DNA of 64,000 bases, taken from assembly GCA_004764695.1 (NCBI GenBank), contig SMSO01000014.1, positions 4,226,845 to 4,290,844 of the forward strand. The letters are read 5' to 3'. Below, in pieces: positions 1 through 64,000 of this stretch. The stretch comes from Schizochytrium sp. TIO01. Lineage: Eukaryota > Protista > Bigyra: Labyrinthulomycetes. The translations under genes and the position numbers were made by a program. The notes under the pieces were generated by a model, which made no database searches, was not told the origin of the DNA, and saw only the letters and a list, made by a program, of their open reading frames with translations. Position 1 is the stretch's first letter. Every line of letters begins with the position of its first letter.

Positions 1-76
1 TGGCATGGGAAGAGACAACACTTTGTTCGTGGCCGTTTGTATAAACCTCCTTGAGTGTAAGCGCTTCTGTCGCCAT
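1..76 (-). CDS. 5' end of a second SAM-dependent methyltransferase (tandem paralog of 911..1753), runs off the window start
   Basis: Manual translation from ATG at 76 gives MATEALTLKEVYTNGHEQSVVSSHA, matching KEVYTHGHHASVVASHA at the N-terminus of the neighbouring gene; same strand. Not in the ORF track. Confidence 0.8.
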   Translation of the reverse strand, partial: MATEALTLKEVYTNGHEQSVVSSHA

Positions 77-910
77 CGTGCTTCTTGCAGGAAAGCTGAG
101 CTGCTATATATTGCAGATAAACAAACGTCTAATGACCTGCAACTCCTCCAAGGCTAATTGTCACTAGTTGCCATGTCCAGAGACTCTCACGACTAATGCC
201 ACTCTGCAAGAAGCTCGGAGTCTTTCATGCAATCAACGTTTCAGATTTGATGAGTGGTTCCTCATATTGATTCCTGTTCGAAGAACTTGCTACACTATCC
301 ACTACTAGGAAATGCCTAGATACTCTTAAGAGAACCAATGACAATATCAGGACTGGAAATCAATTTGAAGGCGATCAAGCACTCTTTCTATCAAACTTCT
401 TGAACTTGCCTTTAGGAATCTTCGACCTAGGACTTTCTTTCTTTGCTAAAAGTAAAATCACAGATGTTATAGAACGAAGCACGTTCCTCAAATAACGTTT
501 GCGATGTTGAGAATAGTGGTGATTAATTAGTATGTCTCTAATTATCGTTGCAATGGTCGATTATGAAGCCAAGCTTCCAAGCGTCATGGTGTTAAAGAAA
601 GTATGGCGCATGATAATGTTTCGTTTTCAGTCATATGATCTTCATTTCGTCGTGAGCCCTCTAAGAAATCAAAACAAAAGCAAGATTTGTTAGCGTTGCG
701 GTTCGTACCGTCCTCTCTGTGTAGCTCAGAGGCAAGTGAGTATCTCGAAACATCATAAATCCTAGATCAAATTGCACAGAAAGACACAAAAGTATGAAAA
801 TCCATTCAAGGTCGTCAAGATCATCTTTTTTTAAAGTATAGAAGAAAGTAAATTATATAATCGGAGAACGAACTGTCTTACATGAAGAATGAGGCAGAAT
901 CCTTGTAAGT

Positions 911-1753
911 TTACTTTTTCCTTGCCAAGAGCTCACCATTGACATAGTAAAAGCATGCACCAGGTTCCTGGCCCCAGGAAGCCCAGGCGTCACTGATTTC
1001 CTTCAAGTCATCCATTGTTGCATGACCATACTCCTGAGCTTGAGTAGTAAAGCTGGATTTTAACGCACGTTCCTGCCAGCTGAAACCCCACTCCTTACAC
1101 TCCTCAGGGGTCGTGTACGGAACAGTAGAAAACCCCAATTCGATGTCTTCATGCTCGTCAAACCCGACTTGCATTGCCCAGTGTTTGAGATAACGACCCG
1201 CATCTGGCTCAGCACTGTTGGTACGGCAAGTTTTACGATAAACGTCCCGCCACTTGTCAATTGCGGCATACGGAGGATAAACGAGCATCGAAGAGTAATC
1301 GCTTTCACGGACTGCCACAAAGCCTCCCCTCTTCAAAACACGCCGCATTTCCTTGAGCGCAGCGATCGGATCCATGAGATGCTGCAATACTTGATGTGCA
1401 AAAACCACATCAAAGGTCTCATCCTGATACGGAAGCTCATACACGCTGCCAGCCTGCACCTCAACTTTACTTGCGACGCCAGCTTTCTTGGCTTCTTCCT
1501 GAGCACGAGTTACAATCTCTGGTGCGTTGTCGAGCGCATCAATTTTGGCGCAGTACTTTGCAAGGCCAGAAGTAATCGTACCTGGGCCACATCCAACGTC
1601 GAGAAGCCGGGTCTTTTGCACATCAAGGATGCCTCTATTGAGCAGGAATCCAGCGCATGACTCTGCAGTACGTTTGGCGTGGGAGGCAACAACGCTAGCG
1701 TGGTGTCCGTGAGTGTAAACCTCCTTGCCAACTCTCTTGAGGGTGCCAGACAT
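911..1753 (-). CDS. Class I SAM-dependent methyltransferase (UbiE/Methyltransf_11-like)
   Basis: 280-aa ORF with motif I LLDVGCGPG, LPYQDETFDVVFAHQVLQHL and LKEMRRVLKRGG. Confidence 0.92.
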   Translation of the reverse strand: MSGTLKRVGKEVYTHGHHASVVASHAKRTAESCAGFLLNRGILDVQKTRLLDVGCGPGTITSGLAKYCAKIDALDNAPEIVTRAQEEAKKAGVASKVEVQAGSVYELPYQDETFDVVFAHQVLQHLMDPIAALKEMRRVLKRGGFVAVRESDYSSMLVYPPYAAIDKWRDVYRKTCRTNSAEPDAGRYLKHWAMQVGFDEHEDIELGFSTVPYTTPEECKEWGFSWQERALKSSFTTQAQEYGHATMDDLKEISDAWASWGQEPGACFYYVNGELLARKK

Positions 1754-3822
1754 GGTTTCAATCTAAACAATCTAAACGAAACAACAATCTATCTTTCTCA
1801 AATAACAATAGCAACCAGAGCCGATGGAAAACCACTCGCAACTCTTCAGGATAGCACCTCCCACAAAGATAGGTGTGTCTCGACTGTTTGGAGGTCTGCA
1901 GCCAAGTCAAGTTTTGAGTTTGATGTGCCAGAATCGATCTTGTCTTTGCTATCAGGACGCCCTGCGTGGATCCATTTAACTTTCTATTGCAATTCTTGGT
2001 ACAACCTCCCTGAGAACCACCATCGCTCGGAACCGGAGTTGAAGAATTAAATAGACACCCAAATGAGCAATCACAGGACAGTGTAGTAGTGGGCTCTAGA
2101 AAATCATTTCATGAATGATGTAGCCGCATCATTCCACAGAGGTTATGCAAGGTATCTGAAGAGCGCATACTAAGCGCTTCACAGCTGATCTTTGAGGGAG
2201 ACACGCTCTACAGAGTAATTATTTAACAATATGTAAAAGGGGTGTAGGTCATTGAATTTATTCTTTTTGCCTTTTAAAAGAACACACTTTCGACGACGTA
2301 AGAATTTCAAGCAAGTGTCACTAAATGCTTGACACATAGTAGGAGACTAGTTTTGTTGAACACTAACAAAGACTGATTAGTAAGCAATTAACAAAGGGAG
2401 GTTTTTGGTGGGAGATTAAAGAAAAGATTGATCCCTCCCCACGATTTACTCCATGAAGTACTCTCAACTGACCATTAATTCCTATCGCTTATCGTGAAGA
2501 GGATTTAAGCGCCATATAACGTTGTTTTATATACGACTCTACCAGTGAAAAATTCCATTCGTGTCCTGTTCACGCGCCTTCAGTATAATATTCACCTCAT
2601 CTGCACTTGTGTACAGATGCACTATATGCTCAGCAATGAGTTGATGCGATTTAGTTGACAAGAGCCGAAAAGTCTCGATCCAAGGCTATCATTTAATTGA
2701 AGACCTTTTCGACGTGTTTCATATAATTGGTTCTACTGAAGTGCTGAATATTACTTTCTACATGGGACTGATTTCTGTTGGCATAGCTTGTTAATTTGTC
2801 CAACTATGCGTGCACAGCGAACGATAAATAAATGTCATTAGCCATGTATCACCATACGACTGAGCTATACTGCAGTATTACTTTGCATGTTATACGACAG
2901 TTTCATCGTTAATAACAATTGCCGGTATTGATCCAGACGAGAGTAGACATTCTTACACAAGCAATAGCAGTAAACTGTACATAGGATGATTGATGCATAG
3001 TCAACCCAATAACAAAGTAGAATAGTCGACGCGAACGAATGGGGTTGTGATTAGCGTTTAAGATAAGAAATATAACGATATGCAAGATAATATACGTAAT
3101 GCAATTTGAAGCAAAATGTTAAACATACCTTTCCAACTAAAACTTCATTTGAAAAGGCAATAGTTTCGTAACGGAGGTGAGAATCAGAATGATACGTTGT
3201 TGTAATATAAGCGACTTTATTGATTAGGATAGCTTTCTTTGTGAACTTGTCCAACGTTTATGTACATCAATTTTGCGTTAGAACAGACCCATAATCTTTC
3301 ATAAAATTCTACGGAACACCTTATGTAACAATAAAACAAATACAGAAAATTGAAATCAAAAAGGTAACTGCAGGTCGTGGCTCCCCCCCCCCGACTATCA
3401 GTATCAATTTTTTCATGGTGCGAGAGTATCAACATAAACAAAGTAAATTATTCGAATAAATTATTATAAGAGCATTGAATCAACGAAGATGAAATTGCAA
3501 AGCAACAATGCGAGAGCGACAGAGCGAGAGACAGAGACTCGCAGCCACGCGCGTGGCAAAAATTAATTAAAACAAACACGAAGTGAAGACTGAAACCAAG
3601 ATACAACAATATCGTTTGGGCGAAATGTACTGGCACAAGAAAAGCTGATTAAAACTTTCCGAAATCTAAACAGAGAAGCACTTAAATTTCACTTTACATG
3701 ACAATGTTTTCATCAGGAATCGCAACGTCAGTCTCGGCCTCAGGAACATGGGAAGACAGGGAATTGGTTATCTTGGACTACGTTAAAAAACCATCCAACT
3801 TCGCGAGCTATCCACAAAACCA

Positions 3823-6800
3823 CTAATCCTTGTATGTAAAATGTTGGATTGTTGCCTGTTCGCGCTGGTCCTGCTCGGCATCTGCGAGATCCGCTGTTTG
3901 TAAAGCAGTCAAGTCGACTGGGTGAGCCTGGTGCTGCCGTTCTTGGTGCCGAGGATGCACTTGAATAATAGGGGGAAGTGGTATGTCGTGACTATGATGA
4001 TGGGTATCTGCTGAAGTATGCTCTGCGTGGTGACCAGTTAGTGAAGAATGGTGTACTTGTTCATCCCCCTCAGAAAACTGAGTAACGCTCATGTGACGAG
4101 ACCGGCCTGGTACAGTAGAAGCATCGGGCGCACCATGATCTGCTTGTTGCCTACGATCTTCAGCCTGGTGGCGGGCATTTGGGTGGCGTGAGTCGCCATC
4201 GCTTAAATCCCCATTGTCATCGTCACTGTTCAAGGAAGATGACTTCTTTTTGGACTTTTTATCTATTGTAACACGTTTAATGTTGTAGTGAGAGTGCCAT
4301 TGCGTCCAGCATGACGCTCGCTGTTTAGTTGAGTATTTAATTTGCTTGTGAAGAACAACATTGCAAAAAGCGCACTGCTTTCGCGCGGCCTCACCACAAA
4401 GTACACAACGGCGTGGTTTTTTGAGTGTCTCTTCTCGATGAGTGTTAGCCGATAACCGGAGTTGGCGAACAGTATGACTATTTGCCATGTCAATTACTCC
4501 ACGTTTTTTATCTGGAATACGCAATTTCGCGTGGGCTTCTGCGCTTAATACAGGCGATGGAACAGATTCGTAGGGATTTGAAGAGTACATCGGAGGTCCT
4601 GCTGTCTCTACCACTTCCGACGCACGGTCTTCCCGAAGCATTTCGGCCCGCGAAAGAAGATTCAGAGATATCTGCTCCACAAAATTTATGACACTAGCGT
4701 GGAGGTCCCCACGCAAATATGAATCTACGCCTTCTACGCCCTTTTCTCTCCACAACTGGTGAGCATTCCACAATATTGCAGTATTCGTCAAGCTTGCGAA
4801 TATCTTCTTTCTCACAATATTTGATTCGTACATTGTGGACTCTGAAGGTTCGTGATTGAGACTGTATAAACTCTTATCGTACAAATGAAACCCTGTATGG
4901 GCTTGCTCGTGTATCACTTTCACAACACTATGCATCGATTGAAGCGGTGGCAGAACTTTCTCCTTACCCAGAGTCTGCGTCCGAAAGCCAGACCAGATTT
5001 GAAATCGGCCACGTATGGCCGCCCGGCGCGAACCTTCAAAACAACTCGGAATGACGGACGGGTCCATCACATCCGCATTATGATTCCATGCCCACTGCGC
5101 ATATGTTTTTGCTTTCTCATTTACCAAAATACCCCATAATTCCTGAACCTCTTCTGGAAAGTGAACAATCGCAGTATACTCAATTCTTTCATTTGTTGCC
5201 ATTGAAAATAGGCCGCACGGTACTCCCATTACATATGCCGAATGCAGGAGACGGATTCGAAAAGGACGGGGGATCATCTCTAACCAGTTTTTGCTGCCAG
5301 CCTTGATGATTGAAAAGTTCCCATGTTTATTTGAAATATCTCGAATCGCGGCAGAATTGGCCCCCTGTTGAGACGCCATGCAGACTTCAGCTGGGCACAA
5401 TATTCGGTGTGACGTGTTGAGATCACCTTGTCTCTGTGGATGCACGACACAGACTGCTGCAGGGGCACATGCGATGGCAAGGTTATCTTGCAAGTGAAGA
5501 AGACCTACAGAAAAAACTGCTTCTACATTCCTCAGGCTCCTCAAACGTTTACTGACCTCCGCCGGTGGACGATCTTTAGGCATCTGAAGCCATTCGTCAC
5601 ATAAGATCGCAGCTTCTTGAGTTTCTGTGAAAGACTCTGGTACAAATTGCAAAGGATCTCCTAGGATTTGCGCCAACTTTAATGATGAATCAGACGATAA
5701 TACTGACAATGGAGCTGTTGTGAAGGTACTTGTATCGCGAAAAAGGGCTTCGCATGAGTCTTCAGAGATAACAAAGGATTGCAGTACATTCCAGTCCATG
5801 CCGCATTGATAGAGAGTGAGAGGTTTCAGGCGGGTTCCTAACATTTTCTCTAGACAATCAGAAGTCAATGTGGGAAGTGTGTGCAATTCTTTTTGACTTA
5901 GTATTGTGTCAGAGAAGTCAAAGAGTTCTTCATCATCTTGGTTGACTTCGTTTTCCGCGTCAAGTTGTAATCTCCATCCGGTTTCGATATCTTGAGAAGA
6001 CCACTCTGGATTACTAAGGAGCTCTGTCCCTGTTTTTGACTTGTTCACAAATCCAGGGAATATTTGCTCATCTGCCTCAGGTTCATACATTGACAGGCTT
6101 GAATATAGCTGCCTTTCAAGTGCCACATCTATTCCCATCGGTTGAACTACAAAGTGATGCATAATGCGAGCAAGGGATTCTGAGAGAGTGAGGTTTTGTG
6201 AGCCTGATTGTGACAAGAGAATGAAATGATCCACGGCATTTCCAGCATCCGGAACTCGCACTGCCAGGGCATGGGCTTTCATAGCATGGTCCCTCGGATA
6301 ACTTGACTTGACCTCTGCTGTAGCAGTTGATGCAAAGCTTTCCACCCATGCATGCGCGCCTGGCGCAGGGATACCTAGGCTACTGCACGAGAGCGTACAC
6401 TCTTCGACTCCACCGAAAACAGGCCAAGGTATAAAGGGGCTCATACCGCCGCGACGCGAAGTGTGCTTCGACTTGCTCACCAAAGAAACGTTCATGTTTG
6501 CACACGCGCGAAGAAACCCTGCGCTTGGGACTGGAGTGCTAATATACGCGCACACCCCGTACAACGAGCTGACACGCTTATTCACCTTGAGGCGTTGTAA
6601 TGCATGTAAAATGAGTTGCTCGTCATTAGTTTCGCTCTGTGCATGAGTGCTGAAAAGGTGAATAGGGAAACATGCATCATAGCATGAAGTAGACTTGAGA
6701 TTGGTGTTGTCCAACTTCATCTTGGATTGACCGATGCAAAACTTTGACGCCAGCGGCAGTCCCTCATGAATCACGATGGATTTGCCAAGTTCAACACGCC

Positions 6801-7485
6801 GTACTACAAAATCTGCAAAAGATTGCTCCAAGACCTCAAAAGGGTCTTCAAATGAGTCTGGCGGCGGCCCATGGTGGTCAAAGCCGCTAAGGAACTCGCA
6901 AATTTCTGTGTAGCGATCCTGAGAGATAAGTGCATCAATGCCGCTACGCCTCGCAATCATAATAACACCCTCAAGCGAGGTGATAGCAGAGTTATTTGAC
7001 AAGTTTGTTAGACTCTTCCAGAGCAGCATAGCCAGAAACGAAATGAATTCCCACTCCTCAACTGGTCTTGCGCCCTGAGACGCCTCCATGCGATCTCTAG
7101 TCCACTCAAAAATCTGCATCCGAGCCTCTCCCAAATTCTGAAAGAAGGCCTCTACTCCAGCAGATCCAGCTGCCGACACTCCTGACATCGCATCTACATG
7201 CCACATTGCGTCAAGCTTCGACATGGCATTCTGAATTGCATTTAAACGTTGCTTTTCGAAGTCAAGATCCTCCATAGTCTCTGCTGCCGTCATTACTGTG
7301 AGTCCACGTTGCGAAGCAAACCCTGGAGCCCACAAGAGATCTTCCACAGCACCGTGGGCATGCTCAGTTAAATTTGCCACATCTTCACATGTGCCCACTC
7401 TCCGTCTCTTCAAGTTTAATTCTGTTGCTGTGTTATCGCCTTCTTCGCGACGATCACTGTTCACGCTATTGATGGCTGCCTCCAT
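3823..7485 (-). CDS. Large transposase-derived protein: piggyBac-like N-terminus and C-terminal Cys-rich finger, degenerate YqaJ-like insert, His-rich tail
   Basis: Uninterrupted ~1220-aa ORF (first ATG 7485). EFISFLAMLL...SQDRYTEICEFLSGFD resembles the piggyBac N-terminal helices; RRCVLCGEAARKQCAFCNVVLH...CWTQWH resembles the piggyBac Cys-rich domain. The CDS itself is secure; the family call is by eye. Confidence 0.55.
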   Translation of the reverse strand: MEAAINSVNSDRREEGDNTATELNLKRRRVGTCEDVANLTEHAHGAVEDLLWAPGFASQRGLTVMTAAETMEDLDFEKQRLNAIQNAMSKLDAMWHVDAMSGVSAAGSAGVEAFFQNLGEARMQIFEWTRDRMEASQGARPVEEWEFISFLAMLLWKSLTNLSNNSAITSLEGVIMIARRSGIDALISQDRYTEICEFLSGFDHHGPPPDSFEDPFEVLEQSFADFVVRRVELGKSIVIHEGLPLASKFCIGQSKMKLDNTNLKSTSCYDACFPIHLFSTHAQSETNDEQLILHALQRLKVNKRVSSLYGVCAYISTPVPSAGFLRACANMNVSLVSKSKHTSRRGGMSPFIPWPVFGGVEECTLSCSSLGIPAPGAHAWVESFASTATAEVKSSYPRDHAMKAHALAVRVPDAGNAVDHFILLSQSGSQNLTLSESLARIMHHFVVQPMGIDVALERQLYSSLSMYEPEADEQIFPGFVNKSKTGTELLSNPEWSSQDIETGWRLQLDAENEVNQDDEELFDFSDTILSQKELHTLPTLTSDCLEKMLGTRLKPLTLYQCGMDWNVLQSFVISEDSCEALFRDTSTFTTAPLSVLSSDSSLKLAQILGDPLQFVPESFTETQEAAILCDEWLQMPKDRPPAEVSKRLRSLRNVEAVFSVGLLHLQDNLAIACAPAAVCVVHPQRQGDLNTSHRILCPAEVCMASQQGANSAAIRDISNKHGNFSIIKAGSKNWLEMIPRPFRIRLLHSAYVMGVPCGLFSMATNERIEYTAIVHFPEEVQELWGILVNEKAKTYAQWAWNHNADVMDPSVIPSCFEGSRRAAIRGRFQIWSGFRTQTLGKEKVLPPLQSMHSVVKVIHEQAHTGFHLYDKSLYSLNHEPSESTMYESNIVRKKIFASLTNTAILWNAHQLWREKGVEGVDSYLRGDLHASVINFVEQISLNLLSRAEMLREDRASEVVETAGPPMYSSNPYESVPSPVLSAEAHAKLRIPDKKRGVIDMANSHTVRQLRLSANTHREETLKKPRRCVLCGEAARKQCAFCNVVLHKQIKYSTKQRASCWTQWHSHYNIKRVTIDKKSKKKSSSLNSDDDNGDLSDGDSRHPNARHQAEDRRQQADHGAPDASTVPGRSRHMSVTQFSEGDEQVHHSSLTGHHAEHTSADTHHHSHDIPLPPIIQVHPRHQERQHQAHPVDLTALQTADLADAEQDQREQATIQHFTYKD

Positions 7486-7904
7486 GCCGCCACCTTCTAG
7501 CCCGTCCAGATATAAAGCCAATTAGGACAGCCTCTTCGATGGCTGTAGGACCCAATCAACACGATGCACTCAGCGCTGTGGATTTGACCTCTTACCACGT
7601 TCTGGACGTGACCTCAGTTTGCGCTTGATTTCGTCAGTTTGAGGTCATCTTTTGTCAATATGAACCTCAAAACACTTCAATCGATTTCGATTTTGGGGGA
7701 AAATCTAAAATTCCCCGCATTCCCTTCTGCGCCTGTTGTCTACCGTGGGCGTGGTAGAACTATAATATATTATGGAAGTGGTGAACGGATACATTGATGT
7801 CTAATTAGATTGGTGTTTTGGAGGTAGAGTGCTTAGTGCAAGGCCAAGAAATCACTCAACATAAGAGCAAACCATTCTTTGCGCGGATTGATACATAGAA
7901 AAGG

Positions 7905-8258
7905 ATGGGCCGCATGCACGATGGTTTGCCAGAAGCAAGGTTCATGGTGATGTGCGCTGCAGATGAATCATCAATGGCCTACGTAGAACCTCTTTCGGTT
8001 CGTATTAGTCTTGGGGAAACTGTAGCAGCACTCAAGACGAAGATCGTAGAAGCAAGCTTGAGGTCGGCTACGCCACTGGATGAGACATTTTTGGTGGAGA
8101 TGAAGCTCGTACTTGGCAATGAGACATTGATGGAGAACTCACGATCTCTTGAGTCATACACAAAAGAGTTTGCCATGAATAGCATAGGTACCCCCAAGGG
8201 TTACATGGGAATGCTTTGCATTGCAAATGGTGTTATTGGCGCGCCGTTCGGAACATAA
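7905..8258 (+). CDS. Small protein with a probable ubiquitin-like fold
   Basis: 117 aa; ETVAALKTKI...MKLVLGNETLMENSRSLESY follows the Ubl pattern TVxxLKxKI...LxxxGxxLxDxxxLxxY. Confidence 0.55.
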   Translation: MGRMHDGLPEARFMVMCAADESSMAYVEPLSVRISLGETVAALKTKIVEASLRSATPLDETFLVEMKLVLGNETLMENSRSLESYTKEFAMNSIGTPKGYMGMLCIANGVIGAPFGT

Positions 8259-9054
8259 ATGATGGTGCCAGGTTCTAGGTCCGAGCTTCTTTGGATACAT
8301 TTAAATGAATGTGTAATGGCCCTTGCCCTTGTTCTATATATGCATCAAAATTAAAATATATATGAAAATATGGTTGAGCTCTACTATTTTAGTCGGTATG
8401 TTCTCATTAGATTTGTGAATCTTGATTGGTTTTTAATATGCTGGTTTCTAACTCCGTCTATTTGAGTAGACTCTGCTACTCTGGAGATGCCATTCATGTT
8501 GATTCCTTAAATTGAGCAACTGCTGAATCATATTGATCGTCCTTTCCTAAACTTCAGTATTAGCTTAGACGAGGGAAAATTATGGTGGCATTCTATAACC
8601 AAAAGACAAGCGTAGTTTCCATGTAGGCACTCTGCTGCCATTAGTGTAATAAAAGTAAATATATATTTAAAATGGAATGTTGGGGCATAGCAAAACTACT
8701 AAGCGCTTAAAATTTGCACCTACGTGTTGTACCAATTTAAAAAGTAGTTCAACTCTTTTAAATCTACCTTCCTGAGCTCGATGCTGTGCCCTGAGGTTTA
8801 CTCCACCAATCCAAAGCTAAAAAATACGCGCAAAGCTCTATAAATTCTGAAATAAGACTCATCACAAGGTCTTCAATACCGTCCTAAAGTTTAACATAGA
8901 TGATCTCTACCAAACCAACGCCATTAAAAATTTTGAAAAAGAATTGTGACATCCTATTTCTATCTCTATAATCACAACCCAAAACCTCAAACCTCAAACT
9001 TCAAACTAGATTCCTGTTGCTGCTCCCCTGCGCCTATCTCAAAGCTCGTGCGCC

Positions 9055-9813
9055 ATGCCCAGGCCCGCCGATGGCCGCTCGAGGCCAGGTGGCGGCAAGC
9101 CCGTGGATGACCGTGTGCTACTTAAAGATCCAGCGTTGCTCGAGGCGGAGATCGCGCGGCTTGAGGCCAAGGTGGTCTCAAACGACGCGTCTAAAACGAG
9201 GAGCGCCAATACTGACGACAAAGATAAAAATCAATCTCGAGAGACTGCAGAGCGAGATAGAAATCGACTAAAAATGCTCAAGATGCAACAAGCACGTCTG
9301 AGAAGCCGCTCTGCGCGGACAGAAAAATTGCGAGCGGACTACGAGTCACGTGCCAAGGCCAAACGTGCTTTAGAAGGCAATACTGGTAAGAATACGGGTT
9401 CTGAGCACGGGTCTGAGCCCAAAAAGTACAAGTATGCCAACATTCAAGGTCGTCAGGTCGTCATTGCAGGCCGCAATGGAGTCCCACCGCCCCCACCACC
9501 GCCCCCACCACCAGGGGTTAACACCGGCGAGTCGGGGTCAGATGTGAGAGCTCCATCACCACCGCCATGGCCTCCTGTACCACCGCGAGAGATCCCTCCC
9601 CCACCTCGTGCAAACCGACCGCTACGAAGAATTCCGCCTCCACCACCTTCAGAATACGCCCTTCGGCAGCAGCAGCAAAATACTGAGGCAGCCGAGTCAC
9701 AAAAAGCAAAGGAAGCACCTGAAGAAATTAAAAAGACGGAGAACAACCATGCTGACGAAAGCCGAGGAGCTGTGCGCGCTGCAATTGATCTGAGCAAATA
9801 CCAACGTTCATGA
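9055..9813 (+). CDS. Coiled-coil plus poly-proline protein (weak resemblance to the WBP11 N-terminal region)
   Basis: 252-aa ATG ORF; LKDPALLEAEIARLE helix, basic coiled coil and several PPPPP tracts. Confidence 0.6.
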   Translation: MPRPADGRSRPGGGKPVDDRVLLKDPALLEAEIARLEAKVVSNDASKTRSANTDDKDKNQSRETAERDRNRLKMLKMQQARLRSRSARTEKLRADYESRAKAKRALEGNTGKNTGSEHGSEPKKYKYANIQGRQVVIAGRNGVPPPPPPPPPPGVNTGESGSDVRAPSPPPWPPVPPREIPPPPRANRPLRRIPPPPPSEYALRQQQQNTEAAESQKAKEAPEEIKKTENNHADESRGAVRAAIDLSKYQRS

Positions 9814-10625
9814 GAGAATCTTGACCGCAACGATTATGACGTTGCATAAATGCAATGCTTTGAGCTCACTAATGGCAAGTTCATTGCCTGTTTTCCCTTC
9901 TTTAAGGCATTGGTTTACATACCCCAATACTGTGATATGCTAGAATAGAATTGACATTACCTATAATTTGATTGAACACGGACAAGAAGATTTCATACAA
10001 CCATGATTTCCATTCAGACCTGCCACAAGACGACCTTCAAGCATGATTTTCATCTATTATTTTCATCTATTATTATACATCTATGATAATTACCTAAAAT
10101 CACCCCAGCTCCAGGTTCACACAGGGCACTTTTAGTCTGTTCCGGCCTTGCTTCTTTCCATCACGCCGGCCAAATCAACGTCTAAACCCAGCATCATCCT
10201 ATGATGCGTTGTTTTGCCAATTACAGGAGCCACTAAAGTTCTCCTCCCCAAACTATGTATACCCCCATCTCCTCCAGCTCCTGATTCTGACACTATCCCC
10301 TCAACTATCCTCTCCACGAGCTATCAATCATTGCTGTGAAACTACGACCCTAACCTATATATACGCCCCTTCCACATCCTCTTCATCTTCGAGAATTGTC
10401 TCATTTCTTTACGCTGCTCGTTAAGGGCGGCACTTTCTGCCTTTCTCTATTAAGAAAGGCCTCTTCTCAGCTCTCTTTTTCGAACTTGGAACGGCCACGG
10501 AACGCAAATTTCTATCTTTCGAAATGCGTGTGTACAGGATTTGGAGATTTTATTTTTAATACTCTGGAAAGTCAAACGTTCAACGCCCGACCACGTGCGG
10601 TTTCTTTTCACGTTTGGTGGCGGCG

Positions 10626-13142
10626 ATGGCGTTGGCAAAGACCATGTCGCAGCATCAACCGCTGGTGAAGATCGTGGCGACATGCATATTACCAGCGGTG
10701 CTATCGTTGCTCGTGTACGCGAACTCGTTGAAATGCGGGTTTGTTTGGGATGACCTACGAGCAATTAAGCAAAATGAGGATGTCTTGGCAGGTCTCCGTG
10801 GCCGTGTGTGGGATATGGCGCTGCTCCGAAATGATTTCTGGGGGGACCCGATGGATGCGGAGATGTCTCACCGCAGTTACAGGCCAGTGGCGGTTTTCTC
10901 CTTTCGCCTGGACGCCCTCCGTGGCCATTCAGTCGATGCTCAGGGCAGGATAGGAGCTTCTCCGTATAGTTTTCACGAAACTAACGTGGTGCTTCATGCT
11001 GTTGCCTCTGCTCTTGTGGGAGTCCTTGCCCTCAGGATGCTTCCTGGCGATGCCATAGTGCCTAGCTGCGTTGCTGCGGTGCTCTTTGCCGTTCATACGA
11101 TTCATACTGAGGCCGTTGCTGGTCTCGTTGGGCGGGCAGATATACTTGCTGCGATATTCTTTATTCTCGCTATTATTGCTCATCAGTACTCTATTAAGCA
11201 TAGAAAGGTCTCTACAAAATTCGAAGGCTCAGTTGAGAATTCTAAAGACTTGACGGACTCCATTATCTCAGAGAACTCCAAAATACCCAACACTCCCGTG
11301 CAGTCCAAGAAGTCCAAAACCTCGAAGATTTCCAAGGCCCCCAAAAGCTACAACAAGTCAAAAGACTTTATAAACGCTAAGGGAACCAAAGACTCCGATG
11401 ATTTCGACGACTATGAGGACTTGAAGAAATCTTATAAGTTCATGAGGTTGGTGAACTCTGAGGCGTTAATTCTGCTCACCATTATATTGGCCGTGTTGGG
11501 AACCTTGAGTAAGGAGTCTGGGATCACAGTACTCGGATACTGCGTTTTTGTGGAAATGTTGGAGTGGGCAGGCGCATTAAGTATAGTGCGCTCGTCGTTG
11601 ATGGTAGTGTCAGCAGCGATCTTTATGAGAGCTAGACTTGCTCTTCACAATGGGAGAGGACTGTATCCCTGGACCGTGATGGAAAACCACATTGCACTGG
11701 AAGAGGACTTGTGGACCAAAATATTTTCATATGCTAACACTCATGGTATGTATGCGTGGATGCTGCTCGTGCCCACGGGCCTGTGCTATAACCATGGACT
11801 TGGGACCTTACCAGTGGTGTCATCGCCCACGCTAATTAGTATCGTGGCATATTCTGCTCTCGTGGCACTGTGCCTGCTTGCATTGGTGCGTAGAGACGGA
11901 CTTCTTGCACGCCTGCTTGCGATGGCACTTCTGCCGTTTGTACCTGCATCCAACCTCTTTTTTCCTATCGGTGCAACTCTCGCAGAGCGTTTGCTCTACA
12001 TTCCAAGTATAGGTGCATGTATTCTTGTAGGACTTCTTGTTCAACGTTGTGAGTCCTGGCCACGCCTTCACAGAATCTTACTTGCTTGCTTAGCCGTTTA
12101 CACCATTGTTCTGTCGGTGTGGACCGTTGAGCGCAATGAGGACTGGATCAGTGACATGACCCTTTTTGAGTCGGGTTACCGAGAGGAGCCAGACAACGTT
12201 GGAATTCTGAACAATATTGGTTACATGTATATGCAGGATAACTCAAACTCCACGCGCTTGCATATGGCGCGTAACTTTTTTCAAAAGGCTACTGAAACCT
12301 ATCCCAACTTCACGTCTGCCTACGCTAATTGGGCTATCGTTGCTGGCAAACTCAGTTATTTCGAAGAAGCGGTGAATACATCTCGCGAAGCTGTACGCAC
12401 GAACCCTCACAGTTGCGATTTACAAACAAGACTTGCGGAGACCTTAATTTCCTTGATTGAGCATGAGGTCGCTTTGCCAGCCGGAGACCACCCCCTCGCC
12501 CAGGAGGTCCAATCTGTGTTGTACAATAAATCAACACAGTGTCCCGCCAAGCCCTTGCGGCAATATATGATGGCAAAATTCCAGATTGTACGCTATGGAC
12601 CACATTACGCAGACATGGAGCTTTTTGAAATGGCTCTCGAAACAAATCAAAAAATTCAAGAAGGTTCTCCTGATCGGCTGAATGAAGACACTGTTCTTGA
12701 CTTTATGGCGCAGACTGCGAAAGATCGTGGAGATTTGACCAAGGCTCTGCAGTATTGGGAGCGCGCTATAAGTCTGCCCGGGGGCGCTTCCATCGCAGTT
12801 CTCACCAATGCTGCTGTTTCAGGATGGGTACGAGCTCATGAGGTGTTTCTTCATGGCGAGGTGACTTACAAACTAAACGATGGCACAACGCTGAGCTGTT
12901 TGCAACGAGCAGGCCAGCTGTTGTCAGATGCGCTGACAAAGGAACAAAACAATGCTGGTGTGCACGCAAACATTGGCTGGTTCTATGAAGTATCCAAGGA
13001 ATATGATTTAGCCTTGAAATCCTATTCCCACTCGTTATCTCTGTTTGGTGGTAAACATTCCAAAGTGGAGTCAAACATCGCCCGTGTGCAAGCCACCATA
13101 GAGAATATCTCACGCACCGGTGTCGCGGATAGTGTATCCTAA
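10626..13142 (+). CDS. TMTC-family protein O-mannosyltransferase (multi-TM + DUF1736 + TPR)
   Basis: FVWDD, NDFWG.PM...SHRSYRP, HTEAVAGLVGRAD, KESGIT and PASNLFFPIG..LAERLLYIPS motifs, then TPR-like helices; first ATG at 10626. Confidence 0.92.
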   Translation: MALAKTMSQHQPLVKIVATCILPAVLSLLVYANSLKCGFVWDDLRAIKQNEDVLAGLRGRVWDMALLRNDFWGDPMDAEMSHRSYRPVAVFSFRLDALRGHSVDAQGRIGASPYSFHETNVVLHAVASALVGVLALRMLPGDAIVPSCVAAVLFAVHTIHTEAVAGLVGRADILAAIFFILAIIAHQYSIKHRKVSTKFEGSVENSKDLTDSIISENSKIPNTPVQSKKSKTSKISKAPKSYNKSKDFINAKGTKDSDDFDDYEDLKKSYKFMRLVNSEALILLTIILAVLGTLSKESGITVLGYCVFVEMLEWAGALSIVRSSLMVVSAAIFMRARLALHNGRGLYPWTVMENHIALEEDLWTKIFSYANTHGMYAWMLLVPTGLCYNHGLGTLPVVSSPTLISIVAYSALVALCLLALVRRDGLLARLLAMALLPFVPASNLFFPIGATLAERLLYIPSIGACILVGLLVQRCESWPRLHRILLACLAVYTIVLSVWTVERNEDWISDMTLFESGYREEPDNVGILNNIGYMYMQDNSNSTRLHMARNFFQKATETYPNFTSAYANWAIVAGKLSYFEEAVNTSREAVRTNPHSCDLQTRLAETLISLIEHEVALPAGDHPLAQEVQSVLYNKSTQCPAKPLRQYMMAKFQIVRYGPHYADMELFEMALETNQKIQEGSPDRLNEDTVLDFMAQTAKDRGDLTKALQYWERAISLPGGASIAVLTNAAVSGWVRAHEVFLHGEVTYKLNDGTTLSCLQRAGQLLSDALTKEQNNAGVHANIGWFYEVSKEYDLALKSYSHSLSLFGGKHSKVESNIARVQATIENISRTGVADSVS

Positions 13143-14162
13143 ATGCCTTGTCAACAAGTCACATCCATATAGCTCTGGGTCATTTGTAGCATCCAGCTTT
13201 GGATATTCCTTAGGAAGTACGACACCTGAAAGAAAATTCTCTTCTTCTTTCTGTTTCTGCTCTCTCTGAGCTTGCATACGTTCGTGGTGCTCTTTTCGCT
13301 CGTGCTTCTTGCGAGTTTCTTGTTCTTCACATAATACCTCTATTTCCTTTGCCTGCTGCTTCGCTAGCTGGCGCGCTTGCTCCTTACGGCGAGCTTGCTC
13401 CTGCAGAAACTCTGCACCTCGTTGTTGATTACGGCTTTTTCGTATCATAGCTTCCTTTGCAACATTTTCTTTTTTCTTGGCTTCCGCTTTGGCTTGTGTA
13501 ATACGTGAATGTTTCTTCTCCACCTTGATTTGAGCCAACCTCTCTGCAGTAAGTTTCTTTAAGAGTTCTCTCTTAGCAACGACAAAGTCTGCTAAAGCGA
13601 CGGAAGCGTTGGTCTTTGTCTTCCACCCTGAAGTTTCTTCCTCCCTTGTGTCCCTCAGTTCGTTCGCTATGCATGAAGAACTTTTGTTGCTGTTGCTTGT
13701 AATATCCGTGTAGATATCCGTGTTGTTGTCCTTGAGTTCACCATCTGAGGAAGCATGGTAATTTTCTTGTTTGCGAGAAAAAGATCCACTAGCAGATGCG
13801 TTCAAGTCACCTTGTTCATAGCGTGTCTCAAATTGTGGAAGCCACGACTTATTCTTCTCGAGCCTATTGTTAGGAGAAGCATGTGATGAAGCCTGCTCTC
13901 CATTTGAAAATTTCGATGATTTGAGCTCCTGTTTATCAGAATAAATAGCATCCTGGTCATTGTCTTCATCTTCATCAATGAACTCGCCTTCAAGCAACTG
14001 GTTTGACAACCCAAGAATGTCTTGAGTAAGACCTCGTTTATCCTCTGCAGCGACTCGCCTACCTGCTACCCGCACTGAGCTATCATCGTTTTTCTTCTTT
14101 TGCCGACGTGTAGGTCCACGCCGATGTAAACGCATGCGCGCTTTCCCTGACGCTGGGGCCAT
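13110..14162 (-). CDS. Hypothetical charged coiled-coil protein
   Basis: 350-aa ATG ORF with a K/E/Q/R-rich C-terminal half; its 3' end overlaps the TMTC stop region. Confidence 0.65.
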   Translation of the reverse strand: MAPASGKARMRLHRRGPTRRQKKKNDDSSVRVAGRRVAAEDKRGLTQDILGLSNQLLEGEFIDEDEDNDQDAIYSDKQELKSSKFSNGEQASSHASPNNRLEKNKSWLPQFETRYEQGDLNASASGSFSRKQENYHASSDGELKDNNTDIYTDITSNSNKSSSCIANELRDTREEETSGWKTKTNASVALADFVVAKRELLKKLTAERLAQIKVEKKHSRITQAKAEAKKKENVAKEAMIRKSRNQQRGAEFLQEQARRKEQARQLAKQQAKEIEVLCEEQETRKKHERKEHHERMQAQREQKQKEEENFLSGVVLPKEYPKLDATNDPELYGCDLLTRHLGYTIRDTGA

Positions 14163-15597
14163 GTTGGTATCAGGTTTGTGGCCAGCTATTACTTTATGCC
14201 TCTAATTGTTTAAATAGTTACCTTACGAATTCAAGTTTTGGAAGCGGAAAGGCATTTTCACATGCCGCGTTAAGACTTGGATGTGATGAAAACTATGATA
14301 ACAAGCAAAAGAGCCAACCCTTTCTGCGTTAGGTTCTTTGTCTGTTTTCTATCAAGACGATATTGGCGAGAATTTGTGATATCCTAGCTTAATCTCCCTC
14401 TAAAAGCGCCGCATCATCCTTATTATCCTTTTCTCGTAACGCATCTTTGATGTGGGAAGGTGAAAAGCACCTACTAGATATGTGTAGAGAGGCGGTACAC
14501 ACCTTGTCATTATTTTTCCTCTCAGAAAGACGACGAACTCTTCGGAAATGTAGTTTAAAACTCGACAGCTTATTCACTAGGAGACTGCCCTTCGCCCATT
14601 TAGAAATGGGGTCTTGTATGAGTGCATGAACGGGCATGCAAGGTCTTCACCCGCCTCGGGACCATCGTGGCTCGCTTTCAAATTGTGAGATAATTTAGGA
14701 GGAATAAGGGAAAACACTAGTGAATATTATAATCGTTACAGTGAATAAGTTTATTGTTTTAGGTGAACGAACGAGAAATGTCAGACGAACGGCTTCCCAA
14801 GTAGCAAAAAGTATCAAACGAATCAAATTCCGAGATCCAGCTTTGGATCTAGAAATATCACTCACTTCCTAAGAGTAAAGCATTCACCAGGTCACTTGGG
14901 TTAGCGAGATAGTAATGAGAAGCAAACTGACCTCACTGTATCTCAAAATCAATCAAAAGACCGTTCACGAATAGCACGTCTGCACCTATGCGATCACATG
15001 TCAGCATTGAACAGAGAACTACCACCACGCTCTGGGTCCTCTTGAAACTTAAACAGTGTTGGGGTGTCTAAAACTCCATGTGACTTTGCAAAAATAGCTC
15101 AAAACTCCATCTTCAACGAATTCTTCTTATATTTCAAAGGTAAGGTAAAAACATCAACGAAGAAAGCAACGTTAATGCCCTCTTTCACCATAAAACAAAA
15201 AGACTAACACTAGTCTGAAAATAGTTTATTGCTCTGGATGCTTTACTTTCCTGCTATTCTAATAAAAGCTAGGTACGAGTCAAAATATAGACCCTACCTA
15301 TCTTAATTAAGAAGCCAAAGAGATCACCGACCATACTAGTAGCGCATAATTTTTGGATACACTTCTCACAATGAATGGAGGTTGCTAACCATTTCTCTTT
15401 GTAGCATAAAAAGCTGGTTTTCTAACGGTGTACCTTTGCGCGCATCAGAATCACACAGCATTGCTCTGCCTTTGTCAAGCTCTCTTCCTTCTTGCGCTGT
15501 ATGTCTCTACAAACTTAGATTCGTTTATAAAAAGCATATCATAAACATGAGAGACTGAACCAGAGATAGGTTATGCAGACATTCATTCATATGAGCA

Positions 15598-15625
15598 CTT
15601 CTTCTTCTTCTTCTTCTTCTTCTTC
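15598..15625. repeat. (CTT)9 microsatellite
   Basis: Read directly from sequence. Confidence 0.9.
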
Positions 15626-16568
15626 CATGGTATAAAATGGGTGTATTACATGCGTTCTTCGAGGGGCTTCTCCAAGGGAACCTTAGAATTTGATCTCAAG
15701 TGGTGGCTTTCAGCCATGAAATTCCAGCTATATATGGCTACCAGTTTCAGACTTTATAGAATATGTATTATTTAGGTCGTGTCCTTCATTTTTATTTTTT
15801 TTAAATAGAGAAACAACAAAATGTTGCTTCCCATGTTATGAGTTTCATACACGGAGCAGAAAGAAAAACAGGCAAATGGGTTATATGCTTCAGTTTACGC
15901 ATCCCTACGTGGCTCTGCAAAGCGCTTGTGGCTCAAAAGAAGCTCTCAATTTGAGTCTCCAAACCAAAGGTGCCAAAATGTGTCCCCATGGTGCGTACAT
16001 ACCAGACTTACCCACAATGTATATTTTAAGTTATTGATTATATAAATTGTCTTGTATTAAGATGGCTCTGATGCACTCCTCCAAGGGCACAGCCTCGCGA
16101 ATGCCATGCTGTTCAGGAATTCGCAGAAAATTTCAAGACAGGTTCATGATGATAAGCTGCAGATCAAAACTTCGTTCCAGACTATCTATTGTCGTGATAG
16201 CTTAGTTCTGAAGACCTTTCATAAGAATTTTACTTGAATATGAGCATTCTAAGATAATGGAACTGCCCATTGCAAATGTCTGCACAGCGCCATACTATTT
16301 CACATATAGCTTATACATCGCGTGCCAGGTACAAAATGTAAATAACTTAAGATCGCATAGACATGGGATCATTAGCTTCACGTTGCTCTGCTTGAAGCTC
16401 TAAATAGTTTGCGTAGCTGCAGTAGATGGAAAGGCTATTTAGTATACTCCGCGCGAGGAAAAGTTGAATAAGAGACGTCGAATGTTGCAAATTTTGGGAG
16501 AGCAAATCCAAAACTCGATACCAAAAAGCAAACAGCACATTAGATTAAACAAGAAGAAGGTTGAGATC

Positions 16569-16781
16569 ATGCCCAAGTTCTCTATCGCTAGCATTGACCC
16601 GCGTAAGACGCACGAGAAGGCTGCTCTTGACAAGGTTTTTGGAGAGGGCAACTGGACCCCGACGAAGACTGACGGTCTTGCAACAGTTGAGGGTGTTGCA
16701 GAGTATGCGTCCTGCAAAGATCTCCTCGTGGCTTTTGAGGATGCTGGCTTGACCCCAGCCCCTGAGGTTGAGCAATTGTAA
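16569..16781 (+). CDS. Small 70-aa hypothetical protein (MPKFSIASID...EVEQL)
   Basis: GC-richer island with host-like codons (AAG, GAG, GAC, GCT) inside an AT-rich spacer; A-rich leader before the ATG at 16569. Confidence 0.55.
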   Translation: MPKFSIASIDPRKTHEKAALDKVFGEGNWTPTKTDGLATVEGVAEYASCKDLLVAFEDAGLTPAPEVEQL

Positions 16782-17604
16782 ATAATTTGTACGAGACACG
16801 AAAGCTCCACCTTTCTATGCTATTTGTAGAAAATTGAGATAAATAGTAATAAGCATTTTTCATTTTTGCTATATTTTCAATGTGCCCTGGTGCCCTGACT
16901 TTCCTGAACGATTGAACTAATCGCTTTAAATTGCGAGACACTGGTTATTTGTATCAATTCTACTTGAAACAGAGACTTTCTAGTCGCATCACTTCAAGGC
17001 TAGAAAATCATAGTTTTAATCGACTTTGATAACATACCCGTGAGAAAAAGACGAGTACAAAAGTAGAATACTAACAGTTGAATCACTTTCCAGACACTTG
17101 CCTCCGGTAGTTTATCTCAATAAAAAGTCTTGATTATGTATCTCTGATTTCAAGTTCGATCCTGTTTCTCATGGGGAATATCTATGAATACATTTGATTT
17201 CCCCTATTACAAATTCAACAAGGGAAGCCTGATTGAATCTGCATCGATGTAGTCAAACATTAAAATTTGATCTATATGTTTGTTAGAAAAGGTTCAGTTT
17301 GGTTTCAATTTACGATTACTAATAGGCTCCTTTAACTATTTGCAGAGGGAGGAGATTAAGTTTAAAAGACTGATATACTGCAAGAGAAGACTCGATTGTG
17401 CAGTGCGTAGCAAATGTTTCTTGCTATAATGATCTAGCAAGCCATAGAAAAGAGTTTTGGCGGGTGTTAAGTTAAGTCTCTTACAGAAGCTCCAGATGTA
17501 TCATTTTCTGAAGACTTTAGGTGATTTGTATGAGCCGAGTCTCTTGCTTCTGCAACACCATTACACAGAGTTAATGCGTTCAGTAAGATTGCGAACTTTG
17601 ATCA

Positions 17605-19362
17605 TTAGCGCTTAAGGGTACGTAAGTTACCAATGGAAGCAATTGCTGCAGCCCGAGCAGCATCTTCCTCGGTTGCTTCGCCATCCTCATTGACCTCCGA
17701 CAAAACGAGAGCACCACGAGTAGCTGCGATATAAGCCTCGGCTTGCGAAGGATCATACTCGGCAACCTTTTCCATTGTGATCAGCATACGTCCCAGTGGA
17801 GGACGCAAGGGCTCAATGCTGCGGGCAACGAGCTTCAGGCAAGGGTGCTGGGGAATGATTTCTTCAACAAAGCAGGTGCGGTCAATTGGGAGCAGATACA
17901 CGAGCCGGCCGCCCATACGAAGCAGGCGTGCACTGGCATCAACCAGATCTGCCATGAGCTCCATTGTGTCGTAAGGTTGCACAGGGGCAATATAGTTCTG
18001 TCCATCACGACCTTCGAAGCCAGCGACATCTTGAATGACTGCCCGCTTGGATTCATCACGCCCAACCTTTTTAGCTCCGGCGCGAATGCCATAGGGAGGA
18101 TCACAGACAATTGCGTCGTAGAGTCCACCAGCAGGCTCACGCAACGCACGCCCCCGTGGGGAGAAATCAAGACGCAGAAGCTCTGGACGAGGGAGTTTGT
18201 ACTGGTCAAAGGTATCATTGACGGTTGCCTTGCGAGTTCCACGTCTGCCCTGCAAAAGCATGAAGTCAATATCACCTCCTTGGCAAACAGCTCCGAAAAC
18301 GGTACATGGTACAAGAAGACTTCCAGTGCCCACAAAAGGATCAATCACAAGTTGTCCATTAGCCACCTTGGCTTGGTTGGCCATGATAAAGGACATGGTG
18401 GTTTCCATCGAGGTAGGTCCCAGGAAGGCGCGCTTCTTCAGGGTGTATGCTTCCACAAGCTTGCCATTACCTTCTGCAACGCTCCTTGCAATGAATACAT
18501 GCGAAGGTACTGTTTTACTGCGTGCCTCATGGATCTTCTCCTTGAACTCCTCTTGTTTACGTGCCTTCTCTGCATCCTTATTGGCGTCCACCTCCTCCGA
18601 GTTGTTCTCATCTTCATTGGCTTCATCCTCGGCAGTTTGCTCCCTCTCTTGCTGTCGAGCAAGACGTTCCTTAGTGATCTTGCGACGTGTCATGCCTTTA
18701 GCGCGCATCTCCTCCTTCCAAATCATGCGCTGCCGACGCTTCTTCTCACGCTTTGAGATCAGTTCCACTTCGCCATTTTCGCCTTCCCACGTCTGCTGAT
18801 TCACAGGTGCTGCCTCCAGGATTGGTTTTGTATCGTAACAATCAATCAACCAAAGCGGGCAGTCAGGATCTTTAAGGCTCACTGTACCCTTGAATCCAGG
18901 TTTCATAGCTAGGAATGCTTCGCGACGATCACGTTCTTCGTGATGGCTAACTTTACGACCGAATGATCGAGCCCTGACACACCATGATTTCTCCTCGGCA
19001 AAGTGAGGCTCCATGCGGTCTGCAGGGCAGTTTTCCATGTTTGTGAAGGCGCTATCAAGGTCGATTCCAGCGCCCCATACTTCATAAACTGCCTTAATGA
19101 GCATGGATCGCTCGCAGATTTCGCGAATGCATTGTTCGGATGGAAATTGAGCTCGCAAGTAAGGCAAGCCTTCACGTAAAGTTGACTTGTCGTAGACTGT
19201 AGAACTATCCTTTACACCAGCAGTTAGGTCAAGCAGAGAATCGAGTTCCTGGAGCCAGAAGTCGGGGTGTTTGTCGCGAAAAAGCACCAGATGTCTGCCG
19301 TGCTCAAAGTCCACGTCCAAAAGCGGGTCAGAACCACCCGCATGAGCTCCATCTGAGGCCAT
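17605..19362 (-). CDS. TRMT11: tRNA (guanine-10-N2)-methyltransferase Trm11
   Basis: N-terminal HPDFWLQELDSL and RSMLIKAVYEVWG, FLGPTSM, DPFVGTGS SAM motif, DAIVCDPPYGIRAG, LRMGGRLVY. Confidence 0.93.
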   Translation of the reverse strand: MASDGAHAGGSDPLLDVDFEHGRHLVLFRDKHPDFWLQELDSLLDLTAGVKDSSTVYDKSTLREGLPYLRAQFPSEQCIREICERSMLIKAVYEVWGAGIDLDSAFTNMENCPADRMEPHFAEEKSWCVRARSFGRKVSHHEERDRREAFLAMKPGFKGTVSLKDPDCPLWLIDCYDTKPILEAAPVNQQTWEGENGEVELISKREKKRRQRMIWKEEMRAKGMTRRKITKERLARQQEREQTAEDEANEDENNSEEVDANKDAEKARKQEEFKEKIHEARSKTVPSHVFIARSVAEGNGKLVEAYTLKKRAFLGPTSMETTMSFIMANQAKVANGQLVIDPFVGTGSLLVPCTVFGAVCQGGDIDFMLLQGRRGTRKATVNDTFDQYKLPRPELLRLDFSPRGRALREPAGGLYDAIVCDPPYGIRAGAKKVGRDESKRAVIQDVAGFEGRDGQNYIAPVQPYDTMELMADLVDASARLLRMGGRLVYLLPIDRTCFVEEIIPQHPCLKLVARSIEPLRPPLGRMLITMEKVAEYDPSQAEAYIAATRGALVLSEVNEDGEATEEDAARAAAIASIGNLRTLKR

Positions 19363-19725
19363 TTTGTGAGCAGGTTTGTCCAGAGGAATTAGGCCGAATA
19401 AATCCCAAAGAGACGCCTCAAGACCCGAGTAATCAGATCAGGCCTGGAATAGGTACCCTTCCGGGTGCTGACAACTTGGGTCTGACGTCAACCGGTGGTC
19501 TCCAGTGCATCCCATTCCCAATTGCAAGAGTCCTGGACGATGCCCATTTTGTACTCGGTCATGTCGCTACGACTATTATCATTAGGCCTTTAATACATAG
19601 ATCTACTAGTAGTACTACAAGTGTTATTATTATATATATATATATATTTTTTTTTTTTAGTAGTTCTTTTTGTAACTAAAAAAGAAATGCAAATTTCTTT
19701 TGGCGTTTGTTTCAAAATTTGATTT

Positions 19726-21108
19726 TTACAAAGTGCGGTCCTGAAGTCCAAAGATTAATTCATCGAAGAGGAGATTCCGCTTAGATTCTGTTGTTGGGTT
19801 TAAGAACGAAGAGTCAACGTTGCGCATACCACGCAGTACAACTCGAACATTTTCAGGTGAGTTTCCTTGGTGTGCACGCTGGGAGGATTTGGTATGCTGT
19901 GATATGTGACGATCATCATCATTTGTAGATTCCATGGCAGAGGAAGGTACGCCTTGGTGAAAAGGAGCAAATCCAAAAGATGCTTCTTGCGCACCTCCAA
20001 CATGATTTGGCTTACCTAAGCGGTTGAACCTTTTGGCAACTGGAATATCCCCTACGCCTTGCAGAAAATTGTGAAGGCGTGCACAAATCCCAAAATACTC
20101 TGACACACCTGGCATATCAGAATTGTCGAACCCACCCTTTTCCAAAATTGGGAAGCGCGCCATGAGTATACCAAAGGCCAGCTCGATATGCGAGCGAAGC
20201 TCATCTAAGAAATAATTAAAGTGTTCCTGGCCTTTGTTACCATCTTGCGATGGTTTAAAGGGGGTGATAAGATGCTCCGAGCACCTGTAAGCACTATCAG
20301 CGGCTAGCCAGTAGTTCGGTTCAATGTTGACTAGCTGATCGTAAAAAGAAGAACTTGACAGGGCAGTTTGGTCGGAAGTGCTCTCTGGATAGCCTTCCGA
20401 AATAAAGGTGAACTTCTGCTGATGATCACAAGCGCATTGGAAGACAACGTATTGATCTTGACTTTTTTTACTAGTTCTTGTTTCAGAGCTTATGGAAATC
20501 ATTATTCCATCGAGTGCTGATATGCAACCTTGCATAGCATGAGAACCCCTTAGCATTGCTGATGACAACTGATTGAATCCCAAAGCAAGCTCGTCCTGAA
20601 GTGTCGCACTCCAGATTCCTCTTTCTAAGTCAAGATACTGATCTTTTAATGCTTGCCTTATTGCTTTAACTCCAGCTTTGACAACAGCCCCCTGGTGATG
20701 AGGAGGAATGAGCGAGTCATATTCAATTTTTTGTGGGCTCTCCCCCCGCAGAAACAAAAGCGTCGTAAAAATCACAGTTGCAGGACAGCATAAAATAGCA
20801 TCCTCATCCTTACCTATTGTGCAAGGCATCTCAGTAAGCTCATTTGGCGTATAAGTAAAGCTAACAATCTGCTCAAAGCTACTGTTATACATACCCAGAG
20901 TAGTCTCCAGCAGACTTTTGCCCATGGGCAACGGATCGAAAGCATATTCGACAAATCTCTTTTGCTCAGCAAAGCCATGTGCTTTCTGTTCTTTGCATCT
21001 CCTTTTTCGTATAACTTTGACAAAAAGACTGCGACCTTGTGGCATGCCTCCAACGCGAGCGTCAAGGTTACTCTCACACTCACCAAGGTCCTTGCGACTT
21101 CGTTTCAT
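19726..21108 (-). CDS. PIF/Harbinger-type DDE nuclease (HARBI1-like, DDE_Tnp_4)
   Basis: GCISALDG, FQCACDHQQKF, STSD, LAADSAY, LITPF and FNY...RSHIELAFGILMARFPIL; first ATG 21108. Confidence 0.85.
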   Translation of the reverse strand: MKRSRKDLGECESNLDARVGGMPQGRSLFVKVIRKRRCKEQKAHGFAEQKRFVEYAFDPLPMGKSLLETTLGMYNSSFEQIVSFTYTPNELTEMPCTIGKDEDAILCCPATVIFTTLLFLRGESPQKIEYDSLIPPHHQGAVVKAGVKAIRQALKDQYLDLERGIWSATLQDELALGFNQLSSAMLRGSHAMQGCISALDGIMISISSETRTSKKSQDQYVVFQCACDHQQKFTFISEGYPESTSDQTALSSSSFYDQLVNIEPNYWLAADSAYRCSEHLITPFKPSQDGNKGQEHFNYFLDELRSHIELAFGILMARFPILEKGGFDNSDMPGVSEYFGICARLHNFLQGVGDIPVAKRFNRLGKPNHVGGAQEASFGFAPFHQGVPSSAMESTNDDDRHISQHTKSSQRAHQGNSPENVRVVLRGMRNVDSSFLNPTTESKRNLLFDELIFGLQDRTL

Positions 21109-21325
21109 GGTGCCGCTGCAAATGCGGGATTTCCGATGACCTGAGCGATCTATTCCTACTTCTGTTACTTCAAAAAAGCAAAGTGGCAGCTTCTTCTGAC
21201 CGAAAAATGTCAAGAAGACACCACTTGGCAAACCGCATAAGGTTGCAAGGCAATGAACTGTTGCAGTTGTAGTTCAATCCTGGCACAATATCTGGTCATG
21301 ACGGGTATAACTGCCTCCTCCACCG

Positions 21326-21406
21326 CAGAAAACAGAAAAAAACAGAAAACAGAAAAAAACAGAAAACAGAAAAAAACAGAAAAAAAAAAAAAAAAAAAAA
21401 AAAAAA
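21326..21406. repeat. CAGAAAA(AAA) simple repeat ending in poly(A)
   Basis: Read directly from sequence. Confidence 0.85.
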
Positions 21407-21864
21407 GGAAAATGCACTATAATGCAAAAGTTTAGGAAGTAAAGAAAAACACAAACAGAAGAACAGCACGATCATGTGCAGGCCGTGAATAGAAGAAAAG
21501 TACATGTAAGGCAATAGAGAACTTGCTTGCTGCAACAAAAGTAAATTAGTAGTTGAAAACTAAGTTGAATGCTTTATACATTTCTGATGAAGGAGAAAGA
21601 ACAAAAAAAAAAGGGAGCGGGGGCAGGACAATAATCATCAGTCAATAATCAAAGAAATGAAAGAATAGGCCCCGGTCTCTTGTCATGCAAGTCTAGAGCC
21701 CTTGCCCTTTGAATAGAAAAGTAGGACGAAATTAGGCAAAATCGAGTGCAAGATTTGCTGACATAGACTGCAGGTTGTCGCTACTTAAAGAAACCTGTTC
21801 AGTTGCGTGAGACAACAATAAGCCAAAACCATAATTGAATAAGTACCCGATTGTACCACAAACC

Positions 21865-23979
21865 TCACCTGGACGAAATGCGGTTCATGAGTTCTTCGAA
21901 ATTCTCTTGGCGCTTTGCTGGTGTCGTGAAGTCGATCAGCGAGGAATCCCCAAGCTCAAGAAGTAGAGGACCTGTCCATGTATCCGTATCAAGCAGCTCC
22001 TCTTCCAAGACGACGGCAATGAGGTTCTCAGCCCCACGTAGACGGCAAGCTGCAGTAAAGATCTCCTTGCAGACACCTCTACCCTCTTCTTCCATAAGTT
22101 CATCGATGTAATCCTGAGTAACGAATACAAGGACTTTACGCGCTTGTTCGACAGCTTGATCGAGTTGAGTGATATCTGAGACAGGCTCATTGTCAAACCA
22201 TGTCTTTTTGCCCATGGTTGCAAGTCTCGTGTTGACAATGAACACTACTTCATGATTTGCACCATCTGAACCCCACGTGTGAGTTAAAAGAGCATCATAC
22301 TTGAAGCGGTGCTTGTTGCGGCCCAACGTCAATGACAAACGATGAGAAATTTGCTTGGCGATCTTGGGACGTGATCTACCAGGCTTCTTAATTGATTCAC
22401 CCTTGAAACGAAGACGAGCTTTATTGCGAAAGTCCGTTTTATCAAGACCCAGAGCAATGAGCTCCTCATCTGAAAGCGCTTGCGCCTCCTCCAAAGTCAC
22501 CACGCCATAATTATAGAACGCAACCACAATGTTTCGGGCGATGTGCAAATCCGTGATGAGAGCCTCAGCAACATCAGATTTCATCACGAAATCTAAAAAG
22601 TCAACAACATCAGAGCGGCGATTGTTCCTAGCCATTGTGACAGCATCCAAGCCGCTCTTAGATCGCATGTGGGAGGAAGCGCCAGCGGCCCACAGCTTTT
22701 GGATAGCCCGAAGGTGCTCTTGGGAAGTGTGCTTGGAGCCTTCGAGGCTTCCACACGCGTACATTAGCGCAGAATTGCCATCTACATCCTGCGGATTCAC
22801 ACGGGCTCCCTTGTCAATGAGGACTTCGGCCACCTCAGGGTGATGATGACGGAAGGCGAGCATAAGGGCATTCCAGCCATCATCATTTTGCAGATCAATC
22901 TTAGCACCCTTTTCGATGAGCAGAAGGGCCGTCTCGGGCTGCTCGTAGCGGCATGCAAGACACAGCGCTGTGTACCCCTGTTTGCCTTGTAAATCAAGTT
23001 TTGCGCCCTTTTCAATCATAAGCTTTGCCGCAGCCGGCTGCTTGTAGCGACAGGCGTAGATGAGAGCTGTTGTCCCCCCTTCATCCGTTATGTTGAGTTT
23101 TGCACCTTTTTGAATGAGCATCTCTGCAGTTGCAGGGTGGTCGTAGCGGATAGCAAGCATGAGAGCAGTCCAGCCTCCCTGTTTTTGCAGATTAACTTTA
23201 GCGCCCTTTTGCACAAGCAGTGCCGCTGTCTCAGGAGGATCAAGGATCGAGGCAAACATCAGTGCGGTCCAGCCCTCATTGTCCTGAAGGTCAAGCTTGG
23301 CTCCTTTGCGAATAATCATTTGGGCAGTTTCGGGTTGTGCGTAACGGCATGCGTACATGAGCGCGCTCCAGCCCTCTTTATCTTGAGCGTTAAGCTTAGC
23401 TCCCTTTTGAATAAGTAGTTGTGCGGTCTCTGGCTGACTAAAGCGGCAGGCAAACATGAGGGCCGTCCATCCGTCGTTATTGCAGAGATCCCTCTTAGCG
23501 CCCTTTTCGATGAGCAGCTGTGCAGTTGCAGGCTGATTGAAGCGAGATGCAAACATGAGTGCTGTTGATCCTGTTTTGTCTTGATGGTCAAGGTCGGCAC
23601 GGTTCTCGATAAGCAACCGAGCGGTATCAGCCATATCTTGACGGCACGCAAACATGAGCGCGGTCGACCCTTTTTTATCTTGAAAGTTCAAGTGTGCACC
23701 CTTTTCGATAAGAATATCTGCGATAGTGGCCTTCTCGTACCTGCACGCAATCATGAGAGCCGTCCAGCCTTTATCGTTCTGTGCATCAAGCGCTGCCCCT
23801 GCATTGATGAGGAACTCTGCAATGTCTACATGATCTCCAATCTCCGGGTTCAGCGACCACATCAGAGGCGTATGTCCTTTAGGGGTGCATACAACGTCGA
23901 GAAGCCTCTTGTCCTGCTCCACTGCTCTCTGGACGCCTTCGAGGTCGCCATTCTTGATGAGCTCATTCATGTCCGCCAT
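21865..23979 (-). CDS. Ankyrin repeat - SAM-like - TIR domain protein
   Basis: About 13 G(W/S)TALM-type ankyrin repeats; SAM-like FYNYGVVTLEEAQALSDEELIALGLDKTDFRNK; TIR_2-like YDALLTHTWG...NH...KTWFD...VLVFVTQDY...CKEIF. First ATG 23979. Confidence 0.85.
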   Translation of the reverse strand: MADMNELIKNGDLEGVQRAVEQDKRLLDVVCTPKGHTPLMWSLNPEIGDHVDIAEFLINAGAALDAQNDKGWTALMIACRYEKATIADILIEKGAHLNFQDKKGSTALMFACRQDMADTARLLIENRADLDHQDKTGSTALMFASRFNQPATAQLLIEKGAKRDLCNNDGWTALMFACRFSQPETAQLLIQKGAKLNAQDKEGWSALMYACRYAQPETAQMIIRKGAKLDLQDNEGWTALMFASILDPPETAALLVQKGAKVNLQKQGGWTALMLAIRYDHPATAEMLIQKGAKLNITDEGGTTALIYACRYKQPAAAKLMIEKGAKLDLQGKQGYTALCLACRYEQPETALLLIEKGAKIDLQNDDGWNALMLAFRHHHPEVAEVLIDKGARVNPQDVDGNSALMYACGSLEGSKHTSQEHLRAIQKLWAAGASSHMRSKSGLDAVTMARNNRRSDVVDFLDFVMKSDVAEALITDLHIARNIVVAFYNYGVVTLEEAQALSDEELIALGLDKTDFRNKARLRFKGESIKKPGRSRPKIAKQISHRLSLTLGRNKHRFKYDALLTHTWGSDGANHEVVFIVNTRLATMGKKTWFDNEPVSDITQLDQAVEQARKVLVFVTQDYIDELMEEEGRGVCKEIFTAACRLRGAENLIAVVLEEELLDTDTWTGPLLLELGDSSLIDFTTPAKRQENFEELMNRISSR

Positions 23980-26900
23980 TGTCCCTTCCCTACACACCAA
24001 TCGCCTCCTCTTCAGTGTCCAGCGAGCCCAAGTCTGACGCCGCTAGCACCAACAATTCCCAGCACCACCTCGACCAGACCAGCCCTGCGCAGACCCCTGC
24101 GCAGACCCCTGCGCGAGCCAAGGTTGTAGCTTTGCTCACCTGATTCATGTCTTCTTCTGCAAACCGCGAGAACCGAAAGAAAGCAAGCCAGCTTTTTCAC
24201 GTGCTGCTTCTTCGACATTGTAGTTCCAACTCCAACACAATTGAATTCCCTAAATGATCACCGTTGACACTTCGCAATCATCCCATAAGTCAGCATCCCA
24301 CGAAAGCAAACAAACAACCTCTGTGAGGGGAATACAAGCGCGATGGTCACAACCTTGGTCCATTCGGCGCGATGACCGACACGATTATAAAGCTTCGAGC
24401 TTCGAATAAACTTCGAGATGGTCGCGACCCATTGAAGTTCTTCATCAAAGTAAAATTTACTAAGGTAACTCAATTCAATTTATTTTTATTTTTTATTTTT
24501 TATTTTGTTTGTTTGCTTCAAAAGTTTTCAGTTTTCATTGAGGAACTTCAAGTTCTACGAGCTTTAGAACTTATTACCATCAAGATAGCGAGGTATCAAG
24601 TGAAAGGTGAGAGGGAAGAGACACGCGCACGCTTTCAGAGGGGACCTCTTTGGCTTGTGCACAGCTTAGGAGGTAAAAGTTATGTGCAGGTAAGCAAGTG
24701 CTAATGCGAGGGTGAGCTCACTGGATTAGCTGTGGGCTCAGTGCCATTAAGAGTGAATGTGGGAATATTTTTGCTTCAAATAGAAACAATTACCTCCTAG
24801 CAACACTGAAGGAAAGCCATCACAAAGGTTTCAGTCACGATGAGATGTGTGATAGGTTTAACAAAATTATTACCTGACAGTATAAAATAATTTGTGACGA
24901 GAGAACAGTGCAGAGGAGGCAAGAGGGAAGGACAATGATGTACTTTTGCTTTATTGTTCTTTTAAAGTGTATTTTTCCTTTTCTTTTCAAAGTCACGGTT
25001 GATATAAGAACGATAAACACTAAATTGAAATGAAAAGTTTCTAGATGGCAAAGTGTTATTAAATTGAGTTGGTCGTTGATTTGGCTGTTTGCCACTGTTT
25101 TAGGGGAAAGGCTGCGTGGCAGGTGCACATGTCTGTCGTTAAGGCCGTAAACGAGCTTTACATAGTTGCATTCATGATCCTAAAATCGAAATCTTCAACC
25201 AACCATTGGTTTACCTTTCTTCAAATCGCTGATCTCCAAGACGGTCCCACGCTCACCTTTCACGAGAGATTGATTAAGTCTTTATTAAAACTCTTTGCAT
25301 TTACCTCTCTTTCTTACAATGTTAAAAGAGCGCACGCACACACGTGCGAGGGAGCTTTGCAATTGTGATGATGTGGAAACCAACCAGGCAGTAAGGTTTC
25401 CCTCTGCGAAGCTTCTTCGAGTCACAGCGGCAGCCCCGCCTTCCTTGAAGGCCTCACGGAAGGTCCTCGAGCCGATCACTGCTGGCGTCCGGCCAATCTT
25501 GCCTCAAGCACCATCGAGGCACTCGCCATCGCTCGATTCGAGTGCCTCTCTGCACGCGCCAGGCCGTTAAAAAAAAAAAATAATGAAAAAATAAAATAAA
25601 AAAGAGGACTCGCTAGGAGGTGGGTAGTAGTTGGTAATAGCACTCAAACAAACTAACTTTGCGATGGATGACATGACATCATCCGAGTAGGAATAAATAA
25701 CTTCTGAATTGGCATCGTTGACTGACTTCGAAGCAATGCTCAGGTCTGTGCAGGTGCACCTCGAACCTGATCATGAACTTTCAACTCCGGTGAAAACTAC
25801 CGAGCCATGCATCTATCCATCTACCACGCTCACTCGTCAACACTGGTTTCGCTTCTGTCGAGCGTTTATAAATATTGATGGTAACCCTGCAAACAGTGAA
25901 GCAGCACAGCTCTCGAGGATGTCCAACTTTCCGGTTTGGTTCGGAACTTTGCGTGAGCACACGCCATTGAGAAGAAGGAGATGGAGAAGATGGAGAAGAA
26001 GTTGTAGCAGTAAAGAGAAATCCTTGCAGCGCGAAAGTATGACAGCGAGAAGAGCTCCCTACTGCTATTTATTTGTCATGTCATGTTGAAGTTGAAGTGT
26101 CTACTGACGTTGCTGCAAACTGGAAAGTGGCAAGAATAACTCTGCGAGGGCTTTTAGGCTGCTACAACTTGCACGCTCGCTCACACAGCGCCAGCTCCCG
26201 AGTGCCGGCTCGAATACACGTAGAAATCGATCCCGCCCACGGCAGCACAGCACACGGGTTGGAGTTATGCATCAACCGTAGAGTAGCCATCGATGACAAT
26301 GGCTGGGCACAGATGTTGCTGCTACTGGCGAAGTTGAAGATGCTGGGATAAGATCGAGTTGATCGTCCGTTTTGACCTTTTAGTCCAAGCTAAGGTGGGA
26401 TAGTAGCACTTTACATGAACAAGACTGTTTCAAATAACCTGAACAGCCACCGGTCGAAGCCATACTGGCACAGGTGCAAGACTCCACGCTGGCAGTGACT
26501 TCTTTGCTTGATAAGCGATTGAAAATTAAAAGAGTTAACAGAGTGGACGGTGCAGCCGACAATTTGGGATTGAGCTACTTTGTTGTCTTGATCATGGAAT
26601 ACCGCTTAGAGTAATTCATAGTAGATGCTATGTGGTCTCCCCGGGCCCACCTTGTGTGATATTCAACCAGCTTCTTATTTTCTGTGGTGTTGCGAATATA
26701 CAAGCTACAATGCACACACATACTTTCACACGCTCTAAAAGCCGTATATACCATCGTTATGGAAGGTAGTTTAGTAGTCGGAGTGGCGTTTATCACGTGT
26801 CGAAGGCGGATGATTGAAAATATTATAGAGGAAGGTGTGCACTGAAGGTGTTTGTCCTTTTGGAATTATAAGAGAACAATGTGAACTCTTCTCAGTTGTA

Positions 26901-27890
26901 GGAGACTGAACAGTCTCAAGAAAAATAAAGAAGGAAAAAATACGTCACATGGCATAAAGTTGAAATTTTTTAATTCCATAGGATCCTTCAGTATATTTCG
27001 CATTTTTTGGTCAGCTAAATTGAATCGTGCAACTATCTTCATTCAGCCTCTGCATTCAGACAAGAACTACGATCTGCGTTTGCGTGATCTCACAGAAGAT
27101 CTAGCTCCCACCCTACTTTTCGAAGGCCACGCTATCAACTATTACATACCTGGTGTGTCACCTATCATTTACCACATATGTCACATTTGCCACATTTGTG
27201 TTTAATGGGGGCCTTTCCACACGCGAAGAAAATAATTCTCAAGTTGAGGTGCATTACATTAGTGCAATGTTACTTATTAAGGTTTATGGATTATGGCGGG
27301 AGCATGTATTGGCTTAGCGTGCCAGTAGCAAAGATGAATCGTGCATCAGGAAATCCTGCGACGCAGCAGTGAGTAATATCATAAATTTCAACGCCCTCAG
27401 GAGATTTAGAGGACCTGGATAGGATGAGATAAACGTCAAACATGCTGCATGTTGGATAAGCATCTATAAATTCCACCACGAAAAAAAATGCCAATCTTTC
27501 ACATTTTTAGAAACTATGGGTACCATTTTCTAGGATGATAAACGTTTTTGAAAACCATGTGCTTTGTCTGTCTTCTTGATGAGGACATGATAAACTATAC
27601 TAGATGCAATCTCTCTAAGGACAAATAAAGTAGACTTGTCAGACGGATTAATACCATCATTGCCCGAAATTGCAAAGATCACATCAGTAAATTGCTCAGG
27701 CGGTACCTGTGTTTCATCACCCATGACAAAGGTTCCAAATCTGCTTCAAATATCTCGAAGATTTCTTGAAAGCTTATCACCTCTATCGTTTGAATAGATT
27801 CATCAGAAAATTGTTGAAGGTCCCACAATAAACTTTTTCATAATAGAAGTGTTACGGGGAAATGTTTTCAAAGAAATGGTCATCTTACTA

Positions 27891-28280
27891 TGCTAAAAGA
27901 TGAATCTGGTTAGCTAGAGGTTGGCTATGAAAATGAAGGCTAGAGGCTAGATCAACGCTCTAAAGGGACTTTAAAAGGGATGGCAATCTGTGGGTTATGA
28001 GTTAGAGATCTGTTGTCCCTGGAATCTAATTCCACTGGAGACTGCTTCATGTTGCTTTATGTTGTAATTAGGGGACTAAGATACACTTGCACTGCGTAAG
28101 GCATAATTGATAGGGTTAGGTCAATTTGTCTCTTTAACCCATCCACTCAGGCTCTACCATTGGTTCTGGGAAAAGCTTATGCACAAAGTTGGTTTTTGAC
28201 TTCTAAACCTGGTGGGTTTGTTTGGTTGTCTAGTTCTATTCTAGTGTAAACCTGATTTTTATGGGTTCTTGCAACTAGCG
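27891..28280 (-). mobile_element. Degenerate inverted LTR copy (same family as 28933 and 49411); right boundary uncertain
   Basis: tgctaaaagatgaatctggttagctagaggttggctatgaaaatgaaggc, gtaattaggggactaaga, gatagggttaggt and ttctagtgtaaacc align in order with the reverse complement of the 28933 LTR. Confidence 0.7.
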
Positions 28281-28932
28281 ACCCTTAATCACGAAGCACC
28301 GTAGTGCGTCATGAAAGACAATTTTACTGTGTTGAACTCAACGTGTGAATTGATAGGTTGCATACCCTCGGTCTATACACCATCCTACATAGGCGGGGGG
28401 TCGCCTTGGCAATCTAATCAAGTACGCCAAGTGCCAGGGGACTATTGCACGTAGTATACGTGGAAAACCCTATCTCCAGCAGGTAATTCATGACTGGCTT
28501 GTTCTCAAACATGACCTCCATGTACTTCGCGCCCATAATCAGTGCCATCATAACCTTGTGAGTTTGACATACGAGCCATCCATCGTCTATCTTATGCGTG
28601 TTGGCCTTTATTATGGCACTGTGCAGCACCACCTTGTCATTTACAACAGACTGTTCTCTACTGGCATGACCCAAGTTCACAATCACAGAGAACAGAATCA
28701 GGACTAAGTCGCGGTGCGGGAAACTAGTCTTGTTTAGGCAGGCTTGGAGACGCAAGATCAAGTCACATTTGTCTGCATAACCTTTCGCAGCTTCGCTTCT
28801 CCGTCCTTTTCAAACAGGTAATTCAGGGCGAGGAGCGTGTGTTGGTGCGTGTCCGAGAACCAGGGGGTAAGAAGTTACGTCATGATTTCGACAAGATTGA
28901 ACCATCACTATGGCACAGTCATACACCCCAAC

Positions 28933-29348
28933 TGCTGAGATTCCCAATCGAAGGAACTAGTGGAGAAGACATTGCTAGAGTTCTTGGTGTCCCTTTGTAA
29001 AACCCAATAGAGATAAGGTTTACATTAGAACAAGAATTGGCAGCCAGACTCATGTGGCTGCTGAAGCCAAGAACTAGAAGTGTGAATACACATAACCGAC
29101 ACCCAAGCTTGGTGTAACTTGAATCGATGGTTGGAGAAGGTTGGATAACCTAACCCCATCGACTATCTCTAACCACATTCAAGAATGTCTTAATCTCCCT
29201 AATTACTACATGAATCCATCTGTCCTGGAATTCATTCCCCAGGACAGCAGTTCGCTAACACTTAAATCAACCTTCTTATAACCTTCATCAAGCTTCTTGC
29301 CTTCATCTTTACAGTCAACCTCACGCTAATCAGTATCACCTTTCAGCA
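28933..29348 (+). mobile_element. 5' LTR (416 bp) of a truncated Ty1/copia-type retrotransposon
   Basis: Termini TGCTGA...TCAGCA (TG..CA with a 6-bp inverted repeat), colinear homology to 49411..49834, PBS immediately downstream. Confidence 0.88.
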
Positions 29349-29361
29349 GGTTATGGACCCA
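29349..29361 (+). promoter_or_regulatory. Primer-binding site for a tRNA-iMet half molecule (copia/hemivirus type)
   Basis: GGTTATGGACCCA directly abuts the LTR end, one mismatch from the copia PBS GGTTATGGGCCCA. Confidence 0.8.
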
Positions 29362-29944
29362 AGATTACTTCGAGACTAACCAAGATGAACCAAGACCGCC
29401 CGTACTGATCAGGCCTAAACCATGGCGGCCTCGACCAGTATCTCTACGTCCTCTTAGACCACGTCCTCGTCGACTCCCATCTTCTTCTACATCCAACAAC
29501 CCTGATTAGTTTCCAACTAGGCCAGGAACCTCCTCGGACTCGATGAGAACGGAGAGCCTTCTCACCCAACTAGAACATCAAGGGGCAGACTCTCGTAACC
29601 CGCTTGCCCAAACGGAGTCCAGAACTGTCGACTACCTAGATCCATCGCAAGACACCTCTCAGCCTGGAACTCTCGCCGGCACAGATCCAATTGCACTGCA
29701 TGCACCCGAAAGTTCCAGAAGCGGTGACTCCCTGCAGTCCAATCCAGACTCTATTGGACAGCCGACTGATAGAGAGATGGAGAGCATGTCTCCAGCTGCA
29801 CTGACGCAATGCTATGTGGATATCACCCAGGTCGTTGATCACGATGAGCGGTCTTGAACCCTATTCCCACCTTCAAACATTAAAGAATTGTTCTTGCAAG
29901 CACGGGAGGACCACCTTGCGAGACAACGTGTCACCGAAGATGAC
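29362..29944 (+). pseudogene. Remnant of retrotransposon leader/gag region
   Basis: C-rich, higher-GC stretch after the PBS with broken ORFs (incl. 29543..29857); composition changes abruptly near 29945. No pol motifs seen; right boundary approximate. Confidence 0.5.
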
Positions 29945-32193
29945 ATAAATTCATGTTACTGGACTTTGGAACCCAATGTTATATGGAATGTAGCTATGTT
30001 TGAAGTTCCAATAGACGCAAATTCGGGGGAATCAGAAAACTCAGTGAATATTGGCCGTCGAGCAGAATTCAACAAGACCCTTTTGGCATTCGACATTAAT
30101 AATCCTGGGACTGAAATCCGGTGGCTAGATAGGGTTTACTGTGATCAACACAGTGATACCGGATGGCACCTTAGGCTTATTAAAAATGGAAAAAGATTCG
30201 AAAGTGACTCATCTTTGCATTGCGGATCCAGAAGATGGGAAGTACTGAGAGATGATGATTTTGGAACTAATTGGGCAGATTCTGGTCTTGGTGCAGGTTC
30301 AGGTTTGTGCGCATTTTCTCTCATTGACTCGTCACAGATTCCTTACGATGCCGGATGCATCTCTGCTGTAGGAGAGGAGTCAAATAATACATCTGCTCAA
30401 ATCTGTACCCTTGCTCAGCAAATGGTCTTCAGTGGTCTTAAGCATCGGTGCAAAAGAGATAGTAACCACAATGCTAATCAGATCTACTTTGAAACTACAT
30501 ATGGTAATAACGCAGTTCATGTGGACGAGAAAGGACACTACTATAGACCTGCTGTTATTAGTTACAATCAACTGAGGTTATTTTGTACAGAGACAAGGTG
30601 TTATTGGAAACAAAATAAGTCGAGTCCTACTCAGTTTTTCATTATGCGGAGTCAAGGATTGTCTGATAGTACTGCTTCAATTAAGGATGCTTATTACACA
30701 AATGCGAAACATATGGTTGAAGTCTATGAACTCGAAGCTAGCACAAACGCTTGGAAGAAAAGAGGTTTTCTTGCTTATAAAGACTCACAACTATACATAA
30801 GTTCCAAACAGGAATCAAAGGAAACTGTCGGGTTTGTTATCCACACTGACGGATTAGTTTACTATGAGGCTGGATCCAAAACAAGTGATTTAGTGACCAA
30901 AGAAGGAACAGTCAGCACTACAAAGGTTGAACGAAATGTACTAACAAGAAAAATTTGGTTGAATCGCGATGTCATCAGTGAGAATTCAACAGCAATTATG
31001 AATGGAAATATTCAGCATGTACTTTCCGTTTCCGAGGATGTCTCAATTTACCGTGATACTGAATGGGTTTCTATTCGAACAACTTGTCCTAGCGGCTCAT
31101 TTTTTCATCAAGTCGATTTCTTCACTGATTTCTCTGACATTACATTTCTCTGTCTCCAGAATACAGCTTTGCTACACATCAGGAGAAGATCAAATTGAGA
31201 AAAAGATCACCTATGGAGAGTTTACGTTATGTCCAGATGAGATGGTTGTTGTTGGTATGAATGATACCCACACCACCTGTGACAAATTAGTGAAGAATTA
31301 CACAATACCATCAATTGGCTCAAGAGAGCCTTTGTCGCTCATCGGAGGAGCCATAAACACCCGAGAAGAAGTTACCCTATCAACAGTGCCTCGTGAAGAG
31401 CTATGGATTGGAAGTCCACTCCAAGCTTTGGAGTTCTCAGATGACAAACTCTTCGTTTGGTTCCAAAATAAAAACATACATGTCCAAGATCCAAGTATTG
31501 TACACTAAAACATCATTTTTTAATGGTGCCAAGTTCACAAATATATTATCACCTTTCGAGAAGGTGCTGTGTCAATCAATTGCTCCCGATCCAAATGCTT
31601 TTGTAAATTTTATAAAGTGTGTCAATAAAAAGTGTCAAGAAGGAATAAAAATTAACTGCGACGCAACTCCCAAATGGAGACTCTCTAAAAATGTCACTCC
31701 TATTAAAGTTACATTTAAAACATCAGGACTTTACACTTGCCCTCCTGACTATGTAATTACAGAAATTGAATGTACAAGTACCTCACACGAAGCCGGTGTG
31801 GCAACACCTTGTCAAACAATAGCTCTTACATGTAACAGCATTTTTTATGACGAAACTTTCGAACCTATTTCAAATGGCCCCAAAAGTCACGGCGATGATC
31901 CTTCAGGTGGCAGTAGTACGGGTGGTGGCAGTAGTACGGGTGGCGACAGTAGTAGTAGTTCAAGTAATGCCCCTTTGCAAAACATACTAATATATCTTGC
32001 AATCTCAATATCAGTTTGCATTGGCATGATCGGTTTATCACTCTTCTTCACATGTGTAGCTCCCGTTCAAAAGCAACGAGTGCAGGTAAATGCTTCTACT
32101 TACTTCAAAATGTTCATCTCTGACCCTCACAGTAATCAAATTTCAACAAATCGCCTTCAAAGAAGAAAACAAATGGAATTATATCAGTACTGA
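29945..32193 (+). pseudogene. 5'-truncated, twice frameshifted Cys-rich type I membrane protein
   Basis: Three overlapping ORFs (29888..31198, 31002..31508, 31393..32193) read as one protein with repeated CP motifs (CPSGSFF, CPDEMVVVGM, CPPDYVITEIEC), a G/S linker and TM ILIYLAISISVCIGMIGLSLFF. Confidence 0.6.
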
Positions 32194-32964
32194 ATCTGTG
32201 TTTGCGACGTCGACATCTAGCAAATATAATAGAACATACAAAGACTTGATGTGCCTTTTGTACCTCCAAAAATCTCCATATTTTATTCTCTTTGTAATCT
32301 TTAAGAACGAGTTTTGCTTCGATGTAGCTTGTCTGCGTTCTATTATATCTTCACCTATTCTTCTAATTTCTGGCATTGTTGTGTTGCTTGTGTGAAAAAG
32401 AATGTATGAAACATTCAACATATCTTTAATAAATCGCTTTAGAGGCAAGTCTTGTATGATACCTACTGCGATCCCAAGTGCGTTACAAATAGAAATATGT
32501 ATTGACCTACGTTCTGCATTTCCCATCATGCGATAGAGTCATCGGGTGAGCAGAAGTCTTTTGCATTACTCAATGCAGTGATGACATCAGTGACAGAATG
32601 TCGTGACTCAACATGGAACCAGGCTTTTAAGACAGTGTAAAGCAACTCTATATCTATAGGGTGTTGTACTGATCAGTATAAGACTAAAATCGTCCTCCAA
32701 CTGAAAGGCTTTCTGAACATATGCACAAGCCTTAGTGCAATCACCTTCGTAATCTCTAAGTAAAAAACCTAACAAAATACAGGAGATTATAGTTGATTGC
32801 AGAGTAACACTACCATAGTACCCGCTTAAAAATTTCTCCAGATGATCAATGGCGTCATGAAATCTGTTCTGTTTTAAAAATAAGTAAACAATAGCTTCAA
32901 TGGAACTCGCACGTTGTGCTTTAAAATGCTGAACGCAGTCACGTTCAAATACATTAACTGTCAT
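32179..32964 (-). pseudogene. Fragmented helical (TPR-like) hypothetical gene
   Basis: Two consecutive minus-strand ORFs (32608..32964, 32179..32529) with amphipathic helices such as NRFHDAIDHLEKFL and KACAYVQKAFQL. Confidence 0.4.
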
Positions 32965-32998
32965 TTCATTACTGACTAGTTAGTCGAAAGCGCTCATA

Positions 32999-35900
32999 AT
33001 GCTCATTCGTAAGGGTCTAGAAAACGACATTAGAATACTGAAGCATTCCTTAAAATATATCCAAGCAACCAAAAACAATCAGACTGACATGCTGGACAAG
33101 CTGAACCGTAAACTTGTTCAGGTCTCACAGCAAAAGAAAGACCTATCTACAGAAAATTCGAAATTAAAATCCCAGATTCTAGATAACATGGAAAGATATT
33201 CTTTTGACGAGAGTGAGGGTGGTGATGACTCCGATGGTTCGATCGACCCAGAATCGTTTAGGAATGGTCTCGAGGCTCTAAAGGAAGGAAATTTTATTTC
33301 AGAGACAGATGCTACAAACATTACAAACATTCTTTTACGTGCCGATACAGAAGATGAGGAAAACATAGTAAGACGTCTCATTTGGAAACTTTTGAAAGGT
33401 CAGGGTAGCGACGAGGGTAAGCATGATTTTCTGAGCTCCATTGATCCCTTAGAAAGAAGTAAAATAAAAGAAGCAGATTTCCAGCGTAAATTACTAGAGC
33501 TATTCAATTCAGGAAACCTTAAAGAGGATGAAATGGATGCCCTGATGGAAGTGATAGATGAATGTACATATGGTGAACAGAGAGACGCGATGCTGTCTAT
33601 TCTGAACTCAGTGATTAAGCACTATGACGAAACGATCCAATTCTCAGATAATGTTAGTATATGCTATCCAGAAATCAGCGGAGACACTACCAGACCTGAG
33701 AGAAAGGATATCATAGAACTAATAGTGAAAAGTCTCAAGGAAATTTTCGGTTCAGCTTTCAGTTCGGATCAAATAGTGTCTGGTGTCGAACAAATGAAGA
33801 CACTTTTAACGGAGATCAGTGCAGAAAACTTACAAACGTCCAATCTAATTGATTTAGTTACAAAGAAATTAGAAGAAATTAAAGATCTTCAAGACAAATG
33901 TGATACGAAGGATTTAACGAGCACTTTCACTGAAATGATTGAATTAGTAGATGGTGTGAAAGAGTTTCATTTTGACTCTGAAAATAAAGATCCTGTGTGG
34001 ATGCGACTTTTAACCTCAGGGAACGAACTACTTAATGAGAAGCTAACGACCTACGATTCATTAGTGAACACGCTCAATGAGATTCTTAAACGCCCGGTGA
34101 CTACCGAAAACGTTGCTCAGCTGAAGAGTCAACTTGACAACCTAAAGACAGACTTCATCGAGGAAATCGAAACGATCGCAGGTTACAAGAAGAACATTGC
34201 TACTATTGCGAGCAAGCTAAACTCTGTGGAAAGCTTAGAATTATTTGAACAAGTCAAAACTATTGAAACCAGACTGTCTAAGTTTAAAACTAATTTAGAA
34301 AGTGCTCAAACGCCAGTTCAAGAATTACCGGAGGAAAACGAAGTTACTGAAGTAACTCCTGAAATACCACCTCCTCCACCTTCGAGAGCTATTCCAAATC
34401 CTCCCGCCCTGCAGAGAAATCTGCTTTCGTCGCGAGTCTCTACTTTGAAGGCACCAAAAGGTGAAATAAAATTGATCGACCCAGAATTGTACGATTTTCT
34501 GCTGAAGATTGCGGGTCTACCAAAGGAAGAAGGAAGTGGAGACATTCCTCACGTGAACAAGTCCCTTGATGCGTCTTCTTTAATGATTCCGAACCTACAT
34601 GAGTTGACAACAGGATACTACCATCTCAACACTTTGTATGAGAATACGAAGGCCCTCTTGATAAAGGGAACCGAAGAAGCAAAGGAGGCCTTGGAATCTG
34701 CGAAGAATGTGACAACGTTCGGGCGTTGGTCGAACTACACAGTCTATGCGAGATACATTATCTATAAGTTTATTCTTCTCCAAGATAAGAATAAGAAGAC
34801 TACTCTGACTAGCTTGGTAATTGCTTTGGGATTAAGAACAGAAGACGCAACCATCGGTCGTCTCGCAGAAGCAATCATCTCAAGAATTATTGAGTCAGAC
34901 ACTATCTCATCTAAGCAAGAAATAGAACTCAAAGGTGCTCAAGAAGAGGAGAGGCTTGCAAAGGAACAAGAATTGATCCTTCAATCTACGGAATTAGTAG
35001 ATCTTTCTTCATTGAGCAATGAGAATGTTCAAGAACTTGCATTTCAGGAATTAGGATCGAATAATGTCATGACGTCTGCAATGACCCCTTTGGAAATTAC
35101 AAAGCTTTTCCAGGATGATGGAGCTTCTATTGGTGCCCTTCGATTCCTCTTCTATGAGATGTTTACTGAGTATGATGATAACAATGTCATCATTGCTCCT
35201 GATGAGTCGGACATCAGTAATGATCGCTTAGAATCAATGATTAGACAATCAAACGTCCTCGAATCTCAAAAGACAAAATCGAAGACTTCATTCGACATGA
35301 ACTACATCGAGAATAACAAATTTAAAAACCCAATTGTTGTTGAAGCTGATGACGAACTGTTACGTATCTTGGATTTGGTATTCAAGAAAGCAGATAGTTC
35401 GGATCTTACAGATGACGATATCGATAATCAGACATTTGCTTACTTTTACCGGTCAATGATCGGACCTTTTGCACAGTATAAGGATACAATTATCGATGGG
35501 ACAGAAATGGAAAAGCTGGTCTCGTTAGTAACGGGACGCCTCCGAAAAATCTTGACTCTTCTTAAGCATAGTGAGCAAATTATGAATCAGAAGAAGATAC
35601 AATTTGAAGAAATTGACTCACTACAGTTCACTAACAAAAATATCAACGATTTTATTGATGAGATTAGATTTCTGTTGTTGAATCTGGTCTCTTTGAAGGA
35701 AGCGAACTTTACAGGTGCAGCGAAGAAAGAAGTAGAATATTTGCATATTCTCTTCAGAGTAGTTGGAATTGAGGCAACCTTTAGAAATGTCCTGTATCGT
35801 CGCCTCTTCCTGATTGCCGATAAGAAAGAGCACCGAGAAATCGTGGAGGAGGATATGATCCCCAATGGATTTTCAATGGTTGGTGCCTTGGATTTGGCGC

Positions 35901-36748
35901 CATTAATGCTTTTGAAAACAATTAATACACTTTGTGGGAAAAAGGAGTTCACAGATGACGAAGTGAAACAATACCTCGCAGTGGAAGTATTGACACTGAT
36001 GAATTTCTTCACAGGGCACTTTGAAGGACATAATCAAGGTGATCTAGAAGAAATCTTTAGCAAGTCAGATGTTAAGAATTTCCGTACTATTGTCTCACCG
36101 CGAGAGGGAATGACGGCAAATGTGACCCCGCTTGTCTGTCATGACGTAGTACCAGCACTCTTTAATAAGGTTAGCCAAAAGGTCACGCCTTTTGATGTAG
36201 AACTAAAAATGGCCTGGAAAAAAACTGATAAAAACTCATTTGTGAACATTGGTGATCCATATGTTTCAAGAATGGAGTCTTTGAAAATCTTTCAGTTAAT
36301 TCAACAAAGACTCGGCGATCTAAAACCAATTTTCCCTGAAATTGCAACGCAAATATCATCTATTTCAGAACTTAAGACTCTTCAAATTTATGACACAAAG
36401 CAAGAGGAAGCTCAATCAGTGGAACTTGTCGGTGACATCTACACAACTAGTGAAGAGAAAAAGTTTGCTCTGAAGTTCATTGTCAAGAATTTATTAGTTG
36501 AGAATGAATACTTCAAATTAGACAATCCCACTAAAAATTTACCCAAGGTCACCCCGAGTGCGTCACAACAGTCTTGTATTCTAACGTTATTTCTGAATGA
36601 TTACATCAAGGTTTGCTTACACCAAGATTCGTATAACTTACTTCCAAAAGAAAAATTTCAATCTGAACTTCAGTTTGCAGGAAACATCTTTGGTGAGGAT
36701 CAGGATATTGTATCTTTAGTATTGGGCGTAATGAGGGAGGAGCCTTAA
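32999..36748 (+). CDS. 1249-aa acidic helical/coiled-coil orphan protein
   Basis: Long uninterrupted ORF, E/D/K/L/I-rich, with a central PPPPPSRAIPNPP hinge; no family recognised. Confidence 0.8.
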   Translation: MLIRKGLENDIRILKHSLKYIQATKNNQTDMLDKLNRKLVQVSQQKKDLSTENSKLKSQILDNMERYSFDESEGGDDSDGSIDPESFRNGLEALKEGNFISETDATNITNILLRADTEDEENIVRRLIWKLLKGQGSDEGKHDFLSSIDPLERSKIKEADFQRKLLELFNSGNLKEDEMDALMEVIDECTYGEQRDAMLSILNSVIKHYDETIQFSDNVSICYPEISGDTTRPERKDIIELIVKSLKEIFGSAFSSDQIVSGVEQMKTLLTEISAENLQTSNLIDLVTKKLEEIKDLQDKCDTKDLTSTFTEMIELVDGVKEFHFDSENKDPVWMRLLTSGNELLNEKLTTYDSLVNTLNEILKRPVTTENVAQLKSQLDNLKTDFIEEIETIAGYKKNIATIASKLNSVESLELFEQVKTIETRLSKFKTNLESAQTPVQELPEENEVTEVTPEIPPPPPSRAIPNPPALQRNLLSSRVSTLKAPKGEIKLIDPELYDFLLKIAGLPKEEGSGDIPHVNKSLDASSLMIPNLHELTTGYYHLNTLYENTKALLIKGTEEAKEALESAKNVTTFGRWSNYTVYARYIIYKFILLQDKNKKTTLTSLVIALGLRTEDATIGRLAEAIISRIIESDTISSKQEIELKGAQEEERLAKEQELILQSTELVDLSSLSNENVQELAFQELGSNNVMTSAMTPLEITKLFQDDGASIGALRFLFYEMFTEYDDNNVIIAPDESDISNDRLESMIRQSNVLESQKTKSKTSFDMNYIENNKFKNPIVVEADDELLRILDLVFKKADSSDLTDDDIDNQTFAYFYRSMIGPFAQYKDTIIDGTEMEKLVSLVTGRLRKILTLLKHSEQIMNQKKIQFEEIDSLQFTNKNINDFIDEIRFLLLNLVSLKEANFTGAAKKEVEYLHILFRVVGIEATFRNVLYRRLFLIADKKEHREIVEEDMIPNGFSMVGALDLAPLMLLKTINTLCGKKEFTDDEVKQYLAVEVLTLMNFFTGHFEGHNQGDLEEIFSKSDVKNFRTIVSPREGMTANVTPLVCHDVVPALFNKVSQKVTPFDVELKMAWKKTDKNSFVNIGDPYVSRMESLKIFQLIQQRLGDLKPIFPEIATQISSISELKTLQIYDTKQEEAQSVELVGDIYTTSEEKKFALKFIVKNLLVENEYFKLDNPTKNLPKVTPSASQQSCILTLFLNDYIKVCLHQDSYNLLPKEKFQSELQFAGNIFGEDQDIVSLVLGVMREEP

Positions 36749-36913
36749 TTACCTCCCTTTGTTAAAATATCTTGAAAGACAGATTACAGGGAACTTTCAA
36801 ATTAGGATTTAAATTAATGAAGTATCATATCTTCTTCTATTCTGTATGAACAATATTATTATTATTATTATTAAAAACTAAGCGAACCATGACCTTGAAA
36901 TGGCTTGGCTTTA

Positions 36914-39727
36914 TTAGACAATCTCGTTGTTCTCTAGATGCGCCTCTGTATTGTTGGTCCTTGACAAAGTCCGGAAATCCTTTGCCGCGTCAATGCCAAA
37001 TGCCTCCGCGAGCAGGTTAAAATCTTCTTCGCGGAGGGCTTCGCTGCGAGACTTCTTGCTGCGCTCCAGGTCGATAAACTTCACATTGCTAGCATCATCG
37101 ACAACAATATTCCGCAATGCCACATCTCCATGGATAAAACCAGCCTTATGGATCTTGTCGAGAGCTAAAGCAGCCTTCCAGTACAGTTCCTCAAGTCCAC
37201 CGTACTCTTCTAATTCCTGCGTATGTAGATCGCACAGTGATTTACCACACTGCTCCGTCGCAAAAACTACCAGGTTCAGAGTCTCGTCGAGACCGCAAGC
37301 TGTTACCCGTGGTACTACATCACCCTGCAGCGCGTGCAGAGCTGCGTATACTTGACCCTCATGTCCAAGTGCATACGCAGAATCATGCAGTGCGTAAGTC
37401 GTCTTGACGAAGCTAGAGACGCCGTTGATCATGATGTCCGGATATCCTACAGCTTTACCGCCCAGAACAGTTCGCATATTGGGGGTCTCCAAGTTAGGGC
37501 CCAGTCGAAACGCAGCAAAGACGGCAGCATTTCTTTGTGGTCCACGATTTCTAGATCTGCGTGCCCTTGTGGAGTTGCCATTCCGACTTGTACTATTGTT
37601 AGTACTGGTGCTAGAACTGCCTTCCGAAGAACGTTGTTCGACTGAAACAACGACTTTGCCTTTTATAATATTATCCACAGTTTCTTTTGTGTCTTCACTT
37701 CCGTCCTTTAGCCATTCTAAGTTCATATTACCACGGGTAGGGTTGTGATCTTTAAGTGCACGATAGAGAAAAACGAGCCACGCTTGACCAAGTGACCAGT
37801 TCCCTGGATTGGAACGACCTTCGTTATCGTTTCTATTTGAGTAGAAAGCTTCGCTCACCTTAACAGTCCGATTTTTGGAATCGCGACGGAAAAAGTACGT
37901 CTGCGGTCCATTCGTCAATGCACCAAAATTAACGGCTGTAGACACCATGTAAAGACAAAGTTGGGCAACGGAACTCCCTATAGTACGAATAACCAGACTT
38001 CTCCTCTTCGCGGCGCGAGGAGGAGGTTCTCTCACTTCAGTTTCTTCAATGACCTGTTTAAAATACTCGTATTTATCAGGATTTTCCTTTTTTGCAACCT
38101 CTTTGTTTCTAGGTGCCCACTTTTCGAAGTAGTACCTATTAATCAGATCAATAGGATGTTCCTTCAAGGTTTCAGGTGTCTTGCACTCGAGCATAGTCAA
38201 TATTGCCTTGGTCAGCAGAGTATTAAGCTCAGCAGATAGATTTTCGCGCACTTTTCCTCTCGTTTTATCCTCATCCCTCAGTTGCTTACGAATCTTCTCC
38301 TCCTTCGTCTTATCCTTGACAGATATTTGCATATCAACCCTTCGATGATAAATAGACGCTGCAACTTGTATTGCTGCTTCCATTTTTGTGTCGATCGCAA
38401 AGTTTCCGTCGTTCGTGTATGTAATTACATCCTTTAGAACATTCTTCATTCCAGCCTTTAAAATGTACCCTAATATCTTCATCATGTATCCATGAACTTC
38501 AGATTCTGGGAAACAATCATACGAATCAGACTCCAGAGCATAACATTCCTCAATGAACATTTTCCTCTTTCTGGAGAACAGTTCAATTGCAGCATCAGAC
38601 TCGGGATCCTTCTCAATTTCCCAACCTTCAGCGTAGAGTGGCATGAAGTATTCAGGGACCTCTGTCGTAGCTTTCGACATCTGTGATGTCTGGGCTTTTC
38701 GACCCTTCGGCTTCTCGCGTTGTGCGGAACTTTCGGCAGCGGACTGGCTCACAGCAACTCGCTTTGCTCTATCATCGAATGAGTCTTCGCGGTCCTCTTC
38801 GTCTTCGCGGTCCTCTTCGTCTTCATTCTCTACGTCTTGACGGTTCCTTTTCGACGTTGTTGAAAAGATTCGCTTGGTTTCGATCGTTGCTGGATCTTGA
38901 GCGAAGTGATCCCAGATGGTTGCAGTGTCTTCGAAATTAAGAATTTTCTTGATTAACTTTCTCGAAAAGGTATTGTTTGCAGCTTGATCCTTATTTGGGA
39001 GGAGGCATCCTTCATCGCCAAGTTGCTCAATGCGAGAACGCAAACTTTTCTCTGAGCCTTTATCTTGAATAAGCTCTAGCATCTGTTCGTCGTCATTAAC
39101 GAGAGCGATGACCTCCTCCGCAGACATTTGGCTGATAACTTCCGGAGTCAGTGAAGTAGGACGGCTGGACGAAGAAGAGGGTTCCCAGATGGTTGTAGAC
39201 CTTTGCAAATCCGCGATTCTCTGGGTTAACTCTTCTGAAAAGTCGTCGTTTGCAGCTTGATCCTTATTTGGGAGGAGGCTTCCTTCGTTGGTAAAAGCGA
39301 AAATTTGAGAGGTTAACTTTCGAATCAAGCCTTTATGTTGAATAAGCTCTAGCATACGTTCGTCGTCGTCAACGAGAGCGATGAGCTCCTCCACAGACAT
39401 TTGACCGATATCTTCCTGAGTCAGTGGAGGAGGAGGACGGCTGGACGAAGAAGAGGGTAGCATGGCTCTCCCTGCTGATGCGACGGCAGAGATACCGCGT
39501 CTAAGTACCGATCGCTTGCCCCTTCCAGCATCACCGCCGCGTCTTTGGTCAGTTGTCAGCCATTTTCCTTGTTTCGGTTTTGCAGGGCTATTTGCTTTTT
39601 CTTTTGCTGGAGTGAAGGCGCGTGCAGCAGCAGTGGAAACAGAGGTAGTGTGATGTGAGGGGGAAAGAAGAAGGAAAACTTTACTTTCGTCTATCACTGT
39701 CGATAGAATTAAATCTACTCTACTCAA
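36914..39727 (-). CDS. REase-fold (PD-(D/E)xK-like) + protein kinase-like fusion with a duplicated N-terminal module; true start uncertain
   Basis: C-terminal HEGQVYAALHALQGDVVP, IHKAGFIHGDVALRNIVV and KFIDLE kinase motifs; central RRVDMQI...MLECKTP...QLCLYM...FGALTNG. The ORF-track start is TTG; first ATG near 39463. Confidence 0.75.
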   Translation of the reverse strand: MSRVDLILSTVIDESKVFLLLSPSHHTTSVSTAAARAFTPAKEKANSPAKPKQGKWLTTDQRRGGDAGRGKRSVLRRGISAVASAGRAMLPSSSSSRPPPPLTQEDIGQMSVEELIALVDDDERMLELIQHKGLIRKLTSQIFAFTNEGSLLPNKDQAANDDFSEELTQRIADLQRSTTIWEPSSSSSRPTSLTPEVISQMSAEEVIALVNDDEQMLELIQDKGSEKSLRSRIEQLGDEGCLLPNKDQAANNTFSRKLIKKILNFEDTATIWDHFAQDPATIETKRIFSTTSKRNRQDVENEDEEDREDEEDREDSFDDRAKRVAVSQSAAESSAQREKPKGRKAQTSQMSKATTEVPEYFMPLYAEGWEIEKDPESDAAIELFSRKRKMFIEECYALESDSYDCFPESEVHGYMMKILGYILKAGMKNVLKDVITYTNDGNFAIDTKMEAAIQVAASIYHRRVDMQISVKDKTKEEKIRKQLRDEDKTRGKVRENLSAELNTLLTKAILTMLECKTPETLKEHPIDLINRYYFEKWAPRNKEVAKKENPDKYEYFKQVIEETEVREPPPRAAKRRSLVIRTIGSSVAQLCLYMVSTAVNFGALTNGPQTYFFRRDSKNRTVKVSEAFYSNRNDNEGRSNPGNWSLGQAWLVFLYRALKDHNPTRGNMNLEWLKDGSEDTKETVDNIIKGKVVVSVEQRSSEGSSSTSTNNSTSRNGNSTRARRSRNRGPQRNAAVFAAFRLGPNLETPNMRTVLGGKAVGYPDIMINGVSSFVKTTYALHDSAYALGHEGQVYAALHALQGDVVPRVTACGLDETLNLVVFATEQCGKSLCDLHTQELEEYGGLEELYWKAALALDKIHKAGFIHGDVALRNIVVDDASNVKFIDLERSKKSRSEALREEDFNLLAEAFGIDAAKDFRTLSRTNNTEAHLENNEIV
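38911..39459. repeat. Intragenic tandem duplication, period 273 bp (91 aa)
   Basis: cccagatggttg starts at 38911 and 39184; both copies share tttgcagcttgatccttatttgggaggaggc, tgaataagctctagcat and ggacggctggacgaagaagagggt. Confidence 0.9.
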
Positions 39728-40185
39728 AGTCCTCTAATGACACTAGATAGTACCTTCCTAGTATCTACTTGACTCCTTTCTTTTCTTTTTTTCAATTAAA
39801 AAATAAAATAAAAGATAGTTTGCCTAATTGATTAAGTATCTGAACTGTTTAAAAAAAAATAAGTCGTCTTTTTTTGTCTACCAGAGAGATGGGAAACACA
39901 AAAAGTATAGGTGTGTAGGTTGTGTATTCTTTCCCCGCTCGACTTGAGAAAAGCGTACCCCTGTTTCATAAAAGGGTAGCTCGTAGGATAGTTGAGTCAT
40001 TCTGAACTCCGAGAATGCGGTTCCAATAAATCAAGAATTAATGAAGGGAGTGGAAAACTCCTAATTGACCAGTAAACTAAACTATTCATTTCTTTTCTTT
40101 TCTTTTCTTATTAAAAACTAAATAGTCGACTCCCAGATATAAGGTTGGTTACCTTTTTTTTTTCTCTTTCGTGTTTTTAATCTTG

Positions 40186-41270
40186 TTAACTTGCTACTTT
40201 ACAATAAAAAGTAGCGTGAGGGTAGTCTTTCCATAATGAAATAAGGTAGGGGTGCATAACAAGGATCCCATCATAGATGTGTCGTCCTGAGTTATAGACT
40301 ATACTTGGTGGGTTTATTGTAGAGAACCTGTTGATAAACATGTCATAAATAGTGACTTTTGCACCTTCCATAGTAAGCATTTGTGCAATTTCGGAAATTG
40401 GAGATTCATCGTGCTCTGAAGCCCCTGGTTGATTTCCGAATCCTACTATCAGGAAAGCCTTTTGGTGTACCTTATCAAGGTCGCCTGAGCAGTATCTATT
40501 TACGATATCTTGGAAGATGAAGCGCGGGCGTAGACAGAGCTGTTCAATAGCTGTAGTTAATAAGGGAAACTTCTCTTCACTACCGATCAGCGAAGCAAAG
40601 TTATACTTGATTCCTAAAGATGGGTGGTCATTTTGATAATTGGTCCAGATAAAGTTCGAGCCTTCAATTGCATCGCGCATCGATATCTCTTTGCTAAAAT
40701 TGGCAGAAAACTCATCGATAGCAGCTTGAATAGCAGCTCTTTTTGCCAAGTCCAGAAGAGTTGCGCACTCAGCAGCTTCTGCAGTTTCTGTAATGTAGAT
40801 GTGAGTATAAAACAATGATAAAAATGGCAAAATCACTTGTGCAGCTTCTCTTGAGTTTGCTCCTAACAGTCTCGGTGAGTCACGCGGTGCTTCAAATAGA
40901 AGCGAGGGACACCGGTGAATAATGTTTAGGGGGTATGCGATGGGAATTTCACCTGCAGTTGCCTTAACAAACTTCCCAACTGTACCAACCGGGATTACAG
41001 TTTCTATAATGACCATCCGGGGCTTGACGTTTTGATAATTGGGATGGCACAGAGCAATGTTTGAATGCTAACTGATGGCTCAAAATCTTGTCCAATACAT
41101 ACTAGACATATATCGATATTTTCCAACTTTGCACTTGCATTTCCCAGCTTTAGGTCATAAATTGTAGCGGCTATGTCATCGTGGTTACTAAAATGATCAA
41201 GATTGTTTTTAATCATGATTCGACTTTGACTGCTTTCGCCAATATTTGCAATTAATAAAACCTTTTGCAT
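40186..41270 (-). pseudogene. Degenerate UDP-glucose/GDP-mannose (nucleotide-sugar) dehydrogenase-like gene, one frameshift near 41017
   Basis: DICLVCI, VIIETVIPVGT, TAEAAECATLL, LIVGFGNQPGASEHDESP and GAKVTIYD match the family layout; ORFs 41004..41270 and 40186..41016 join with a 1-nt shift. Confidence 0.7.
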
Positions 41271-41302
41271 GATCTCCCGATAATAACCATTAGCACACTT
41301 GC

Positions 41303-41335
41303 TATATAAAGGAATAGTTCTCTCATTATATAAAG
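41303..41335. promoter_or_regulatory. Two TATATAAAG boxes in a divergent intergenic region
   Basis: Exact TATATAAAG at 41303-41311 and 41327-41335 between genes starting at 41270(-) and 41487(+); TATATAAG also at 43475-43482 in the next divergent gap. Confidence 0.4.
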
Positions 41336-41486
41336 ATGATAAATTACTTTCAAGTACAAGATAGGAAAAATAGAAATCTTCTTAGTTCATATATGTAATG
41401 GAAAGCTTTTCACTAAGTTCAGTGTGGGAGACTTGTAAGAACACAGTAGCATTTTTCCTCAATTATTTGCATTCCTTCTTTAACGA

Positions 41487-41936
41487 ATGAATGATGTTTA
41501 CTACGTACCTGTAGTAGAGACCTTGCATGCAGGAATGATAGTCTCCAAGCTTTTGTGTCCTATCAAAGTTCAATTATTCCGTTCATCCTCGGATTATAAT
41601 TTGTGGTGGAGGTACACAAGATCTGCTCCAGAAATCCGTGCTGCGAGTCAATCAAGAATATTGACAGTTCCCTGTCCGGGAGAAGACGCACTTTTATCAC
41701 ACTATCTCGCCCATGCGATACACTCGTTTTATCTCTTCAACGAAACAATGAACCTGGAGCGGATAGGCAAATTTTCATTGAGTAATTTTACTTTTACTTA
41801 TTCTATAGATCATGGTGAGATCATCTATGTTCCTTTTCTTCCCTGGCATGCAGTATCAGTAACTTTTAAAAGTGGTGCTGGTGATGATCTTGAGTCTGGA
41901 TATATGTCCATCAGTGTTTGTTCGCCCATGGTGTAA
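41487..41936 (+). CDS. Hypothetical protein (149 aa)
   Basis: ATG ORF filling the gap in the gene-dense block; no motif recognised. Confidence 0.45.
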   Translation: MNDVYYVPVVETLHAGMIVSKLLCPIKVQLFRSSSDYNLWWRYTRSAPEIRAASQSRILTVPCPGEDALLSHYLAHAIHSFYLFNETMNLERIGKFSLSNFTFTYSIDHGEIIYVPFLPWHAVSVTFKSGAGDDLESGYMSISVCSPMV

Positions 41937-42076
41937 CTAAGAATGGTCAACAGAACAGATGGTCTTACAGTGAAGCATAAGCTTTTAATTACTTTTTTTC
42001 TTCTTTAAGCTTTAAACCATTAATAATAATAATAATAATAATTATAGTAATAATATTAATTATAACAAGTAAGACC

Positions 42077-42890
42077 ATGGGACATATTATTCGAACAGAA
42101 ACAAGCTTAAAGCTTTACAGGTTTATTATTCGAGTAAACATAACTTTGGATGAGTTTGCTCATACTCACCGGAACTGTGTCCTTTCAGTCTCCAGTGACT
42201 GACGATGTACGCATTACGAAAAGGCCTTCACGATGAACATCTTCGATGCCAAAAAGTTACCCTACCCTGCGCTCGTTTGCATGGTTTTTACAATGACAAT
42301 GGAGTCCGACGCATTCATTCCAGTATTTGAATCGTTGTTTGGAGTTTTCAAAAGAAGATATTGATAAACCGACCTTGGTAAATTGGGTAGAGAAGTACTA
42401 TACACCTCACAAGCCCCTTGATCTCGAGGGTTTGTTTCTTAGCTTGAACTCCTTGGCTTCAGTTTCACTAAAAGTAAAAGGTCGAAAACAAAAACCACGG
42501 GTACTGCCCTCATATGATGTTCATAAAAGTGACGAGCTTGAAGGGTATGACAGTGATTATAACAACAGGAGGGCAAATCAATTTGCAAAGTCACTAACTC
42601 TTTCTACCAAAGAGGATGACGGCTCTAGTCCAGCCCTCTCAATGGACCAGCAATCATTCTGTGCACTCGTAGTACATCCATTTCCAGAAGCGACACATCT
42701 TGCAATCGAGGTCTTTTCGAGCGGTGTGCTCAATGTAGCAGGGATCCCTACAGATGAAATCTTTGAACACTTAACACATTATGTAAATACGAAGCTTGGT
42801 CCTTTGATGGAACAACACGCTTTAAAGAGTAACGAGTTAAACGAAAGAGAAAGTGAGGAAGAAGATCGGTGGGATTTACTTTTTGGATAA
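42077..42890 (+). pseudogene. Divergent TATA-binding-protein-like gene, 5' half disrupted
   Basis: ORF 42327..42890 has LDLEGLF and FCALVVHPF...LAIEVFSSGVLNVAGI, like the TBP repeat (FPGLIY...LLIFxSGKxxxTG); an upstream broken frame contains SYSPELCP (cf. SYEPELFP). Confidence 0.5.
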
Positions 42891-43439
42891 GCAAGCTCTA
42901 TCATACCAACACGCCTGAAGTATTGCGTCTGCGACATCATCCTGTTTTGCTTTTGGTACTTTAGCCATATCTTTTGGGAAAAGTTCATGGGCTTTAACAA
43001 TCGCAGCAGCTTTATTTGCCCTTCGATTGTTTTCTGCACCACGAACGACCTTCCCTGCGACCTTCCGTGAAGCAGCACCTGTTTTAAAAAATGTCTTGAC
43101 TGACTTTGAGTGAACGATTCTGTATTCAAAACCTTCACAGATGCACATAGAAACGATTGAGTACTGCGCAATGTACATTTTCAGTCTCATCTGATCCTCA
43201 ATGAGGATAATACTCGCTTCTTTGAGCATAGGGTAAATCTTTGAGGTTTCCTTGTTAAACATAAGGTTGTAGATCCCCATTGGAATATTTCTTTGCGACT
43301 TCAGCGCCTTGAGGGATGGTGCGAAGGCGATTCGATCACAATAGACCATCTTTTTGGTTGAGCTATCATAAAGAGCTACGCCAATGTTTATGATTCCGAT
43401 GTCAATGCTGAAGATTAAGCTACTTCTTCTGTCTCCCAT
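42876..43439 (-). CDS. Holliday junction resolvase, poxvirus A22/RuvC-like
   Basis: IFSIDIGIINIGVA, IILIEDQM, VHSKSVK, NKAAAI and KQDDVADAILQA carry the acidic catalytic positions of the family; first ATG 43439. Confidence 0.88.
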   Translation of the reverse strand: MGDRRSSLIFSIDIGIINIGVALYDSSTKKMVYCDRIAFAPSLKALKSQRNIPMGIYNLMFNKETSKIYPMLKEASIILIEDQMRLKMYIAQYSIVSMCICEGFEYRIVHSKSVKTFFKTGAASRKVAGKVVRGAENNRRANKAAAIVKAHELFPKDMAKVPKAKQDDVADAILQACWYDRACLSKK

Positions 43440-43530
43440 AATTTTCAATCAGAACTTGTTCATCTTGGATTCAATATATAAGTACAAATGTGAGGGGAAT
43501 GTCCAGTAAGGGCACAAAAGAGTTGGACTA

Positions 43531-46500
43531 ATGGTTTTACAGACTATAGTCTTGTTGGTTGTCTTGTTCCTATGCAAGACCAACGCACAGGAAGAGACCC
43601 CTGCGCCAACTGCCGAATATGACCTAAGTATTTGTGAAAGTTCCTTAAGTGTTGGTAACTATGCGACTATTTGGGCTAGTCCCGACCGGAATGTGATGTA
43701 TGGATGGGGAGCTAATACCCTTAAGGAACTCAGTAGCGCTAGTGACCCCTCGGCATCTTTCATCGAGCCTTTCAAGATCAATCACTCGACTATTAGTTCG
43801 CCGATGCATCCTAGAGAGGCACTTGCGTTCGCGTGCGTCCTCGATGGACTAACCCATAAAATCCACTGCGTCGGTTCAAATTCAGGATACCTGATCTCTA
43901 AAGAAACAACTAGCAGTACGAGTACAGTGTTCACCGAGTTCACAGAGCTGTCGGATTTTACAAGTGAGTACAGTTCCTTTGCAGTATCAAGGAACTCCTT
44001 GTGTGCAGTTACACTTAATCAAACTGTCGTAACATGTTCGGGTACCAATACTTTTTACCAAAACGGAAGAGGTACAACCTCAAACGGTCGCGACGTTCCA
44101 CCTTTCGACACCCTAAGTTATGAAACGAATCTCGAAGAAGGGGTCACAATTAAGAAGTTAGAATCTGATAAGATTGATAATCACTTCTGTGCACTTCTTA
44201 GTAACAACACTGTCACGTGCTGGGGCAGCAACGCAAATTATGCACTTGGAATCACCGGGTCGACGAGCCTTCCAAGTCCAACGTGGGTCGACACAGAAGA
44301 ACAGGGTAACATTAAAGACATTACCTTGGATGAACAAAATATCGGACTTATTACTTTGGATGGTCGTTTCCTATTTGCAGGGCAAAATAAAGAAGGAATG
44401 TACTCAAACGATGTTGCTTCAGGTAGCTACATCGAAACTGGACCTGTTTAAGTCTTTGATTCAGGTAACGACAACATTGCTTGTATCTTCATGTATAGGA
44501 ACTTCTGTCTTCGAAAGACAAATGGAACCGTTTTTTGCAAGGGTGAGAATGCCTACGGACAATATCATAGTTCCAAAGTGAACTCATTCTCCAACTTCAT
44601 TGAATCAGACAGAATCACTGCCGAGACTGTTGTATCAGTGAATTCTCAAGTTATTTGTGGTTATAATCTGACTGATGATACAGTTAGTTACTGGGGAGCT
44701 AACAACTACCCCCAATTTGACGCAAGTGGAACTGTCCCGTCGACACCAGTTCTTATGGAAGGTGTTTCATGTGCGCCTCTACCACCAACTATGGCACCGA
44801 CACTTTACCCAACGATGTCTCCAACTGTCTATCCAACGAGAGAACCTACTACACTTTTCCCAACAACTTCAGAGATGACTTGCGGAGCGAACATTGCAAC
44901 TACTACCGCAGGTGCTTCCTACTATATTAGTGAAGAACGCAACGCCGTAATTGCTTGGGGCAATGACGGTAATGAAGTTGGAATATTGGGTTTGGGAAGA
45001 GATGTTGGAGACATTGACTATCACCCCCGACGAAGATACCTGGCTCTTATGTTAACCCAGTCCAAATTTCTGTTGAACCGACCGGTAGTTTAGCTTGCGT
45101 CCTTGATGGATATGACGATTCAGTTCATTGCATCGGAAAGGACCCCTTTGGGGCTATTACAGCAACATCGAGTGCTGAAATGTATGAGATGACCCGTTTT
45201 ACTGCGATTGATAATGATGAAACGATCAAAAACATTGATGAAATTTCAGTAGGAATGTCAAATATGTGTCTGGTTATTAATAACAGGACTGAGATAAAGT
45301 GTATTGGAGGAGGTGCCTATGGTATGAATGGCGCAGGTGTTACTGGAACCACAACAATTCCAGTATATGCTATCAACAGTGCTGCTGGCGCCGGTGAAAA
45401 AATCATTCAGCTTGAAAACAACATGTTCACATATTGTGCACTTTTCAGTAACAACACAGTTTATTGTTGGGGATACAATGACAACAATCGCATTGGACTT
45501 CCTGATTATGTAAGTGGAAATAGTCAGCTTTCCCCAATTTTGATTCCTGACATGAGCTTCACTAAAGTCACTTTCGGACAGCACAACATTTGGGGACTTG
45601 GAACTGATGGGAAAATTTATGCTTCAGAAAAGAACACCTTCCAGGTAATTACGGGTGAACTAGAGACGAATGTTTTCACTTCTGAATGGCTTGTCGTTGA
45701 AGGGACAGATAATTACAATTTTGACCTTTGGGCATTTGAACAAGGTTTCTGTGTTAAGAAACGGGACAAAAAGACATACTGCAAGGGCAATGGAGCTTAT
45801 GGTCTTTTTTCAGAATCGGATTCCACACATCACTTCACAGATTTGATCGAAAATACGAGGATGCCAAATCTGAGAGAGTTCCGGAGCTCTAGTAATCTAC
45901 ATGTCGCGCTTTTCGAAAACGGAACTGTTAAGACCTGGGGATATAATTCTCCTTTGCGGGTTGGAAGTACATCTATGGGAACGAAGGTGAAGACTCAGCA
46001 AGTAATTGAAGAAGCCTATTGCTCACCAAAGTTTGCTCCGTCGATGACACCAACTCAAATTCCAACAGAAGCACCTACCTCAGGTCATTCTTGTTCAACA
46101 GAAGGACAATCCAATAAATTCTTGGGTGCTACTGTCAACACGGATCTCAATCAGGTCTTGATGTTTGGAACGGATCACTTTGGCAAGTATCTAGCGGGAG
46201 ATGGTCAAAAGAGTGGAACTATTGAATTGTATGAGTTGATCTCAAGCCTGGACTATGGTCCACGGGCAGTAAGCAAGTTTTCCCTAGGAAATAACCACGC
46301 ATGTTTGATTGATCCAACAGATGACTCTGTTTGGTGTTGGGGAACTGGTACTTACGGCAGTTTGGGTAATAAGAACGGTGCACTTTCATCGTCACTTCCT
46401 TACCCAACAAAAATTAACATTGAAAGTCCCGGACAAGGCTATAAAGATGTCGTTGTTACAGACTCGGCTACCTTCTTCTTGAGCAATGACAACCGAACGG

Positions 46501-47501
46501 TGAAAGTCATGGGTAAACACGTCAACAATATGTTCAGAACTGGAGGAAGTAATGCTGTACAAAGTATGTTTACTGTTCAAGATCTAGGTAACCGAGTAAT
46601 TAAACGGATATTCGCCGGCGGGCTATTTTCTGTTTGCTATATTTACGAAGACGATCAAGTTGCATGCGCTGGAAGCACTTACGGATTCTGCCATGAAGGA
46701 CAAGTAAGAAATTCTGTAGTCACAAATTGTACAGGTAAATTTGCAAAAATCAGTGACTTTAGCTGCCCCTCAAACTTTAACAGCTGTGTAGTCAATATGG
46801 AAGGGCAGATCGTTTGTACTGGTAACCAGAACACTTACGGACAAATTGACCCATCCGCTGTTGGAACAGCAGAGTACACTGGAAAGGTTATTGAAGGTAT
46901 GGGAAATGATAATAAATTCGCCGTGTTTTCAAATGACTTCGCCTGCGGAGTTAAACAAAATTCAGGAGACGTTTATTGCTGGGGCAGAAACAATTATGGT
47001 GTCTTAGATGGAAATAGCACGAACTCAGATGCAACTTATACAACCCCGATTAAGATCCAAAATATTACAGGAGTTACTGCCATTTGGGGAAGAGATACAC
47101 TGTTTGCTAGAACGAAGGATGGCGACCTGAAAACTTTCGGTGTACATAATGGAAATTACTTTAAGACTTTGACAGGTGTTTATGCATCAATGATTAATCC
47201 TCCGATGACAATTGATGTTCTTCATGACTACTCATGCCCTCTAGAGGGCCCGGATGTATATTGCACCAGTGGTGATCACGCAACCTACTCTACGTCCAAG
47301 GTCTTTTGTAACGAAGAAATGGACGATTATGCTGCTAAGGCTATTTGCTTTGTGCTCGCTAGCCTTTGTTGCGCGCTTGTGATCACTTGCAATGCAAGCT
47401 GTTTGGCATTTTTGTGCCTGGTTTATCCGGACTTATTTTTTCTCGTTGGCTATGGTCGTAGTGGCGAGCGCTCAGGCCCAGTAAGACGTAGCCGTGTTTG
47501 A
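43531..47501 (+). pseudogene. ~1320-aa type I membrane protein with three RCC1/BLIP-II-like propeller regions; one in-frame stop and one frameshift
   Basis: Signal peptide MVLQTIVLLVVLFLCKTNA; many C-WG-N-YG repeats; PT-rich linkers; C-terminal TM. In-frame TAA at 44449-44451 and a 1-nt loss in the C5 run at 45024-45028 join ORFs 43531..44451, 44491..45093 and 45180..47501. Confidence 0.82.
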
Positions 47502-47506
47502 GCGGC

Positions 47507-47746
47507 CTATGTTTTGGCCTTGGTAGGGCACCACTTTGTAAAGTCCGTTTTCATGTAAGGCGAGGCCATGAAAGCAAGCAGTTCATTACGACTGCTGCTT
47601 TGCATTGCCACCAGCATTTGAACAAGTGCCCAACCACTATAATGTGCCTTTACATATTCAAATTTAGGAATTGGCATGTTATTGCGTCCGTTGATCTGGT
47701 TTTGAGCGTTATACACCCAACGCGCAAGAAACGCGTGACTCTTCAT
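47507..47746 (-). CDS. Small ORF, possible Erv1/ALR sulfhydryl-oxidase C-terminal remnant
   Basis: LARWVYNAQNQINGRNNMPIPKFEYVKAHY resembles W..HNxVNxRLGKP..F.....Y; no CxxC present. Confidence 0.3.
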   Translation of the reverse strand: MKSHAFLARWVYNAQNQINGRNNMPIPKFEYVKAHYSGWALVQMLVAMQSSSRNELLAFMASPYMKTDFTKWCPTKAKT

Positions 47747-47979
47747 AATGAAACGTGGTTATGATTACTTAGAGGTATTTGGGGAAATGTCTTAGGTGGT
47801 AGTAATTAGTTATTATTATGGCTAGGCTTGTCTTGTAGAATGTGCTTGATAGATTCAAGTGCTTCTGGTCGCTTTGGCATTTCGGGTCTGCCTGCAGGTT
47901 TTGCTTTGTAGACTCCTCTCGATGCTTGCTTGATTCCCTTCATTCCCTGGTTGATTCCGGCGCAATGTTGTACATCACC

Positions 47980-48935
47980 CATCATGCCATCGTGACACTT
48001 TTGTCCTGCTTTCGTCAGATAGGGGCTCCTCTTAATCTTGCGAAGTCATGTCGCAGAGATGTGTCTGAATTCCTTCTCAGTATCAGTGATTTAACGCATA
48101 ACAATTGGAAGTCAAAAACCTATCAATAGAAAAAGTTTGTGTAGCTTTAGCTATTCCATTGGTCCCACAAATATCGACAGGTACTCCTATTCGCAAAGCA
48201 CAAGCCATCTGTAGATTGCAGCTTGCCAAGAACAAAAACACAAAACAATGTTTAGTCTTGGGAAGCTTGCTGAAGCTTCGCCTTCTCTCTTTGTGATGAT
48301 GCTAATTGACGTGCTAGGACCTGTTTGCATGAGTCGAACGGGGCTGGTAGGAGGAAGCACGTCTTGTTATGATGCTATGGTGAAGCAGTTTGGTATTCCG
48401 ATTGCAGAAGTGGCTCATGCTCCTTATCTAGATTACTTAATTGATGACTCTGGCTCGCAAACCGACTTGGCAATGCGTAAAACTCTTATGTATTATAGAC
48501 CGGCATCTTACGCGGAAGCATACCACCCTGGAAGTAGCTTTGGACACACCTTTGTCATTTGTGGCTACCATTTTATCCCTACTGCATCAGAGGATAGCTA
48601 CTACATTTGCGAGAATTTTCACTGGGAGAATGGCACAACCTTTCATGGTGCGCTCTTGATTAAAATTAACTTCTTGCATGCTTGGGCTGGACAGCATTTG
48701 ATTGAGAGAGACATTACTTGCTGGAACCATGATATCACCACAAAAAAAGGGTGGATTCGGGCGCCTTGGCAAATTTACTGTTGTTCACAGTATTGCAACT
48801 AGCTTACTATTCCCTTTAGGAATGTTGTATGACCTCACCGACTACTTAGAAGCAATCTCCACTATGACTCCAGAAGAGTACGAACAACAAAACAAGACTT
48901 TCCAGAAACGACAATTTTTACAGATTAATAATTGA
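47980..48935 (+). pseudogene. Fragmented gene, possibly a papain-like cysteine peptidase
   Basis: GHTFVICGY...YYICENFHW resembles the papain GHAVxIVGY...YWxxKNSW His/Asn motifs; flanking frames are broken. Confidence 0.35.
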
Positions 48936-48968
48936 GAAAATTTCTCATTAACTTGACCCCTCCCTCAA

Positions 48969-49930
48969 TCATTGGGGATTGGCTTCGCGCCCAGTAGCCA
49001 GTCTTACAAAAGAGGCAACCTTTTCTTCTAATCCGGGATTTTCAATTTCCCTTTCAGAGAATAGGAGCTCGATGCGACCCACCAAAGCACCCAGCTCTTT
49101 AAGTTCGGTTATTGTAAACCCATCGAATGTTTCCGCGTCGCTGTTTTCGCCATTTCCCTTATCGCTGTTTGTCTCGTCATGGCTATCAACCCTGGTAGTG
49201 AGCCCTGCAGTGGTGTCGGTTGATTTATTATTCAAGGCTTGGTCACATTAGACTCCAAATAGACGGGTCTGGATCGACCGAATTATCATTGATCCTGCTT
49301 TGCTTGCATGCTTGCTTCCGGCTGAGCTCTCGTCGGGAATTCCAGCACTAGATAAGCACAATCCACAACACAGCTGGTGCTGTTCGGCTCCGACAACATA
49401 CCTTGATCATTGCTGAGATCTCCAATCGAAGGAACTAGTAGACAAGACATTGCTAGGGTTCTTGGCGTCCCTTTATGAAACCCTAGTAGACATAGGGCTT
49501 ACAATAGAGCGAGAGTAGGCAGCCAGATTCATGTGGCTGCTGGAGTTAAGTAGCAAAAGTACGAATACACATTACCTACATCCAAGCATGGTGTAACTTG
49601 AATCAATGTTTGTAGAGCTTGATTAACCTAATCCCATGCATCGATTATCTCTAACACCTTTCAAGAATGTCTTAACCTCCTTAATTACTATATGAATCCA
49701 TCTGTCCTGGAGAATGCAATCTCCAGGACAGCAGTTCGATAACTCTTAAATCGACCTTCTTAAAGCCTTCATCAAGACCCTTGCCTTCTTCTTTACAGTC
49801 AACTCCTCAAGCTAACCAGAATCATTTTTCAGCAACCATACTCTTTTAAAAGACCACTCGTTTCATTCATAAACATATCACTGCCACAGTAAATCACATC
49901 ACAGACAACTTCCATAGTGATATCATCTGC
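48969..49930 (-). pseudogene. Decayed ORF interrupted by the solo LTR
   Basis: Removing 49411..49834 plus one TSD copy restores ...DMFMNETSGLLKEYG|QGMLSEPNSTSCVVDCAYLVLEFP... Confidence 0.45.
49411..49834 (+). mobile_element. Solo LTR (424 bp) with a near-perfect 5-bp target-site duplication
   Basis: TGCTGA...TCAGCA termini; flanks ATCAT (49406-49410) and ACCAT (49835-49839); no PBS after it and no polypurine tract before it. Confidence 0.88.
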
Positions 49931-51514
49931 ACTACCTGTAATGAGAAGATAGTTACAGTCGCTTTAAATACCTCAAAGTTTTCAGTAAAGTATGTGGTAT
50001 CTGGTAGGGTATGCTTAAACATTTTGTAAATCTGCGTCTCAGCTTTCAGAACTACACGCGGACGTCCAAACTTGGCGAAGAACTGGCGATAGTAGGATAA
50101 GCAAAAACGATGTCGTCCTCCGTCGATTTAGAAAGATAAACTAGAGTGGTCGAACCGTCTATTCCATAAAACGAGCCGCATGCCAAGCTGGTGGAAAAGA
50201 TCCGAAGGTAGTAATAATAACACAAGTTCTTGACATAACCCAACTCGGAAATCTGGCTCCTCAAATACTGTAGTCAGCAACTACTCAAATGTGACAATTT
50301 TTTCCCCTCTATTTTGTTGTTGAGATCAACAATTGAAAAGTAATTTCACAAGTTTCTGGCAACCCTTTGTAAGACCTCGGTAAATATGACAATTAATCGA
50401 TTTGCTCAAGCACTTTAATTGATAATTTTCAAAACCCAAAGCAAGCGAGTGGTTGACGCACTCGAGTGACTATTTAGTTGGCTATAATTAGATGCAACCA
50501 GAGCGAATTGTTGAAGCTCTGCATGAGACTTACGCACTTTATATTTCCATAGTAAGCCGTAGCCAAGTCTGAGTTTTTTCACACACAGAACTAAAGACCA
50601 TTCATGATGGCTAGCAAAATACCATGTACTGAGTCTAAGTATTTTGACATGTTTGAGCCTTTCAATCATCGCATTTAAGACTCTTGTCTAGCTAACCTAA
50701 CGTGGAGTAAATACAAACTTTCATCGTTGGTATCGATTCGGGTTAAGCCAGGCCAGGAAGGCATCGCAAAGAAAGACTCGGCTCCACATGGAGTGTAATT
50801 CATATGGCTTTCAGAGGGACCTTGCAGCAGAGATCAATACTAAAAGTATCTATATAGAGGCAATTTGCCCCATGGACGAATACTATTTTGAAAGTATGCT
50901 TCAAGAAATTTTCATGTGGTGTATGTGAGAGAGAGTGAGAGCTTGGTGAGATGATATTTGTCGACGTCTAACGGGTCCAGACCGACATTGTACCATCACG
51001 TTTTACCTGGTAGGTACTGTGAACAAATGGCTAGAAATGTCACATTGGACGAGCGAGAAGGTATAAATAAATGCGCACCCCTACGTACGTGCTAGACCAA
51101 TACTTGCTCTCTAGGTCTCACATTTTGTAAATGTTCAAGACAGTTTAAATAGCTCATTTTGAAACCAATCGGGAACAAGGAACACAATGCACGAGGAATA
51201 CTACCATTCTCGCCACTTATCCCGACATTTCCGATGAGCGCGTACGCTTCCACAGATGCCGTACATTATGTTCAAACCGACATCTCTGCCAGCAATCGCT
51301 ATTGCGCCTCTTTCGCCAACCCTCTTTCCTTTCGCTAGCTCCTCTTGCCTCTCGACAGTGCCCCTTCGATCCCCCAACTCCCCTTCACCTCGGGCTGCTC
51401 CAGCCTAGATTTCATCCCGGCTTTCTCACCAAGACCAAGGTGCCCAGCCTTCGTATCCGCCCCGCGTCCACATTGATTGCCCATCGCTATCGCTTTCGTG
51501 CTCTGCATCATCGA

Positions 51515-51652
51515 TCCAAACTCCAAACTCCAAACTCCAAACTTCAATTTTCAAACTCCAAACTTCAATTTTCAAACTCCAAACTTCAATTTTCAAACTC
51601 CAAACTTCAATTTTCAAACTCCAAACTTCAAATTCAAACTTCAAATTCCAAA
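51515..51652. repeat. Minisatellite, 21-bp unit CAAACTCCAAACTTCAATTTT built from 7-mers
   Basis: About four full units plus (CCAAACT)n and degenerate ends. Confidence 0.9.
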
Positions 51653-52264
51653 TAATTCCAACCTTCTTTCAAAGGGTCAATCAAGATACGCTTCTTCTAG
51701 CTAGCCAGCCAGCCACCCACCCACTGCTACCATTTACCCTAACCGCCGCCTAGCCATTTTCAAACCCGTCGAGATCTGGACCGGCGGCGCCGTATCTTGG
51801 ACGGGCTCTTCTTCTCCTCCTTCTTCTTGGAGCGCTCGAGCCTTGAGCAGAACTGACTGCCTGACAGACAGACTGACTGCCTGACAGACAGACAGACTGC
51901 CTTCTGACTGCCTGAGCTGGTCCAACTCGAGCTCAGGGCTCCTCAGCTCTCCGCCGCCCGCCAGACGCCGCTCCCTCCAATCTCCCTCCAATCTCCCTCC
52001 CTCGTGGGCGCCGCCTGGCACCGGTTCTGCGGCGCCGCCTGAGCTCAAGTCCCTCGCTCCGCTGCCTCGAAGACTGCTCGATGGACGAGGAGCACTGTGG
52101 AAAGAAGGAAGCGGCCAAGAGCAGTCGGGTCGGACGGCCCCGGGGCAGCTTAGGTACCGCAGCCTTCAAGCTACTGCGAAGGTCGAAGAAGAAGCTGCTT
52201 CGAAGAAGCAAGCTCATCGCAGATCAGATCAGATCAGATCAGATCGGCGGGAGACATCTTCGCC

Positions 52265-52597
52265 GAATGAACGGATGAATGAATGAATTAGAATGAATAA
52301 TTGAATGAATTAGAATGAATAATTGAATGAATTAGAATGAATAATTGAATGAATTAGAATGAATAATTGAATGAATTAGAATGAATGAATTAGAATGAAT
52401 AATTGAATGAATTAATGAATAATTGAATAATTGAATTAGAATGAATGAATTAGAATGAATGAATTAGAATGAATCAATGAATAATTGAATTAGAATGAAT
52501 TAGAATGAATTAGAATGAATGAATTAGAATGAATCAATGAATCAACGAATAATTGAATGAATCAATGAGTGAATGAATCAATGAATGAATCAATGAA
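52265..52597. repeat. GAAT-based satellite, ~22-bp unit GAATGAATTAGAATGAATAATT
   Basis: Read directly from sequence. Confidence 0.92.
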
Positions 52598-54286
52598 AGC
52601 CAAGCCATGCCAAGCTCAACTGGGATCTTCGAGACAGACAGACAAGACAAGACCGGGCAGACTGTCTCTGTCTACCTGCGCACAGGCTTAGGTTCCTTGG
52701 GTTCCTCCTCCAGCTCCTCCTCCTCCTCCTCCGTCTCGGCGGAGTTGTTTATTGTATTAGCACAGCCGGTCTCATATTAAAGAAGTCTGACCGTGTTTAT
52801 TAGGTCTCTCAGCAGAAGAAGAAGTCTGATCTGCTCGACCTCACTTGCTTGCTGAGGGTAGGACTGGGCGAATTTGTCAGAAGGATCGTTCATTCATGTT
52901 CCCTCAGACTTGCGACCAAGTGAAAAAATGCGCAACGCTCAACGTGCCCTGCGATCCCGCCCATGCTCAGGTCGAGCTTGCCCACGAGCGGTGAGTGGTT
53001 GAATGAATGAATGAGTTTAGTGAGTGAGTGAGTGAGTGATTGAGTTTACTTTCCTCCGCGTCTTCTGCTGGTAGGTCTGACACGCGCACACACACGCACC
53101 CTCTCACTCTCACAGAGGTCCTGCAAGCAGTTGTTCCGGGTGTTCCACGCGTTCCACGCGTTCTATGGCGGGGCTTTCTTTCAACCGACGGATTACTTTG
53201 CGCTTTTGGAGGTCGCGTTAGTTTGATCCGGAATGGAACTCATTCACTCATTCACTCATTCACTCATTCACTTTGCAGGGCACCGGCAGGAACTCGAGGA
53301 CGGAGGCTGAAGGCAGCTGCGAGATGTATCGATGTATCGAGGTATCGATCGGTCGTACCTAGGTTGTTCCGCTTGGGATCGTCGCGATGGGATGCGTTTA
53401 TTGGTTGCTTTCGTTCATTTCATTGATTGATTGATTGCTGTTATTCTGCGCAAAGGGTGGATTGAGTGAAGATTGACTGCCACAACTCGAGGGCTTGTTT
53501 GCTTGGGTGCGTGTCTATGAAAAGGAAACTATCTAAATGCTGCTCAACCTCGCGAGCAAGCAGCGTTCGCCATTTGTACTGGGTGCAGGTCGAGCGACTT
53601 GCTCGCAGAATGAGCCAAAGAAAGATACGCAGCGAGCAAGAATCGCACCGTGGCGTTGTCTGTCTGCGCACTCTTGGGTCTCACTAAATCAAGACCTCCT
53701 TCCTGTGGATTACTTATCACTTTCAGAGCCTAACAGCAGAAAGAAATAAAGAAACTTGGAAAGCTACGAAACTCGAAAGGAGATCGTACCCCAATCAATG
53801 ATGATCTGGGTCCTCCAAACGTGATGTGTTGAGAGATGATTGTTTTGACTTGAGCTTTAAGGATTTTTTTTGATTTTTCTTAAAGTTTGGTTTTCCCCGA
53901 AGAGTAAATTTCATTATTTTTTTTTTTTTTTACAGAAAGACTTTTGAAAACTCTCTCAGTCTGAGTACCTCTGACTACTGACTACTTAGTGAGAGTGCTA
54001 CTCTGGCACTTTCTAATACTACTGCTGCTGCTGCTGCTACTACTTCTTCGGTACCTGGGACTACAACATAAGCGGAACTGCTCTTTCGAAAAACCAGAAT
54101 TACACCTGCCGCAGTGCATAAAATCAACAAGACATCACGTATGCATACACCCATACATACATGCACACTGCTAACTTGAGGTTTGCGTTGTGAGCACGGA
54201 CCACCAACGAGGAGTACCTAGTCTTTCCAGTGTGTCAAGTCAGGCGAACCAATCTTCGAAGGCTTGTGCCCGAAGGAGAATATAAT

Positions 54287-54333
54287 ATTTCTTTATTTCT
54301 TTATTTCTTTATTTCTTTATTTCTTATTTATTT
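54287..54333. repeat. (ATTTCTTT)n simple repeat
   Basis: Read directly from sequence. Confidence 0.85.
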
Positions 54334-54568
54334 GATTGTGCTAGGAGTGGTAGGACTGTGAGACACTTTGGAATAGCAGTTTCATTAATAGTGTAGGGAC
54401 TGATTTCGCTTCCATCTCGACGAAGATATCTTTGTAATTTGTAAGAAGGGAAACAAATAAGGAAACAAAGAAACAAACAGATCTTCTCAAGGACTGAGAT
54501 TGCGAAGCAAAATCCAAACCGGCAACCCCAGCCAATCCATCGCCGCATTCGCAATTATACCTGCCGCT

Positions 54569-54606
<38 letters not shown>

Positions 54607-54644
54607 TAACAACAACAACAACAACAACAGCAACAGCGGCAGCA
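54569..54644. repeat. Compound (CAG)n(CAA)n microsatellite just upstream of the GMC start codon
   Basis: Read directly from sequence. Confidence 0.9.
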
Positions 54645-54660
54645 TAAGAAGCTCGTAAAC

Positions 54661-56508
54661 ATGAAGACGGTGGAGGTCCAAGACGTGGCTGAAAATGCCA
54701 AGTATGACTTTGTGGTGATTGGCGGCGGCAGCGCAGGTGCAACTCTGGCGGCTCGTCTTAGTGAAGACCAATCGGTGAGCGTGCTCCTCGTGGAAGCTGG
54801 AGCTGAAGCAACAGAGTTGAATGCCAAGATCCCTGTCGCTTGCGGCCAATTGCAAAAGGCAGACCGCGATTGGGCGTACTTCACCGAAGAATGTGGTGAA
54901 CATGCTTTCAAGGGTATCGCCGGGAAACGCAGCTTCTGGCCGCGCGGAAGGTGCCTTGGAGGATGCTCCGTGCTCAACTACATGGCTTATGTGCGCGGAG
55001 CAAAGGAGGATTTCGACACCTGGGAACGTATGGGTGCCAAGGGTTGGAGCTACAGTGACGTCCTTCCATACTTCCTCAAGTCTGAAGACTGTCGTGCTCT
55101 CAACAACGACCTTGCACCCATCGAGAACGAATACCATGCCCGAGGCGGGCCACTCACCACCTCGGTCAAGCAACCTTGCGAGTTGGCTCAGCGTTTTATT
55201 CGTGCAGCCACAGAAATTGGGTTCAAGCATGGAGATTACAATGGCCGTCAAATGGATGGTGTCGTAGGACTTTTCGCCCATACGATTCGCGATGGATCTC
55301 GCTGTGATACAGCCACAGCCTTTCTTCAGCCGGCATCCAGTCGCTCAAACCTCACCATTATGACCAACGCTCTTGCAAAGCGTCTTCTAATTAGCGAATC
55401 TGGCGATCGCGTGATTGGCGTTGAAGTCGGCAAGTACTCAAAGAATGGCATTGGCAAGAGCCGCCGCATCCTTGCTGCTCGGGAAGTTGTGGTGAGCTGC
55501 GGTGCCGTCGACTCGCCTAAGCTGTTGTTGCTCTCTGGTCTTGGACCTCGCGAGCATCTTGAAAGCGTTGGTATCCAGTGTGTCAAAGACATGCCTGAGG
55601 TTGGTCGCAACCTTGAAGACCACATTGCCACTCTCGTATATTTTTCCACCAAAGGTCTGGAGACTATCAATGGTAGACGTGCTGGTAAACTCTCAGCTCT
55701 TGCAGAGTGGGCTCTCTATGGCACTGGTATCCTTTCCACCTCAGCTTATGACGCCACTCTGTTTTTCAAGAGCCCTGAGTGGGCGCGTGAGGAACCCCAG
55801 TGCGGCCCGGATTTGCAAATTGGTATCTTCTGTTCCCCGGCAGACGCCGCTGTGATTGAAAACAACTTCAGCTTCTCCGTCCCCTTCCTCAAGGGCAATT
55901 ACGAACTTGACAGTGAAGGTTTCTACATGGTTCCCACTGCGCTACACCCGCACACCACTGGCACCATCGAATTGCGCAGCAGCAACCCCGCTGACCCTCC
56001 TCGCATCCTCTCCAACTACCTCAAGGACGAGCGTGATGCTTTGGCCCTTGCCCGAGCTTGCCGTAAGTGTGTCGATATTGCACGTGCACCGTCTCTGGCC
56101 AAGGTCATCCCCGCTGATCCAGTTGTTCCTGCTGATATGGCCAAGGCACACAATGGAATCGACAACGACGAGTTCTGGATTGACTACGTGCGTCACTTTG
56201 GTACTACCCTTTACCACCCAGCCTGCAGTTGTGCCATTGGCAAGGTCGTTGACGAACGTCTCCGCGTGTATGGTATGCAAGGTCTTCGTGTGGCCGATGC
56301 CTCGGTAATGCCGCAGGTTATTTCTGGCAACACCAATGCGCCTTCCATCATGATCGGAGAGAAGGCTGCAGATCTCATCAAGGAGGACTATGCCATGCAC
56401 ACTGATGTCCGCACCGTCGGCCCCGTTGAGTCATCCGGTTCTCGCACCTCGCTTGTCTTTACCGCTGCTGCTCTTGCCGGCGGACTTCTGGCCTACAACC
56501 GTTTGTAA
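54661..56508 (+). CDS. GMC oxidoreductase (choline/alcohol dehydrogenase-like) with a hydrophobic C-terminal tail
   Basis: YDFVVIGGGSAG FAD motif, PRGRCLGGCSVLNYMAYVRG, GAVDSPKLLLLSGLG, LYHP, LRVADASVMP...GNTNAPSIMIGEKAAD. Confidence 0.95.
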   Translation: MKTVEVQDVAENAKYDFVVIGGGSAGATLAARLSEDQSVSVLLVEAGAEATELNAKIPVACGQLQKADRDWAYFTEECGEHAFKGIAGKRSFWPRGRCLGGCSVLNYMAYVRGAKEDFDTWERMGAKGWSYSDVLPYFLKSEDCRALNNDLAPIENEYHARGGPLTTSVKQPCELAQRFIRAATEIGFKHGDYNGRQMDGVVGLFAHTIRDGSRCDTATAFLQPASSRSNLTIMTNALAKRLLISESGDRVIGVEVGKYSKNGIGKSRRILAAREVVVSCGAVDSPKLLLLSGLGPREHLESVGIQCVKDMPEVGRNLEDHIATLVYFSTKGLETINGRRAGKLSALAEWALYGTGILSTSAYDATLFFKSPEWAREEPQCGPDLQIGIFCSPADAAVIENNFSFSVPFLKGNYELDSEGFYMVPTALHPHTTGTIELRSSNPADPPRILSNYLKDERDALALARACRKCVDIARAPSLAKVIPADPVVPADMAKAHNGIDNDEFWIDYVRHFGTTLYHPACSCAIGKVVDERLRVYGMQGLRVADASVMPQVISGNTNAPSIMIGEKAADLIKEDYAMHTDVRTVGPVESSGSRTSLVFTAAALAGGLLAYNRL

Positions 56509-57661
56509 TACTGTGCTTCCTCATTAACCCCACCTCCATTTAATTATATGAGTGCCCTCTTTTGTATGCCTTTATCGCATATTTCTTGCGTATCTAAGCA
56601 AGTCTTCTGCTTTTTTCTTTTATCTATCTTCTAAGTTAAACTGCATTTTACTATTATTAATGTAGAACATTATTTCCTGTACGAAGTTACTCAGTTAGAC
56701 TCCCACGCTTGATGAGTATAGCCTGAAGAGCATCAATTCCCCCGAACGCATTTACTAACAATGCGCTTCAGCTGCAATGGATGGGCTCTTGCCCTGGTTT
56801 TAGACAGATATGTATCATTCAACACAAACACTGATTAGATCTATTTCTTGCCTTTCGCCATGTAGTTGGTTCACCCTTTTACATGCGTGCAATTTTTTAA
56901 TATCTAGAACATGCTCCTTGCATTGCATTGCATGAAATTTTCCAGGTGTGCGCGACGCAGTAACCCTTCGAAACTCTTTTGGTGCAAGTACGTGGACCCG
57001 CATGCGCTACTCCGCTGAAACATATTACTCTGATAAGTCCTCTGATAAGTCCTCTGTCAAGCTTCAGATGTTCTTCATGCGCTTACTTCATTCGGAGTAG
57101 CATAGTGTGTCACTCTCTTTTAGTTATCACATTCTGATTTACAAAGTATCGAATGGAAGAGACGGTTTGTTGTTGGCTCATAATTCATTTATTTGCGAGG
57201 AACCTGTATCAAATTTAACATTCTATTAAGAGTTGTAGTTCGCATCAAAGCTCAGACTAAATGATACTTCAAACAAAAGTTTAATGTCTATCTGAAGCAC
57301 AACTTGTAGAGAATCTTACAACTCTGGCATGTGTCCAGCTATATTATAGAGACTGGATATAGCGGTGCTTTTTCTAGACTTTTGAGAACAGCTTCATGAT
57401 TTAAGTAATTGTAAGAAAGCTAAATACTAGTAAAGATCCATCAAGTGCCTCAACTCTTTCGTTTACTTTGTCAATGCCCTATACGATGCAAGGTAATCAA
57501 ATAAATCTAAGAAAAGCCGTAAAAGGGTTTGAAAAAGCAGAATATTTATATAGAATGTGCGAGAGATCGAGCAAGCAAATTGTAGCAATCAATCAAAGTG
57601 ATGGGGAGAAACAACAGAAACGAAAACAATATGGATAGTAAACTTCATCACGCGAGATGAT

Positions 57662-59059
57662 CTACTTTCTGTGCTCTGCGTTATAAGCTGCAATCACCTC
57701 TTGCTGAATGTCTACGGGAAGTCCATCAAAAACCTCCTTGTCATAACCTGGCGGAGCCTGGAGACCACTGGAGGCCTCATCCTTGCTGTCCGCAAGTTTC
57801 TTTTTCGAACCGCCAAGACCAAACCAACTAGAGAGACTGCTGCGCTTTTCCACGGGGGGTTCTGCTGGGGCAGGAGGCTCCTCTGCCGCGAGGCTTGGTT
57901 CGTTTGCACCTGCGGGGGATCCAAAGAGGACAACATCTACCTCGGGAAGACTGTAGTCAACCGCGGTGGCAATAAAGCTGCCGTGAGGAATCTGAAGACG
58001 GTCCCTTGTCGGCACGCCTTCAAAGTAAATTTTCTCGTTGTTTTCACGGTAATTGTCATAGACATCGAGAATCTCGCTCCTGGCAGCCTCAACCTTGGCC
58101 CTCAGCTGTTTTTCCATCGTTGGAGAGTACACTAAAGAGCCGAGAAGGTCCGCAGACATGCTCAAGTAGGCCACAGCCTCACCAGGTTTCTCCTTGGCAA
58201 CTGATGCATCACCGAGATATTTCATAGCAAGAGCGTGAGCTACGGACGAGATAAGTGCAGGTTCTTCGACGATGGGCTCAAGGAGAGTATCTTTACGAGG
58301 CCCAAGTGCCTGGACGCTCTTCACGAGGTTGTGGCTTCGCTCTGAGAGTCCAAGAAGTAATTTGGCAATTGTAGAAGGTGGCGTGCCCTTCATAATGGCC
58401 TGTTGGATAGTTACTCTCTGTGCCATGCATACAAAGTACTCTGCGAGCACTGCCACAACAGCTGCTACGACCTCAGGGGGTCTGTTTTCGGGCGGGTTTA
58501 CCCAACGAGGCAGCATGCCTTGAGCAACGAACTCTAGAATGCCTGCTCCTTTGCGCAGCTCCTTTGCAGCTGCCACCAAATTTGAGGCCCGGTTAATCTG
58601 GTCTGCTCCCAAAAGCAACCTTGCCACGTTATAGTGCGCCATCGCCTGTACTACGAGGACGAAGCAGACTTCGTACACGAGCACATGGCACTTGAAGTCC
58701 TTCTTCTGACGGGATTTCTTTAGGAGCACCGAAGTCCAAGAAAACTCTAAAGGTTTGTTGAGCTTAATTTGGGCAGAAGCGCTGCGTTCCATACCATAAG
58801 TGATCTTGTATACGCTCGGAATGTAGGTTTCCACGGCTGCCACAACGTTGCGAGGGTCCACACGAGCACCTTCATTAGTGATACCGTCGAGAAGGGTATC
58901 GCGCTCCTGAGAAGCCACGTGAAGAAGTTCGCGAGCTTCGTGAGAAAGATCTCCACCAATAATAGCAGCGAAGTCCACGGGCTTAGTGGTTGGTGTCCCG
59001 AACTCTGCGAAGGTCACCAAAAGTTCGCTCACTCCATCGAAGGCATCCTCGGCGTCCAT
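57662..59059 (-). CDS. BRO1-domain protein (BROX-like) with a C-terminal ubiquitin-binding motif
   Basis: LEFSWTS, YEVCFVL, LRKGAGILEF, GEAVAYL and RENNEKIYFEGVP fit BRO1; PPGYDKEVFDGLPVDIQQEVI fits a UBM. Confidence 0.85.
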   Translation of the reverse strand: MDAEDAFDGVSELLVTFAEFGTPTTKPVDFAAIIGGDLSHEARELLHVASQERDTLLDGITNEGARVDPRNVVAAVETYIPSVYKITYGMERSASAQIKLNKPLEFSWTSVLLKKSRQKKDFKCHVLVYEVCFVLVVQAMAHYNVARLLLGADQINRASNLVAAAKELRKGAGILEFVAQGMLPRWVNPPENRPPEVVAAVVAVLAEYFVCMAQRVTIQQAIMKGTPPSTIAKLLLGLSERSHNLVKSVQALGPRKDTLLEPIVEEPALISSVAHALAMKYLGDASVAKEKPGEAVAYLSMSADLLGSLVYSPTMEKQLRAKVEAARSEILDVYDNYRENNEKIYFEGVPTRDRLQIPHGSFIATAVDYSLPEVDVVLFGSPAGANEPSLAAEEPPAPAEPPVEKRSSLSSWFGLGGSKKKLADSKDEASSGLQAPPGYDKEVFDGLPVDIQQEVIAAYNAEHRK

Positions 59060-61804
59060 TATGCCGGCTTGTGTCTTCGGCGCTTCAACTATGGCTGAGA
59101 CCCTGACAACAAGCGACTTGTGAGTACGAATGCCGCCTCGGTGCAGCTAAACGTTGCTGCGGAGCGACCGTAGGAGGTTGGAAATATGGTTATGGTTTTG
59201 GCCTGAGCCAGCAGGTATGCGCTTGCGTGAGTTGGCAAATCTCACTAAACTTTATCACACGATCTCCCATTTACTTATAATAATAACACCTTGGTACCTC
59301 TAGAGTGAAGAATAGAAGCTACTAAAAAATAAATCCACTAAAATAGAATCAAATCAATTCGTGCAGAACTCCGTAGACTCATCACACGCCTCAGCAGAGC
59401 CGATGATGGAGACCCCTCTCATCATCGGAGGACCTCCACGATAAGAAACCCAAAGAGAAAGCCTCGGACCTTCTCCTTCACCCACGTTTTCTTTCCTCTG
59501 AGGCTTCAAAGTGCAATAGATTTGTACGAAACAAAAGCATCTCCTACCTCTGTGTATACATACATACATAATACATACGTACATACTACAGGTACCTACC
59601 TACCTACTAAGAACTCCTCCCTCGCACGCTGGACTTTCATCAGTGCTGACGAAGACGCTTTCAAGTTCTTCGAAAAGACGTCCTGGCCAATGCACGACAC
59701 CTTGCGTCTGCTAATCTGGCCTTCCTCGACGAAGACCACGCGAATTGTTTTTGCGAACTCAGTGAGCAGCAGGCAGTTTTGCTGGGATCGAGAACTGGAA
59801 TCCGAGACTTTAAGTTGTTGCTAGTTTTTAGTTTTTAGTTTTTAAAGATGTTTTTAATGTCGAATCAGCGGAGCAAAAGCTTTTGCAGATCAGGCGAAAA
59901 GACACACTGGTCTCCAGTTTTCACATCGGACTTCAGCGTAGAATAAAAAAGAACTCGCGGATGTTCACATAAACGATATCCTCGAGTCAACATCTGCTCT
60001 GTCCAACACCTGTGCCTCCCACCAAATCCTTTTGCAGCGATTCGCTGATCCCTCGTAAAGGCAGTCTCCACATTGGAACATTACATTAGAAATAGGTAAA
60101 TTAGTACGTTTTCCTGTAGATAATAGTTAAATTTGCCATCTAGAGGTGTGTACGTTGGGAACCCGTAAGGAGTTGTTTCTTTTGTTTCCTCAGGAGGATT
60201 CTTAGTCTTCCTACTACATCTTTTAGGTTTTTAAAATAAATTAAAATATCAACACTACTTGAGTGGTCACGATACTAATTTACGAAAGAACAAAGCATAC
60301 TTTTTATCATGAAAAGGCTTCATCTTCAAACAGGCGTATCTACAAAGCTGTTTCGTTTATGAACTAATTAGGTTTGCTTTGTTGTTTACCTCTGTTGACT
60401 TGCCACAGCCTGGAATCATTTAATTGTATTAAAAAAAAAAAAAATAGAAAAAAAGAATCGTGATAAATAAAAACTTACTTTCATCTACTGAGGGATTTTT
60501 TTAGTAACCTGCGCTCCGATTGTGCAATTTCTCTGCACTCGTAAAGGCCAGAATGGGTCTACGTTCCGCTTGCCACACTGTACCTTCTTGCGTCACCATG
60601 CCTCTGAAGCTGCTAACGGCACTGCGATCACGAGGGTGCTTCTGGATTTAATTCCCCAGAGGCCTCTCTTGCGCAAAGAAACGAAGAAGACGGCGCGGTA
60701 AAAGGTAGTATCCATAGGCTAGTACCACATACATTTATCCATAGGAGTGGTGCAGAGTGCGAATGAACCATTTCCTACTTCTCGTGCATCTTCAGAAGTA
60801 GGTACTTAGGCCTGCTCAAAACGCCAATGGTTGATCCTGATGCGAAGCTGAAAACTGATCAACAAAATAATCTGAAGGGCTACAGTAAGTCCTGGAGAAG
60901 TACGCAGTCCCCTCCGACGGCCCGAGAGACGGGGTATGTCTTTGACAGGGAATTACGCAGGTTTCCCTTGAAAATTCACAAATTCTGGCAAAACCCTGCT
61001 CCCCTTCGGTTTTCTAAACGTGCATCGACGTCTTCAAAGTTGATCGAAGATGTAAATTATAGATACATCATACACTATCCAAAATATTAGCTCTACTTGC
61101 CACGATCGTAAACGGTTGCCAGATCTCGAGATCGAAACGGGAAGTAAACAAATCGTAACAGTTGAAATGAAAAGTATGATTCGACCTGAAGATGATCACC
61201 AACAATGAAGTTTCGTGGCTTTCTGACACCGCATACCAGTTCTTGCGGATATTGCGCGCTCTAGGTTGTGCGAAATACCTCGGAATGAGAGAATATAGAT
61301 ACTGGGTACTGAGGAACCTTGTGTGGTTTAGACTTGAAAAGTTATCATGCACATGATCTGAAAAAAGAAAGAAATCCAAAACTCGTAAAAACCTTTTTCT
61401 TTCTTCGAATCATCTACTACTATATCATATTATACAGGCCTATATATATTTTTAATTTTTAATTAATATTAAATTTAAAACTTCAATATAAAAATAACTT
61501 TTAAAAAATATATATATTAGAAAATGTTTGTCTACATTTCTTACCTAAAGTACTACTATATTTTGCCTATACGGCTACTACCTAGTGAGAAAAGTAAAAT
61601 AAGAGGAATCATTATATTTTATTTCGTTCAATCGTTTGAAGTTCATTCAATTCATTTTCTGTGCCGCAAAGCTTGAACTGCGCTGTGTCCGTGAGCGGCG
61701 GCGCGTCTTCTGCGCGTCGCTCGCTTTTAGTCTCGGCGCGAGCAGGATCTGTGACCGCTCCCGCACGTTCAGCGTGCCTGTTGCGGCGATCTCGGCGGAA
61801 GATT

Positions 61805-64000
61805 ATGTTACACAGGCGCCAACGTAGACACTCCGAGGACGAAGTAGCCATGACTTCCCGACAGAACTCTCTTCGCAATATACTCAATAGCAGCGGCAAC
61901 AGCAACAACAATGCTGGGAGCGCCATGACATTGTCCAGGGAAACCAAGTCTCTGCGCAGAGATACCACAGAGGCCTTCAGAACGCTCACGGGCCCGGATC
62001 AGATCTTCAGCCGCCTCAAGGCATCCAAAAGATCGTCACTGCGAAGTCCTCTCTCACCCTCTGCATCGAATTCTGCAACAGAGAACTTCGAAAGTATCGA
62101 GTCTGGAGCCATGAACTCTGCAAATGCTGCAAACCTCACAAAATCAAGGCCAAGTGACATCCAGTCGCAGTTGAGTAGTTATGTGAACGCAGGCAAACAA
62201 CAGAGCATGGTCATGAACGGTAGCCATGACTCAGGGTCGGCATACGAAAATAGCAATGCGGATGTAAGCCGAAACTCATCTACCAGCCACGCAAAGCTTA
62301 AGAAAAGATTTCATCTTACGAAAGGGTTCAAGAAAAATATCATGCGCCAAAGGCCCCATGTCAATGAAGAAGCCGCCTCCGGAACTACCAGTCCTGTACA
62401 TATGAACCAGCTCGCGTCGAGATCTGTGCCGGAAGATGAGTCTCGCGAAGGAAGCCCTCGAGGTTTACAACCCCCAGGAGTTGCGTCGGTGGGTTCGAGG
62501 GAGTACAAAACCGGATTTGGAGCTAAAGACTCAGCTTCATCAATGGGAGAGAGCAACGGTGGAAGTCTTGGAGCTGCTTCGAAGAGAAAGAAACCCAGCA
62601 ATATGCAGCGATTGAGAGACAAAATGATGGCTCGGGGCAAGCAACGTGGAGTTCTTGGTGCAAATGCATTACGACGGCATTCCAGACTGAGTAGTCTTAC
62701 AAAGCACGGACACGAGGAAGATGACGATGAGGAGGAGGATGACGACCATCACGATGACGATGACAGTGACGAAGTCACGCAGATTGGTGCGTCAGAAGAA
62801 GAGCTAGATGATGATGAAGATACAGGGGATGCTCAGGAGAACCATTCAGATATTGAAACTTATGGCAGGGCTCGTCAGGGATCTCCAGGAAACAGAACCG
62901 CATTTTCGAACGGTAGTGCTACTATTGGCTTCAACACCAATAAAACTACAAACAACAGCAGGTTTGCAAGACAAGACCCCACCACTTCAACCTCTGATAA
63001 ATATTGTACAGAAGACGAATCTAGTGAATACAGCAAAAACATGCTCGGATCTGACTTAGACGCACTTGGACAGGTCTCCTCACAATCAAATGGCCGCCAA
63101 GCAAATTCTAACTTACCACCAGTTATGCGTTCACCGAACACTGCCAAATCACCCTCGCCAGATGGAGCTGCACGTCGCTCGCGGCGCTCCTCAATGGGCC
63201 CGATTCAGGGAGGGATACCTTTGGATTCCTTACCTAACATGCCGGCTACCGCTGGCGATCCTCGTCTAGAAGATGATATAGCCAGCGACGATGGCATGAG
63301 CTCCAGCACTCGTGGGGGGGTGTTTAGGGATCAACTTGATGAACACAGTCCAGGGCGTCTAGACGAGCCTCGATCATTTGCTTCTGGATCGTCGCACTCA
63401 AGTCGTGCACAAATGCGACATGAACTAGCAGATATGCTCAAGAAGTGGAATATCCCGCGGGAACAATGGCGCCTACCCACAGCCGACATCTCACCTGGAA
63501 GTGTTGATGAATTTGGCGGAGATAGTGATGCCGTTGCAGATCCCCGGCGAAACGAGTACCGCATTCGCAAGTTACAAGAGGAAAATGAAAGGTATAAGTC
63601 GCTTATTGCAAAGCGCAAGGTTGAACTCGATCGTGTTCATTCTTCCACCAAAACTAAGGTGAATGAACTGAAGGACATGATACGAAATTTGGAACGAAAA
63701 CTGGCATTTTATGATGCTAACGTTAACGAGAAACATGCCCAGATTAACGAACATTTCACACGCTTCAAGTCTGAAATGACTAACGATATCCGGGAAAAGG
63801 TTCGCAAGCAGTTGGAGTCACGAGAAGAAGATTATTATAATCTGATTGAACGGGTACAGCGCAGCATGACAATAATCTCTGATCATAATTCCGAGGGAAA
63901 TGGAATTATTCATGCGGTCATGCATCGGAGCATTGCACTGGTCATTTCCGGCGCAGGGACAATTGCGCATATCATTTCTATGCTTGTAGGAATGTTACTG
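61805..64000 (+). CDS. Large disordered + coiled-coil + hydrophobic (TM) protein, runs off the window end
   Basis: Frame from ATG 61805 (second ATG 61850) reads MLHRRQRRHSEDEVAMTSRQ..., S/D/E-rich, then coiled coil, ending ...SIALVISGAGTIAHIISMLVGMLL in the same frame. Both ends were translated by hand; the middle was not checked codon by codon. Confidence 0.75.
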   Translation, partial: MLHRRQRRHSEDEVAMTSRQNSLRNILNSSGNSNNNAGSAMTLSRETKSLRRDTTEAFRTLTGPDQIFSRLKASKRSSLRSPLSPSASNSATENFESIESGAMNSANAANLTKSRPSDIQSQLSSYVNAGKQQSMVMNGSHDSGSAYENSNADVSRNSSTSHAKLKKRFHLTKGFKKNIMRQRPHVNEEAASGTTSPVHMNQLASRSVPEDESREGSPRGLQPPGVASVGSREYKTGFGAKDSASSMGESNGGSLGAASKRKKPSNMQRLRDKMMARGKQRGVLGANALRRHSRLSSLTKHGHEEDDDEEEDDDHHDDDDSDEVTQIGASEEELDDDEDTGDAQENHSDIETYGRARQGSPGNRTAFSNGSATIGFNTNKTTNNSRFARQDPTTSTSDKYCTEDESSEYSKNMLGSDLDALGQVSSQSNGRQANSNLPPVMRSPNTAKSPSPDGAARRSRRSSMGPIQGGIPLDSLPNMPATAGDPRLEDDIASDDGMSSSTRGGVFRDQLDEHSPGRLDEPRSFASGSSHSSRAQMRHELADMLKKWNIPREQWRLPTADISPGSVDEFGGDSDAVADPRRNEYRIRKLQEENERYKSLIAKRKVELDRVHSSTKTKVNELKDMIRNLERKLAFYDANVNEKHAQINEHFTRFKSEMTNDIREKVRKQLESREEDYYNLIERVQRSMTIISDHNSEGNGIIHAVMHRSIALVISGAGTIAHIISMLVGMLL

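Follow-up and report, generated by a model that had tools for sequence, protein, structure and literature searches.

The window, a stretch of 64,000 nucleotides of Schizochytrium sp. TIO01 contig SMSO01000014.1, contains a broken, multi-copy block of 19 kb (29929-48935) lying among ordinary genes. The GC content of the block is 0.41, versus 0.45 in the left and 0.46 in the right flank, and mean GC3 is 0.37 in 12 element ORFs versus 0.50 in 9 host ORFs (p=3e-4; this test leaves out the kinase ORF of the block and a host DDE ORF), which bears out the AT-richer segment of about 19 kb described in the first-pass annotation. Coding sequence, with broken pieces counted, makes up 89% of the block, versus 59% of the left and 26% of the right flank (long ORFs only). 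Apart from the kinase insert, the block is low in GC3 and tightly packed throughout. The examples of packing picked out earlier, namely the divergent pair at 32964/32999, the overlap at 42876-42890 and the convergent pair at 47501/47507, are present as described, but two of them need qualifying: an X1 contig meets the block at 33006 with upstream sequence differing from the window, so the 32999 pair may be a rearrangement seam; and the 79-aa ORF of the convergent pair starts at the exact edge (47746) of a 337-bp repeat insertion.

The central genes include an intact RuvC/A22-type Holliday junction resolvase (42876-43439, minus strand; 187 aa), recognized from 57 relatives, in whose alignment the acidic residues D13, E81, D168 and D171 are invariant, from a match to PHROG 1770 (E 2.9e-7), and from a predicted model (pLDDT 94.5) that matches RuvC and poxvirus resolvases. 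It is 44%, 35% and 34% identical to the resolvases of the metagenomic loci L014, L017 and L018, and 25-28% identical to those of 13 viral_contigs loci, four of which (L002, L004, L005 and L011) contain NCLDV capsid, A32 or VLTF3 genes. A single-sequence query found no relatives in viral_contigs, and none were found in prokaryote genomes. The resolvase overlaps, tail to tail, a divergent and broken TBP-like gene (42077-42890, plus strand) of the AurliV-2 ORF955 / AurliV-1 ORF762 type, which it resembles in visual comparison. This gene has an internal stop (42200-42202) and a frameshift (~42348), and all three of its pieces match (E 2e-8, 3e-5 and 4e-4) a profile made from the TBPs of L014 and L017, which are themselves Pfam TBP. 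The third gene, ORF149 (41487-41936, plus strand; 149 aa), has homologues adjoining the TBP-like gene in both L014 (E 5e-4) and L017 (z=6.4, with 0 of 500 shuffles as good; BLASTP gave no alignment), while its alignment found no relatives in viral_contigs. The gene order ORF149-TBP-resolvase is common to the window, L014 and L017. The tail-to-tail overlap of resolvase and TBP-like gene measures 15 bp in the window and 30 bp in AurliV-2 and also occurs in L017; the two genes are convergent and 840 bp apart in AurliV-1, and in tandem in L014.

To the left of these genes, a likely type-I membrane protein gene (29996-32193, plus strand) survives as three overlapping frames of 400, 168 and 250 aa with one C-terminal hydrophobic segment; it is an orphan with no Pfam match, and its depth is at host level in runs X1, X2, X3 and X12. 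Depth rises from this single-copy level across two short orphan ORFs of 116 and 118 aa (32179-32964, minus strand). An intact, multi-copy ORF of 1,249 aa (32999-36748, plus strand) follows, acidic and likely coiled-coil, for which homologue searches found none. The adjoining segment (36775-40014, minus strand; GC 0.445, GC3 0.45) encodes an 849-aa ORF (36914-39463) with a duplicated N-terminal repeat, a weak restriction-endonuclease-like middle and a C-terminal kinase (Pfam Kdo, E 5e-5; Pkinase, 9e-5; HSDR_N_2, 4e-3). In X12 a joint from 36774 to 40015 marks copies missing this ~3.2 kb segment; the kinase gene and its flanks are therefore likely a later insert, missing from some copies. The insert is the deepest part of the block in runs guessed to be RNA. 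Between it and ORF149 lies a divergent gene for a nucleotide-sugar (UDP-glucose-type) dehydrogenase (40186-41270, minus strand), frameshifted at ~41029 in the window copy, with profile matches to TIGR03026 (E 7.6e-8, far under the cut-off) and Pfam UDPG_MGDP_dh_C (E 0.0075).

To the right of the resolvase, a gene of ~1,320 codons (43531-47501, plus strand) encodes an RCC1/BLIP-II-repeat surface protein, as judged from Pfam RCC1 repeats and hydropathy, with an N-terminal hydrophobic leader and C-terminal membrane segments. It is broken by a stop (44449-44451) and a frameshift (~45023), its matches elsewhere are generic only (20-35%), and its 3' half has a 92%-identical paralogue in X15, X16 and X17. 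The 79-aa ORF (47507-47746, minus strand) is a gene remnant; together with 48083-48301 it may be Erv1/Alr-like, a likeness judged by eye for which library searches gave no match, the loci used for comparison having no Erv1 sequence. The block ends in an interrupted, single-copy, papain-clan peptidase-like gene (48248-48935, plus strand) with no Pfam or PDB match, for which ESM Atlas feature scores of 0.92-0.93 to clusters with C10/C39 members provide a lead only. AurliV genomes are intron-rich (PMC12768974). Spliceosomal introns were rejected as the cause of the breaks in the window: in runs guessed to be RNA, contigs span 30134-31540 and 43355-45658 with 0-1 gaps and without a splice joint, which counts only if those runs are RNA. 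No listed holder was recorded as RNA, X16 is flagged as probably DNA, and the stretches left uncovered in X15-X17 carry no weight.

Repeats of host origin flank and interrupt the block. On the left, a high-copy, presumably LTR-like repeat of 416 bp (28933-29348, plus strand; ends TGCTGA...TCAGCA) has a depth of tens to more than 100 times that of the flank, with loose contig ends at 28933 and 29348, and is non-viral. It is followed by the likely internal start of an LTR retroelement (29349-29928, plus strand), which has no Pfam match and a presumed resemblance to a copia-like primer site; some contigs in X3 and X12 track the window as far as 29928, the block junction, and then diverge. On the right, a second copy of the LTR-like repeat (49411-49834, plus strand) is 83% identical to the first, and the sequence immediately before it (49339-49410) is also found in other copies. 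Inside the block, the 337-bp multi-copy repeat (47746-48082) is MITE-like, with TCA at both sides; in X1, X2 and X12 depth peaks there and contigs have loose ends at its two edges, 47746 and 48082. The direct repeats at the flanks were considered as viral terminal repeats and rejected, since they belong to a high-copy host family; nor do they fit a view of the block as cargo of an LTR retrotransposon, being only 83% identical, with no target-site duplication in the outer flanks. Of 85 fragments of the flanks (24-30 kb and 49-54 kb), 60 were searched against Pfam, with no credible match.

Both junctions are crossed by single contigs: 29928, from retroelement-like flank into block, in X1, X2 and X3; and 48935 through to 49405 in X1, X2, X12 and X16. 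Viral sequence is thus contiguous with host repeat DNA on both sides and at host depth, as in an endogenous element. End depths are 419 and 406 in X1, versus 386-419 in the host flank, and 11.5 in X3, versus 7-9. Because contigs break at the flanking repeats, none joins the block to a host gene; no empty site for the whole element was seen among the mapped runs, all of which were chosen as holders. In DNA runs from three studies, depth is at host level in the ends and ~3-4x as high in the core (32.3-47.7 kb), contig depth being a rough guide and no measure of copy number. There are about four partial, near-identical copies of the core, and the sister copies bear differing deletions. The allele of the window at 35258 occurs at single-copy depth in X1 (~400 of 1,924). 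At least half of the sampled words were present in 15 of 24 listed runs, from 8 studies (7 without X1, a possible source).

The decay read from the sequence at first holds for the single-copy ends, where 29410-32260 shows 0 differences in X1 and 4 in X2, and 48054-49405 shows 0 in X1. It holds less well for the core: the frameshifts at ~41029, ~42348 and ~45023, each within a homopolymer run of 4-5 bases, are missing from the majority allele in every run covering them and are either private to the window copy or assembly errors. The 1,249-aa ORF of the window copy appears to drift neutrally relative to its sister copies, as 24 of 28 listed differences are non-synonymous and 4 synonymous (21-27% synonymous expected).

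We consider the block, with a probability of roughly 70%, to be a decaying, several-times-copied remnant of a mirusvirus other than AurliV-1 and AurliV-2, which would record an older infection. Mirusviruses are distant relatives of herpesviruses. The proposal that a large DNA virus left an integrated relic here finds support, although the block is less uniform than a single viral fragment, given the kinase insert, the 337-bp repeat and the multi-copy core. The first-pass annotation had held that the phylum cannot be fixed from this window; it can be narrowed to Mirusviricota, close to the Soporavirales-type viruses of thraustochytrids, on the strength of the resolvase/TBP-like pair and of the genes that adjoin this pair in relatives. 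Both members of the pair, Holliday junction resolvase and TBP, count as mirusvirus core genes, TBP being found in 59% of mirusvirus genomes versus 0% of nucleocytoviruses (PMC10132985), and the window contains both of these non-virion core genes in mirusvirus-type form. In L018 a 744-aa ORF, 950 bp from the resolvase, matches the printed AurliV-1 HK97 capsid protein, and L014 contains Snf7 and an ORF that resembles the maturation protease of AurliV (both matches by eye); neither ORF has a Pfam match, and for the capsid-like ORF of L018 no relatives were found in viral_contigs. Identity of the resolvase to hit P0030, whose sequence agrees with the AurliV-2 resolvase as printed, is just 31%, which points to a different virus, and AurliV-1 ORF181 and ORF762 are, by eye, clearly unlike the window proteins. 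The idea of an undescribed lineage therefore stands for a virus that is neither AurliV-1 nor AurliV-2, and not for a new higher taxon.

As had been stated before, no capsid or polB is visible in the window: tblastn with 1,608 ORFs from 45 loci, including loci with such genes, gave no match for any capsid, protease, polB, topoisomerase or reductase gene. These queries covered the capsid-like ORF of L018 (HK97 fold), the protease-like ORF of L014, and the double-jelly-roll capsid, A32 and VLTF3 of L002, L004, L005 and L011, the last three also having no Pfam match in the window. Among the Pfam and PHROG matches of the window ORFs there was none to terminase, portal or triplex 1/2.

The resolvase tree places the window with all three mirusvirus-hallmark-linked resolvases and apart from all four NCLDV-linked ones; the branch (94/98) is just below the star threshold, the homologues were gathered by similarity to the window, and the comparison included no skiavirus or SmDNAV A22 protein. 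The tree favours a mirusvirus origin and falls short of proof, as a grouping of the window resolvase with the NCLDV-side rows is not rejected by the AU test (p=0.24). That result would also suit a relic of a thraustochytrid nucleocytovirus (SmDNAV-like, 'Skiavirales' or 'Ariadnavirales') or a mirusvirus-skiavirus mosaic, as would the core A22, Erv1 and many carbohydrate genes of such viruses, their gene exchange with mirusviruses and hosts, and the Erv1-like look, by eye, of 47507-47746. We judge such an origin very unlikely, for TBP is missing from their listed core and information genes (the Ariadnavirales text mentions TATA/TBP 0 times), the TBP-like gene of the block is of the type seen in AurliV (ORF955/762), and the best 50 structural matches of the resolvase among viral proteins are all at most 21% identical.

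Direct mirusvirus-linked homologues are limited to the three genes of 41487-43439 (~2 kb), the rest being orphans or members of generic families. It is conceivable, if unlikely, that only these three are mirusviral and the remainder is host or other-virus DNA in the same duplicated segment: the RCC1 gene has only generic matches and its 92% paralogue dominates the putative RNA runs, the kinase came in as an insert, and the single-copy ends are without homologue. Against this, the low GC3 and tight packing span the block outside the kinase insert, AurliV-1 encodes RCC1/BLIP-II-like proteins, and C1 peptidases are mirusvirus core genes (PMC10132985). An episomal virus assembled along with the host, or an assembly chimera, with no chromosomal insertion, could account for the 3-4x core depth, the contig breaks at both flanking repeats and the three homopolymer frameshifts missing from majority alleles, yet appears extremely improbable: the ends lie at host depth and are joined to host repeat in single contigs in several runs, host repeats occur inside the block, the window allele at 35258 is at single-copy depth in X1, and the depth ratio is alike in runs of three studies.

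A mirusvirus remnant could have arisen as follows. The nucleus is where AurliV viruses persist and are assembled (PMC12606086), which would bring viral DNA next to host chromosomes. As no integrase is seen, break repair or recombination probably took up a piece of this DNA, with the left junction falling inside an LTR-like element at ~29928. The kinase gene (~3.2 kb) and the 337-bp repeat would have been inserted later, and overlapping parts of the core copied to perhaps three other places, with differing ends and deletions. The window copy appears to drift neutrally, and its genes appear insufficient for making particles. In the sister copies some frames are likely still open, and weak transcription of these copies is possible. 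The host is likely a thraustochytrid of the Aurantiochytrium type. A doubtful extension is that, after integration, the host amplified the gene block of a third mirusvirus to about four copies and domesticated the resolvase, intact and transcribed, and the large RCC1-repeat surface protein of the sister copies, for example for interference with mirusviruses that infect these cells persistently.

AurliV-2 was listed as the sole known chromosomal mirusvirus integrant in a 2025 survey (PMC12768974), and literature look-ups turned up no earlier account of this genome or sequence. The block suggests another mirusvirus, older and likely of the same host group, in late decay and present in many cultures; episome, intact integrant and block would form a series of free, integrated and fossil states in a culturable industrial protist, and the resolvase/TBP-like pair may be able to assign relics that lack a capsid. 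The surprise is limited by the fact that fragmentary mirusvirus DNA is already known from protist assemblies (PMC10827195).

Among known systems, AurliV-2 (LE-Chr15 of Aurantiochytrium limacinum) is chromosomal like the block, has a similar composition (~41% GC versus 45% in its host) and shares the overlapping convergent resolvase/TBP-like pair (PMC12606086; bioRxiv 10.1101/2023.06.15.545109). It is, however, ~270 kb long, subtelomeric between rDNA blocks, and has a complete set of virion genes and is not obviously eroded, whereas the block is 19 kb, broken and multi-copy, with no virion genes seen and 31% resolvase identity. The AurliV-1 episome and other Soporavirales share the resolvase and TBP-like families, their linkage and RCC1/BLIP-II surface proteins (PMC12768974; bioRxiv 10.64898/2026.07.28.741200) but are circular, intact and particle-producing; membership of that order rests on trees of virion genes (MCP-portal-terminase), none of which was found in the block. 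L014, L017 and L018 have the closest resolvases with known context, and the first two the three-gene order, but they are apparently intact and have no further gene in common with the window. Eroded giant-virus insertions in protists, which like the block are fragmentary, decayed and invaded by host elements, include degrading mirusvirus genes of Schizochytrium aggregatum, a pseudogenised viral polB on another contig of A. limacinum, and Euglena GEVEs, which are reported to show transposon invasion and duplication. What sets the block apart from other eroded insertions is its approximately four near-identical partial core copies, common to runs of many studies.

The virus-like block at about 29929-48935 is a real endogenous viral relic, as the first-pass annotation had proposed in calling it an endogenised large DNA virus fragment: it carries a viral resolvase/TBP-like gene pair, and single contigs cross both of its junctions with host DNA. 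Its GC is 0.41 versus 0.45 and 0.46 in the flanks, and mean GC3 is 0.37 over 12 element ORFs versus 0.50 over 9 host ORFs (p=3e-4), which bears out an AT-richer stretch of about 19 kb. About 89% of the block is coding or pseudo-coding, and the tight packing described earlier was found in place at all three named gene junctions. The flank genes are ordinary eukaryotic ones (methyltransferases, TMTC, ankyrin-TIR, GMC oxidoreductase and BRO1). Among the host genes stands an intact 460-aa DDE_Tnp_4 (PIF/Harbinger-type) nuclease ORF (19726-21108, minus strand; Pfam E 2.6e-23), a putative transposase or domesticated gene, and a few kilobases from the relic an ankyrin-repeat protein that carries TIR_2 at its C-terminus is encoded (21865-23979, minus), a candidate innate-immune type protein. 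The gene-poor stretches 24100-28900 and 49850-51100 contain protein-like, unassignable broken frames (for example 28417-28809 and 49894-50273, both minus), and the decayed region may extend past the block's borders. Tandem arrays, CAAACTT-based 21-mer and GAAT-rich, at 51515-51645 and 52265-52597 mark the return to host-type intergenic DNA.

The RuvC/A22 resolvase gene (42876-43439) is intact (PHROG E 2.9e-7); its acidic residues are invariant in the alignment with relatives, and its confident predicted structure matches RuvC and poxvirus resolvases. Searching 1.84 billion representatives turned up 57 relatives. One match, P0030, has the same reading as the resolvase printed for AurliV-2, the chromosomal mirusvirus integrant of Aurantiochytrium limacinum, in the supplement of PMC12606086; at 31% identity, the block is excluded as a copy of AurliV-2. 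The closest resolvases among 32 metagenome loci are those of L014-L016 (44%), L017 (35%) and L018 (34%), and those of a separate set of 13 viral contigs, 4 of which carry NCLDV hallmarks, are only 25-28% identical. The broken TBP-like gene (42077-42890) overlaps the resolvase gene tail to tail, as in AurliV-2 and L017; the pair is convergent and close in the episome AurliV-1 and tandem in L014. All three TBP-like pieces match a profile built from the TBPs adjoining the L014 and L017 resolvases, and the gene groups, judged by eye, with AurliV-1 ORF762 and AurliV-2 ORF955. The gene ahead of it (41487-41936) has weak homologues in matching position in L014 and L017; BLASTP of its product against L017 gave no alignment. 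According to PMC10132985, 59% of mirusviruses have TBP, versus 0% of nucleocytoviruses.

The resolvase trees also place the window with mirusvirus-linked rows. In a quick tree of 80 rows, with 8 short, partial, redundant or doubtful matches left out, it falls in a 25-row group with AurliV-2, L014, L017 and L018 (SH-aLRT 96), and in a more careful one, built on 36 selected rows, it and 3 mirusvirus-linked rows split from 4 NCLDV-linked rows (94/98); it is sister to AurliV-2 in neither. The AU topology test does not reject a tree in which the window is moved to the NCLDV side (p=0.24), so the mirusvirus assignment depends chiefly on gene family and gene order and less on the tree. The relic, whose phylum had been thought beyond fixing from the window, is likely mirusviral, and its lineage is likely distinct from those of AurliV-1 and AurliV-2. 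By eye, an L014 ORF (69-563, plus) resembles the AurliV HK97 maturation protease and a 744-aa L018 ORF (1491-3725, plus) the AurliV capsid protein, neither with a Pfam match; L014 also has Snf7, and both loci are likely further Soporavirales-type mirusviruses. The 1,608 locus ORFs, among them capsids from the two phyla, a protease, polB and topoisomerase, match the window nowhere but at the resolvase and TBP, in agreement with the earlier view that no capsid or polB is visible.

Elsewhere the block encodes a large membrane protein with RCC1 repeats, a nucleotide-sugar dehydrogenase of divergent sequence (TIGR03026 E 7.6e-8), a candidate papain-clan peptidase (a lead), and orphans, including a 1,249-aa ORF for which searches found no homologue. 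The RCC1 protein and the peptidase lead fit a mirusvirus, without proof, because AurliV-1 encodes RCC1/BLIP-II-like proteins (PMC12606086) and the mirusvirus core genes include C1 peptidases (PMC10132985). Collier et al. report that another A. limacinum contig has a viral polB that is pseudogenised (bioRxiv 2023.06.15.545109), and Latimer et al. describe in Schizochytrium aggregatum a mirusvirus that is degrading. In the literature covered on this question (PMC12606086, PMC10132985, PMC12768974, PMC10827195, PMC5294986, PMC5289972; bioRxiv 2023.06.15.545109, 2026.08.29.747986, 2026.07.28.741200), we found no account of a third mirusvirus block in Aurantiochytrium that is decayed and multi-copy.

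Of 24 listed public sequencing runs, 7 had their contigs compared with the window. Single contigs span both junctions (about 29928 and 48935) as far as host repeats, where all contigs end; none was found to link the block with a unique host gene. These repeats (28933-29348 and 49411-49834; 416-424 bp, 83% identical) belong to a high-copy host family, have TG...CA ends and share no target duplication, which rules them out as the virus's own ends; they are likely solo or truncated LTR elements, and a motif 3' of the left copy resembles a copia primer site. In DNA runs X1, X2, X3 and X12, from three studies, depth is near host level at 29366-32260 and 48054-49405 and about 3-4 times that at 32.3-47.7 kb, contig depth being a rough guide. 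Differing alleles and joints agree with depth that this core is present in several copies: one lacks 41864-44315 (X1, X2), some lack 36775-40014 including the kinase gene (X12), and one is joined at 33006 to other upstream sequence (X1). A multi-copy 337-bp repeat (47746-48082), between TCA triplets, appears MITE-like, with a duplication of 3 bp and short inverted ends that are imperfect.

The mixed decay noted earlier holds for the single-copy ends, whose breaks recur in other runs. Three core frameshifts lie in homopolymers, are missing from the majority allele, and are either private to the window copy or assembly errors. Of the 28 differences listed for the 1,249-aa ORF among the best 40 of 600 entries, 4 are synonymous and the other 24 non-synonymous, where 21-27% would be expected to be synonymous (p=0.2); this count gives no indication that purifying selection has acted. 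Runs guessed to be, but not on record as, RNA contain a paralogue, 92% identical, of the 3' half of the RCC1 gene, and in X15 and X16, two of these runs, 40-47 kb is thinly covered. Most likely the block does nothing as a virus. Mirusviruses are described as nuclear and persistent (PMC12606086); their DNA would be exposed to host repair in the nucleus, and host capture of a fragment probably involved no integrase, after which it would have eroded, host elements moved in and part was duplicated. It is possible that a sister copy's intact resolvase or surface protein was domesticated, a reading to which the selection count lends no support.

The 3.2-kb kinase insert (36775-40014) resembles host genes in GC3, shows a weak layout of endonuclease plus kinase, and reaches the greatest depth of any part in the runs guessed to be RNA (not on record as such). 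The window's kinase gene carries a 273-bp duplication in its N-terminal part that other copies lack. The insert may represent a gene family of Crinkler-like type that is mobile in a free-living protist; its layout resembles the Crinkler-type C-termini as described in PMC5289972.
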